Shown piece by piece: positions 1 to 64,000 of a DNA stretch of 64,000 nucleotides. Source of the DNA: Massalongia carnosa. Lineage: Eukaryota. Every line of letters starts with the position of its first letter. Position 1 is the first letter of the stretch. The notes under the pieces are model-generated. The model did not search any database and was not told where the DNA came from. It saw nothing but the letters and a program-made list of their open reading frames with translations. The DNA lies in the NCBI GenBank assembly GCA_965645245.1, contig OZ287074.1, positions 186,001 through 250,000 of the forward strand, in the 5' to 3' direction. The position numbers and the translations under genes are program-made.

Positions 1-522
1 GTGTGTTATTTATGTGTTTTCCAACTACACGACAGACTAGGCGCGCTGTAGAACGCCATCAAGGAACAATGAGCGCGCTTTTTAACCTCGATGCAAGTTA
101 GACAAAAGGCCCGGATCTCAGTCTACATTGGACATCTAGTTGAGTCACGAAAATAGTAAGAGAATGACAGCTGCAAGCGGTCATTGATTCATAATTAACT
201 TGTCATCTCTATAGCTAGACTATATACGGCAAAGCTAGGATCGAGCGGCAATCATCCTTCATGAACAGGGTTGGACCTGGGTCGCGGAGGCCCTTCGAGC
301 GGAGCTCAATGCACTGGTTGCAACGGCCGCATTTGGGGTTTTCCACCCACCGTCGGAGATTGACGAGCTGGGCACCTTAAATAGCTTCAAGGGTGCCGCA
401 TCGGTCATCATAAGTAAGGCCCACGATGGCTAGATCCTATTCAGCGCGTCTGTTGTGATGCCCACCAAGACGAGTCCACTCATCCTCAGCGCGCTATTCC
501 GGTCGGGCGGCAGTTAACGATA

Positions 523-1225
523 TTGTCCCTCTTTTGTTACATGTTGCGCCCGAATACGTCAACAAATTTTCAGAGCGTCATGGGCCTTTATATCTATCAG
601 AGTGGCGCCAGGCGTAGAGTTCTGGATACTTTCTGTCAACTTGGCTTGACAATGTCGTATTCCACTCTTCAACGGCGCATGTCAAGCTTAAGTGACGAAG
701 CGAGGCGAAAAATAAGGACGATAGGACGACCTTCAACTACTGTTGTAACCTATGATAAATTTGTTTTTGCAGAAGGCCGAAGAGGCGAGAGAATTGGTGA
801 CGTAAGAGAGTTTCGATCAATTACGACCGCTTTGATATTTGAAGGACAGGGCCTTGGGGTAACGGTCTTGAGACAAAATATGTGGCAACCTGAGAATTAT
901 CCTTTGTCCGCCATATGACTCGCACTAAGATTGAAACCAGATGACATAGACGCACAGGTAAGCATCGACCACTTTTCCAAGCGGCTTACTTGAAACTGAT
1001 GAAATGTGGACGAAGATTCAAATTCATCATATCGAGTCGGCAATCCAAGCCCTTTACAATGCTAAATTCAGCGACTTCAACTTTCCTCGGGTTACATCCA
1101 TGCCTATATTGAAAAGACTGAATCGCCTTCGAACGAAGTATCATCCATTGAAGCCGGTTATGAAAGACGAAAGCACAACTGTTGAAGATCAAGCATTTGA
1201 GCTTGTGATTTCAACAAAGAACTGA
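523..1225 (+). pseudogene. DUF6589-like fungal transposon-associated (putative Academ-type transposase) gene fragment
   Basis: ORF 523-918 (NFQSVMGLYIYQSGARRRVLDTFCQLGLTMSYSTL...VVTYDK) resembles the region preceding DUF6589. It is broken by a stop at 916-918, has an intron donor GTAAGC at ~958, and is truncated near 1185 (KDESTT). Confidence 0.55.
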
Positions 1226-1540
1226 CTTGAATGTAAATCTCTAGTCAATCAAGAGGTGTTTTGATAAGTCGAGTTTCATCATGAAACCCACATGGACTTC
1301 TGACGCATTTTAAGGTTTCTTCATCTAACGTTGCAGAAACTCCCAAAAAGGGTATTCCATCTGGCAATCATGTTCGAAGCACCCCAAGATTGAAGTAATC
1401 AGGTCGAAAATCACGCCATTCCGATACCAGATGCAGCCCGTCGATAGCCAACAGACAAAGATTTGAGAAATAAGATGAATGACAGCGAACCATTTCGTTA
1501 AACAATTTCGACGTTGCTATTTCTGGAATCGTGAATACTG

Positions 1541-1721
1541 TGTCAGGGTCCTAGCCTGACATAAGGCTGAGATGGAAGGGGGGAGCACGCGAGCACGCGA
1601 GGCTAGCGCGACACTCGGTGCAGATATTTCTAGCGAGTCGCGCACAATGTTTCTTTTCTTCTTTTGTAGATAAATTTTAGTTTAATAGCGGTTGATTAGA
1701 ATCGACGACAGCTTCCTTACA
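1541..1721 (+). repeat. 5' LTR of element A
   Basis: Direct repeat of 7702-7882; TGTCAGG...CTTACA. Confidence 0.97.
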
Positions 1722-1930
1722 CAATTTATCTACCTATTAGTATTCTTTCTTCCAGAACTTCCAGTAGGGACGAGGTCCCGTTCCAGCAACTTTCTTCCAG
1801 ATAGGGTGAAAACCCGTTCCAGTAACTTTCCAGACTGATCGTTTGTGCGAATCCAAACCGATCCAAATTCCAGAACTTCCAGAACTTTTAGAATCAGGGA
1901 ATCAAGCTATCCCATTTTCAGAATCCAGTC

Positions 1931-3576
1931 ATGAGCTCAAAAACGCCCATGACGGCGAGAAAGGCCGTAGCCCCTCCCGCAGAGGCCCAGACCGGCCCAG
2001 CATTTAACACCCGTGCTCGTTCCGTCTCCCATCATTCGTCTCGCTCGGATAGCAGCATGCCGGGAACGTTTGAAGACTCCGAATTACTTCAGAACGAACA
2101 GATTAAAGAAACCACGGAGGGGACGTGGGAAAAAACCCCAAGAGCAGGACGTGAAAAAGAAAAGAAGTTTTTTCAGAAGATCGATGTCTCCGATCATCCA
2201 TATTACGAGAAGGAAGCCGCGGAACATCCGTCCCACGTTGCAGCACACAATTTGAAGGAATTGCAGAGCATCTTGCGAGACGAGAAAGAAGGACCCCGAT
2301 GGTATGACTTCCTCGCGAGAGCGCTCGAATACGACAAGACCCTATTCAACAAATACATCTCCTTGCAGGGTGACCTGGAGAAGCTTGGCGAGGCCAAAAG
2401 ATCAACAGACGTTACAAACAAGTACATGAACGTCTCATCACGGAAAAAGACGATGCCGAACGAGAGGCCCTTCTCGCGCAAGAAGAAATATCGCATAGAG
2501 ATATCGAATTAAAGGCAATGACTATAGCAAAAGAGAGATTACAGAAAGACATAGATTCCCTGGTCCGCCAGTTAGCGGAAACACGGGAAACACCACGTCA
2601 TCAACGAGAAGATACCGTTACTACCCGAAGCACCAACACCAACCCCCAGAATTGGCGACCCCGTGGTATAAACCCTAGCAAGCCACTTAAAGGTGAGGAC
2701 TCGGAGGAGTATAGTCCTTGGGCGTACTCCGTCCGCAATAAACTGAAGACAGACGCACCCCTCTACACCGATGAGAACGAAAAGGTCGGTTACGCGCTGT
2801 CTCAAATGGAAGCGCCGATCTTCGGGGCTATGCACTCTTGGATAGTGGATATGGGAGACTCACTATCGGCCGACGCTTTATTCGAAGAGATAGAGCACTA
2901 TATGGGCATTCACCTCCAGAGTCGCGACGCCAAGAAAGAACTCCTCACCGTCACCATGAAAGGGGGCGAAAGCGTCAGCGAGTATTATCACCGAATCTTC
3001 AAGCTATGGCAGAAAGCCAAAACTCCCGTTGACGAGCGAATTGAGAAGTTCCTCGTGACGTTAAAGCCTAGCATCTCCAACTCTCTTATGGGTTCAGTCT
3101 TTACTGATTTCCGCCCTTTACTTGACGAAGCACGAAGAATCAAAGACCGCCGCAAAGATGTGGCGCACCACTTTCCTCGTCCCGATAAACCAGCCGCAAC
3201 GAAGAATTCCAGCCAACGAAGCAACTTCTCCAGCGGACAATCCTCAACCCAGTCCTCCGGCGGAAAGTCCGCCTCATCCTCCATCAATCAAACCAGCTCC
3301 AAGAAATCTGATGATCGGCCGAATGCGAAACTGATGCCAACGATATTCAAACCGGCCGGTTGGGTAGGCACCTGGTATGATCCAGACCCAAACCCAAAGA
3401 AGCTGAAGGACGACGAGCGCGAGTCCCTCTCCCGTCAACGCCGATGCTGGGCATGCAGGGGATCAGGACATCGAGGAAACGATACCATTTGTCCTCAATA
3501 CAGGGACAAGAATTTGAGCACCATGAGAACAGTAGAAACAGATTCGGGAGCGGAATCTGAGGCGGGAAAAGCCTAG
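1931..3576 (+). CDS. gag: Gag of element A, one apparent frameshift at ~2396-2399
   Basis: ORFs 1931-2512 and 2518-3576 join if one A is added to the A-run at 2396-2399. Retrotransposon gag core (MKGGESVSEYYHR) and Zn knuckle CWACRGSGHRGNDTIC; homologous to element B gag (GPAFNTRARS, KPxGWVGxWY). Confidence 0.9.
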
Positions 3577-6500
3577 TCCTTGATCGAAATCGCGATCAAG
3601 GGCTTACAAACAAGGAGGTTGTTAATGGGAACGGTGACACTGAAACGAAAATGATTAGGGTCTCTACTTGTGCTGTCCGCGATACTGAAAAGAAAATCGA
3701 GGGCAAGCATTTAGTTTTTAATACTAGCATAGCTGGAATTAAAACCCGTTTACTTATCGAAAATGGAAGTGAAGCTGAACTCATTGACGAATCCTTTGTG
3801 CGTAAACACAAATTGAACACCTTCAAATTGGATGAGAAGGTGAAACTTACTTTGGGAAATGGAGAGGTAGTACAGCTCCTCTCGAAGGCCGCCTTGATCG
3901 ACGTGAAAATCGGAGATCACGAAGAGCAAGTCTTATGTTATTTGGCAAAACTAGAAGCGTATGCAGTAATTTTAGGGGATGGATGGCTGCAAACGCGCAA
4001 CCCAATGATCAATTGGAAAGAGAGAACGATGAAGTTCAACTCATCAAATTGTCTTGAAAAAGGATGTCTTACACGAGGGATAACTTGCACCGAATTCGAT
4101 GTGGGAAGCAAGGTTAAGAATAGGATCGAGCCTAAGGAAGACATCGAAGTTCTTCCAGTCAACGCAAAACACTTCTTTCGAATGGCCAGAAAGAAGGATC
4201 ACGACGGCTATCTATGGATTCCTCGAGAAACAAAGAAGGCCTTCTGCGCAACTACCACCGGAGCAGTGACATCAGGAGATTACGACAAGTTCATGAAGGG
4301 AAAACCGGAATACACCCGAGAGGAGTTGTTGGAGAGAGTCCCAGCAGCTTATCACAGCGTAATAGATGTTTTCATGAAGCACAAGGCGGATGAACTGCCT
4401 GAACACCGGAAGGAGGATCATCAGATAAATCTCGAAGCGGGAAAAGAAGCTCCGTACGTAAGGAACTATAAACCCATGTCAGAACAAGAATTGGAAGCGG
4501 TTAAAAAATACATCGACGAGCATCTGGGAAAAGGCTTCATCCGTCCAAGTTCGTCAAGCGCAGCAGCCCCCGTTCTTTTAGTTAGAAAACCAGGGGGTGG
4601 TTTAAGATTTTGCGTAGATTATAGAGCCTTAAACTCCATCACGATCAAGAACAGGTACCCAATACCGTTGATAAATGAAACGTTGGGAAAACTATCACAA
4701 GCCAAGAAGTTCACAAAACTGGATGTGATTACCGCTTTCAATCGTATGAGAATGAAGGAAGGCCACGAATGGCTAACGGCTTTCAATACCAGATATGGTC
4801 AGTTCGAATATCTGGTAATGCCATTCGGTCTCTGCAACGCTCCGGGAACCTTTCAGAGCTTCATTAACGATACAGTCAGAGAATACTTAGACGTCTTCTG
4901 CACTGCGTACTTGGACGATGTCCTAATTTATAGCGAAAAGGAAGAAGAGCATTCCGAACAAGTGTTAAAAGTTCTAACTCGATTGAAGGAGAAAGGACTG
5001 CAAGTGGACATAGACAAATGCGAATTCTCTGTGACGGAAGTAAAGTATCTTGGATTAATAGTTACCACCGATGGAATAAAGATGGACTCGGAGAAAATCG
5101 AGGCGATTCTGAAATGGGAGACCCCAGGCTCCGTAAAAGACGTGCAAGCATTTTTAGGCTTTGCGAATTTTTATCGACGATTTATATCGAGATTTTCGCA
5201 ACGGACGAGATCGTTAACAGAATTAACAAAGGGCGAACAAATAACGACGAAATCAGGAAAGAAACGAACCAAGTATAATTCGTTTATATGGTCTGAAGAT
5301 TGTCAAAAGGCCTTCAAAGATTTAAAAATTGCGTTCACCACCGCTCCCGTCTTAGCACATTACGATCCGGCCCTGGAAACATGGATCGAGACTGACTCTT
5401 CAGATTTCGTCAGCGCCGGAGTACTCTCTCAAATGCACGATGGAGTACTGAAACCGGTAGCCTATTTTTCCAAGAAGATGACCCCTGCCGAGTGTAACTA
5501 TATGATTTATGATAAGGAACTCCTCGCTATTGTAAAGAGCTTCGAAGTCTGGCGCCCCGAGGTTGCAAGTGCTGCTCCTGATAAACCTGTTAAAGTATAC
5601 ACCGATCACAAGAATTTAGAGCACTTCATGACCACGAAGCAGCTAAATAGAAGGCAAGCCAGATGGGCCGAATTTCTTTCCGAATTTACTTTCAAGATTA
5701 TGTATCGACCGGGAAAGCAAGGAGAGAAACCGGATACGCTTACTCGACGCTCTCAAGATCTCCCGAAAGGATTCGAAGATATCAGAGAGCAACATCAGTT
5801 TCAAACGCTGCTTCAAGAGCATCAACTAGATGACGATGTACGAAAAGCGTTAGCAGTCGTGTTCTGCGCAAACACAGCGGACGACGACGACGACGACGAT
5901 AACAATCAAGATAATCAAAGCGAATTCATCGAGGAAGACACAACAGGATCGGAGGAACCCAACGCAGAACCTACATCAGTGATCGACGAGACCGAGAGCT
6001 CAGTAACGAAGACTTTGGAGGAACTAATTGAAGAAGCTTACGAAAAAGACGAAACAGTTCAAGACATAGTAGCAGCAAAGAGGAAGGAACTGAGGAAACT
6101 CCCATTGAACCTCATAAAAAGAGGAATAAAGCTAGCAATGGGGGACCTCAAACTAGAAAACGACAAGCTGTATGTCAAAGGAAGACTATACGTACCAGAT
6201 TACGAGCCATTGCAGCTACATTTACTGAAAAAGCATCACGAACCACCATTACAGGGCCATCCGGGATACAAAAGTATGTATCAGATAATGAGAGAAAATT
6301 ATTTCTGGTTTGAAATGAAGGATCACTGCAAGAGATACGCAGTTAACTGCTCCGTATGCCGAAGATCAAAAGCATACAACGACAAGAAGCAAGGCCTGCT
6401 GAATCCTCTTCCTATTCCAAATAGAAAATGGATGGACGTGTCATTGGACTTCGTCGAATTCCTTCCAGAATGCCGAAGACGAAACAGAGTCTATCAACAC

Positions 6501-7643
6501 ATATTAGTGATAGTAGATCGTTTAACGAAAAGACGATTATATGAACCACTAACCTCTCTCTCTACTGATGAACTGATGGATGCGATGTCCAGGAGATTAT
6601 TCTCCTCTTACGGATTTCCTATATCAACAGTAAACGATCGCGGTAGTCAACTAACCGCTCACTTATGGAAAAGAGTTTGCGAAAGATACGGGGTGAAAAT
6701 CAAATTCTCATCTGCACATCATCCCGAAACAGACGGTCAAACCGAAAACGCCAACAAGGTAATGAAAAATTATCTCCGAGCATACGTCAATTACACACAA
6801 GACAACTGGGTGGATTATCTTTCAGACGCAGAGTTTGCCGCCAACAATCATGTAAATGTATCAACGGGAATGACTCCATTCTTCGCAGACCATGGCTTCC
6901 ACCCACGCTGTGGCATCGAACCACCAGGCACATACGAAGGAAAAGGAAAAGTAGAGAAACTGCATGCTGACAAAATCATAGAACGGCAAGAAGCCATGCG
7001 AACCTGGCTCCGAGATCAATTAGCCTGGGCTCAGGAAGAACAAACACGACACGCAAACAAACAAACACGACACGCAAACAAACAAACACGACACGCAAAC
7101 AAAGGCCGTCAACCTCACCCCGAATACAAAATCGGGGACATGGTTTATGTAAACGCCAAGCACTTTGCTTCAGAAAGACCCAGCAGATCATTAAGCTTCA
7201 AGAACATAGGACCATGGAAGATAATAAGAATTATTGACAATAAAGCATACGAATTAGAGATCCCGGATCAGTTAAAGAACGTCGGGCTTACCCTCATCTT
7301 TCATCCGTGGAAGCTACATCTCGCACCTTCCAACCCATTCCCAGGACAAGTCGTACCGCCTGGACCGCCCATAGCCATAACCGAAAACGACGAAGAGGAG
7401 GCCCACGAAGAATGGGAAGTCCTCGAAATAATAGACTGCCGCGAAACAAGAAAGTTCGGCGTGCAGTACAAAGCAACCTTCATTGGAAATTGGGATGAAT
7501 GGAACGCGAACCCTTACTGGCAACCATGGACCGACTTCAAGAATTCAAAGGACAAAATCCTCCAATATCATCGAGAACATCCACAGAAACCCAAACCACC
7601 AGATGATCTAACAAAAATAGATGATAATCAAGAATCAGGCTAG
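3564..7643 (+). CDS. pol: Pol of element A (PR-RT-RNaseH-IN-chromodomain), reached by -1 frameshift
   Basis: RT YLDD and MPFGLCNAP; RNaseH ETDSSD/YDKELLAI; IN HHCC and DDE (HPETDGQTE); GPW module; C-terminal chromodomain (EWEVLEIIDCR). The frame is open from the slippery site at 3564. Confidence 0.95.
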   Translation, partial: GKSLVLDRNRDQGLTNKEVVNGNGDTETKMIRVSTCAVRDTEKKIEGKHLVFNTSIAGIKTRLLIENGSEAELIDESFVRKHKLNTFKLDEKVKLTLGNGEVVQLLSKAALIDVKIGDHEEQVLCYLAKLEAYAVILGDGWLQTRNPMINWKERTMKFNSSNCLEKGCLTRGITCTEFDVGSKVKNRIEPKEDIEVLPVNAKHFFRMARKKDHDGYLWIPRETKKAFCATTTGAVTSGDYDKFMKGKPEYTREELLERVPAAYHSVIDVFMKHKADELPEHRKEDHQINLEAGKEAPYVRNYKPMSEQELEAVKKYIDEHLGKGFIRPSSSSAAAPVLLVRKPGGGLRFCVDYRALNSITIKNRYPIPLINETLGKLSQAKKFTKLDVITAFNRMRMKEGHEWLTAFNTRYGQFEYLVMPFGLCNAPGTFQSFINDTVREYLDVFCTAYLDDVLIYSEKEEEHSEQVLKVLTRLKEKGLQVDIDKCEFSVTEVKYLGLIVTTDGIKMDSEKIEAILKWETPGSVKDVQAFLGFANFYRRFISRFSQRTRSLTELTKGEQITTKSGKKRTKYNSFIWSEDCQKAFKDLKIAFTTAPVLAHYDPALETWIETDSSDFVSAGVLSQMHDGVLKPVAYFSKKMTPAECNYMIYDKELLAIVKSFEVWRPEVASAAPDKPVKVYTDHKNLEHFMTTKQLNRRQARWAEFLSEFTFKIMYRPGKQGEKPDTLTRRSQDLPKGFEDIREQHQFQTLLQEHQLDDDVRKALAVVFCANTADDDDDDDNNQDNQSEFIEEDTTGSEEPNAEPTSVIDETESSVTKTLEELIEEAYEKDETVQDIVAAKRKELRKLPLNLIKRGIKLAMGDLKLENDKLYVKGRLYVPDYEPLQLHLLKKHHEPPLQGHPGYKSMYQIMRENYFWFEMKDHCKRYAVNCSVCRRSKAYNDKKQGLLNPLPIPNRKWMDVSLDFVEFLPECRRRNRVYQHILVIVDRLTKRRLYEPLTSLSTDELMDAMSRRLFSSYGFPISTVNDRGSQLTAHLWKRVCERYGVKIKFSSAHHPETDGQTENANKVMKNYLRAYVNYTQDNWVDYLSDAEFAANNHVNVSTGMTPFFADHGFHPRCGIEPPGTYEGKGKVEKLHADKIIERQEAMRTWLRDQLAWAQEEQTRHANKQTRHANKQTRHANKGRQPHPEYKIGDMVYVNAKHFASERPSRSLSFKNIGPWKIIRIIDNKAYELEIPDQLKNVGLTLIFHPWKLHLAPSNPFPGQVVPPGPPIAITENDEEEAHEEWEVLEIIDCRETRKFGVQYKATFIGNWDEWNANPYWQPWTDFKNSKDKILQYHREHPQKPKPPDDLTKIDDNQESG
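7041..7103 (+). repeat. 21-bp in-frame tandem repeat x3 (QTRHANK) in integrase of element A
   Basis: CAAACACGACACGCAAACAAA repeated three times. Confidence 0.95.
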
Positions 7644-7701
7644 CTGGCAGGGCGCCTGCCACTTAGCGCTTCGGAGACCTCGCCAATAGAAGGGGGGATA
7701 G

Positions 7702-7882
7702 TGTCAGGGTCCTAGCCTGACATAAGGCTGAGATGGAAGGGGGGAGCACGCGAGCACGCGAGGCTAGCGCGACACTCGGTGCAGATATTTCTAGCGAGTC
7801 GCGCACAATGTTTCTTTTCTTCTTTTGTAGATAAATTTTAGTTTAATAGCGGTTGATTAGAATCGACGACAGCTTCCTTACA
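7702..7882 (+). repeat. 3' LTR of element A
   Basis: Direct repeat of 1541-1721, preceded by the PPT. Confidence 0.97.
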
Positions 7883-8751
7883 TACTGTAAGTAACAATTA
7901 GAGCGCTTCCTTGTATACAAACAGATTTATTCGACTTATCATGAGTGTAACGACTATGACGAATAGCAGTCAAGGTAGACGAGTTGTTATTATCTCCGTT
8001 CAACACTATTGGTCGACAGTTGTCGATGAGAGTAAGTTTATCACATTGCTCTTCTTTCAGTGCAATCAAAGGCATGATTATCAATACCGACTTGCAAGGC
8101 GAAAACATCAAAGGAGCACTTTGAAATAGTATGCCTTTTCCGAAGTCTTTTTTTGCTATCAAAATCAAATCCATCTTATCGCACAACAGATGATGAAGAG
8201 CATCCACCTACGCCCTCTTTAGACGAAACCCGAAATAACGATCAACAACGCTCTCGATCTTCTCAAGAGTCAACGCCTGTATCGCGTCGTTCATATTGAT
8301 GTAATAGCGCTACAATCTCAATCGAGTTTCGAACTGTCAAAAAGCACGCTAGCAAGGACGACGACTAGATTTGCGAGTTTGGAGCCCTGAAGGACTACAA
8401 TAACTTGACCCGTCAAGGCAATATGATGGATATAAGCGCCGACCGTTGATTTGAAGAGCAAGACTCAGTTTGATATTGTCGTGCTGTTGTCGGGATTTGA
8501 GAAACAATTTGAGTCGATGTTGCTCGACGAGGAAGATATTCGCGCAACGCATGCAGGGCGCTTAAATTTTAGGACATTCAATAAAGCATATCTGAAAGTA
8601 GCGTCGACAATGAAGTATTATATAACAATTATCATGTGTTATTGTTGATCCTGTCCTGAACGTGAAAAACGATGATTTTTATCTTAAGCACGAGATTTAC
8701 ATGTGTTGTCACCAAAATAACGCGAACCTGGCAAAATTGAAGAGTTTTGAA

Positions 8752-8891
8752 CTCAGACCTGCCGCCCGAAGCATACGTAGTAAGCTAAACAGAGTCTTAA
8801 CCCAAACTATTCACTAAACTAGCTTAGCTTTAGACTAATAATATATTAATCTGAATAGGTTTAGCTGTGGCGAGGGCAAGGCAGGTCTGAG
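8752..8891. repeat. ~140-bp imperfect fold-back, MITE-like
   Basis: Nested inverted repeats CTCAGACCTGCC/GGCAGGTCTGAG, AGCTAAAC/GTTTAGCT and CTATTCA/TGAATAG; no clear TSD. Confidence 0.55.
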
Positions 8892-8947
8892 GTACTGAGG
8901 CAAACGAAATGCCGCATCTTCTCACTTTCCAACCATTACTTTCAAAC

Positions 8948-9157
8948 ATGAATAAATCCACCCTCAACGCTCGTATCGAGCTCGCAATTGCTGATCTGAA
9001 TCAGCAAGATCAGCCTAACCTCTGGGGGACAGCTAAAGGTTTAGCCTAGTCGAAAGTACCCTCCGGAGGCGCTGGAAAGGCTAAACGGTGTCCCAAAAGG
9101 CAGCCGCGTCAATTTACAAGCAACGACTTACCTTGGCCCAGGAAGAGGCCTTAATTA
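8948..9157 (+). pseudogene. pogo/Fot1-type transposase N-terminal HTH fragment, truncated at the hAT end
   Basis: MNKSTLNARIELAIADLNQQDQPN...STLRRRWKG*...QRLTLAQEEALI, with a frameshift and a stop; typical HTH_psq/CENP-B start. Confidence 0.7.
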
Positions 9158-11566
9158 CGCCGCGGAATGGGTTGGGTTGGGTTATTAAAATGAGAACCCA
9201 ACCCAATAGGTTTTGGGTTGGGTTGGGTTATCGTTGGGTTACCCAACAGAAAAATCTGCGAGTGTAAATGATGACTACTAGCAACTACCACAAAACACGA
9301 ATGCAATATTATCACATGAGTTAGGATTTTCAATCGTTGTAGATTTAATTTAATGACTATCACAAAGTAAAATATAGATTATAGATTAAAAATTTATTTC
9401 GTTGACGTCGAACTACCATAGAGACTATCACAAATTCATATGCTATCTTCTATCGAATATCGAAGTATGTCGCCCATTTATCGCTTCCTATTCAAAACTC
9501 GTAAAGAAAGTCTCTCGCCATCTCTTCCTTTACTCTCCACCTTCTTGTTACCCCAACCCTCTCCACCCCCCTCCTCTACCTTATCCTCCACCACACCCTC
9601 CTCCTCCTCCTCCTCCTCCTCCTCCACCTCATCCACTACACCCTCTTCCTCCTCCTCCTCCTCCTCCTCCTCCACCTCATCCACCACACCCTCCTCTATC
9701 ATACCCTCCTCCACCTCCTCGCTTGATGGAAGCCTACCCCTTCTTGTGCGCGTTGCAATCCTCTTATTCCTATCGCGTTGCTCGGAAATGGAGTTTCTGT
9801 TATTGTAAGTTCGTTTCTTACTTTTCTGTAGAATAATTAGCTCAAGAAGACACGAAAGTAAGTGACTCGATGCTTACATCTCGCGCTGAGACCTGCTCAA
9901 CCTGCGATGACCCGATCTGCGTTAACTGGTCCTCGTCATTGTTATCGTCTTCTTCATCACTAATGTAGACCTTCTGAAAAACCTGTGTTAGGTCTTCATG
10001 TCGACTTTGCATCTCATTAGTCAAATCCTCAAGACTCATGCTTTCTTCTTCTTCCAAATCTACGTGTAAACTTGCATCTGCATTCTCCTTCTGATCGTAG
10101 AAACGAACCATCATCATCGCGGAGAATGTATCCGGATGAAAATTCTTGCGATGATCGTAAAGGGCTCCCGCAACGCTAAAAACGCGCTCACATCTAACGC
10201 CAGCTGCTGGTATAGCAAGGATGTCCCTGGCAACCATACTCATTTGTGGAAATTCCGGCTCGAGATCTTTCCACTGTTGTAGAATAGGACCCGAACGATC
10301 ATGCATTGCTGTGTATTGTAAATAAGTTGAACACAATGAGAAAAGATTTATTGTATCAGTTAACCTACCTCGCTGACGATAGCAGTTGAACTCGTCATCT
10401 AGAGCGAGCGGAGTAGCATTATTCGTACTCAGAAGAAGATCCAGATTATTCAAGTCTCGAATGACCGCGACATTACGCCCGCGTACTTGTGAGGTTTGAG
10501 AATTCTCGTAGATATCGAATTCCGCTTCCAGAGATTGCCAATATTGATCTTCCCATTGACTTTCCACATAGGGCGCATCCCAATTGGGACCCTTGAAAAT
10601 CAGGTCCTTCTTATTGGGAGATAGCAATGCCGCCTTTCCATACAGATAACCTAATGACCCCTGAGTTTTAGAATAGTATTGACGTAATTTCGTTGCAGCC
10701 GCCTCGATGCCATTCAATAGCGCACGTTTCCACGAGACTCGCTTACGAGATAATCTTGCGCGAGCTTGATCCAGATGATCGAACAGCTTATTGTAGATCT
10801 CGAACACCTGATGAATGGTCGGTTGCTTTGATTGACCAATCATCTTTGTGAAGTCGCAGAATAGCTTCGTTAAATCGATAAGATATTCTATCTGTGACCA
10901 TTCCACGTCGAGCAATCTTAAATACTCGGCTTCATGTTTATCATGATATCTATTCAGCGCTTGTCGCAACTTGAGCGCTCGAATTAACATGTGACATGTG
11001 TAGTCCCATCGAGTATTTACATCTTGAAAAAGCTTAAGTACTGTACCGCTGACCGAGTTTCCAGTGCGTCTCTCTTCGTCATTCAATGCTCGTTGAACAG
11101 CGTAGAAGTTCTCCTTACGTAAATTGCTACTGTTAATGTAAACAGCTAATGCTCGAACCTAATCGAAATTTAGAACGACTACCACAACGACTACCACAAA
11201 ATAAATCTTGCCTTAGCTAGCGTAAGGGGAACTCCAGGTGTCGGGTTTTCGAAATCCCGTCTATCTTGCTTATCATCCCAGCTAGTTTTGAAATCGGTAT
11301 TTTTGGGATTAATGTGAATACACCCAAGTAGCTGTTTCACGGCAAGTTGAATTACATGCGATAAACAAGGCACTCGCTGTATCTCATTAGCATCAGTGTG
11401 TAGAAGTGCCAAGGCTCGATTGCTTCGTATCATTCGTCGCAACTCATCTACCATCGTTGTATTATTAGATGCACTGTCCGTGGTTAATGCCAAAACACGA
11501 TCTTCAATAGAATGTCTGATTAAAACGCTGTTCAATACTTCAGCAAGTTTTATTCCCGTGTGTGAG
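9158..11566 (-). mobile_element. hAT DNA transposon, 3' half; 5' half missing beyond element B
   Basis: Terminal region 9158-9250 has clustered GGGTT/AACCC subterminal repeats in both orientations; contains a hAT transposase. Confidence 0.8.
9478..11566 (-). pseudogene. hAT transposase (multi-exon, N-terminally truncated)
   Basis: SHTGIKLA, LTTDSASNN (catalytic D), RVPCLSHVIQL (CxxH), DVNTRWD, and hATC dimerisation domain (MVARDILAIPAAGVRCERVFS). A predicted intron at 9826-9877 adds a basic and Glu-rich last exon ending at 9478. Confidence 0.88.
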
Positions 11567-11941
11567 TGTGAGGGATAAAACGAGTTCAATTTCAATAGCC
11601 TAGTTCTACACCAAAATCTTCAGACGAAGTCTAAAAGCTTTACTCGGGCGGAGTTCTATAACCCCTGAAAAGTCGGTTCCTCGGCACATTACCTAATCGA
11701 TGCTAGTCTGATGTCAGGTGACCTCAGGACCCTGACACTACCCCTCCTCTGAGACGGCGGCTCCGGACGTCGATGGTTGACTGTTATTCATGAATAGGAC
11801 ATCCTTTGGGGCGTTGGGTTTTCCTTTATTGTCTGTATGAAATTTTCTGATTTCTTCTTTGGCGCGAATGAAATCAGTCCATGGCTGCCAAGGTGGGTTT
11901 GCGTTCCAGTCATCCCATGAGCCGATATAGGTTGCTTTATA

Positions 11942-12251
11942 TGAAATATAAATTCACTTTGTAGGTATAGTAGCATGATTGTCATTGAAGGTGATTATCT
12001 ATGTGGGCTATTTGTCTGCTTTATATAGCAGTCACAAAACAGTCACATCTAGGAGGTCAGACCTTGTCCCCCTAACGGTCAGACCTTGTCCTCCTGACGG
12101 TCAGACCTTGTCCCCTGACGGTCAGACTTTGTCCCCCTGACGGTCAGACCTTGTCTCCCATCTCTGCTTGTTTAGGCACTTTGCAAGGCACCTCCCGAGG
12201 CTCATGATGGATGCCCATGATGATGGTGGCCTCATCATCTAACATCCAACA
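11942..12251 (-). mobile_element. Solo LTR of an unrelated family (310 bp) inserted in the chromodomain of element B
   Basis: Minus strand reads TGTTGG...TTTCA, flanked by CTTTATA on both sides. Removing it restores QYKATYIGSWDDWNANPPWQPWTDF. TATATAAAG box at ~12019-12027. Confidence 0.8.
12055..12157. repeat. Five 21-22-bp tandem repeats (GGTCAGACCTTGTCCCCTGAC-like) in U3 of the solo LTR
   Basis: Directly visible tandem array without unique spacers. Confidence 0.9.
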
Positions 12252-15200
12252 CTTTATACTGAGTGCCGTATTTCTTAGTTTCACGGCAGTCGACGATTTC
12301 GAGGACTTCATATTCTTCATGAGGACTGGATTCGGCGTCTTCTTGAAGCAGTATCCGGGGACCCGGTTCAATAAGTTGACCGGGGAATGGGTTCGTAGGA
12401 GCCAGATGAAGTTTCCATGGATGAAATATGGGTGTGAGCCCCACTCTTTTCAAGTGTTCGGGAATTTCCAATTCATAGGCCTTGTTATCTATGTTTCGGA
12501 TGATTTTCCATGGCCCCGCGTTTTTGGAACTCAAGGAGCGACTCTGCTTGTCGACGGAGAAATCTTTGGTGTTGACATATACCATGTCTCCTATCTTGTA
12601 GTCTGGATGTGGGGCCCGCGACTCATTGGCATATCTCATCTGATCTGCCTGTGCCCAGGTTAGGTGCTCGATAAGCCATTTGGTCATGGCTTCTTGTCGG
12701 GCGGTTATTTTGTCTGCCGACATCAGTTCCGCGCGTCCGGTGACATTTGAGTCAAAAGGCTGAGGCGGCTCCGAGCCACTACGAGGGTGATAACCGTGAT
12801 CAGCGAAGAAGGGGGACATTCCGGTTGAAGCGTTCGTATGATTATTGACTGCAAATTCGGCATCTGGTAAGTAGTCCACCCAGTCGTCTTGAGCATGTCT
12901 GACGTATGCTCTCAGGTAGTTCTTCATAACCTTATTCGCATTTTCGGTTTGACCATCTGTTTCTGGATGATGCGCGGAGGACGGTTTCGATTTGACTCCT
13001 AATCGCTGACAAATTCGCTTCCACAGATGGGCTGTCAATTGCGTCCCGCGATCGTGGATGATGGAGTTTGGCAAGCCGTATGTTGAAAAGACCCGACGTT
13101 TGAGGACTTCTAGTACGTCCTTCGTGCCTATATCCACCATAGGTTCGTACAACCTACGTTTGGTCAATCTGTCCACGATAACCAAGATATTTTCGTACGT
13201 CCGGCCCCGTCTGTGACATTTGGGCAGTTTGACTACAAAGTCCAGAGATAAGTCTGTCCATTTTCTTTGAGGTATGGGTAGTGGGGCTAATAGTCCCTGT
13301 TTCTGATCGTTGTACGCCTTGGACCTTCGGCATGTAGAGCAGTTAGTAGCGTATCTTCGACAATCATCCTTCATGGACATCCAGAAATAGTTCTCCAGCA
13401 TTTTGGCATACATGCCTCGATACCCGGGTGTCCTTGCATCGGGGGATTATGATGATCCGATAAAAGACGCAGCTTCAGCTTGTCGAAATTCGGAATGAAG
13501 AGGCGTGTTTTGTAGTATAGTCTTTCGTGACGGACTTCCAAGTCACCCATCGCCAGTCTCAGCCCGTTGCTTAGAATTTTATCGGGCAATTTCTTCAGAT
13601 TTTCCAACTTAGCCTTCATGACTTCCTGAATCATTGCGTCTTCTTGATATGCCTCCGCTAAAAAATTTTCTAATAATTCATCAGGCTTTTCTGCATCCGA
13701 ATCATCATTCGAATTGATTGTGAACTCCTCTACCGTCAAGTCCTCTACTTCCTCATCCCTGATTTGATCGGATGAGTCAGTAGTAATGTTGTCTTCAACC
13801 CGTTCTCGATTGGCCATGGATCTGGTTGTCACGTACAGCTTCAGGTCCTGTTTCACTTCATCGTCCAGCTGATTTTCTTTTAGCAGCACCTGATATTGAT
13901 ATCTGGTACGATCATCCTCCGCGTCCATCGGCAGATCTTGCTCTCTTCTGGTGAGGGCGTCCGGTTTGCCCCCTTGCTTGCCTGGTCTATACATAATGCG
14001 AAAATTATATTCCGCCAGCATCTCAGCCCAACGCACTTGACGGCGATTTAGTTGTTTCAAAGTCATGAAGGTCTCCAGATTCTTATGATCTGAGTAGACC
14101 TTTGTTGATTGCTCCACTCCCGCTAGCTCCGGTCTCCAGATGACGAAACTTTCTACGATGGCTAGGAGTTCTTTATCGTAGATCTCATAATTGCATTCGG
14201 CGGGGCTCATCTTCTTCGAGAAATAAGCCACGGGTTTCAGAACGCCTTCATGCATCTGAGAGAGTATCCCCGATACTACGAAGTCAGATGCGTCTGTCTC
14301 CACCCAGGTCTCTAGCCTTGGGTCGTAATGAGCAAGAATCGGCGCAGAGGTAAAAGAAATCTTCATGTCTTCGAAAGCTTGCTGACATTCAGTGGTCCAC
14401 ACGAAGTCTTGATACTTGGTGCGTCTCTTTCCGCCTTTCGTGACATATTGCTCTCCGCGGGTTAGCTCGGTCAGACACTTCACCTTTTCGGAGAATCGCT
14501 CAATGAAGCGACGATAGAAGTTAGCGAATCCAAGAAAGGACTGCACCTCTTTTACTGACGCGGGCGTCTTCCATTCTAGTATGGCCGTCACCTTTTCTGG
14601 GTCCATTCTAACGCCATTCACCCCCACGAACATTCCGAGGTACTTGACTTCGGAGACAGAGAATTCACACTTGTCTATGTCCAGTTGAAGTCCTCTTTCT
14701 TTCAGACGACGAAGTACCTTCAGTACCTGCTCGATGTGCTCCGTTTCTGTTTCACTGAACACCAGTACGTCGTCCAGATAGGCGGTGACGAAATAATCTA
14801 AGTATTCTCGCAGGGAGTTATTGATATAGCTCTGAAATGTTGATGGAGCGTTGCATAGTCCGAAGGGCATCACAAGATATTCAAATTGACCGTATCGAGT
14901 ATTGAACGCCGTGAGCCACTCTTGTCCCTCTTTAATCCTCATCCTATTGAATGCATGAATGACGTCCAATTTAGTAAACCACTTTGCTTTGGCGAGTTTC
15001 GCCAATGTCTCGCTGATCAATGGAATGGGGTATCGACTTTTCTCCGTGATATTATTCAGATCTCGATAATCTACGCAAAAGCGAAGACCCCCGCCTGGTT
15101 TCCTGACTAATAGTACCGGCGCGGCCGCCTTTGACGAGCTCGGACGAATAAACCCTTTTGCTAAGTGCTCATCTAGATATTTTCTTACCGCGGTCAATTC

Positions 15201-16133
15201 CTGTTCGGACATGGGCCGATAATTCTTGATGAACGGGGGCTCGATCCCGGGCATCAAATTGATTTCGTGATCCTCTTTTCGATGAGGTGCCAACTCATCT
15301 GCCTTAGCCCTCATGAAGACTTCAATCTCGCCATGATAGGCCTCGGGTACTCGTTTTTTCAATTCTTCCAGAGTATATTCGACTTTGTCTTTCATGAACT
15401 TCTCATGATCGTCGCTGGTGACTGCGTTGATACTTGAAGCAGTCAGAAGCTTCTTCTCGTACCTATCTAACTTCTTGTTGAGCTTTTCCCTCGGATAGAA
15501 ACAGTAAGTCTGATGACCCGATCTTCGAAGAAGTTTCATAAATCGCTTCGGGGTGAGGGACTGAATATCGAAATTTTCAAAGGCCTCGTTCTTTGCTGAG
15601 GCAGTCGTTTCCTTCTCCAAGATTGTGGATTCAAATTTTGAGACTGAATGAGATCGAGGTGCGCATCCCTTACTGACGCACCGATTGGAGAACGTCATGG
15701 TGCGTTCAACCCAATCAATGTGAGGGTTATGCTCCTGCAGCCATCCATCACCGATGATCAAGGTATGATTACCTATGTCGGCCAGATAGCAGAATAACTT
15801 TTCCTCATGATCTCCGATTCTGACGGGAACGATAACGGCCTTATCAATGATTTGATGGACTTTTCCATCCCCAAGTTCCAGTCTGACCCTGTCTCTTTTT
15901 TTTAGTCTAATGGTCTCTAGTTTTCTTTTGCGCGCAAAGGATTCATGAAGAAATTGAGCTTCACTTCCGTTATCGATCATCAACTGATTTTCATTAGAGG
16001 CTATACTACATCTAAATAAAAGATGCTTGCCCGGAACGAGATGATCGACAGAAAGAACAGATGCTCTAACAACCCTTAATGAAACTTCTCGACATTCCTG
16101 ATGGCGACTATCATCAGGAATCATTCTTTTTCC
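12235..16133 (-). CDS. pol: Pol of element B (frameshift at ~13423-13425; chromodomain disrupted by solo LTR)
   Basis: PR LMIDNGS, RT YLDD, RNaseH ETDASD, IN HPETDGQTE. ORFs 13371-16124 and 12235-13413 join as GHPGYRGMYAK if one G is added. Confidence 0.92.
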
Positions 16134-17713
16134 GAGTCCTCGGACTCGGATGAGTCTTCTCGAATGGCGACTCTACTGAGATTCACTGCTTGCCTAATGC
16201 AACAGGGGTCTCGGCCCCTATGCCCTGATCCTCTGCACGACCAACATCGGCCCTGTCGTGACAGAGTCTCTCGTTCCCCGTCCTCCAACTTGGGCGGGTG
16301 AAGCGTCCCCTCGTACCAAGCTCCTACCCATCCTTCCGGTTTGGTCGAGACCTGTCCGAATTTCGAGTTCGGGTTGGCGGAGATGGCGGAGTTGGTCGTA
16401 GTCGCTTTTGGTTTGACTGTGATCGAGGTACTGGAGGTGGCGGTCGTGGTTTTGTTTAAACCACGACCGACGGAAGAAGAAGGAGAAGTCGTCGTTTTCG
16501 CGGGCTTCTGAGATTCCGACTTCGCGTACTTCTGATTCATCTCCTTTCTTCCCTGTTCGATTTTCCTGGCTTCATGCAAGAGGGTTTCTAGACTGATGAA
16601 GTCCCGTCCCAATAGAGACAGCGCGATGTTCGGCCGCAGGGTGTCCTTGAACGTCTCAATTCTCTCATCCGCGGGGGTTTTTGCACGTTGCCAGAGTTTG
16701 AACATTCGATGATAGTATTCAGTCACCGTTTCATCTTTGTTCATGCTTATTTCTTTCAATTCCTTCTTCGCGTCCTTTGTCAAATATGCTATCCCGAGAT
16801 AGCTCTCAATTTCCTTGAAGAACGTATTCAAAGAGAGAGTGGGACCGGCATCCACTACCCAGGTGTGTATGGCGTCGAAAATGGGATCCTTCATCTGCGA
16901 TAAGGCGTAGTCGATTTTCAACTCCTCACTAGTGTACATTGGGGAGTCGGTTCTGATTTTTCTTTCCACCGTAAACGCCCATGCACTATAGGCGTCTGAG
17001 TTGGAACCGTCGAGGGCCTCCTTCGGGTTGGTGCCTTTGGGTCGATAATTGCTTAAGGGGGCAGCGACGGCGGATTGATCTTCAGTTTGACCAGTCGATG
17101 AGGTCGACGTCTGAGTAGCTTCGCGAGCTTGACGTTTCATCTCTGATATTTCACGAATGAGGTCCGAGTTTTCCGCTTTGACCTTCTGAGTCTCCAATTT
17201 TTCAGCCGCGATATCCTCCTCAAATACTAGTCTCTCGTGATCCCAGCTCTTTATCATTCGGGTCCATTCTGCCTGTAGACCTTTTAGATCTTTGTTTCTT
17301 TTTTTCAAGTCCTGATATTTCTCGATCAAGACCTCATGTTGTAGGAGCGTGCCGGCTAGAACAGTGTACCATATGTCGCCGTCTCCCTTTAGGACGAGGA
17401 CCCTTCTCAACTCTTCTCGATTGGCCACCTTGATGATCATAGCTGATTTCGACGGATTGCTTTCCGTCAGACTTCGATAAATGGCATAATTGCTTATGTC
17501 GATTTTCGGTTCTGAGGTCGGGGCCTCGATCTTCGGTTCCCTGCCTTTGTCTTTGTTTGTCGGCAAAACAGTGTCATTTCCCACCTCTTCGTCGGCGGGT
17601 TCATATTCGCCTGGTATGCTCTGTGTCGATTGTCGCGACATGGAGCGAGCTCTAGTGTTGAAGGCCGGCCCCGAGGGAGCGACATCTCTGCTGGATGATT
17701 CTAATGAGTTCAT
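16121..17713 (-). CDS. gag: Gag of element B (530 aa)
   Basis: Coiled-coil N-terminal half, gag core (MNKDETVTEYYHR), Zn knuckle CWSCRGSGHRGRDPC. Confidence 0.92.
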   Translation of the reverse strand: MNSLESSSRDVAPSGPAFNTRARSMSRQSTQSIPGEYEPADEEVGNDTVLPTNKDKGREPKIEAPTSEPKIDISNYAIYRSLTESNPSKSAMIIKVANREELRRVLVLKGDGDIWYTVLAGTLLQHEVLIEKYQDLKKRNKDLKGLQAEWTRMIKSWDHERLVFEEDIAAEKLETQKVKAENSDLIREISEMKRQAREATQTSTSSTGQTEDQSAVAAPLSNYRPKGTNPKEALDGSNSDAYSAWAFTVERKIRTDSPMYTSEELKIDYALSQMKDPIFDAIHTWVVDAGPTLSLNTFFKEIESYLGIAYLTKDAKKELKEISMNKDETVTEYYHRMFKLWQRAKTPADERIETFKDTLRPNIALSLLGRDFISLETLLHEARKIEQGRKEMNQKYAKSESQKPAKTTTSPSSSVGRGLNKTTTATSSTSITVKPKATTTNSAISANPNSKFGQVSTKPEGWVGAWYEGTLHPPKLEDGERETLSRQGRCWSCRGSGHRGRDPCCIRQAVNLSRVAIREDSSESEDSEKE

Positions 17714-18939
17714 GTTTTCTGATTAGCCTAATGATTCTGATTGTAGGTCTGAAGATTGTGTGAGGGATAAAACGAGTTCAATTTCAATAGCCTAGTTCTA
17801 CACCAAAATCTTCAGACGAAGTCTAAAAGCTTTACTCGGGCGGAGTTCTATATAACCCCTGAAAAGTCGGTTCCTCGGCACATTACCTAACCGATGCTAG
17901 TCTGATGTCAGGTGACCTCAGGACCCTGACATGCTGAATGATCGTCTCATGTTTGCTTTTGAAACTACGAGGTAGCAAGAATAAAGATCTTCATGAAAAG
18001 ACTACATATCATTTATCCTACAGACTGCAAAAGGTGGTGTGAAAGGGAGGTGGGCCATTAGCTACTGCACCAAATTCTGATGTGTTCTGTCGCTTATTTT
18101 TTTTTTTACCGCGCAGTTTCGGGGTTCAAAGTTCGGCACACTATTTTGCAAATGGGTGTAAAACAGAATATCTGAACACTGTTTGCTTTCTTGACTGACG
18201 TCTATCTTTTCGTATTCAATTAAGATATTAAATATATGATGATGATGATGATTCTTATTCCGATGTGGTACCGGCCGAAGGCTGGCCCATGCGGGCGAGT
18301 CTATCTAGTTTTATAGTACATGGAAAACCTTTTGAGGAAGAGAAACCATGCAATCCTGTGTCCGGCCGAGGACCCTCCGGGTCCCAGCCGTGTGCTCCAT
18401 GAAAAAACCTTTGACCTAAGATGTCATGAAATCGAACCAACCCGATCCAGAATCAATCCCGCAGATGAATCTGACTAAGCTCCCGTTCCTCTATTCAGCT
18501 TAGTCAGAATCTCATTAACTAAATCGAGTTTAGACCCCTCTCAACGGCTTCAGGTCAAAGCTGTACCATCACCATCAAAGCGTACCAACGACAGGAGAAC
18601 CTCATCTCCACCTTTTATCGTCAAACACCTCGTCAAACCTTCGTGCCGTACGTCTCCTAATAGGGGGAGATGAACACTGATCGAATCTTCATGCAAAGGG
18701 GTTCGAGACAAATATAAAAGGAAGGACAAGTTAATTAGATTGTTGACTCCTTGTCCGACGTCTTGTATAGCAATCCATCACCTAGCTATAGCCTTATTAA
18801 TAAAGACATCTTGATCACCCAATCCAATTCCTAGGAACATTAGTTCAATCCCCTGCCCAGTCCTTGACATTACGTCGGACCTACATCGAAAGGTGCCTTT
18901 CATAGCACTAGCCCCTGTCCCCCCTCATATTCCACCATC

Positions 18940-20133
18940 ATGTCTTCGTCTTCAGAAGAGATGACCGTCCCCCAAAATCCTCTCATCGACGAGAACGTGA
19001 AGTTGTTTCAAAACCAGTTCCAAACCAATCCTGAAGCATTCGTCGCGGAAATACGACGACTTCAAGACGAGGTGGCCCGGTTGCAGGCCGCCCCAGCTCC
19101 CGACCCCCCTATACCCACTCCAGCATCAACCTCGTCTCCCTCGTCCGTTCCGGCAATGGACCCTCAGATAGCTGCCCTCCTGCAGCTCCTTTTGACCCGG
19201 AATTCCGAGTCCAAAACCGATCTTCGTTCCGAAAAACTTCCCGACATCTCCGAGTACGATGGAGATGAAGCCAAGTTGGACTCCTGGGAACAGAGCCTGA
19301 TTCAACGGATGCACGTTAATCATGATCGATACTCCACCGATGCCTCCAAGATTGCATACGCGGAGAATCGGCTCACCATCGGGAAACGAGCTCACAACCT
19401 TATGAATGCGTATCGAGTGGATGGCATTTGTAGACTCACCACCTTCTCCGAATGGCGTTCTGCTCTTCGCCTAGCCTGCGGCAACCCCTTCGAACAAGAG
19501 GATGCCCGTAAGTACCTTCGAGAAACCCTCAAGCAAGGCTCTCTGAGTTTCGAAGAGTACAACACTCTCTTCTCTCAGAAAAAAGACCGATCCAGAATGG
19601 AAGACGCTTCGTTGATTGATGCCATGAAGGCAAACATCAACTACTCCGTTCAAACCGCGGCCGTCCACTACCGAGTCCCCGGCACCAATCTGGAGCCAAT
19701 CACCTTCGACGAGCACGTCGCAATGTGGTTAAGCACGGACCGGAAAATCCGTCAGATCCGTCATCTGGCACCCAAGGCCACGACTCCGGCTACATCAGCT
19801 CCCGCCAATCGAAGAAACGGCACCAACCTTCCTGCTGCCCCTTTCCCCCGCACTGTCGTCACGGGCACGGTCACCCCATCGATCCCAACCCCCGCCTTCC
19901 CCCCAGCTGGAGACCCCATGGACCTAAGTCAGGCCATGGCGGCTGTCAAAGGTCAGTCGTTGAAAACCGAGGGAGTAAGGAAGATCTGCGAAAATTGGAA
20001 CCTGTGCTTCTATTGCAAATTGCAACACCTCGGGTCGGCCTCCGACTGTCCAAATAAGCCTACCAAACGCCTTCGCAACATGGAAGTCGTCTCGACCCTC
20101 ACTCCCGAGACTGACGACTCGGGAAACGTCTAG
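18940..20133 (+). CDS. gag: Gag of element C
   Basis: SEKLPDISEYDG, LKQGSLSFEEY, GDPMDLS, knuckle CFYCKLQHLGSASDC. Confidence 0.92.
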   Translation: MSSSSEEMTVPQNPLIDENVKLFQNQFQTNPEAFVAEIRRLQDEVARLQAAPAPDPPIPTPASTSSPSSVPAMDPQIAALLQLLLTRNSESKTDLRSEKLPDISEYDGDEAKLDSWEQSLIQRMHVNHDRYSTDASKIAYAENRLTIGKRAHNLMNAYRVDGICRLTTFSEWRSALRLACGNPFEQEDARKYLRETLKQGSLSFEEYNTLFSQKKDRSRMEDASLIDAMKANINYSVQTAAVHYRVPGTNLEPITFDEHVAMWLSTDRKIRQIRHLAPKATTPATSAPANRRNGTNLPAAPFPRTVVTGTVTPSIPTPAFPPAGDPMDLSQAMAAVKGQSLKTEGVRKICENWNLCFYCKLQHLGSASDCPNKPTKRLRNMEVVSTLTPETDDSGNV

Positions 20134-23100
20134 ACTCTGCGCATCGTCGCGCGCAGAGCCCTATTTTAATTTCTTCTTGTCTGTTAGCCAACTCGTTTTC
20201 TCCCCCCCTTCAATCAAACACTCGTTTTTCCGCAGCCTCCGCTTTGGAGCTGTTTGAAACCGAAGAAGCGTTTCGAGATAGCCACCTAGTGGTATCATGT
20301 ATCTTACGTTTAGGTAGATCTCGAATTCAAGCTCTCAATCTGATTGATTGTGGTGCATCTGGCTATGCATTCATTGACAAGAAGTTTGCGCAAACTCACC
20401 AAATCCCCCTTCATCCCCTCAAATACGCCCGACGCCTTGAAGGCTTCGACGGTCAGCCGGCTCTGACTGGAAATATCACTCATGTGGCCGAGGTAATCAT
20501 GGACTTAAACGGACATGTAGAAAGATTATTCATTTTCGTAACAGGACTGAAAACCTACCCCATCGTCCTGGGACACCCGTGGTTGCGACGACATCAAGCT
20601 CTCGCTGATTTCGAGTCCAACTCTCTCTCCCTGTCTTCCTCTTTCTGCCTGGCTCATTGTAGCCCTCATCCAGTCAAGGTGAAGGCCTACACGGGCGAGA
20701 AATTCCTATCTCCTGCGGAAAGTCAGGAAGTATGGGAATCGGAAAACTACTCGTCCAATAGTCAAATCCTGTCCGAAAAACCTGTCCTGTCCGATAAAAC
20801 CACGCCGCGCGATAGTAAGACAACTTCTCTCGAAAATCAGGACATCAGTCGTATCGAAAAAGCGATTGAACAGGGCGACTCACCGAAAATCCGATATCGA
20901 AGTCCCTCTTCGTATCGCACCTCCACTCAGCGACATGCTGCCCAGCAGAATCGCAATCCTCCTGTTTTGGACGTCTGTGAAATCGGCGCCCTCAACTTCA
21001 ACTATCTCGGACGAAAAAAGAGTCACGAGATGTTTGCTCTCTCCTTGAAAGAAATCGATCACTTTCTCGGCCTGACTCAACCTGAACCTAAGCCTGAACC
21101 CAAACCCGAATCTCGCCTTCGTCAAGAGACTGACTGGGCACACTCGAAACCAACCTACCAACCCAACCCCCGGTCCAGCCCTAGTGAAAAGAAATATCAC
21201 TTAGCCCTGTTCCGTATGAACCAGGCTCTGACACAGTTATGTTCAGTGACCGAACCCGAACCTCAACCCTTGACACTGCAATCATCAGTGACCGCCGAAG
21301 AACTGAACGCTTATCGTGAGCGAAAGAACGTCGACCCAGCCCCCCTTCTACCCAAACAGTATCACGACTTTCTGGATGTCTTCTCCAAAAAAGAATCGGA
21401 CGTCCTGCCCGAACACCGACCCTACGACCATGCCATAAAGCTAAAAGAAGGCTCTCCAATCCCGAATCAAGCTCTTTATGGCATGAGTCGAACCGAAATC
21501 GAAGAACTCCGACGCTACCTTGATGAGAACCTGTCGAAAGGCTTCATCCGAGCTAGTAAATCCCCCGCTGCCTCCCCAGTCATGTTCGTAAAGAAGCCAG
21601 GAGGAGGACTTCGCTTCTGTGTCGACTATCGAGGCCTCAATGCCATCACGATTAAGAATCGGTATCCGCTTCCCCTGATCACCGAAACCCTGAATCGCCT
21701 GAGTCGGGCTAAGATATTCACCAAGCTGGACATTATTTCAGCGTTCAATCGGCTCCGCATCAAGGAAGGAGATGAAGAACTCACCGCATTCAGAACCCGT
21801 TTTGGCCTCTTCGAATCCCTGGTCCTACCATTCGGCCTCTGTAACGGCCCCGCCTCCTTTCAACACTTCATCAATGATACTCTTCGAGAGTATCTCGACG
21901 ACTTTTGCACGGCCTATCTAGATGACATTCTCATCTACAGCGAAATTGAAAGCGAGCATGAAATCCACGTCAAACGTATCCTCATCAAGCTGAGAGAAGC
22001 CGGGCTGCAAGTAGACATCACCAAATGTAAATTTCATGTCACAGAAGTTGCCTATCTCGGACTAATCGTAACCACCGAGGGAATCAAAATGGACCCCGCT
22101 AAAATCGAAACAGTAACTCATTGGCCAATACCGATCAATATGAAAGATGTACAAAGCTTTCTGGGATTTGCTAACTTCTATAGACGATTCGTATACGGCT
22201 TTAGTAAGATAGCCGGCCCACTGACGAATCTAACCAAAAAGGAGGTCAGCTTTCAATGGACTGACAAATGTCAACAGGCATTCGAAACTCTAAAAAAAGC
22301 TTTCACCTCGGAACTAATACTGATGCATTTCGATCCCGATCGTCCTATCATCGTGGAAACCGATGCTTCGGACTACGTCTCTGGTGGTATCCTTTCTCAG
22401 TATGACAACGAGAACGTGCTTCGCCCCATCGCATACTTCTCCAAGAAACACAACCCGGCCGAATGCAATTATGAGATCTATGACAAGGAACTCATGGCCA
22501 TCGTCCGATGCTTCGAAGAATGGAGACCGGAATTGGAAGGTTCTGCTCACCCCATCAGCGTTATCTCAGATCATAAGAATTTGGAATACTTCGCTTCAAC
22601 CAAACAACTCAGTCGTCGTCAAGCTCGCTGGTCCGAATTCTTATCCCGATTTGACTTTAAAATAGTCTATCGACCCGGAAAAGCTGGTGGAAAACCAGAT
22701 GCACTGACTCGTCGCTCAGGAGACCTCCCTAAAGAGGGGGATGAAACTGATGAAAGACATAAACATCAGCATCAAACCATCCTGAAAACTCATAACCTGG
22801 ACGACGAAGTGGCGAAAAGTTTCTTATCCACGATTATCCTAGCCCCCGCGTTCATCGAACAGGATCCCGAGTCCGTTGAACATGATCACGAGTTCATTGA
22901 ACCTGAACCACAGCTGGATCAGCCTGCCGACCAAACCAATCCTGGCCAAGACCCGACCGACGTCCCAACTCAGCTGTTATGGGAACAAGCTCTGGAACAG
23001 GATCAATTCTCTCTGAAAGTTCTAGACATGCTTCGCAATAATGTCAGATATCATAACGGCATTCAGCTAGCCGAATGTGAAGATAAAGAAGGGATTCTTT

Positions 23101-24512
23101 ATTTTCGAAACCGTCGATACGTCCCCAATTCGGATCGGCTCCGTCTCCGTCTCATTCAACAGGCACACGACAGCGTAGCAGGTGGCCATCCCGGTCGTTC
23201 CAAATGCTACGAACTAATGAATCGATCATACTGGTGGCCCAGTATGCATCAAACTGTCAAACGATTCATTCGTAACTGTCACACCTGTAGACGATCCAAA
23301 CCATCCCGCCAACGATACCAAGGATGGCTACGCCCTCTGTCCCCACCCGAACGTCGATGGCGTGACGTTTCCATGGACTACGTAGGTCCGCTGCCTCCGA
23401 GCACCTTCATGGGTATAACCTATCGTTATATCCTCGTCTTCATCGATCGCCTTTCCAAGATGCGACATTTCGTCCCCACCACCTCCATGGAGGTAGAAGA
23501 GGCTGCTAACTCCTTCTACCAAAATGTATGGAAATTACACGGTCTCCCAGACGCCTTGATTTCGGATCGAGGCACCCAATTCACCTCCGATTTCTGGGAC
23601 ATCATGTGTAAACGGCTTAGAATTGATGCTAGGCTATCAACCAGTTTTCATCCCGAGACAGATGGCCAAACCGAGAGGGCTAATGCAACCATGGAGCACT
23701 ATCTTCGGGCATACGTCAATTACATGCAAGATGACTGGGCCCAGTACTTACCCGGTGCCGAATTCTCCAGCAATAACACCGACTCCTCCAGCATTCTCGC
23801 CTCTCCCTTCCTGGCTAATTATGGACAACACCCCAGGGTAGGATTCGAACCCGAAGAGCCCCTTCCGCAAGACCTGACCGCCCAGGGAATCGCTAACCTG
23901 ATCGCCGCCAATCGATTCGTAGACAAGATGCGAGACGTAGACACTCACCTACGAGAAGAGATGTTGATCGCGCAGGCCTCATACGAATCTTCCGCCAATG
24001 AGAACCGCCGTCCCTGTCCTCGTTATCTTGTAGGAGACATGGTATGGCTGAACACCCGAAATATCCAGACAGCCCGTCCGGCAGCCAAACTGGACGATCG
24101 AAATGTCGGTCCTTACCGAGTCTGTAAGGTGTTCGCCAACCCTCTTGTTGTTCAACTGGAACTCCCCGACACGGTTAAAATTCATCCGGTCTTTCATGTA
24201 AATCTGCTACAACACGACGCAGACGACCCCCTCCCAGGACAAATTCCCGAGCTTCGCGACCCAATAATAGCCGAAGATGGACAGCGAGAATGGTATGTCA
24301 ACAGCATTCTGAACTCGAAACTGGACAGACGTTATCAACCTCCGCTTCTCAAGTATTTCGTCAACTGGGAAGGACATACCCCCACCTGGGAGCCATTTCA
24401 CCTACTAACCAACTGTCAACAAGCTCTGGACGAATTCCACGAAGCCTATCCTGGTGCATCCGGCCCACATCTCACCCCCTGTTCCATTCCTCGATGTCGC
24501 TGTCATGAATAA
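20121..24512 (+). CDS. pol: Pol of element C (PR-RT-RH-IN-chromodomain)
   Basis: LIDCGASG protease, YLDD, ETDASD, HPETDGQTE, GPY, chromodomain (WYVNSILNSK...TWEP). The frame is open from the slippery site at 20121. Confidence 0.96.
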   Translation, partial: GKRLDSAHRRAQSPILISSCLLANSFSPPLQSNTRFSAASALELFETEEAFRDSHLVVSCILRLGRSRIQALNLIDCGASGYAFIDKKFAQTHQIPLHPLKYARRLEGFDGQPALTGNITHVAEVIMDLNGHVERLFIFVTGLKTYPIVLGHPWLRRHQALADFESNSLSLSSSFCLAHCSPHPVKVKAYTGEKFLSPAESQEVWESENYSSNSQILSEKPVLSDKTTPRDSKTTSLENQDISRIEKAIEQGDSPKIRYRSPSSYRTSTQRHAAQQNRNPPVLDVCEIGALNFNYLGRKKSHEMFALSLKEIDHFLGLTQPEPKPEPKPESRLRQETDWAHSKPTYQPNPRSSPSEKKYHLALFRMNQALTQLCSVTEPEPQPLTLQSSVTAEELNAYRERKNVDPAPLLPKQYHDFLDVFSKKESDVLPEHRPYDHAIKLKEGSPIPNQALYGMSRTEIEELRRYLDENLSKGFIRASKSPAASPVMFVKKPGGGLRFCVDYRGLNAITIKNRYPLPLITETLNRLSRAKIFTKLDIISAFNRLRIKEGDEELTAFRTRFGLFESLVLPFGLCNGPASFQHFINDTLREYLDDFCTAYLDDILIYSEIESEHEIHVKRILIKLREAGLQVDITKCKFHVTEVAYLGLIVTTEGIKMDPAKIETVTHWPIPINMKDVQSFLGFANFYRRFVYGFSKIAGPLTNLTKKEVSFQWTDKCQQAFETLKKAFTSELILMHFDPDRPIIVETDASDYVSGGILSQYDNENVLRPIAYFSKKHNPAECNYEIYDKELMAIVRCFEEWRPELEGSAHPISVISDHKNLEYFASTKQLSRRQARWSEFLSRFDFKIVYRPGKAGGKPDALTRRSGDLPKEGDETDERHKHQHQTILKTHNLDDEVAKSFLSTIILAPAFIEQDPESVEHDHEFIEPEPQLDQPADQTNPGQDPTDVPTQLLWEQALEQDQFSLKVLDMLRNNVRYHNGIQLAECEDKEGILYFRNRRYVPNSDRLRLRLIQQAHDSVAGGHPGRSKCYELMNRSYWWPSMHQTVKRFIRNCHTCRRSKPSRQRYQGWLRPLSPPERRWRDVSMDYVGPLPPSTFMGITYRYILVFIDRLSKMRHFVPTTSMEVEEAANSFYQNVWKLHGLPDALISDRGTQFTSDFWDIMCKRLRIDARLSTSFHPETDGQTERANATMEHYLRAYVNYMQDDWAQYLPGAEFSSNNTDSSSILASPFLANYGQHPRVGFEPEEPLPQDLTAQGIANLIAANRFVDKMRDVDTHLREEMLIAQASYESSANENRRPCPRYLVGDMVWLNTRNIQTARPAAKLDDRNVGPYRVCKVFANPLVVQLELPDTVKIHPVFHVNLLQHDADDPLPGQIPELRDPIIAEDGQREWYVNSILNSKLDRRYQPPLLKYFVNWEGHTPTWEPFHLLTNCQQALDEFHEAYPGASGPHLTPCSIPRCRCHE

Positions 24513-25141
24513 AACTGCTTCGCAGGAGCTCAGCTCTTGAAAGGGGAGCTACTGTCATGAAATCGAACCAACCCGATCCAGAATCAATCCCGCAGATGAA
24601 TCTGACTAAGCTCCCGTTCCTCTATTCAGCTTAGTCAGAATCTCATTAACTAAATCGAGTTTAGACCCCTCTCAACGGCTTCAGGTCAAAGCTGTACCAT
24701 CACCATCAAAGCGTACCAACGACAGGAGAACCTCATCTCCACCTTTTATCGTCAAACACCTCGTCAAACCTTCGTGCCGTACGTCTCCTAATAGGGGGAG
24801 ATGAACACTGATCGAATCTTCATGCAAAGGGGTTCGAGACAAATATAAAAGGAAGGACAAGTTAATTAGATTGTTGACTCCTTGTCCGACGTCTTGTATA
24901 GCAATCCATCACCTAGCTATAGCCTTATTAATAAAGACATCTTGATCACCCAATCCAATTCCTAGGAACATTAGTTCAATCCCCTGCCCAGTCCTTGACA
25001 TAAGACAAGTATGAAAAATGAAACAAAGCATGCCTACTGTTAGCAGTATAGATACTGTGCTGTCAGCGAAAATTGTGACAACAAACCTGTCTTCATTAGC
25101 CACTTTGTAACTAATTTTATTGCTTTAGATGACTCAGTGAT

Positions 25142-27740
25142 TCATCGATAGTTGTTTATGCCTATCGTATTTAGCAGAGTTTTTCTGTTGTCGTTGAGTT
25201 TGCAAAACATGATCACATGTTTTGCAGTCTGTTTGTGCCAGCCACATGAGCAGTTTGGGGACGAGACGTCTGGGACTCGGTGTCTATGTAGGAAGGCGGC
25301 TAGGCCTATCTTTTCTGAGCGTATCTGAATGGCTAGCGCGCTCTCCGCTTTGGCTAGAGTTTCGTGCAATTAGATGCGTTTTTTGGAGAGTGAACCTGAT
25401 TGTGCCGGGGTGGGAACGGGTGTGCGTTCCTGATATGATCTCCACGAGGCCTGCCATGCAACTGTGTGTCGTTTTTTTATTTGAGCAGTTATTTTGTTAT
25501 GAGCGGCGCGTGCCTCCTCTATTTCTCGGGTGAGATTCGGAGGGTATTCGGCCCATGGTGGATTTAGTGTCGGTGTTGGAGGGTTATGTGCCTCCGATGT
25601 GATTCTCTTAGCCCAGGCGTATTTCAGCGTTCCTGGAATGATGACTGGGGCCCTCTTGCGTCCTGCCCGACCTCGAAGTTTATTGGCTATTTTGTTGCAT
25701 GCATTTGTGATGAAACTCTTTTGACCATTTCGACACAGGCGTTGTCTGGTCTGGGCCTGTAGTTGATCTAAATGTTTATCAATTGAGGCTATAAATTTCT
25801 CTGCTTCTAGTATAGCTATAGGCGTTGCTTTGAAGGATCCGGCTATTTTTCTTAGACATTTGTTTTGTATGACAGCCAGTTTGTTTGAGATGACGTTTCA
25901 TTTTTGAATTTCTTTTGGCATGTGCCAAACGGTGGAGCCGTACGTCATGGCCGGCCTGACTACGGCGGTGTAAACCTGGCTTGCCTTTAGAAGAGTGGCG
26001 CCCCATGTGGAGGTGGATATTTTTGTCAATGCCCTGGATTGTTTTGTCATTTTTTCCTGGATTTTCCTTGTGTGAGCACCCCATTTCAATTTTGAATCGA
26101 TTTGAAGTCCTAGAATTCTGATGTCTGTCTTTGGTTTTATGATGTTATTTCCTATTTGAATAACAGTGAACATGTTGAATTTCTTCGGATTTCTTGACAG
26201 ATGTATCAATTCGTATTTCTTCGGAGCGAAGACTGAACCATATCGACTTGCCCATTTTTCACATTTTTTGTGAATTACCTCTAGCGTCTTGCAATTTTCT
26301 TCGGTGCTTTTTCCGTATGCTAGCACATTGATGTCATCTACGAAGCCTGGAGCACTCGTGTTGCTGCCTGGTCTTTCACATATGTCTAGTAGGTCTACAT
26401 TGTAGAACAGATAAAGAATAGGAGAAATGGGGGAGCCTTGTGGGATTCCGGTTTTTACATCGAATATGCCCGTGACTCGGCTGTGAATCGCCAGGGTAAT
26501 GCTTCTTTCATTCAGAGAACTGTTCACCCAGTCAGTAATCCATTTTGGGATTTTCCTTTTGCGAAGATTGTGAATCAGTCTTCGATGTGTCACTGTGTCA
26601 TAGGCTCCTGCTACGTCCATGCTCAATAATGTGGCTACTTTGTCTGTGCCTTGGCCCCACACTGTATGAATTTGTTCAGTCAACAATTCTAGTGCAGATT
26701 CGGTTGATCTTCCTCGTCTGGCGCCCATCTGGGTGTCGGGCAGGAGTCGGTGGGTTTCCGCTAGATGGGTTATTTTTTGTGACATGATGGATTCCATTAC
26801 TTTTCCAAGCGTGTTTAGGAGTGCTATGGGTCGATAGGCGTTCAGGGCCGAATAGTCATCCTTGCCTGTTTTCTTGAGCGTGATTGTGTTGGCGGTTTTG
26901 AATGCACGAGGATGATATGCTTGTTCTACACATGCTTGAAACAGTGGGGTGAGTAATTCGACTAGCTTTTCCGAGCATGCCTTTACAATTCTGTTGGCTA
27001 TTCCGTCCGCACCCGGGGCCGTATCGGGCTTGAGTCGGCGTATGGCTTCCATCACCTCTAGTTTGGTTATGATCATTGGACATTGTGGCGGGCTGGGGTA
27101 AAATGAACCCTCTATGTCGCTGAGGTCGGCCGGAGGGGCGGGTGGAAAGAATTTCTGTTTTAGCATGTCCGATTTCTCCTCGAACGTCTCTGCTACTTGG
27201 TCGTCTCGAACGAGATTGGGCATTTTGGGAATTTCTCTTGTCTGGTCACTTTTGTCTTTCGCCCATTTGGCTCGTTGCCAGAGACCAGTCGGCGATTCGG
27301 TGGCTTTTTCTATTTCCTTTCGGAACGACAGTCTTTTAGCCTTTTGAATGATTTTTTGTTTTCTGTGATTGGATTTTGTGTATGTTATCCAATCAGATAT
27401 GTCTCTGGAATTGGACCAGACACGTCTGAGCCTACGAGTTTCTTTCGTGATCACACTGCATTCATCATTCCAAAAGGGTTTGGCGTACTTACTTGGTCTA
27501 GCCCAAGGTACAGAGGTTTCTATCACTTCTTGAAGAAATTTTTGAATTGACACGGTGTAAGCATCGATTTCGGCGGGGGATCGGGGTGTCTTCGGGGGGG
27601 GCGCCCTCTTTTCCGCTTCTCTCAGTTTTCTCATGTTCGTCAGTTTCCAGGCCCTGCGTTCTCTGATTGTTTGAACCTCACTGTTCAGGGCAATTCGGGT
27701 GGAGATCGGAATGTGATCGGACGACTGATTGAGTTCCGGT
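25142..27740 (-). pseudogene. LINE ORF2 (RT plus C-terminal Zn finger), in-frame TGA at 25898-25900
   Basis: YRPIALLNTLGK, GIPQGSPISPILY, GFVDDIN; the frame continues past the stop (QNKCLRKIAGSFKATP); CSCG...HVIMFC at 25142-25369. Confidence 0.92.
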
Positions 27741-27888
27741 GATATTAAATATATATCTTGTCGTCATGAATAATATCAATTTGCTACAGTGACCACTAAA
27801 CGAATTTCATAGCAGTATGAATTATCTATTGTTGCTGTTACAAAATCAACGTTTCAGTAAAATGATGCGATTATTTGTTTACATATAA

Positions 27889-28953
27889 CTAATATTTAGT
27901 ATAACCTCCAATTGCATTCAGGACTGCTTGCACTCGACGAGGCATTGACCGCATTAAACTTTCCAAAAACGCCTCCGTTATGTAGTCCCATGCCTCCAAG
28001 ATAGCATCAACAATGGCCTCTTGAATTTTGGGGCACTTGCTGACAGAATGCGTAATTCGGGGTGTCTTCTAAAGACTATGTTCTTCACTTTCTTCCATAC
28101 TATCTCGATGGGGTTCAAATCGGGGAAGTCGCTTTTCTTTGAACCAGTCTATATTTTGTGTGTTTTAGCTCCATCTTGCATGAAAACAATGCCCGAATCG
28201 TCATCGAGCATGGTAGGAAGATGTTCTTTATAAGCATCGAGTATAATCAACCCTGTGATACCTTTCTTTCCCGTACGATCTGGATCGAGCTTCAACGAGG
28301 TCAAACCACCCCGTCGATTGCCCGCAAAGCAGCCCCAGAACATCTTTGTGACTCTCGATCCATTGTTGACTGGTTCGAAGCATTCTTGATCCCATTTCTC
28401 ATTTGGAAGTCGAAAAACCCACACGTTCTCACTCCCATCCTGTTTGCAAACTGACATCTCATCAGACCAACACACTTGAGCCCACTCATCTCCGAAACAT
28501 CCTCATATTGACGTGCCTAGCCCAGCCGATCAGCAATATGAGCTTCCGTTAACATCGTACGATTAGCTGCGCGCCATTTGCGAACGTTTTGATCTCAAAG
28601 ACATCGTTTCATAGTAGTTCGAGAAACATCGGGATAATGTTAGCTTGCAACTTCCCCAGAGGCTGTCGACGACCCTTTGACCCCGATTTAATCGCTGCTC
28701 GTATCAAATGACGATCTTCTCATGCTGTGGTTATTTTGGGCCGACCAGATCGTACTTCCGATTTGTGGTCATCGCGTGTTGTAGCCTTCTTCAAGGTGTC
28801 TCCTATGGTGGAACGACCCCATTGCGGAAACTTTTCGTGTATAGTACTAACGGAGGCGCCGGCGAGACCCATACCGTAAATTTCAGCTCTGATTATGACG
28901 GGCACTTCTTTGCGCGTAGTTTTAGGCTGTTTAGAGCTACGTGGTGGTGGCAT
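27889..28953 (-). pseudogene. Degenerate Tc1/mariner (IS630-like) transposase
   Basis: HTH with RSGRPK; WSDE, MFWGCF, MQDGA, PDLNPIEIVW; frameshifts, stops and an internal deletion; TIRs not identified. Confidence 0.85.
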
Positions 28954-29074
28954 GATGGATTGAAAGGTGGTTGTTTACTTTTCAAAACTAAAAAAATTCT
29001 CGTCTATCCGGACACTTCTGACCCCGCATAAATAGATTTTTTATGCGATTATGAATATCCTAAGATCAACAACT

Positions 29075-30284
29075 ATGGAGTGCCTCCTTGCTGTGGGTGC
29101 CTGCTACATCGACACTGTCCTAACGTGAGTGAGCTTACCTTACGTCTTGTAAGGGCCTAACCCATTGTATAGTGTCGAGCATTACCCTGCAGAAGACGAG
29201 AAGCTTCGCGCTTCGCGCATTGTGCGACGCCGCGGTGGCAACTGCGCTAACACGCTCGAGGTGCTACAGCAACTAGTAAACATTGATAATGTCACTTCGG
29301 TCCCCTTAGTGCTGTCTGTTGTTCTTCCTTCGACTTTTTCCCCAGGAATCCAGCAGATCAGGGCCTCGTTTGGGCCTACAGTCGATCTAACACACTGTAT
29401 CTATCGGGAAGAATGCAACGAACCAGCCTCCAGTTATATTATCAGGAGCCTCTCTAGCGATACTAGAACCCTTGTCAACTACAATGAGCTGCCGGAGATG
29501 ACAAGTGAGGAATTTATTGCAACAGCCGACGAAGTCGGGAATGACTTAGGCTGGTGTCACTTTGAGGTTAGTGACACTCTGTCCTCATGGTTAGATATAG
29601 CATGGCGGATGATTGGCAGGGACGTATACCAGAAGTCACATTGGAATGCATGCGCCATCTCCGCAAACACTTCGCTGCTGTCAAAATCAGTGTAGAAGTG
29701 GAAAAACCTACCCGCACAGGCTTGCAAGATTTAGCGGCGGAAGCAGATGTCATCTTCTACTCAAAGAGCTGGGCTCTAGTCTGTAGTTCTCACCCTTGGA
29801 ATAATCTATTGACGCTGAGAATGTCTCTGGCCTAGGCACACGGTCATAAAACACCTGAAGACTGTCTACGAGCGCGGGCAGCTTTGAACACTAAAGCGTA
29901 GATGTCGCGATTTCTTCTGCGTCAATATTCAAACAGCGCTGATTCGATTCTCAGCTCGTTATTATGCTGTACCTGGGGGAACAAAGGTGCATCAGCTCTA
30001 GAGTTACCCAACACCTATGAGCATTATCCTGCGTATACCGAGAAGGAATCTCGCGTTGTCGAGTAGGTACTGTACAGATTGCTCACGGACACATGATTCT
30101 TACTTGGAATAGTACGATAGGCGCAGGCGACACATTCATCGCAGGCATGCTGTACAGTCTTATTTGCCATGCGGATGATTGGGATCTGTCGCGCAAGCTT
30201 GCGTTTGCAAATGAACTTGCAGGGCGTAAAGTGATGCAGGAGGGGTTTTCCGGCCTTGGAAGCATCATGCAGCATAATCTGTAA
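29075..30284 (+). CDS. Ketohexokinase-like PfkB-family sugar kinase (6 predicted exons)
   Basis: AVGACYIDTVL; RRGGNCANTLEVL; WCHFE|GR; SVEVEKP; CCTWG; spliced VVDTIGAGDTFIAG (PfkB signature). One predicted donor (GTCTGT ~29779) is weak. Confidence 0.85.
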
Positions 30285-30752
30285 ATGCTGGAATAGTCAG
30301 GGAGGTATCCAAGATACCCGGACTGCCGTAGTATAACCGCGGGACGCATAGATTTTCACATTGGCTTATCTTCCAAGTACTATCTGCCAGAAGAATTGCA
30401 GGATAGTGCTGATGATCTACAAACGAGAATAGCTGAACTTTGGAGCACCTTCAGTTGCTTTCGTCAGGGTTTATGTCTATCCTTCACAGGAGGACTTACA
30501 TCATTATAAATCGCGAATTGCAAGCCAGGTAAATCAACGGACCTTTGGATTTGCCCATGTTACACACTCATGCCATTGGTTACGACCTAGCTACCATTGA
30601 CTGGCTTGTATGAAATCTAGAACACAGCATTTGAGCCGTATGAGTTGAGGTACCTTGCAAACTACATGGCTTATTACAGAGACGTTTATTAAAGCTTTTT
30701 GTTTTTTGTTGATGAAGGAAATTCACAGATATTATAACAGTAGGTAGGAATA

Positions 30753-32161
30753 ATGGCCGTTCGAATCGACGGACTCGGTCATTCTCTAGTTGAAGGGAAC
30801 TTTGAGCTGGACCAAGCTATCCTTGAAGGTCTTCATCACTTCTACATCGTTGTCATTTGGCCAGCCTGCTAATTCGATGTCTCTAATATCTAGCTCTCCC
30901 TGTGCCTGGTTCCGAGGTTATCGCATCCCATGCATATGGCATGTGGGTTTGGGCTCGGCAAGCCAAAATAGTCTGCCGGTTGCCTGATGGACATATCGTG
31001 GACTACTTCCTGAAAGTATGTGATCGAAGTCTTTTTAGTGTTTAACGTATGCCCTAAGCTTTCGACTAGGTCACAACTGGCGAAAGTGACAAGGTTATGA
31101 GCGAAGGCCAGTATGAGTCCGACAAGGCTATTCACGCTGTCTTGCCTTCCTTTTGCCCCAAACCATATGCCTGGGGTCAGTATAAAGCTTCCAAAACACC
31201 CACCTATTTCCTCTTAGCAGAATTTCGCGAGATCGGCCAACAGCCACCGGAGCCAACCCTTTTTACATCAAGACTCGCCGAAGTTCACAAAAACTCAGTC
31301 TCTCCAACGGGTAGATTCGGCTTCCATACTACAACATGTCACGGGAAGGCTACTCAGCTCACTGACTGCTGGGAAGAATCCTGGGAGGTACTCTACTGCA
31401 ACCAGCTAGCCCACGCATTCGAGATGGACAAAATAAAGCATCTAGCCTGGCCAGAATATGAGTTTTGTGCGCGGCTGGTATTAGATAAGTGTATTCCTAG
31501 GCTTCTAGGTCCACTACAGAGCGAAGGCAGGAGCATTAAACCGTGTCTCATTCATGGGAATATCTGGGATCAGAATACAGCAACAGATATGGAAACAGGA
31601 GAACCGTTTGTGTTCGACGGAAGCGCATTTTACGGGCACAATGAATATGAGCTTGGGAATTGGAGGACACCGAGACACCGGCTGAGCAGTAAAACGTACA
31701 TCAGAAGTTACAAAAGATATTTTCCGGCGAGCGAACCAGGTAATCAGGAACCATACCCAGCGGCCTAGCCAGTTAATGAGACTAATGATCTTGTAGAGGA
31801 CGATTGGGACTCGAGGAATCTGCTTTATTCTTTGAGGTTTAATGTTACGGCTGCGACGCTTATCCCAGGGAGCAATTATCGTGAACAGTATGCCACATGT
31901 CTTATGTCGGTCTCTTCGTGACTAACATGTTGAATTGGAAGCGTCTTTGAGGACTTGATGGAGCTTTGTAAGCGCATCTGCCCTAACGATCTCGCTGCTT
32001 TCAAGTCCAAAGATCAAAACGATGGAAATGATCCCACTAAGGAAAAACAGGAGACGGAGGAGGAAGGGGAGGTGGCTGAAGAGGAGGAGGAAGAGGAGGA
32101 AGAAGAAGAGGAGGAGGAAGAGGAGGAGGAGGAGGAGGAGGAAGACCGAGATAGGAAATAA
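30753..32161 (+). CDS. Fructosamine-3-kinase / protein-ribulosamine kinase family protein with poly-Glu tail
   Basis: DYFLK|V, SPTGRFGFHTTTCHG, KPCLIHGNIW, FDGSAFYGHNEYELG, SEP|EDDWDSRNLLYSLRFN. Five predicted exons; the first donor is weak. Confidence 0.85.
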
Positions 32162-32484
32162 GTTCTAATCGTGATAATACGTCAATATCCTGTTTGTCAT
32201 AGACTATATTAGTTATGAGTCATAATTTGTCGAAAATATAATGTGGGAAATTTTTTGTACACCCGATGTCGAGAAAAGTAAAATTGTATGTCAACGGAAT
32301 TCTAGAGATATCATGTGGTCAAAAGTCTAATAGTAGCAGCTAGTCCGAGGAATGAAAATCTTGAGACGGCAATTGATGAGGAATGTGATATTGATACTCA
32401 CCGATGGCTTTGACTTCTAGCCGATCCTCCCCGTAAATCTACCGTGCTATGGATCATTCTAATAGGCTTCGCGTCGCTAAACAC

Positions 32485-34291
32485 TTAATCGTCGGCCTCG
32501 CTTAGCTGCTCGGGATTTCGTGCTGCAAGAAGGGCAATAATAGCTGCCCCAACACTCGAACCATCTTTTGCAATACCGATTCTGATCCGACCTTCACCGG
32601 CTGCACCAATTCCTGTCACGTCTCTTAGGGCCTCGCGCATGTAAGTCTCAAATCCGGGATAGAACTCAATCAAACTTCCGTCAACACCAACATCAATCAT
32701 GTCATGCTCGCGGGTAGTGTTCGAAGCATCTCCCTCTTGCAAAACAGTACTACTTGTTAATTCTGGAGTGATGGCACTTACCCCATTATCGATGTTTTCG
32801 CTACTGACACCTGTACCACGCTCATCCTTGTTTAACCTTATGGAGCGCAAAGCCTCTATACCCGCAGGCAAAGGGCCCATGGGGCCAGTCAATCTCTCAC
32901 TCTGCAAAACGACTGCTCCAATGGCCATACCAGCCAATCTTGCAGCACGCTTCCCTATCGCGTGTCCAATCACCTTGATCGCTCGAGCATCTTCCACACT
33001 CACTTTCAGGCCCTGAAACCCCATGGAGTCCGCAATCTTTTGCCGTAGAATCACCAAGTCATCTGAGCTGTCCGCTTCTGCGATCGAAAGGATTGATGAG
33101 TCAACGGACCATGGAATATACAAAGACGACTTAGCATCGACCGTTGCGGCAGCGCTTACTCCGTGATCGTCAAAAAGGTTGCTCTCGGGATCCAGATGCA
33201 ACCCTAAAATCGTTTTTCTAAGGAGCTCACCGAGGAACATTCCGGAGACCCGTTTCTCAAACATTTGATTACCGGGATTCAGGCTTACTTCGTTGAGCTC
33301 CATGTCATAGGAGGTGTTTGGGAGAACCATTAAGTCATTGTCGAAGGAGCCCCACTCAATACTGACCAACATTTCTCCTGTAGAGCTGTCATACTGCCCT
33401 TCAAGCGGTTTGGTGATGTTGTGAAGCTTTTCTAAATAAACCCCGTTTGTCCCAGTGCCGAAAATAGCCCCGATCGAAGTGCGTGTCATGCAGACGGGTA
33501 GCGTGTACGCACGAGACATAATCGTGCCGGCTGCATCATTGACAAGGGCTGTGATTTTGACTGGCAGATGTAGAAGGTCAATTTCATGCTGAAGAAGCCT
33601 GCACACGTCCTGTCCAACAATTTGTGGAATATCGAACCCTTTAGTCCAGCGCAATAGTATCCCCGAATCGATTGCGGTTTGATAAACGGGGTAGGAGAAG
33701 GTAAGCCCAAGGCTAAGGATTCGTTGTTGCTCCAATATACCGAAGCAGTCTTGATGGCAAGTTTTAAGAAATACCTCGATGTGCTTTGCAATGAATGAGA
33801 ACAGCTCCGTAGCGTCCTTGACCACCATGAGTTCCGGGGGAATAGCAATTTTAGATTGCATGACACTGAAGGTCGTATCTCCATGGAAGTCGACCGAACA
33901 GACGCGAAGATTCGTACCACCTAGGTCGACCGCCAGCGAGAGCCCCTGAGACGATTAAAGAGATTTTCTGTTATAACGACCGAACAGTATGAATTGGTAC
34001 GGCTACTCACTTCCTCCACACCATTCGCGACGCGTGTAATATACGTAGGAATCTGACACATAGCAGGAGTCCTCTTGCGTAGTCCATCTCCTATTCTGCC
34101 ATTTTAGCCATTTCCAGAACTTTTAGTCTGTTGGTGGGTAACTGACGCATTTCTTGTCGGAATTTCGAGACACACTTGTTGACAGCATCATCGGTGTAAT
34201 GGAATTGAGCCGCTATTCTTGCTGCTTTTCCTTGCAGAGATGATTTCTGCGACGAGTCCAGCGACTCGGAGAAGAAAGAGTGTATCGTCAT
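32485..34291 (-). CDS. Hexokinase family, glucokinase-like paralog (3 exons)
   Basis: Introns 34091-34146 and 33946-34010. Motifs AVDLGGTNLRV, GLTFSYP, WTKGF, VND, IFGTGTNG, EWGSFD, FEKRVSGMFLGE, GVDGSLIE, DGSSVGAA. Alternative start at 34336. Confidence 0.93.
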
Positions 34292-34794
34292 CGCTGCGGT
34301 CGCTCCTCGCGAGTTACTATCAAAGCAAAGCAGCATCAATTAACCTACCACCGACCTCGGTAAGTCGAACCCTCGACCCAACGAACCCCGCCTGTTACCG
34401 AAGGTTGCCAACAGGCCCTAAGTTATTCAATATCGGGGCCTCATATTTCCCACTTCAAGTTTCTCGTCCCGTACTTGTCTGATCATCCCACGTAGATTAG
34501 AATGTAACTGAATTGACCATAGGCCGCATCGAGCAGCATCATGACTGTAGAGCTTCTCAGAGAGCTGCATGGCTTTGGATGTTTGAACCGTTTCCCTAGC
34601 GCCCCCCTGCACTGGTGGCTTATGGCCATTAGAACCAGTGATGGCTTACAGGTGAAGCTCATGAAGTAGGCGAGTGCCCCTCCTCTTCTTCATCGCCTTG
34701 GTCTTCGCGCGCTCCAATAGCATTACAGGTACTATGACCAACAGCTGTTCTTTGTCATGCGACACGCCAGAGCGTCAATACAATTATACCAAGC

Positions 34795-37700
34795 ATGGAT
34801 CTTGTAAGTGCATCAAGTTCGCGACGATTTTTTCCGAACCGCGAGGCTAGACAAGCGAGAACACCTGTACTTGAATATCATAGCCTCCGAGTACTAATCA
34901 TACGTCGGTCGTTCAATGTGTAGTTTCGCAGACACAGAGACAAGAATCGGCAGCACTTGGAAGAGGACCGGGACAAACGTAGTGATGACGAGCAATCGGA
35001 CGGTATCCCCCACAACACTTGGCCGGCTGAGGCGCAGAAGAAGCGGGCTTCTGAACCTGCCATTAGCTTCACTTCTTTACTGGATCCTGGATCAGGTTCC
35101 AGCAGCTACATACGACGAAACGTCTCTGTTGCTGCCTCCGAAGGTCCGGCATCGAGCTTTCGGACTGGGTCGCCCACACCGACCTCGAACTCTTCAACGA
35201 CCGACACCCTGGGGCTGACGATGGTCTACGCCTCGTCGGACCCAAAATTAGACTTAATATTCGTCCACGGACTTGGTGGAACATCGAGAGGAACTTGGTC
35301 GTGGGAGCGCAATCCAGCGAATTTTTGGCCGCCGTGGCTTGGCAAAGATTCGGAGCTTGCAAGGAGTAGGATATTCACTTTCGGTTACAATGCTGCTTTC
35401 ACAGGACAGTATACTACTCTCAACATCCTTGGGTTTGCCAAGGACCTCCTTTTCAGGATGATGACATATTCGGGAGAGCATCAGCAGGATGGCGTAGGGA
35501 TTGGAAAGGTATGTCTCCAATCAGGCTTCTAAGATAATACGAGAGGCTCACCAAGATTCTTGTTTAGTTGCCACTTATTTTTGTTGCACATTCGATGGGA
35601 GGTCTAGTCGTCAAGAAGGTATTACTATGGCTGTCACTATACTTTTTCGCTAAACACTAAGCGCTTCAGGCCTACATCATCGGCAAGTCCGACCAGCAGT
35701 ATACTGATATTGTTGCAAGTATCGCCGCGATGGTCTTCTTTGCTACACCCCACAAAGGCTCAGCATTCGCTCAGACTCTTAACAGCATACTTAAGGCAGC
35801 GCCAGGCGGCACTGCAAAAGCTTATGTGGCAGAGCTGGAAAAGAATTCGAGCTCCTTGCAAGATATTAACGAACAATTCCGAAATATCTGTGGGAATCTG
35901 ACGCTCGTTTCTTTTTATGAAACTCTGAAGACTAGCCTTGGGGCCGGTATAAAAAAAGTTGTCAGTACATGAATTGCAGAGTATCATCGTTCCATCTCAA
36001 GAGGTTTCTGATAACGATAGATTGTTGATCGCGATTCCGCACTTCTTGAATATCCTGGCGAAACCTCAAGCTCTTTGATCGCGGATCACCATGGCATGAC
36101 GAAGTTCAAAAACCCTCTTGATACAAACTACGTTAATGTCAGAATCCTTTTAAGATGGCTTATGAAGAATATTGTTCATGACGACAATACAGAGCAAGGT
36201 AGGAAAATGTCACCATCAATTACCCTGTGAGAGTCTATAGCTGAAAATGATGAAAGCTTCGACTATTGGAAATAGCAAGGTAATAAAGAGCTCTTCAGGA
36301 TATGTAAATACATCATCGAATGAAGTACCTATCGAGAAGCGTCTCATGGATATTCTGGGGATATCTGAAAGTGTGGAGGATGACCTAGAATTTCTGGCGG
36401 ATAGGACAATGCAAGGCTCTTGTCAATGGCTTTTACAACGGCAAGCTTTCCAGGACTGGGTCGGAGACAGCTCGATCCCTTCCCGCTTGCTGTGGCTAAC
36501 CGGGAACCCTGGGTCGGGGAAGTCCACTCTGGCAAGTTTTGTGATAACTTCGCTCAAGAAGAGAACCTTTGCTGGGACCTGTCATTACCATTTCTTCCTT
36601 GCTGGGCACCAGACCAAGAGATCTCTTTCGTATCTTCTTCGAAATATTGCTCTACAGGTAGCGCTATCTCACGAGGCCTTCTGCTTGCTGCTTCTAGAAC
36701 TTCACGATAATACCGGAATGATTTTCAGTCAACAGAAAGCGATTATCATCTGGGAGAAGATATTTGAGGGGCTTATCTTTCGGCTGTCCTTTCAGGACCC
36801 TCTCTTTTGGGTCTTTGACGGTTTAGACGAGGCTGAGTCGCCTACAGAACTGATAAAGTTCCTTTCGAAAATTAGATCTGCTACGAGAATCAATGTACTA
36901 TTGGTGAGCCGTGCGACCAAAGACTTGGTCAAGGACATCAACGATTACCTACCAATGACAGTTCATGAGGTAATTTCGGCTGATGACAGTTTAGAGGACA
37001 TCCGGGCCTATGTGCGCACATCAATTCGGAAGATCCTTCCTAGTGATCGTGCACAGGATGATGCGATCCAAGAGATTTTATCCAAAGCCTCGGGGTCCTT
37101 CTTGTGGGTTAAATTAACATTAGACAGGATCAGAGACAACTGGTATACCAAGGATGATATAAAACTTGCCTTGACCGAGATTCCCGCGGGAATGGAGCCT
37201 TTGTATGATCAAATGATAGAGATCATCGCCAACCAACCTTCAAAACCCCGGGAGATGGCCATTCGGATTCTGACATGGGTAGCATGTTCCTTCAGACCCC
37301 TCGAAGTCGCCGAGCTCGAAGTTGCCCTCAGACCTGACTTCAAAGATTTTGTCAACCTTGCATACACTGTGGAAGAAATATGCGGACACTTTGTGGTAGT
37401 CAAAAAGTCGAAAATCGCGCTTATCCACGAAACAGCTTCCCAGTTTCTACTACGCAAAACATCAAACTTACATGTTAGGATACTTGAAAATGAAGGCCAT
37501 AATCACATCGCTGTGGTCTGCATCCAATTTCTCTCGAATACTTCTAGATGGAGACGGGTGTTCACTACAATTCAAGTGCAACAACATTCTAAATCTCCGT
37601 TATTGAGCACTAAAGTTTTTGATGAGTACCCATTCTTGGCTTATGCGTTGTCCTTTTGGGCGTATCACGTCAGTCTTGCTTCTATAGACTCAGACGATCT

Positions 37701-40074
37701 CCTAAGAACAGTTCTAGATTTCTTGGAAAATCATTGTCTTCTTTGGATTAACGGTGTTGCTTTGTTCCGAACCCTTCGCAGCTTGACACAAGCAGCTCAA
37801 CACCTAAAAACATTCATTAAGAGGAGAGCATATGCTGTCTCGAAGCGACTGCCAACAAGCTTCGCGCTGGCCCGTGATGGTGAATTGCGCCAATGGGCGA
37901 ATGATATTATTCGTGTGGTCGGGCGTTTCAGTAACAATGTTACCGAATGCCCATCTTCTATTCACAAATATGTCGTTCCCTTTTGCCCAAAGGACTCCAT
38001 CATTCGTAGGTCTTTCGGCCATGGAGGTCGATCAACATTCTCCGTGACGGGCATGTCCTCAAACAGTTGGGATGACTGTGTAGCAAGGCTAGCTATGGGC
38101 GAGGATCAAACAGCATCTAAGGTGTTTTGTAAGGACGCCTTCTTTGCAACACTTGTCAGTGTAAATGGCACTCTCATAGTGTGGCATGCAGAGACTTGTG
38201 AAGAGGTAAGGAGATTCACTCATGGGGAGTATGTTAGTTATATGACTAGCAGTAAGACATCAAATCTTGTGGCAACAGCAGGCTATCAGACAACGAGAGT
38301 ATGGGACATTACTACAGGCGAGGAACTCTATCGTCTGCCTAAGGAACGTCACCATCACACCAGAGCAATGGCATTTGGAGCTCAAGATGATACATTGCTC
38401 GTTGCTTACGACGATTGTTCTGTACAGTGCTTTGACTTGGCAACAGCTCAAGAGAAGTGGCGGTTCTTAGCGAAAGAGCCAGGTACTTTAGACCACAACT
38501 GTGCCCGATTTATGGCCTTTAATATCGATTTGACACAAATTGCTATCGTTTTCCGTGGTAGGCCTGTAGTCGTGTGGACTATACAACCCTCATCTTCTTC
38601 TTACCTCCTACCGAAGAGATGCGTCCTCACGGAGGACAACATACGGTCGACAGCCGAAGGCGATGCATGGAATGCTCCTGAAATGGCCTTGTGGCAGCCG
38701 GGCACTGATCACCTTTTAATCTTGTATGAGGATACGAAAATCGTTCACTGGAATTTGACAGACGATGAGCAGATGCAGTACAGCCACATGGACGCTCGAG
38801 GGATGGTCTTGAGTCCGGATGGGAATCTCCTCCTTACTAGCGACGTAAATGGGACACTCAGTATCTGGATGGTACCTGAATATCGCCTCATCTATCAACT
38901 CAAGTATGAAGAGCTTGTGACGGACTTAGCATTTTCGGCCGATGGGACCCGGTTTTACGACATTCGGGGTACGTTTTGTAATGTTTGGGAACCAGACGCT
39001 CTTATTAGACCAAACGAAGTCGATCAAGAAGACATTTCAAGCACCAACGAGACAGTCATTTCAGAACCCGTCATTTCTAACGATGACAACTCCCGGGTAC
39101 CGATCACTGCGTTAGCCTGCGATTCATCAGACAGATTCTACTGCTACGGAAAGGAAGATGGATCAGTGGTGATTTGTGATATACCAGGCGGCAAGAAAGT
39201 CCGAAAAGTAATAAGTCACTCCACTTCGGTGTCTGTCATAAAGCTTGCCTGGTCGGTTTCAGAGAAATATCTCGCGTCAGCGGATGATTCTGGACGCATC
39301 ATTGCAAAACGGCTAGAACCACCTAGAAAGGGGAAGGGAAAATTTGCGGTATTTCCAGTGTTCGATGTGCGTATCGATGAGGCTGTGGAGCAATTTCTAT
39401 TTAGCGCTTGTGATGAGTTCCTGCTTATTTCTGGCCGAACTACTGCACGTGTCATGAATCTCAAGACGAAGGAACAGGCCTGCCGTATAAGCCACCAATA
39501 TCAAGTGGATGGAGTGTGGATAAATCATCCATCAGCCTTTACAGACTTGATAAGAGTTAGTGCCGATCACGAGCGCCAATATCGATGGAAGACTCTTACA
39601 CCCAAAGACGAAACAATAACTTCATCGCTGCAAGCCGCCCATCTCGCTCAATCCTCGTGTATTGTCCAAAGGATGATGACTATCCGAGGCCACTGGCTGG
39701 TTCTAGAAGTCTTAGCGATCGGCCGCAATTACGCAGGCTCCCACAACCGCCATATAGAAGTACTTGATCTGCATAGAATACAGGATTCTACGAACACAGA
39801 AGCTTCAACGAGGCAGAGAATCGAAGGGCTTGCGAAACATGTCAGACGTCTGATAGGATGCTTTCAAGATCGGGTCGTGTTCATGGATCACCAGTTTTGG
39901 CTATGCACGTGGGATTTTGAGCCGGTGTATAGCAAGCACAAACGCCACTTCTTCCTCCCGAAAGACTGGCTAAGTTCTACAGCATTAAGGGTGATAGGCT
40001 TGAATAGTCTAGGGACATTGCTTTGTCCGAGGAATGGTGAGGTTGCAATTGTTCGATCGGGCTTGAAATGTTGA
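34795..40074 (+). CDS. NLR-like STAND protein: alpha/beta-hydrolase (SesB/PGAP1-like) - NACHT - winged helix - WD40
   Basis: Predicted exon 1 ATGGATCTT|GTAAGT; LIFVHGLGG, AHSMGG nucleophile elbow, FATPHKGS, ADHHGMTKF; Walker A GNPGSGKS; Walker B VFDGLDE; GSFLWVKL; IHETASQFL; divergent WD40 repeats to the C-terminus. Confidence 0.9.
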
Positions 40075-40470
40075 GAGACTGGACCGCAGATATCCTCAAA
40101 AAGTCTACACACCGCACAGGCAATTAAAGTGTCTTCGAGTCTCTACGACTTTCTATGATTATACTTGAGATTCAATGATTAGTATTGGTTTTTTTTATTT
40201 TTTATTCAATAAGTGTATGCAACCTAAGGTTATGACACTGATTTTTAGGGTTCGGATACGGGGACACCGGGTAGGATGCATGTACACCGGGCACTTGATA
40301 CATATACACCCTCTTCCCAAAAAGGTAAAGGGCCGGCACATTTCGCACCACTTTACCTTTCTTGGTTAACAGATGAAAAATCAGATGGTGATTTGAAAAC
40401 TATGCGGCAATGAAGTTTTCAGCATTGATCTGTTGCATCTCATCAAGATTGATAAGATGACATCTTCTAG

Positions 40471-42706
40471 CTACTCGGTCGCAATTGCCTTGTCAGTCCT
40501 ACCCCTTCTTCCCCTGCCCGCCCTGCCCCCCTTGCCCGCCTCGCCGACCTTTTTCGCCTTGTCCGCCTTGTCCGCCCTGTCCGCCCTGTCCGCCCTGTCC
40601 GCCCTGTCCGCCCTGCCCGCCCTGCCCGCCCTGCCCGCCCTGCCCGCCCTGCCCGCCCTGCCCGCCCTGCCCGCCCTGCCCGCCCTGCCCGCCCTGCCCG
40701 CCCTGCCCGCCCTGCCCGCCCTAGTTGCTGCTTGAGTCGCAGGCCTGGATGAGGCACGAGTGCCTGCCACCTCACCTTCATCTCGTCGTCGCTCGCGCCC
40801 GCGCCCGCGCCCGCGTCCCGCTGGTGTAGCCTCGGCTCTTGCCAGAACTCGTTCGATATCCGCTGGCAGTTCATTCCCATGTTGCTCTGCTATTTCACCT
40901 TCAACGATTTCGAATTGAGATGGATTCCGATAGGTGGAGTTGTCCAATGCTTGTCTACGATTCTCCGCCCCTGCAGGACGTCCTCGAGGTTGGACAACTG
41001 CTGGTTCTTCCACCTGAAGTAGCGGATCGAGAGCTGGATCATTGATTGGATCAGGTAAGGAAGATCTTTCAACCCTCCAATAAGGATGGACATCTTCCAA
41101 AATCAGACATCCCTCAGGTCCGAATAAACGTTCCTGCATTTTGTGACTGCATGGTAATCCGGTAGTAGTTGTAAAGCTTCCAGTGCAACGATTGACTGCT
41201 GTTGCTTGGTCCGTCAACAGTCTGTATTGATCATCCATTCTTCTCAATGCGTATGGGGTTACGAACGCCGCGATGCGATTGAAAACTGGTTTTCGAAGAT
41301 CCATAGGGTATCGCATCTTCGCTTCGTCAAAGGCTATCATGTAATTTTGTCGCTCGTTGATTAGAAGTAGGTTGATGCCATCTACAACTGTTTTCAAATC
41401 TCCTACAGCTCAGTCAGTATTGAATGTTTCTTAGGGTTGTACTCATTACCTGTTGATACTCCGAGATGACGTTTAAGAGCTGCGTGCCCCCCCTCACCTC
41501 TAGAAGTAGTTGTGGTTCCGAAATGTAACACCTGATCGGTTTGAAATTTCACGAAGCGACGATGAAAGGACATGATGTACGTTTCTCGCAGATAATCCAA
41601 ACATTCTCCATGCGTTAGATAGTAGGTGTCATTCATTCCCTGCCACGCCGACTCGTAATCAACTCTGGAAGCGGCGTACAGAAGTCCAGGTGGATATGAA
41701 GTCATCCCATGCTTCTTTGGTATTGAAGTCCTTCTTGCAATTTGCCGTCACATTCTTGTTGATATGCCAAAGACAGAGCAGATGATTCGTATTGGGAAAG
41801 ATCAATCGCACGGTATTCATCAACCCACGTTCCATGTCGGTCACAACAACCACCGGATCTGGAAGTTGCAACTGCGCATACAACGATTTCAATTGTCCCA
41901 ATGTCCACTCATAATCCACCTGCTTCTCCTTTGCCATGAAGCAAAACGCGACATAGAAATTAGTATGTAGGGCCATTTGCCCGCTGATGATCAGCAACGG
42001 AAGTTTATATCTGTTGGTTTTGTAGGTGCAATCCATGACCAGAACTCCATGATTGACCTTCAGTAGAGTTTGGGATGTTCCTCTCACGAAGAATAAGTGG
42101 GTGATCTGATTGCGAATGTCTTTCTGATAGTTGTACGTCCAGTCGTTTTGATCAAGTTCCTGCATCAATGCCTGAACCGGGGTTAAAGGACCTAGAGTAT
42201 CTCGTCTCAGCTGTGCCTTGATGTTGTAGATATCTCGAGGCTTGAATAACGGATTGTTGTCATCGGCGTCAATACGAAGGGTGGAGAGAATCTTAGAAGG
42301 AGCTGTTTGCACGGTCAATTATCTAGAGATGTCGTTTAATCTCTTCAGTCATAGCCATTTTGCGTAACGTTTGATGCGATCCAGCAATTGTAGCTTCATG
42401 ATTATGGAATGAGTTGATTACTTCCAATAACCAGGTTCCATCCACTCTGTTTCGCACCGCCGTGACCTTGAACTGACAATCGATGATTCGAGTATTGGTA
42501 TGACGTCTATCCCTGCCTCGAGGTATTCGATTGCTACCTCCCCTGTCGCAGCGCAACCAGACTTTTCTCTTGATGCCAAGATCTGATTTCTTTGATCTAG
42601 CTGTGACCACCGCGTATCCTTCTGAGCCGGCGTGAGTATTGACGCTGAGAATGAGTTCTTCCAAGGTGGAAAAAACCTGGTCATCGTGAGGAGGAGCCAG
42701 AGGCAT
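40471..42706 (-). pseudogene. MULE transposase (FAR1-like Zn domain plus DDE), frameshifted
   Basis: CDRGG...CQF...HNH; MDCTYKTNRYKLPL; TDMERGL; LCLWHINKN; TTSRGEGGH; GLPCSH. Frame breaks near 42320 and 41680; intron ~41403-41449. Confidence 0.9.
40553..40720. repeat. 9-bp minisatellite (CCCTGCCCG / CCCTGTCCG) encoding (RAG)n(RAD)n at the MULE transposase C-terminus
   Basis: Directly visible tandem array with a polar change of unit type. Confidence 0.95.
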
Positions 42707-43126
42707 GATTTGAGAATGATTGAGAAAGATGATGCATCAATTGAAAATTTCAAGATTTTTTCATCTGCTAACCAAGAAAGGTAAAGTGGTGCGAAATGTG
42801 CCGGCCCTTTACCTTTTTGGGAAGAGGGTGTATATGTATCAAGTGCCCGGTGTACATGCATCCTACCCGGTGTCCCCGTATCCGAACCCGATTTTTATAG
42901 TGATTGACTTCACTTTTAAGTAGATCTAATATATAAGTTTTAACCGCGCTTGTATCTCTTTAAAAATTTTGAAAATTGCATGTTAGTAATAATAGTACTG
43001 GTTAATCGAAATAAACTTTCCGATATGTATTTACCAATTTCTATTTATTCTTCAATTTCTCCTCATCCGCCTTCTTCGAATTGTTTATCATTTAATCGAC
43101 CTAATAATCATTTTCTTGTGACAATC

Positions 43127-43190
43127 TGTTGGAATAGGTATATGACTATGGCTATATGTGTTGAAATAGGTATATGACTATGGCTATATG
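43127..43190. repeat. 32-bp tandem duplication
   Basis: TGTTG(G/A)AATAGGTATATGACTATGGCTATATG twice. Confidence 0.85.
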
Positions 43191-43273
43191 GCTATGGTAA
43201 AAATGGTATGTATGACCGTGATGTTAAGGATGAAGAGTGTTGTTCAGCAGTCTTTGTCCCATAACTAGTCACC

Positions 43274-44593
43274 CACGCGGGTGAAAAAAAAAGATGCAAC
43301 GTGGGCCGAGGTTAACCCCTGATCATACCAAAAAATCCTAAATAATCAACAAAATCACGTACTTTCAACTACATCATGCCTTCTAAACGTGGTGCTGTTC
43401 ATTATGATACTCCTCTGAAGGCCAAAGTTCAAGGCGCGCATCAATATCTTTCTGCTAAAGGAATTCCACACGACGTGCGCGATATTTTCAAAGAATTTGG
43501 TGTCAGATCCGAAAGAGCAGGATATAAAATGCTGGAAGAGGGAGCATCGTCACGAAAGCGACATCATATTTCAGAAATAAATGACACTCGAGGACGCAAA
43601 TCAAAAGTCACTGGAGAACAAGTGCGAGAGGCTAATCAAATTCTACAATAAAGGTGATTTAGAGCTCGAAGGAAAGAGATATACTTGGGAACAAATTGCA
43701 ACGGAGGTAGGAGCTGAAGTGGTAGGTCGAACCATGCATAACATTCTTCGAAAGGCTTTGGATTTTGAGAAATGCCTGGCCTGGGTGAAAGGATGGCTTG
43801 ATGAGACTCCTATAGAACGAAGAGTTGAATATGCTTCGGTAATGAAAGCAAGATATCCCAAATCAGAAGACTGGCATCGAGTTCGATTCAGCGACGAAGT
43901 GCACTTCGGACACGGTCCCGAAGGTCAATTGTGGATAATTCGTCAGCCTGGTACTCGATATCGCTGGGATTGTATTCAGCATCGTGATCCTCCACCCGAA
44001 AAGACTCGAAAACAAATGCATTGCTGGGCTGCAGTCGGGTTCAATTTCAAATCTGATATCATATTTTACGATGTTCCGGGCAACAGCAATGGTAAAATGA
44101 CTCATCAGGTCTACATCGACTCCATTCTCGAACCTGTAGTCAAGCCTTGGCTTGACAGAGACGACGACTTCGTTTTGAAAGAAAATGTGGACTCCGGACA
44201 CGGCACCGGTAGAGCGAGAAATACTGTGAAAAAATAGAAGGAGGATTATCGTTTGGAGCATTATTTCAATTGTGCATCATCACCCGATTTTTTTTTCCAC
44301 CATTGAAAACTGCTGGCAACCGATTAAACAGCATGTTCGTAAATATCCACATTGGGATGATGCTACTTTGAAAGAACTGATTCGGGCTGGTTGGGTGTTT
44401 CTCAGGAGTTCATAAATGAACGTGTTCGTTCCATGCCTGAACGACTGCAAAGTGTGATTGACAGTCACGGTGCAATAACTGGCTATTAAACATGTAAATA
44501 ATGATGTTTTGATGAATTTTATGGGAAAGTTTTTGGTGGGGTGATCAGGGGTTAACCTCGGCCCACGTTGCATCTTTTTTTTTCACCCGCGTG
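43274..44593 (+). mobile_element. Tc1/mariner-like element with 52-bp perfect TIRs and degenerate transposase (43376-44489)
   Basis: TIR CACGCGGGTGAAAAAAAAAGATGCAACGTGGGCCGAGGTTAACCCCTGATCA at both ends; RGRKSK, RFSDEVHFG, HCWAAVG, SPD..IENCW; frameshifts and stops. Confidence 0.92.
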
Positions 44594-45257
44594 CTTGGGC
44601 AGTCGTAGGTGCTATGTTCATTGAACTGGTAGGTGTTTACTGTAATGGTAGGAGTTGGATATTCAAAACAATTCGACTGTTGATTTAATTTTCATTCAAG
44701 TTCCTGACATGACATCATTGACACTTACGATTTTCTTAATTGTAGCGGCATAGGTTCCTTCCGGGTCGACTAAGTTACCACTCAAACACGTACGATTGCC
44801 TTAGATAATTCGGTGAGTGATTGACAGGTGTCTAGTCACTTCATGACAAGATTACGGGTAAAACGTTTTTTTTTCTCGATCTCCAGGACATCGCGAAAAG
44901 GGTAAAGAACGTGACATGACTAGGTTAACCGTTGGCTGGATTGAATATAGCTAACCCTGAGTAGATTTGTAAGTTGTTGTCCTGGAAGAAAAAGGCCCCC
45001 ACAAAAAACAAGTTCTTTCAATGCTCCAAATCGAGACATTGACTATATGCCAGCCGTTGCAGCTGATTCATACTTTAAGACGACTTACCCCCTGTAACTC
45101 TTCATTATGGGATCCATTCAAAGTCGATGATCTATATAAGACAACACGTTTGCACAGACTCTGGATTCGCTTGAATGAATGACTCCTCGATTTGATCTAA
45201 TTACCTGTCAATGCGTCTACAATAATTACTTGCATAAATTGACAAGACTTACTCACA

Positions 45258-46009
45258 ATGCTCGGCCTTCTTTCCTTTCTGCTCGCATTTCTCCTCCCAA
45301 CAGCTTCTACAGTCCCAGCTGTTGGCAAACCACTTGGGTATGTCCCTCCGCTCGTCTCCCGGCCAAGCCAATTGACAGAACCATGCATAGCTACAACCTT
45401 GTCAATCTACGTATTGAAGGTCTCACCAACACCATCTATGAAGCACTCATCTACTCCGGGCCACGAAATATTACCACTGCCCGCGGTGGCACACATTCCT
45501 GCGATGGGACCAACGACGGCGCAAACCCCAAACCGGGCAACACCCCCACCGATGCCCTGGATGCCGCTTCCAAGCTTGCCAAGTTTCCTTTCGATGGTAC
45601 CTACTCCGCCTCTTTCGACGATTACTTCATCACGTCAATAGGATCGAGCACACAGACAGCTACCATGTTCTGGGGCCTTCTAGTCAATTACCAGTTCACA
45701 TCCGTAGGCGGCTGCCAAGTCGAACTTAAAACAAGCGATCAAGTTTTGTGGGCCTATGACGCTTTCAACAAGAATGCCTTTTTAAAAGTGGAACCCAGCA
45801 GGATCACGGTGAGGAAGAACCAGCCGAAGATAGTTACGGTTACTGACGGGTCGACGGGAGCGCCGGCACAAGGGGCGGTAATCAATGGAGTCACCACTGA
45901 TGCGAGTGGAAAGGCAACATTGACGTTTCCTAAGCCGGGGGTGTTCACGTATAAAGCGACCAAGTCTGATGCTATTCGGAGCAATGCCTTATTGGTGGTG
46001 GTCTTGTGA
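45258..46009 (+). CDS. Secreted DUF4430-like (transcobalamin C-terminal-like) protein with Ig-like tail
   Basis: Signal peptide MLGLLSFLLAFLLPTAST; intron 45338-45390 (GTATGT...CATAG) fuses in frame to YNLVNLRIEG...GGTHSCDGTN...FDDYFITSIG...FWGLLVNY...VGGCQ...DQVLWAYDAF. Confidence 0.7.
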
Positions 46010-46381
46010 AAGATAAAGCTCCCCGCTTTAGACCATGAGGAAATTCAGGAGATGAGTTGTCTTCTCATGTTCGATTGCCACCATTGGTCGGAATCATATG
46101 AAAAGTTGAATGCGTTTGACGTATAATTGTTGGAATAATAGTTTAGGATGAGATGACTGCGAAATATCATTATCTTATTTTAAATACAAAGTCCAGAATT
46201 ATGTCTAAAAGTAAATATTCGCAGTTCATTATGTCAGCTAGGAAACCAACTGTACAACTATCCATCCTCCTTCAATTCTAATCGAGATGACTTTTAGAGA
46301 GAAAACGATCGAATCTTCCTTGAAGCACTAATCTAAACATAATGATAACCTGATATCCCTTTCAACTTCTCTCTCCCTCGC

Positions 46382-46870
46382 TCAATAATCCCTCATCCCA
46401 TTTCCCCCACACAACCGATTGACCCCCAAAATCCTCTCATACGAGTCCTTTATGTTATTCTTCACAAAATCCTCTGGCCTCAACTCGACATCAAACCCCT
46501 CACACCACCAGCGCTTCTCCCGATTCTGGCCCTCGGGCGGCGGCGGATACGGTACCCCCTGGTCGATCTCGAAGGAGCGACAGATGCGGGTGTCATTGCC
46601 GGCGTAGGCGACGCATTGGTCGAGGCAGAAGGTCGCCCAGGCGGCGCGCGGGAGCTGCAGGTTGAAATCGGTGAAGAAGAAGAGGATGTGGGGGTAGATG
46701 AAGGAGTCGGGGAGGCGGTAGGGGGGTGGAAGGAGTGGGGTGACGGCGGTGTTGGCGGAGGTGAGGGGGAGGGTGCAGTTTAAGGGGGAGGGTGGGATTG
46801 CGGACGTCCTGAGAATGGTGCAGAGGAGCCAGATGGTGAGGGTGAGGAGGATGGTAGGGAGACGACACAT
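46382..46870 (-). CDS. Small secreted Cys-containing protein of unknown function
   Basis: Hydrophobic signal (MCRLPTILLTLTIWLLCTILRTSA), Pro-rich linker, CLDQC...CRSF...WWCEGF; intronless, ~162 aa. Confidence 0.7.
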   Translation of the reverse strand: MCRLPTILLTLTIWLLCTILRTSAIPPSPLNCTLPLTSANTAVTPLLPPPYRLPDSFIYPHILFFFTDFNLQLPRAAWATFCLDQCVAYAGNDTRICRSFEIDQGVPYPPPPEGQNREKRWWCEGFDVELRPEDFVKNNIKDSYERILGVNRLCGGNGMRDY

Positions 46871-47899
46871 GGGGAAGATGATTGTAGAGTGAGGGACCGA
46901 ATCTCCCAATGCTCGCAATGAATTAGCAAAAGAAAACTATTTCCCCATCGGCTTTGGCGACCGTTTCGAGATCATATACTCCGTGAACGAAAGATATAGC
47001 GACGAAGCGGTTCCTTCACCTTTAATACTCTCGCAAGATTGAGCTACTGCTTATTACCTACTTACCTACTAACCCCGTACAAGGTTGGGCGACATTGGTC
47101 CGTGCCCCCCCATAATTTCGAAAAACAGTCACAGAACATCAACAAAACACAGATATTTTCTTCATTTCTACCATTTTGTTACTCTGCCTTCTCTGTCTTT
47201 ACATTGCTTTATACGAGAAGCCATTGTAGTGATCAAATTGTCATCTCTAGACTCCTTCACAATAAGGGTTCATTGGAGAAATGAATTCTATGCTCTGGCA
47301 TAATCTGCCTTGCTTTCCTGATTCAGCAACTTGCAGATATTAGTATGAAGGATCTGTCACAATGAATTAGGTATGCATTAGTGTGGAGGGAAACGGGTGA
47401 TGAAATCATGGATGATGATGTCATTTCGGTTTCGGAGAAAACGTGGTCTTTGTAAGCGCCGTTGTGGAAAGAAGGGAATAATCATCTCAAAATTGATTGG
47501 CGAGCCTTCGGTCGCTTATCTGTCGTCAATCTGATGTCATCTACTCACCCACCTACTTCTACTTCGTAGACAGACACCTAATGGATCATGGCTGAATATC
47601 ACACCGAAGTGTCATGTCTAGTCATATCTGGATAAGTGAGCATGTGTATCTTCACCCAAAAATGCACCTTTTGCTTGTTTTCTTTTCTGCACCTATGAGA
47701 TTCTTAGTAAATTGGAGCCCGGTAGATAGAGTCAACTTACATCACACGAGTGATTAATCTTGCTAAATATTGATTTGCAAATAACGATGTTTGTTTTCGA
47801 GAATGAAACAGCTTCTTTTTATGTTTTATGCTTAATCAACGCGTTCATCTCGATAATCATTACTTGCTTTCAATTTTCTTTACATCGAATAACAAATCG

Positions 47900-49190
47900 A
47901 GTTACAAGTCAAATCCTGCGCACGATGAAAAGAATCCTAACAACAGGTGCAATACAAGCAGTACTCCTCACGGCCATAACGATATTATTGAGGACACAAA
48001 CTCAGATTGTGATGCCAAGTATCCCGGCTGTATCTCTCTGGGAAACTTTCACAATCCTCCGCCCTGGGACTGCCCTAATGATCCTGGTTATCTACCACGA
48101 GGTAATTGTGTACTTGTTCGGCTAGCGCCTTGCCATCCGATGGACCCGGAACCCCAGCCAGGTTGTATTAAGATAAATATTCTTTTTAATTCTCCAGCCG
48201 ATGATAAAAGCTAGATCTGTGTTAGGTCGATCCCAATACCACGTGTGTTCCCGGAAACCCCGGATGTAATACGGAAGGGATAACTCCAACACCCATCCAA
48301 CAATGTGAGTCTGACGAGATTGAATGCTCTGCAGATGAAGCAAGGCCTCCCCTTCCGCCTAGTGTCCCACCCGATGCTCCAATTGTTCCAACGAAAAACC
48401 CGACGGTCATACTTGACCCTGCAGATGAATTGAACCTTACTTGCCTTGATTTGATTGAATAGTCTGACTTCATCGTTAAATGAAAACCTCATCTCAAAAC
48501 CTCATGTTATTTCAGAGGTCTCAGTTTCGAGCATTGCTAACAGATATTAGGTGAACTCATGTGTTCGTTCGTTGAGGCAGATACACATGACACTGGGAAG
48601 ATCGATGAGTCCCAGTGCCCGCCTCCTAAGCTTGTTGAAGTTCCTGCAAATCTTATAGTACCACCACCTCCACCCCAGCAATCTCCGGTTCAAGGATCGG
48701 AACCGCCAACGCAAAAGCTGCTTCCCGAACCTCCATGGCAAGACCCGAAAGAATCAACCCCCGTACAGTTCTAACTAAACTCTCCCCGAAATTTCCCTGC
48801 GACAATGAGAAAAATTCCTACCGAGGAACCCTACTCCAAAAATGGACTTACTTCAAAGTCTTCTACGACCGGCAGCACCCTACGGACACTCCCCTTGCGC
48901 TCTTTGTCACGAGCAGCAACTTTGACCAGGACGCCATCCTAACCGTCACCGACGTCGAGAATCAGGCCGAGCATTGGACGATCAAGCTTGATAGAGAGTT
49001 GCTCGGAGAGACGGAGGAGAATTCTTTGATCGGCGTATTTTATAAGATTCCCAAAAATATGTATTGTGTTAGGTCATCAGCTCAGCTGATTGAATAATAA
49101 GGATTGGGTTTGCTAACTAATTTTTGCGTCAGGCTTACATTCGCTTTCTATTTAGTGAACGAAGAAAAATATGGAATCATGATGGCATGA
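47900..49190 (+). pseudogene. Probable decayed multi-exon Pro-rich gene of unknown function
   Basis: Splice-like signals (GAG|GTAATT, CAG|GTTGTA, CTAAC...AG) around Pro-rich coding-like segments broken by stops and frameshifts. Confidence 0.3.
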
Positions 49191-50098
49191 GGGCGGATAT
49201 TATCGATTTGAAGGCATTTGCAGCTCTTAAAGGAGTTTCTTTCAGCTGTGCTAGTACTTCTTTGATATGGTGCCCATCAATGATTGAACAAGTTGGATAA
49301 ATCAAATCAGAGTGAGGAGTCAACCAAACAAACCCAAGCTGTACAGCTGTTTCCCTTGTGTACTGGCAAGGTATTGATTCGTAGGCCGGTAGTTTTTGCA
49401 TGCCGGTAATTTCGATGACTTATCTGGAACCTTTTTCTTTGTGTCATCTATAAATCCCAGATCAAAACCTCGAACAGAGCCGCACATCTCGCAGTTTCCA
49501 GCCAGTGCCAGTACCAAATCAGCCACCGAAGGTATGGCGCTATAGATCTGACGGATGTTATACCCTCGTGCTAGATGCCCCGTTTACATTCGTCAAAGTG
49601 TGTAAACAGCCGAATCCTGCCCGAATGGGATCGTCGCTTTCATCCACAAAGATAATGTGGAGATCTCCAGCGGTGATGTTGTGTTGTTCCCAAGTCAACC
49701 GAGTCACCCGGCTTGTTTGTTTGTTTACTATTTGCATCGTCGAGGCAGGGACATCGGTTATCTTTCTTTTAAACGCCATATCATCTCATAAATTGGATGC
49801 GCGTAATGAACAAATGGTAGTAGAATTGCTTTCAAGGCGAAAACGCAGTTTTAGACTCTTCGGTTTTATGTTGTGCTGCTTCTTTTTGACCGGAAAAAAG
49901 AGATAAGAAACGAAGAACATATATCAAAAGAGTCAAGAAAATCCACGTATATTTTAAGTCCTTATTTGTGATTCGAGAAACAAGGACGACGTCTGGACTT
50001 CTCTTCAAGACAGATTGCGAACTCGCCTGATGACAGCATGAGAAAAGTCCAGTCGAAACAATTTTCTTATATTTATCGTCAAATAATCCTTCTCATCA

Positions 50099-50809
50099 CT
50101 AATCGTACCATATCTTTGACACTAACAATACCGTATCCGATGCACCCCCCTCTACGTCAAACTCAAACCTGTCTCCCGCTTTCTTAATCACCGTGGTAGT
50201 GCCCCAGTCCTTGCCATCAAAACCTCCATTTGGCCCTTCCTCGATGCGCCACCCCCTGGAACCTAGAGTCCATATAGTTGAGGTCCAGGTGCTAGGCTTC
50301 AGCCTTTGATTCTCCACCCGGGCGTATTCGATGGAAACATTGGTTCGGTGGATCCCGCCGCTGAAGTAGAAGCCGATATGGCCGCCTCTAGGATAATTAC
50401 CCCATACACGCGTGATCCCGGCAGGATGTTTGATTTTTGGAAAAGCATCCTTGAGACTATATATGTATGAAGTCCCAACCAAGAGTTGGAGACCGTCAGG
50501 GAACTTTACACCTTCGGGATTAAAGAAGCCGGGTGGAAAGCTGTTGAACTGAAAGAAGCAAAGAAGTCATTAGTCAGATGCGATGCTCTATCAAGTAGAG
50601 TTATGACTTGCTTCAACGACTTTGGATCCTTTTGGCACAGCTCCTTGATCAGAAGTACATTTCACTGGCTCAAGCGGTGGTGAAGGGATAGAGTCATCGA
50701 GCACAATCTCTAGATGAGAACGAGCTTCAATATGCTCGCTTAATAACTGTGGAAGAGATCAGACTGGTCTGATGACGGTCGCCGGCAAAGCGAGATTCAA
50801 GAAATGCAT
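50099..50809 (-). pseudogene. Putative secreted protein gene with a premature TGA at codon 17
   Basis: MHFLNLALPATVIRPV*SLPQLL...KVVE, then a GC-AG-type intron (GCAAGT...CTAAT...TTCAG) in frame with FNSFPPGFF...SKIWYD. Confidence 0.5.
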
Positions 50810-52479
50810 GGCTTAGTAAGAGAGCTTGAACCAGGACTTAGAAGTATGATTTGAATTGAGCTTCCTAAGTCTAGTGAGATAATAACAATGGTTGATGAAC
50901 TCTAGAAAATGAGAGGAATATAATTGTGTATTATAGACATAAGACATTACGTATGAACAGGTGCGCTCTCGTTCTCAACGCAAAGTAAAAAATCCAAGGC
51001 TAGCGATCTAGAACCATGACTGTTTAAAGGTAAGGCAACATTATGTAACCCGTTGAACATGTCCTATTCCAGCATGCATCCAAGAGGGCATACCTATCAT
51101 TTGAAGACCAGCCACCGCCGAGAGACTTAAATAGTCACTGGAAGTCTTTGCAGACCTTGCGTAAAGCTTGATGACAAACGTGATTCTTTTTTTCCGAAGC
51201 TCTTTGATGAATCTTGAAAGCGTCAGCTACACGACAAGAAGCATGCATGTTTTCAATGAATGCATGCATTGATGACGATCAATTTAAATTGCCTTTCAAC
51301 GGAGGTGCCACCGTTCAATTATGCGCGCATTCATGTATGTTCTTGCATGCATTGGTTTTTTGTTTTTACCTGCATTTGGTACAATACATGTTTCAGCATG
51401 TAATTTTGTGTTGACAGCATTTATCTTTCGTCAAAGCTAGCTATCTCTGCAATACTCAATACTCCGTATCATACATTCTGATCCGGTTGCTATGCTGACA
51501 GAGTAAATCAGAAAGTAAAACAGGCCAGCCAATCGCCCTCTACATTAGCAACCTCCTTATGTTGAGAACCATCATGTTGAAATACTTCGTTTCTCTTGAG
51601 GTTAATCATAGTGTATCCCTGACTCATGAGTATATTTGGATATGTTGGTCCATTATTGCCTTAACATATTTTGGAATGCTTGTTTTACGATTGTTTGAAT
51701 TGCCTCAAGAGCGATACGTGCTGTGTATTTAATGCTTGCGAAACTCTGATTTTGATTTATACTTCGTGTGGCTTGCATATCAGTTTCTAGGCCCGCAGAT
51801 CTCTACTCCGCAAACTTGGATAGTCCGGTGTGGTGGTTGGTCAGTGGACCTTAGTTAGCACTAGTGCTTAAGCATCGTGTACATTATGTTGCAGATATTC
51901 TTATCCTCCCCGCGTTTGCATCTCGACCTCTCCTTTATAGGAAAGATCGATGGAAGACGCAGCTTTGTGGATTTCATGACCGCTATGACATCAAGCTTCT
52001 TACAGTCTGTTTCGTCTGTTACGACGACCTGCGCACCTGCAACGATCTTATAGCGTTCAAGTACTTCGTAGAAATGAGCGTGCTGTAAATAATTCTCCTT
52101 ACCCAGCCATGATCGCCTCTCCATCTAGATACAAATAAAATATCATGGAGGCCTCGCCGCCTCTCTAAGTCTGCGAAGTGCAAAGACCGAAAAGCGTACC
52201 GCAATTGCTATGTAATACCAATACGAGTGAAAGATCACCGGCGTCAGCCATAGAATGCGTTTGAAACTAGAGGCATCTGATGGGCCTGATTGCCTTATCG
52301 CCGAGTTGCGCTTTTGGTCTAGCAAGCATTTAAACGAGGTCAAGGGCCTAGTAAAGTACCATTTCCGAGGACAGTTAAGGTCCGACACTTGTCTCGAGGG
52401 GAGAAGATTTCGGGAAGATGATGTAGATGTATATAGCAGGTGATGCACTATTCGCTTTTCGAATATATTAGTTATCTTC

Positions 52480-55400
52480 TGTCGATATTAATAGACCGTG
52501 GTTCAAGCCAATTCCCGAAGTAAGATCCTGTTGAAGGAAAAGCACGTGGTTTCGGACTAATAACCGAGGCCTCGATCTTTCATATGCTATTTCTTTCTAT
52601 GCCATATATCTGATTTCTAATACTCAATGATTTCAAAGCATTGTACCTCGCATGGGTTCCGGATCACTAATGATTTATTAGTAAATAGAAGTGGCTGGAA
52701 GATATCTAGATTATGAAAGAATGTGGCGAAATGGTCTATATAGCTAGCTAGAATTTCCAGTTTAGATAGACAAGGAGAACATCATTTTCCAGATCAATAA
52801 GAACGGTCCGACAGTTATGAGCCCGGCTTCCTAATCGCTGCATTCATCGATCAGTATCCCCAAGTTCTTATTGACCTTTATTGTTACTTCTTCCATCTTC
52901 TTTGGACAATCGAACAGAAGATGTCTTTCTCTACCTTGCCCGCTTCTAGTCAGAAAACCGTGGTAGTCCTCAAGGAGCCCGGTGACTGGGATGAATGGAT
53001 CCTTATCGTGGAGTCCATGGCCAAGCGAGGTGGAATCGAGCAGTATGTGGACCTGGCGAAACCTGAGCCAGACGAGCCAATCAGACCCATTACCCCTACC
53101 TTCTCTTCCATGAAAGCAGGTGCCGTGTCATCCGAGGACTTAACCGAGGGACAGCGACGGGATCTGATATTGCGAAGAGAGGATCATAGAGAAGACTTGC
53201 GTACGTATCGGGAGAAGACCGAAGCCCTAAAAAACCTGGAAGCATATATATTGACCACCGTGGATCGGACCAATTTGTTATATCTCAGGGGACAGGACTC
53301 GATATATAAGAAGTTATCAGCTCTAAAGAAGAGGCTTGCACCGACGGACCGGATCCGAGAACTCGAAGTTATTCGGAAATATAAGGACCTACAACGTGCC
53401 CCCAAGAGTCAGCAACTGGATCACTGGTTGTTGGAATGGGAGAAAGTCTATGCAGAAGCGGATAGACTGAAAATTCCGGACGTTCAGGGACATAGATGCA
53501 TTTATGATTTCTTGAATGCGCTAAGGACAGTGGACGGTTCGTTTGTGGCCGGTAGAGAGGCCATATTACAGTATAAAATTCATCGGAATGAGGAAGATTT
53601 CTCGATAAGGGATCTTCTGGAAGAATTCCGGAATCATTTGCGAACCGCCAGGGCCCTAGATAGCAAGGGGGCTACCCATTCGGCATTTGCAACATTTCAA
53701 GGATCTGACCAATCAGATCAAGAAAAATCGAACTCGACAATGAGTCAAAAATCAGCTCAGGGATCTAACTCGGACCAAGGAAATTCCGAGAAGAAGTGCA
53801 TATGTGGCAAGAAGCACCGCTTCAAGGCTTGCTACTATTTGCTCAAGGACCTGAGGCCAGAGGGGTGGACCCCGGACAAGAGCATTGAGAAAATAATAGA
53901 AGAAAAGCTAGCTAAGAATCATCGGCTAGATAAGATCATCAAGTCGGTCCGAGATAAGCACGCAAAACAAGTCGAAAAAGTCGGAAAGGAAGAGAAATCG
54001 TCTTCAGAAAAATCCGATCCTGCAGCATTTGCAGTTTCGATAGTGCCTGCCGGATCATCAGTCTCGATCTTGCCTGCCGCACCACCTAGATCGTTTTCAA
54101 CGTTTGCAGTTGCTTCCGAACCGGAGCCACATAGGTTGGTCAACTGTTGGACCCTGGATTGTGGAACAGACATTCATGTATGCAATGATCCGGAGCGGTT
54201 TCAGTTGACGCGTATAGCAAACACTGATGACAAGCTCATGGCCGGAAAAACCGTTTATAGCATAGATGGATATGGAACGGTAGATATCACGGCACAAGGA
54301 CCTCATGGGCCGGTGCCAATCAGGCTTCTAGATGTGGCGCTATCCTCAGGATTTTTCACCAATTTGGTGTGCCTAAGCAAGCTAACAAAGAAGGGGGTTC
54401 ACTGGGACACCGAACATTCTCATCTGCATCAGAAGGGAAAGACGTTCTGCCGCACCAAGCAAATAGGGGGCCATTGGGTGATAGAAGACAACCCACCAAC
54501 GGTAAGGTCGCATAGAGCATTTGCGGCCAGTACCAGTCCGAAACCGGAATTGATAGCGACGGGAAAAGAGTGGCACGAGATGCTCGGTCATCCTGGACCG
54601 GAAACAATTTCTCACCTCGAAAAGGGGGTAGATGGAGTTAAGGTAACAGTACCCGAGTCAGCACCGAATACGATGCAATGCGAGACATGCTCGCTGACCA
54701 AAGCCCATCACCTGATCTCGAGACGTTCGGGACAGGAAGTGCCAGCGAATTTTCCGCTCGGTCGAGTAGGGTATGACCTTATTCAACTGACTGAAGCATA
54801 CAACGGGGACAACTGGGTGAGCCACTTCAGGTGTTTTTATACCAGTATGGACTTCGTCTACACCCATACTCGAAAAAATGATGCTCTAGGGGTGATCAAG
54901 GAATTCCTGAAAATGACCAAGACTAGATACGATCAGACCGTTCGGTTTTTTCGAACAGACGACGAGCGAACCCTCGGCTTAGAATTCGCCGAGTTCATGA
55001 AAATGAGAGGTATCACCACCGAAAGATCGGCCCCATATACTCCAGCACAAAACGGTCAAACCGAGCGATCTGGGGGGGTACTGGTGATCCGAGCGCGGGC
55101 CTGCGCATAGCAGCAAATTTGCCAGCTAGTATGTGGCCAGAAATATTCAAAACGGTTGGTTATCTAAATAACCGGACCCCGAAGAAGATGCTAGGGTGGA
55201 AAACACCAATAGATAAATTAACCGGGGAAAAACCGAAACTATCTCACCTGCAGCCGTATGGTTGTCGAGCGTTCCCGCTTAATCAGGTGATTCCCAGGAA
55301 AGAGAAGCTCGAACCAAGGGCTTTTATTGGATACCTGGTGGGGTACGACTCCACTAACATCTTTCGAATATGGATTCCCAGCCGTATGAAAGTCATCCGG

Positions 55401-57926
55401 ACCAGGGATGTAATGTTTGATAAGACAAGATTCTATGAGCCCAATGAGCTCGATATAGGACATTTATTAAACATAACCGTGGAAAACGTGATTCAGGTGT
55501 TGGAAGTGCCCGAAACATCCTTTGCAGGAGTGATGATTGAGCAAGACGATGAGGAGGTAGGTCCGAGATTGGACCAAACAACCAATCAACCTAGTGAAAC
55601 AGAAACGTCAGAAAAGACGATTTTTCCTCATACCGATATGGAAAACAATCCTCACTTACCTACCCCTGAAAAGACACCGGAGCGTGATGGTTTGGAAAAG
55701 ACTCTGCAATCGGACGTTCAAATAAGCTCCGAGCCGGACGTTCAAGGAATGCCAGGTGTTCAATCAACCGAGGACGGACCGAGCCAGCCGAGACAGTCGG
55801 CTAGGCCGAGACGCACGCCTCGGGTGGTAGAGACAACGGATGAATCAATTGCCAGGAACACTAGATCAAGGAAACAGGCATATGCAATTGCGCTGGCATC
55901 AGTCAGCAAGTTAACCCCGTTCCATGCAGCGTTTTCGGTCGGCCTAGAACGGCCACAGGTCGGAACCTTGAAGAAATTCCATCGGGATGAGATCCCGGTG
56001 GAGCCCCGATATTGGAGGCAGATGCTCCAGCACCGTTTTTCGCAGGAATTCCAGCTAGCGGCCATCAAAGAGCTCACCGAGCTTGAAAAGCGTGGTACGT
56101 ACGAGCTAGTGGGAAAATTTCAGGGACAGGACCGGATACCACTCACCTGGGTATTTAAGTATAAGCATGACACCGACGGCTATGTTGAGAAATTCAAGGC
56201 CCGTCTATGTGTACGAGGAGATCTTCAGATGACTCAGCAAGATACGTATGCTGCAACATTGGCAGCGAGAACGTTTCGAGCTCTAATGGCTATTTCAGCT
56301 GCATTTGACCTTGATATCTACCAGTATGATGCGGTCAGTGCTTTCATAAATAGCCCGATTGATGAGGAAATCTTTTGTGAGTGTCCAGAAGGTTTTGACA
56401 AGCCCGGATACTGTTGGAAGCTTAGAAAAGCTCTGTACGGATTAAAACAAGCACCGATTCTATGGTATAAGCTCCTAACCATGGCCCTAGAGGAACTCGG
56501 ACTAGCGCCAGTCCCAGGGGTCAACTGTCTATTTGCCAATGAGTGGATTATCCTATTCTTCTATGTCGATGACATTGTGGTCATATGCAGGAAGCATAAT
56601 TCGGACAAATTACAAGAATTTGAGAAAGCTCTCCTGAAACGATTCGAAATGCATGCTCTAGGGGAATTGAAATGGTTTCTCGGTATAAGGATTACCCGAG
56701 ACCGAGCAAATAAGAAGATATGGTTATGTCAGGACTCATACATTACCAAAATGGCTGCGAAATTTAATCAGCACGGGGAAACCGCGAAAACACCACTGAC
56801 AGTGGTGCCTCCAGCCAATGAAAACGAGCAAAAAGCAGACAGTCAACGTATATATGCGTACCAGCAACGGGTAGGTTCATTGAACTTCGCAGCGGTAATA
56901 TCCCGGCCCGATATAGCATTTGCAACTGCAAAATTAGCTCAATTCTTACAAAACCCGTGCCCGGATCATCTGTCTGCGGCCGATCGGGTTATTGCTTATC
57001 TAAATGGGACTAAAAACCTGGCTATAGAATATAACGGTCATCAGAAAACTGACATTCTGATGTGTGCTAGCGATGGAGCGTTTGCTGATGATGAGTTGAC
57101 TCGAAGAAGCTCCGATGGTTACCTTTTTCAGCTGTATGGTGGACCAATAGACTGGCGAGCAGCTAAACAAGCCACGGTCACCACATCGAGCACTGAAGCC
57201 GAGTTGCTAGCCCTGTCTCGGACCGCCAAGGAAGCTATGTGGTGGAAATGGTTTTTTCAAGCCATTCGGTTCAATCCCATGGAAAAGTTGCACATTCGGT
57301 GCGATAATCGCCAGACCCTCAGAATCCTAGATAAAGAGATGTTGAAGCTAGATACTAAGCTTCGGCATGTGGATATACATCGTCACTGGTTAAGGCAAGA
57401 AGTTCAAGCTGGTCGTATAAACGTCAGTTGGATGCCCACAGCGGAATGCCTGCCGACGGATTTACCAAGGTCTTACCTCGTCAGAAACATGACGATTTCA
57501 TCAAACAGCTGCATTTGACTGACATATCAGTCATACTGGCTAATCAAGGTCAGGAAGCAGCTTCAGCATAGTATGCTAAATCTGGGGGGGTATGTCGATA
57601 TTAATAGACCTTGGTTGAAGCCAATTCCCGAAGTAAGATCCTGTTGAAGGAAAAGCACGTGATTTCGGACTAATAACCGAGGCCTCGATCTTTCAGATGC
57701 TATTTCTTTCTATGCCATATATCTGATTTCTAATACTCAATGATTTCAAAGCATTGTACCTCGCATGGGTTCCGGATCACTAATGATTTATTAGTAAATA
57801 GAAGTGGCTGGAAGATATCTAGATTATGAAAGAATGTGGCGAAATGGTCTATATAGCTAGCTAGAATTTCCAGTTTAGATAGACAAGGAGAACATCATTT
57901 TCCAGATCAATAAGAACGGTCCGACA
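52480..57926 (+). mobile_element. Ty1/copia LTR retrotransposon, full length
   Basis: 334-bp LTRs at 52480-52813 and 57593-57926 (4 substitutions seen); TSD TCTTC; PBS GTTATGAGCCC at 52814; PPT G7 at 57584-57590. Confidence 0.97.
52921..57571 (+). CDS. Copia gag-pol polyprotein (PR-IN-RT-RH order), two apparent 1-nt frameshifts
   Basis: WTLDCGTDIH protease; WHEMLGHP...CETC; FRTDD/PAQNGQTER; KARLCVRGD, LYGLKQAP, YVDD; SSTEAE, KLRHVDI. Frame breaks at ~55100 and ~57445. Confidence 0.93.
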
Positions 57927-58029
57927 TCTTCTCTTACTGCCGGATCGAGTCGAGCTCTGTCGTCGGACATATCATTAACCAGAATAAGACATAACAACAG
58001 TACAAGTACATCCTTTACTCGTGATGTTT

Positions 58030-61000
58030 TTATGTTGGAAGTATATACACGCGAAGTGAGGAAGAAGTTATCCTTCGAGACGTCGTCGAGAAGGTTTTTG
58101 TGTGGTTAAATAGATTCAAAGCTGTTGGTGATGCCGCGATGCAGTATGATCCAAATTACGCCTTGCTACCTTGGGCGGGTATGGAATTCGTGCTACAGGT
58201 GTGTGCATCCTAACGCTCCTACGGCGACAGACGCTGGCTCGCATCAGTTGACCATAATAGACAAGCAAGTTTTTGGGGCGACAGTAGAAGGTCCGAAGGT
58301 TATTTTTCGACTCATAAATCGGTATGCAATCTTTCAAGATCTGTATCTACATGGTGACACGACCGCTCGTGGAGAGTTGGAGGCATTGCTAATTGGGCTG
58401 TATGCGGAGGTCTTACTCTTTCTTGCGAAAAGCGTAGAAATACTTCCAGTCCTCAGCAATTATTGATGTGAATTGATCACTTGATGCATGATACAAATAT
58501 CAGCTGAACCATACTAGATATCGTGAGTAGAATCGCTCTAGTTACTTATCGATTTTGCTCCTCCATGGCATCATAAAAAATGTTTATAAGCAGCTAATCT
58601 TTACTAGCCATGCTCAGCAAGAAATTCACGAGGCGCTTCCAGTTGAGTATAAACGACGCGCCGAGGTCAAGATCGATGGGTTTGATGTACGCAAATTACG
58701 CATGGCAGAAGACATCAAATTAATTCTGGACGTTAAACGAGACCGAGTCGAGATAACACACATCACGATAATTAGGCGGACATGGAGCTCTTCGTGCGTC
58801 ATCACGTTACTCGTGGGTTACAATTACTAGATAGGAATGTATCGAGTGATTTGCAGAAGACTTAGCGCTGACGCTACTCGATGGGGCGGGAGAGATCTCC
58901 GCCAGTCCCTCCCCCACGCGACCTTTCTAAGATCCTTTTACCAGGTTTCGTTAGGTCAGCCTTCAGATTGACAAACTTTGCCGAGTACGACACGAGATCG
59001 ACGTGAGAAGGGCGATGCGACAACTTTCAGAGACACCCTAAATCAACTCTATGCTGAAACTTTCAGCAGGATCAACAATGCAGAATATTTTGCCCGCAGC
59101 ACTACAGTACGGACGTTCTCTGTGTATGCAAGAGGCCTTGTCATCAGCGGCTTTCCTTGCCGCAATATCAAGGATGGATTCCAAGTATCAAATGTTACTG
59201 ACGCTTCATGATCTACTAAATATTATATACTTTACTTTGATAATCCATGATTCCAAATTGAACTTTCTCCGTTTCGCGCATGTATCTGTCCAAGAATTTC
59301 TCGAGATACAGCCAGACTTGGCCGCGCACCGCGCCCATAAGCTGGCGGCAACAAGCTTGCGAATGGGTTTAAATTCCATCATTCATTGTACTGCATCTGG
59401 GAAAAGAAATTCTTTCCAGGTAAGTTTGGCAAGAACATTCTGCGTGCATCAGTACATACTTAATAAATACTTCGAAGGGGGTAGAAATAGCAGGGTGACG
59501 TAAAGATGATAACTACGCGCTTCAAGATGCGGCATCAAAAGACCACGACCACGCTTCGATCATAAGGCTCATTGTGGACCACTGTGAGTTTTTGGACATA
59601 TCTCCCTACTAGGCGGGTTCTATACTTTACCGCGCATCGATCAATGATTATGAACATATCGTCAGATTACCCACCACTAGCAAACTGGAATTGATGCCTT
59701 GCCTGGAAGTGGCCTTGGAAGGACCAGCAAGGTACTGTCACCTAACAGTCGTAAAATATGCTCTTAGCGTACGAGCAAGCAAATGAGGTATGCTACTTCT
59801 TTCTCTTCTTGAAGTTTGTTGTAATATTTATACTAGCTAGCCCTCCGGTAGACTACAGCTCAAAACAGCACAAAAGGCGTGCCAAAGATCCTCATAGCAG
59901 GCTGTGATAGGGGACATGTGCCACTTTTCGAAGGAGCGCTCGAATTTGATGAGGCAGCCTGACTCGCCTGTTGAAATGGAGGCGATACACACTAAGGCCC
60001 TGCATGAAGCTGCCAAGCACAGAAACAGCGACGTCTTCAAGCTTTTACTCAAGAGCAGCACTTATTTCAAAGTGAAGACCTCCTCATCGCATTCAACACA
60101 GCGTGTGACATCGGTCATAGAAATGCGGTATTATATCTCATTAAGAATGGCACACGCAACCTCTTCGGACTTCCAGGATGCAACATAGGCCTTGAGAAGG
60201 CAGCAATGCAGGGGCATTCGGAGCTCGTCTGCTATCTTATCAAGCGCTATTCTGGACAATGCCGTCTTATGATATCCGAGGAAAGCAGCTATGACAGCCT
60301 CTAGAAATGGGTTCGAGGACACCTTTCATTTATTGATCGAGGAAATGAAGAATAGCGTGTCTAGTTATTTCATCTCATATTGGTCATATAGAAGTGGTCG
60401 GGTATCTGATCCGAGTGGGTAGTGACGTAAATGCCATAGCCCAGGATGTTTTAACCCCATAGAATGAAATATATCTCTTCCTGCATCCCATCAAAGGGCT
60501 AAGCCATCAAAGTAACGCTCTATAAGCAGCTCTACGGGGCTGTAATCAGAAATTGCGCTGCTATGGTCCTCCAACCCCCTTTGACGGTTGGTTCATGGCC
60601 GACGCAACGGCGCATGAAGCAACCATCCACCTGATAATTGAGAAGGGTGCAGACGTCAACGAATTAGCTGAATGCCCAGAACATCCTTTGTGTGCGGCCG
60701 CAGCGCATTATTCGGAGACAGTTGTTCAAACGCTCATCGACAGAGCTGCATTTATCGATGAGTCAACTTCCAAGAACAAAGATGCCATCAAAGCTGCCGC
60801 TGGCCAGAGTTTAAAGTAGGTAGCCACCATTATGAAGTTATTTTTTCAAGCCGAGGCAGTCATTTCAGAAAGTGAAGCTGATAGAAACCCGGTCCTCGAT
60901 GCAGCCCTTGCATTCTTTGAGAACCAGAAACCACGAGCTAATTTCTAGGGAATGCAGGACAGCTTCTTCCAACCGGAATCTATCAACGATGTTTTAAACG

Positions 61001-61300
61001 ACGATCCTGAAGCTATAGTCGAGATGCTACTACCGCGGCTCCCAAGGAGAAGGCGAACAATATGTCATACGGCCTACTGCTGCAGATGACAATTGTGAAT
61101 GGAGATCGCGAGTTGGTTGGACTGATGCTTCAGCGACAAGAAGACGTAAACATAGGGCGTCAAATTCTGCTTTTCCGAGGAAGCCATTTTCCGCACAAAC
61201 ATTGATCCGGTTTTACAGTTAGCGTTGAAAATCGAAAACGTGTTCAGTGTCAGATCGCTCAGTGCGGCGGGAGCTGACGTTGATGTGAATCTACTAAATC
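58030..61300 (+). pseudogene. Heavily decayed NACHT-ankyrin NLR-like gene
   Basis: NACHT N-terminal helical motif ILRDVVEKVFVWLNRFKAVGDAAMQYDPNYALLPWAGMEFVLQ|gt; RFAHVSVQEFLE (winged helix); ankyrin remnants (ALHEAAKH, LIIEKGADVN, HPLCAAA). No P-loop found; many stops. Confidence 0.75.
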
Positions 61301-62216
61301 ATTCTCACGTCCTAACTATCACTTGCGACTCTAAGAAGCAGCAGCAAAAGAAATCAACCTCCCTGAGCAACTCCTACGTGTTCCGAGCTCCATAGATGCA
61401 CCGAGCTGAATGCATAAATTTAGGCTTGCATGCATGCGCATTCAACACGACGAAACCCCATGTCGCGTGAACATCGCTCGCATGTTGCCATGATTTGCGC
61501 AAATCGATCGAAAATGAAATTCTAATTTAAATAACGTTGATGTTCGTTGAACGGTACTCCGTATACTGAGATGTAAATGTCCGTGCACATATACGAACTG
61601 ACTCCGTGTTAGTTGTACTTGGTCCAAGCTTGCCCCTAGCTCTGGAAGTTATTGGAGTTATTTGCAATTGCGCACTTGTATAACCGATTCTCGATTTGCC
61701 GATGTTGCAAAGTTCATGTGAGTCAATTTGATGCATTTCGCATAGAAATCGAGAATCAATGTAACAAATTAAACAAGACGGATGTAAAATCGCTCTACAC
61801 GTTATAAAGATAATTAAACTTGATACTTATAACGAAAAATTCAATTATACATTGATTATAATTATATCAAGCGACGACAACGCTGTAAACATGAAAATAA
61901 TGAGATTGTAACCGAGGTACTAGCAATCATGGCTGCCTCCAGGGCTGGGTGACTGTATAACTCAGAGGTTTTGTAATTTTCCTATCTTTTAGCTGCCGCA
62001 GCCGCTTAATAAGCATCCTAACCCTACCTACCCCTCCCTACCTACATCTCCCTACATACCAACTCACCCTGCTGTCGCCAAGTTTCGAAGTTATTCAACT
62101 CGCCGACATAGAACCCTCCCCCGGCGCCCCCCCGGCGCCCACATAAAAATTCCCGCCGCTGCCCACATGAAAAAATTTCCCCGCGGCCCCTAATAAAATC
62201 CCCCCTATTTCCCTCT

Positions 62217-63200
62217 TTATTCGTCATCATCCCGCCGACGATTCCTACTCTCCTCCGCCGCCATCGTCATCGCCAGCGTCGTCGTCTCCTCATCTTCCAA
62301 CTCCTGCAAGGCCTCCTCCACCCCCCGTCTTCTGATTGGTTCAGTCAACTTCTCAAACCAGTCTAGCCATCGCTTTATTTGTGGATTTCTTTCCTCGGCA
62401 GTCCATTCGGCGGTGTACTCGGCTATTTCGTAGTATTTGTCTTTAATTGCGTCCAAAACCTCTCTCATCTGTAGCATATGTCGATCCGATCTTTCTACCT
62501 CCTCGTGATGATCAAAATCCAGCCTAGTCGACGTTTCATACACCTCGAAGCCGCTATCCTCAAACATCTCCGCCCAGACTGTCCAATTGACTTCCTGAAA
62601 CGCGTCGAAAACGATGTTATAGTGCCACAAGTGTCTGCATGGGAGTTGATACTGACGCCAAAATAGACAGTCTACAGGACAGATTAGCTCATCAGGCAGC
62701 TCACCTGCCGGCTCATCACCGTCTGCTAAACTTCTAGCGGCTAGCTTCCATTGATCAACTATGAGCATTTGCACGGGATAGGGAAATTTTCGAAGATATG
62801 GGCATTCCTGACATTCGGGAGTCATAGTAGTACGAAAATTAGCCTCTTCGCTGCGGGCTCGATTTTCCCATTGATCCCCGATTCGAATCACATGGCTTGC
62901 AGCCCCGATCAGAGAAAAAGTCATGAAATGCGCTTTACCTACAGTACTAATTAGTATGACGAATGAAGCTCAAGAAATAGTCTCACCGTCAGCATGCTTT
63001 TTAATAGATGCGTGCCAGGATTCTACCGCATTAGTCGTCATACACTGCAGTAAAATGCATGAATGCTGACGTGCGTAATTAGCTCATTTGGATTTAGTCT
63101 GCACCCATTCTCGATCTATATATTGACGTTTTTCTTCAGGGGCAGCTGCCAATGCCTTTTTGAGACTATCATCGCATCCGAGCTCCGTTTTTCTGAAATA
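62217..63200 (-). pseudogene. MULE-type transposase C-terminal part with SWIM finger, interrupted at 63200
   Basis: MTTNAVESWH (MULE catalytic E), intron ~62938-62986, CPVDCLFWRQYQLPCRH (SWIM-like); one in-frame stop. Confidence 0.75.
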
Positions 63201-64000
63201 CAGTGAACCCTGGCTATAACGAATCGATGATTCCATGAAAAAAATTCGTTATAACCAGTTTTCGTTATAACCTTAATTTCTACGAAAACATCTCATTTTC
63301 TACCTAAAATAGCTGGTAATGGTCATCTGCTTTCTAGTATTGATTTCCCCATTTAGCATAACCTGCTCCGAAGCATTCAAACGTTGAATCAGATCGATGT
63401 CGCCATCTTCCTGTTGCTCATGAAATGTACGTAGTATTCTCAAAGCTTGAATAGCTTCAGAGTATTTCACTGTAGGTTTGACGATCTCATCTTCATCCGA
63501 TTCTTCAATTTGACCCTCGGCGTATGCATCCACAATAGTATCAAGAATGTCATCATCATCCTCAATGATTTCTTCCGCGGGATTGAGACATCGTTCAATA
63601 CTTATGACGTCTTGAATGCGATCATTCTTCTTCAACTGCTGCAATGTAGTGTTCATCTCTTTTACTAGTTGATTGTAGTCTTCCGTCTCTTGATCAACTG
63701 CCTTCGACCAACCCTTTTCTTTCGTCCAGCCCATTTTCTTCGCTTGCAATTGCGTAGTAGGTCCGAAATTTGCTGAGAATACCAAAGACTTAATCCAGCA
63801 GTTGACGATAGTAGCGGGTTTGACGTCATACTCCCAAGCAGTCATTGACTAACGAATAGCTTGCAAATATGCATGTTCTTAAAAGGATCTTTGTCCGCAT
63901 CATACTGATCACATAAAAAGGCTAGCTATTTTCGCTTGTAGTGAGCCTTAAACGTCTTGATGATGCCTTGATCCAATGGTTGACAGATGCTTGTAGCATT
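63201..64000 (-). mobile_element. pogo/Tigger-like (DDE_1) transposon, 3' end; runs off the window
   Basis: TA|CAGTGAACCCTGGCTATAACG terminus; QPLDQGIIKTFKAHY, AWEYDVKPATIVNCW, acidic tail, KQMTITSYF; contains stops. Confidence 0.85.

Follow-up and report, generated by a model that had tools for sequence, protein, structure and literature searches.

Three sugar-kinase genes and an NLR gene at one locus of Massalongia carnosa: a conserved kinase block and a candidate pairing of FN3K-like and NLR genes

To our knowledge, nearly all fungal NLRs are of unknown function, and the only well-understood partner genes of these receptors work via amyloid motifs. In HET-S/NWD2 and at the sesA/sesB/het-eN locus, systems treated in PMC9815663, NLR and partner genes have long been kept adjacent, and the same kind of adjacency is considered below. 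Our NLR also carries an N-domain of the SesB-like lipase type followed by NACHT and WD40. In the known pairs, an amyloid signalling motif is common to the N-terminus of the NLR and the C-terminus of its partner, whereas our NLR has a full enzymatic N-domain and its partner would be an FN3K-like kinase-fold protein.

In plants, the repeat domain of ZAR1 is bound by a pseudokinase. The partners of ZAR1, the RLCK-XII pseudokinases ZED1 and RKS1 (PMC6634424), are kinase-fold proteins, often catalytically dead, and FN3K-A, the FN3K-like protein of our locus, also lacks the catalytic Asp. Differently from ZAR1, the fold is FN3K/APH-like and not that of a eukaryotic protein kinase, the receptor has WD40 in place of LRR, and the output domain is a lipase in place of a coiled coil. 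Contact between the FN3K-like protein and the NLR is a proposal.

For the kinases themselves, two comparisons are relevant. The ketosamine 3-kinases FN3K and FN3K-RP (PDB 6oid, Arabidopsis; 9cx8, human) share the PF03881 fold with FN3K-A, which keeps the downstream FDxxxFYGHxE motif; but they have HGD in the catalytic loop where FN3K-A and its clade have HGN, and FN3K-A differs further in its long acidic (poly-Glu) tail and in its linkage to glucokinase and ketohexokinase (KHK) genes. The bacterial frl operon for fructoselysine use contains a PfkB-fold kinase, FrlD, clustered with genes for Amadori compounds, similarly to the PfkB gene described here. The latter, however, matches ketohexokinases only, and our kinase genes form a eukaryotic synteny without the deglycase or transporter of that operon.

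Gene content and setting of the locus

The window, i.e. the whole stretch of 64,000 nucleotides that was analysed, contains four intact spliced genes at 29075–40074 with GT..AG introns throughout: a KHK-like gene, FN3K-A, a glucokinase (GLK) and an NLR (Table 1). The gaps between them are 468, 323 and 504 bp, the last one being counted from ATG to ATG. The Pfam families backing the four genes are PfkB; Fructosamin_kin; Hexokinase_1 and Hexokinase_2; and NPHP3_N/NACHT with GPIID_WHD and WD40. In contigs from four public runs, the depth is single-copy across 29007–40239 and 10–100 times higher in the flanks. The transposon ORFs of the surrounding field, as identified by Pfam, are three Ty3/gypsy-type pol, one copia-type, one non-LTR reverse transcriptase, one hAT and one MULE. 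Thus, three claims of an earlier sequence-only reading hold: the tight packing of four intact genes (splice models, short gaps and depth), their identities as a PfkB ketohexokinase-like gene, a fructosamine kinase, a hexokinase-fold gene and a hydrolase-NACHT-WD40 NLR (Pfam and motifs agree), and the transposon surroundings (the TE-type ORFs and the high-depth flanks).

Table 1. Features of the locus, in window coordinates.
Feature	Position	Strand	Exons	Basis and remarks
Left repeat flank, with an ORF for a non-LTR reverse transcriptase and degenerate ORFs of transposase-like type	25898..28974	.		Pfam RVT_1; depth 10-100x that of the island
KHK-like gene, PfkB fold, 314 aa	29075..30284	+	29075-29124, 29173-29566, 29620-29778, 29836-29897, 29955-30062, 30113-30284	Splice model, six exons
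FN3K-A, FN3K-like gene of group A, 392 aa	30753..32161	+	30753-30828, 30894-31015, 31070-31739, 31797-31887, 31942-32161	Splice model, five exons
His-Gly-Asn catalytic-loop codons, Asn for Asp of HGD	31553..31561	+		Aligned to HGDLW of 6oid and 9cx8
Glucokinase, GLK1/GlkA ortholog, 562 aa	32485..34291	-	34291-34147, 34090-34011, 33945-32485	Splice model, three exons
Divergent intergenic region, glucokinase ATG to NLR ATG	34292..34795	.		504 bp
NLR gene, about 1646 aa	34796..40074	+	34796-34804, 34924-35508, 35568-35618, 35670-35960, 36021-36226 (or -36198), 36276 (or 36257)-40074	Splice model and homology
SesB-like alpha/beta-hydrolase domain	35221..36226	+		Lipase-type AHSMGG nucleophile motif (35568-35618)
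NACHT (NPHP3_N) NTPase, then GPIID winged-helix domain	36415..37462	+		Pfam; Walker A GNPGSGKS, Walker B FDGLDE
WD40 propeller region and conserved C-terminal tail	38101..40071	+		Pfam; alignment A3
Right repeat flank: MULE-type insertion	40240..42889	.		Pfam MULE; missing from the X4 contig, joint 40239 to 42890

Each of the four genes occurs only once in the window. In X4, an independent run that is labelled as a lichen metagenome, KHK and FN3K are together on one contig and GLK and NLR on a second one, with 85 differences across about 7.7 kb. As this run reproduces both gene pairs, the four-gene arrangement is not an assembly artefact.

The PfkB match (PF00294) of the KHK-like gene falls on its last exon, and the model retains the GAGD anion-hole/catalytic motif (TIGAGDTF). 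Its full-length ortholog P0244, 65% identical to exon 2, has ten PDB matches at E ≤ 0.001, all of them ketohexokinases (E 1.6e-29). Judged by sequence, the gene encodes a true enzyme of the ketohexokinase family.

The glucokinase is matched by Hexokinase_1 and Hexokinase_2 (E 6e-51 and 3e-64), and its translation contains LGFTF-like, NDxxGT and GTGxNG motifs, which we take to be the sugar and ATP motifs of hexokinases. A Geoglossum simile protein named 'glucokinase' shares 68% identity with it, and the best named matches bear this name too; there is one glucokinase copy per species among the matches. The best single-domain PDB match is yeast Glk1 (2e-84, compared with 1e-70 and 2e-65 for the yeast hexokinases). 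On these matches, the gene is an ordinary fungal glucokinase, the GLK1/GlkA ortholog, situated in its usual syntenic block.

FN3K-A exceeds the PF03881 threshold (E 5e-24; 85.4 bits, cut-off 22.4) and lacks the catalytic-loop Asp (HGD) of the fructosamine-3-kinase family. The same change to HGN is seen in 36 of 120 relatives, and in the FN3K tree the HGN copies form one clade (13 rows, support 100). With this Asp lost, FN3K-A has probably become a pseudokinase or a binding protein of altered chemistry. Its relatives are 80–88% identical. Among the four genes it is conserved best.

In the NLR gene, P0362 and P0368 served as homologs for locating the first exon, of 9 nt, and the 119-nt intron following it; intron 4 allows two boundary choices, and the frame stays open under both. 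The hydrolase exons in the window have no Pfam match of their own, the GxSxG-type AHSMGG being read directly; Abhydrolase_6, DUF676 or PGAP1 is recognised (E ≤ 1e-5) in 16 of the 30 long homologs. The NACHT domain is matched by PF24883 (E 9e-41) and PF05729 (E 3e-7), and the C-terminal part by several WD40/beta-propeller models (E down to 2e-17). The full-length alignment yields 28–57% identity to 150 representatives. NPHP3_N, GPIID_WHD and WD40 are present in all 30 long representatives, none of which is an FN3K-NLR fusion. Thus, by domain content the protein is a fungal NLR (STAND) of the SesB-like/NACHT/WD40 architecture and a member of a uniform family. A hypervariable allorecognition NLR of the HNWD type was considered and rejected, as the DNA contains no highly similar internal WD40 repeats: no tandem repeats were found at 35000–40200, an interval covering the WD40 region.

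The kinase trio in other fungi

The arrangement KHK(+)-FN3K(+)-GLK(-), with the same order and strands, recurs in two independent metagenomic loci, L002/L003 and L007, and a further locus, L036, contains FN3K and the end of GLK. Two or all three of the kinases are linked in each of 12 named fungal assemblies, as judged from locus tags or from a contig in common. In seven of them (Bacidia gigantensis, Xanthoria parietina, Gallowayella cf. fulva, cf. Caloplaca sp. 1, Xanthoria aureola, Xanthomendoza sp. 1 and Calogaya cf. arnoldii) the locus tags are adjacent or separated by a single tag, or the gene models are merged. For Sclerophora, Geoglossum umbratile, Chrysothrix, Uncinocarpus and Whalleya, the linkage is read from trio genes on contigs of equal size. 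The assembly of Seirophora scorigena, where an HGN copy and the glucokinase are on differently sized contigs, counts against the linkage. In Glarea, Bisporella and Geoglossum umbratile there are FN3K copies that seem unlinked, but these were rejected as counterexamples, because they belong to the HGD paralog.

Since the linkage recurs in other genomes, the clustering of the kinases goes beyond chance, as the sequence-only reading had supposed, and the KHK-like gene, FN3K-A and the glucokinase, as compared here, constitute an old syntenic block of Pezizomycotina. That reading had also treated the kinases as accessory genes in a transposon nest, naming in advance an ordinary syntenic position as an outcome speaking against this view; the glucokinase, an ordinary ortholog at its usual place, is such a case, and the three kinases do not constitute an accessory module.

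The flanks of the trio are not alike between the window, L002 and L007: the L002 flank is little informative DNA with 27–30% GC, and that of L007 contains ordinary genes. In neither of these two other trio loci with a flank does an NLR adjoin the trio, even at E ≤ 1, and thus the predicted conservation of the four-gene linkage did not materialize. The search for degenerate NLR remnants in L002 and L007 returned two chance-level matches (E 0.12 and 0.91), both within other genes. In L007, an amadoriase-like oxidase is situated 4 kb from the trio (best PDB matches, fructosyl peptide and amine oxidases, E 2e-43). Together with the GDS1-like and methyltransferase neighbours it was rejected as a sign of wider conserved synteny, being present in one of the three trio contexts.

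FN3K-like and NLR genes in other fungi

We considered 80 FN3K-anchored loci, collapsing to 59 clusters, of which 28 are informative clusters outside group A. In 22 of these 28 an NLR homolog is located beside a canonical FN3K-like gene, and in six there is no NLR. The pair is head-to-head in 20 of the 22, the NLR being upstream on the opposite strand, 962–2000 nt from the FN3K core exon. The similarity of the adjoining homolog to the window NLR extends to all four parts of the latter. At the 76 loci other than L002, L003, L007 and L036, neither KHK nor GLK was found.

These counts bear on the proposal that the three kinases and the NLR are one co-mobilised module, in which the kinases would provide the WD40 sensor with a phosphosugar ligand or be guarded or decoy proteins. 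It would agree with four intact, tightly packed genes that occur together in the independent sample. But the trio is conserved without an NLR, loci of the NLR family elsewhere (the 76 above) have FN3K-like genes and never KHK or GLK, and the glucokinase is an ordinary ortholog, making such a module highly improbable. Given the pairing in 22 of 28 clusters, the non-random tie is that between the FN3K-like kinase and the NLR, not one of three kinases feeding the NLR. Of the functional tie between kinases and NLR suggested earlier, the part concerning the FN3K-like gene is therefore plausible, since the NLR family is tightly linked elsewhere to paralogs of FN3K-A; the tie would concern this one of the three kinases, and the analysis yielded no evidence of a phosphosugar ligand. 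The adjacency hints at an undescribed kinase-receptor partnership. Neither linkage was found described in the literature searched, which included NLR papers.

The NLR and FN3K trees have their deep split in common: the deepest two NLR clades (support 100/100) contain the partners of the deepest two clades of FN3K, in 8/8 and 5/5 loci. In a tree of 130 NLR representatives, the linked NLRs are spread over a pair of large clades. There, the window NLR belongs to a separate clade (11 rows, support 96), which mirrors the position of FN3K-A in the FN3K tree. As none of the 16 linked NLRs falls within this clade, its pairing with FN3K-A is seen only in the window and its close relatives. Matching NLR and FN3K trees are also expected under plain vertical inheritance of neighbours.

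The genes common to at least three of the 16 pair loci are FN3K (16), the NLR (16) and an MFS transporter (7), with no others; the transporter occurs in one clade only, comes after FN3K, and is merged into two of the NLR gene models. One could suppose co-regulated handling of small molecules. FN3K-like kinases, in one clade with the transporter, would then import or alter ketosamines or a xenobiotic; the STAND protein would be kept next to them only through a divergent promoter serving both or an inducer in common, with no contact to the kinase, and the window trio would be a metabolic block for sugars and Amadori products. The transporter, the amadoriase-like gene of L007 and the head-to-head layout, suggestive of a single promoter, are in line with this scheme. 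However, the FN3K copy of the trio is devoid of the catalytic Asp, the amadoriase-like gene is confined to one trio context, and lipase-NACHT-WD40 proteins have no known metabolic role. Moreover, the FN3K-NLR linkage has outlived all other synteny, for which a shared promoter is a partial explanation only. We regard this scheme as improbable.

A meaningless adjacency, produced when a transposon-driven rearrangement joined the conserved trio to an unrelated member of the NLR family, is a less doubtful alternative, to which we would give about one chance in a few. High-copy repeats bound the island on both sides, the MULE insertion is polymorphic, the other trio loci have no NLR, and the orientation in the window is unlike that of the usual pair. 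Against it, the NLR comes from the one family that adjoins FN3K-like genes in most informative loci outside group A, and it is unlikely that it came by chance to lie two genes from an FN3K paralog (roughly estimated, with no genome to count from, at well under 1%). In the trees, the NLR and FN3K-A also mirror each other in position, and the arrangement is stable in a sample diverged by about 1%.

The explanation that we favour, at slightly better than even confidence, is that the island combines two separately conserved linkages, the kinase trio and the FN3K-NLR rule, the window NLR and FN3K-A being a rearranged pair and the FN3K-like protein acting as the sensor-side partner. As a rule, members of the NLR family adjoin an FN3K-like gene, mostly head-to-head, and have diverged in step with it, and the window NLR would be one more instance, with FN3K-A as the partner. 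A single inversion of the GLK and FN3K segment would turn the usual head-to-head layout into that of the window, so that in the rearranged pair the glucokinase would now share its divergent promoter with the NLR. The FN3K-like protein may serve as an adaptor or a guarded protein, whose state would be read by the non-hypervariable WD40 domain, with the lipase domain as the output. KHK and GLK would then be neighbours of FN3K-A with a role in metabolism and would supply no ligand to the NLR.

It counts against the favoured explanation that the window NLR stands head-to-head with the glucokinase rather than with FN3K-A.

Implications for the receptor family and for lichen fungi

A conserved kinase-fold neighbour that diverges together with its receptor would hand the whole NLR family a concrete, testable partner. 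As the WD40 domain of the family is not hypervariable, it points to a fixed ligand instead of variable non-self.

A much broader proposal, which we put forward as speculation with a small chance of being right, is that throughout Pezizomycotina a conserved family of lipase-NACHT-WD40 NLRs has FN3K-like kinases and pseudokinases as its dedicated partners on the sensor side, a fungal counterpart of ZAR1 and its pseudokinases. In this lichen fungus, FN3K-A, lying between the glucokinase and the ketohexokinase, would then tie the sugar or glycation status, possibly photobiont carbon, to NLR activation.

The conserved block of glucokinase, ketohexokinase and FN3K-like genes offers a new lead on how ascomycetes, including lichen fungi living on photobiont sugars, handle sugars or glycation; within it the FN3K copy, despite the loss of its catalytic Asp, is the gene with the strongest conservation.

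Gene models, repeats and assembly

Genes were called from stop-to-stop ORFs and Pfam, and GT..AG splice models were then built by hand. All four models read open, in agreement with the sequence-only reading, which had proposed four spliced, intact genes. By homology to the N-termini of two library representatives (P0362, P0368), the NLR start is followed by a first exon of 9 nt and a 119-nt intron, hence just 504 bp separate the start codons of the glucokinase and the NLR. The NLR consists of an alpha/beta-hydrolase N-domain with AHSMGG, a central NPHP3_N/NACHT region with Walker A and B, a GPIID winged helix and C-terminal WD40 repeats.

Features of the window and of metagenomic loci (locus coordinates where a locus is named)
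Feature	Position	Strand	Remarks
PfkB-fold (ketohexokinase-like, KHK) gene	29075-30284	+	314 aa; GAGD motif retained
FN3K-like gene	30753-32161	+	392 aa; poly-Glu tail
Hexokinase-fold gene (glucokinase, GLK)	34291-32485	-	562 aa
NLR gene	start ATG 34796	+	about 1646 aa
Glu run, C-terminus of FN3K-like protein	32060-32140		~25 Glu
NLR tail after WD40 repeats	39900-40071		strongly conserved across family (alignment A3); consensus about FWVCTW...RHFFLPxDWLN...GTLLCPRxGEVAxVRxG; no Pfam family
MULE-type insertion	40240-42889		shortly after NLR stop; missing from X4
GC-rich 9-nt periodic repeat	40470-40735		border of repeat flank; translates to Ala-Leu-Pro or Pro-Cys-Pro runs in several reading frames
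Polyprotein ORFs	3561-7643, 12235-17722, 20115-24512, 52801-57518		long, mostly open; three Ty3/gypsy-type, one copia-type
L002, trio neighbours	1-5000, 13000-20666		26-35% GC, no long ORFs
L007, FAD oxidase	9605-10933	-	4 kb from trio
L055, second NWD-type NLR	18957-20655	+	NACHT_N + NPHP3_N; unrelated; 9 kb downstream of FN3K-NLR pair

The transposon field claimed around these genes is real: the window contains three Ty3/gypsy-type pol ORFs and one copia-type, as well as one non-LTR RT, one hAT and one MULE. The openness of the four polyproteins suggests that transposons were recently active in this genome. In contigs of four public runs, compared over 26500-43500, the depth was single-copy over 29007-40239 and 10-100 times higher in both flanks. 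In X4, a run from a separate study labelled lichen metagenome, KHK and FN3K are together on one contig, and GLK and NLR are on a separate 8009-nt contig with 85 differences from the window; given these contigs, the four-gene layout is genuine. The latter contig joins 40239 to 42890, thus the presence of the MULE insertion varies, either within a lineage or between closely related ones. The X4 label and the top matches, which come from lichen-forming fungi, suggest a lichen mycobiont.

The kinase trio

A search with the main exon of the glucokinase scored 8000 candidates, of which 2461 were relatives. The top named matches are annotated "glucokinase" and come from Geoglossum simile (68%), Sclerophora amabilis (66%) and Uncinocarpus reesii (60%); each species appeared once among the matches listed. 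Among single-domain PDB structures yeast Glk1 (2e-84) outscored the yeast hexokinases (1e-70, 2e-65). Hence, the gene is the ordinary ortholog of glucokinase. For exon 2 of the PfkB gene, 293 of 596 candidates were relatives, many of them annotated as ketohexokinase or PfkB kinase in Aspergillus and lichen fungi; all ten PDB sequences matched by the full-length ortholog P0244 were ketohexokinases (1.6e-29). The FN3K core exon had 305 relatives among 329 candidates, with identity up to 86%. Of the four genes, the FN3K-like one is the most conserved.

Linkage of the three kinases was read from locus tags and contigs in the match tables of the GLK, FN3K and KHK searches. At least two of them are joined in seven assemblies, by consecutive or next-but-one tags in Bacidia gigantensis (KY384_004153/4), Xanthoria parietina (XPA_008377/8), Gallowayella cf. 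fulva (L6R40_006626/8), cf. Caloplaca sp. 1 (Q9220_000833/5), Xanthoria aureola (LQ349_005158/9) and Xanthomendoza sp. 1 (Q9186_006016/7), and by a single merged model (Hexokinase_2 + PfkB) in Calogaya cf. arnoldii. Two trio kinases are on same-length contigs in Sclerophora, Geoglossum umbratile, Chrysothrix, Uncinocarpus and Whalleya. A counter-case is Seirophora scorigena, where the HGN-type FN3K and the glucokinase are on contigs of differing length. The FN3Ks listed on a different contig in Glarea, Bisporella PMI_857 and Geoglossum umbratile were rejected as counter-cases, being paralogs not of the trio type.

An FN3K-anchored metagenome scan matched 590 stretches with 473 relatives, of which the best 80 were taken as loci. 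L002/L003 and L007 have KHK(+)-FN3K(+)-GLK(-), identical to the window in order and strands, and L036 has FN3K and the end of GLK. The flanking DNA is not the same in each: the window carries transposons and the NLR, L002 has DNA of 27-30% GC, and L007 has a GDS1-like gene together with a methyltransferase and an amadoriase-like oxidase. The top PDB matches of this oxidase were fructosyl peptide and amine oxidases (2e-43); neither the window nor L002 was found to have one next to the trio. The L002 trio is an island of 43-51% GC, and here, as in the window, it persists within degenerate repeat DNA. Thus, KHK-FN3K-GLK is a conserved block. No NLR was found at L002/L003 or L007; of the suggestion that the genes are not chance neighbours, the part concerning the kinases stands, and the linkage of trio to NLR is not conserved.

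Two kinds of FN3K-like gene, and the NLR family paired with the HGD kind

In the FN3K alignment, the KHK/GLK-linked copies have HGN and the others HGD. The window's LIHGNIWDQN aligns to LLHGDLWSGN of the solved Arabidopsis and human FN3K, placing Asn at the catalytic-loop Asp. Among the best 120 relatives, 36 have HGN, 81 HGD, and three are unreadable. In the tree (87 rows), the trio copies form a single 13-row clade (support 100) nested within the family. The most conserved gene of the four thus lacks this Asp, which suggests, from sequence, a retained non-catalytic or altered role. Acidic tails are present in many relatives of both groups (alignment A1) and seem to be a family trait.

The NLR family is paired with FN3K-like genes as a rule. 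When the 80 loci were searched with the window's proteins, homologs of its NLR were present in many loci with HGD-type FN3K, matching all four parts (identity: hydrolase 38-54%, NACHT 32-47%, middle region 30-42%, WD40 24-44%). The loci form 59 clusters at 95% nucleotide identity. Outside the HGN clade, the NLR was present in 22 clusters and absent from six with at least 3 kb of upstream sequence, and 27 clusters were too short to score; neither KHK nor GLK was found in the non-HGN clusters. In 20 of the 22 the NLR lies upstream and reads from the other strand, 962-2000 nt away from the core exon of FN3K, the exceptions being L062 (tandem) and L017 (ambiguous). As a general-synteny control, an all-against-all comparison was made of the ORFs from 16 distinct pair loci: genes common to at least three loci were only FN3K (16), the NLR (16) and, in a single clade, an MFS transporter (7). 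Other shared "families" were discarded as antisense shadows of these genes. The transporter is ~1-2 kb downstream of FN3K on either strand (L039, L055, L058, L059, L064, L069, L074). The two deepest clades of the NLR tree (21 rows, each 100/100) pair up without exception with the two deepest clades of FN3K, in 8/8 and 5/5 loci present in both trees, although such matching can be obtained from shared descent alone.

A search with the first 1200 residues of the NLR long exon yielded 1015 representatives at E<=1e-30; the top 150 of them align almost full length (28-57% identity). Of 30 long ones scanned, all had NPHP3_N, GPIID_WHD and WD40, 16 scored an N-terminal alpha/beta-hydrolase family (cut-off 1e-5), two gene models (P0373, P0461) included a merged MFS piece, and none had an FN3K domain. 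No DNA-level repeats were found in the window's WD40 region, hence its NLR is not a hypervariable allorecognition receptor.

The arrangement in the window

A tree was built from 130 representatives together with 16 linked NLRs and that of the window. The linked NLRs are spread across two large clades with 15 changes, the same as in shuffles, thus linkage is pervasive there. The window NLR sits apart from them in a clade of 11 rows (support 96; with P0361-P0363, P0365-P0368, P0380, P0400, P0409), which contains none of the 16. Its position mirrors that of HGN copies among the FN3Ks. Three observations count against reading the window as a rearranged FN3K-NLR pair: the orientation is unlike the usual one, the two other trio loci are without an NLR, and the window's NLR clade is without any linked member. 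Juxtaposition of trio and NLR by chance in a repeat-rich genome is still a serious rival.

Neither fructosamine kinases in connection with fungal NLRs nor the trio of kinases came up in the literature searched or in the main texts of PMC12258605, PMC9815663 and PMC4986451. The window brings together one member of the trio block and one of the FN3K-paired NLR family; the NLR and the FN3K-like gene of the window are probably a rearranged case of the pair, and the kinase-fold protein may be the sensor-side partner of the NLR.
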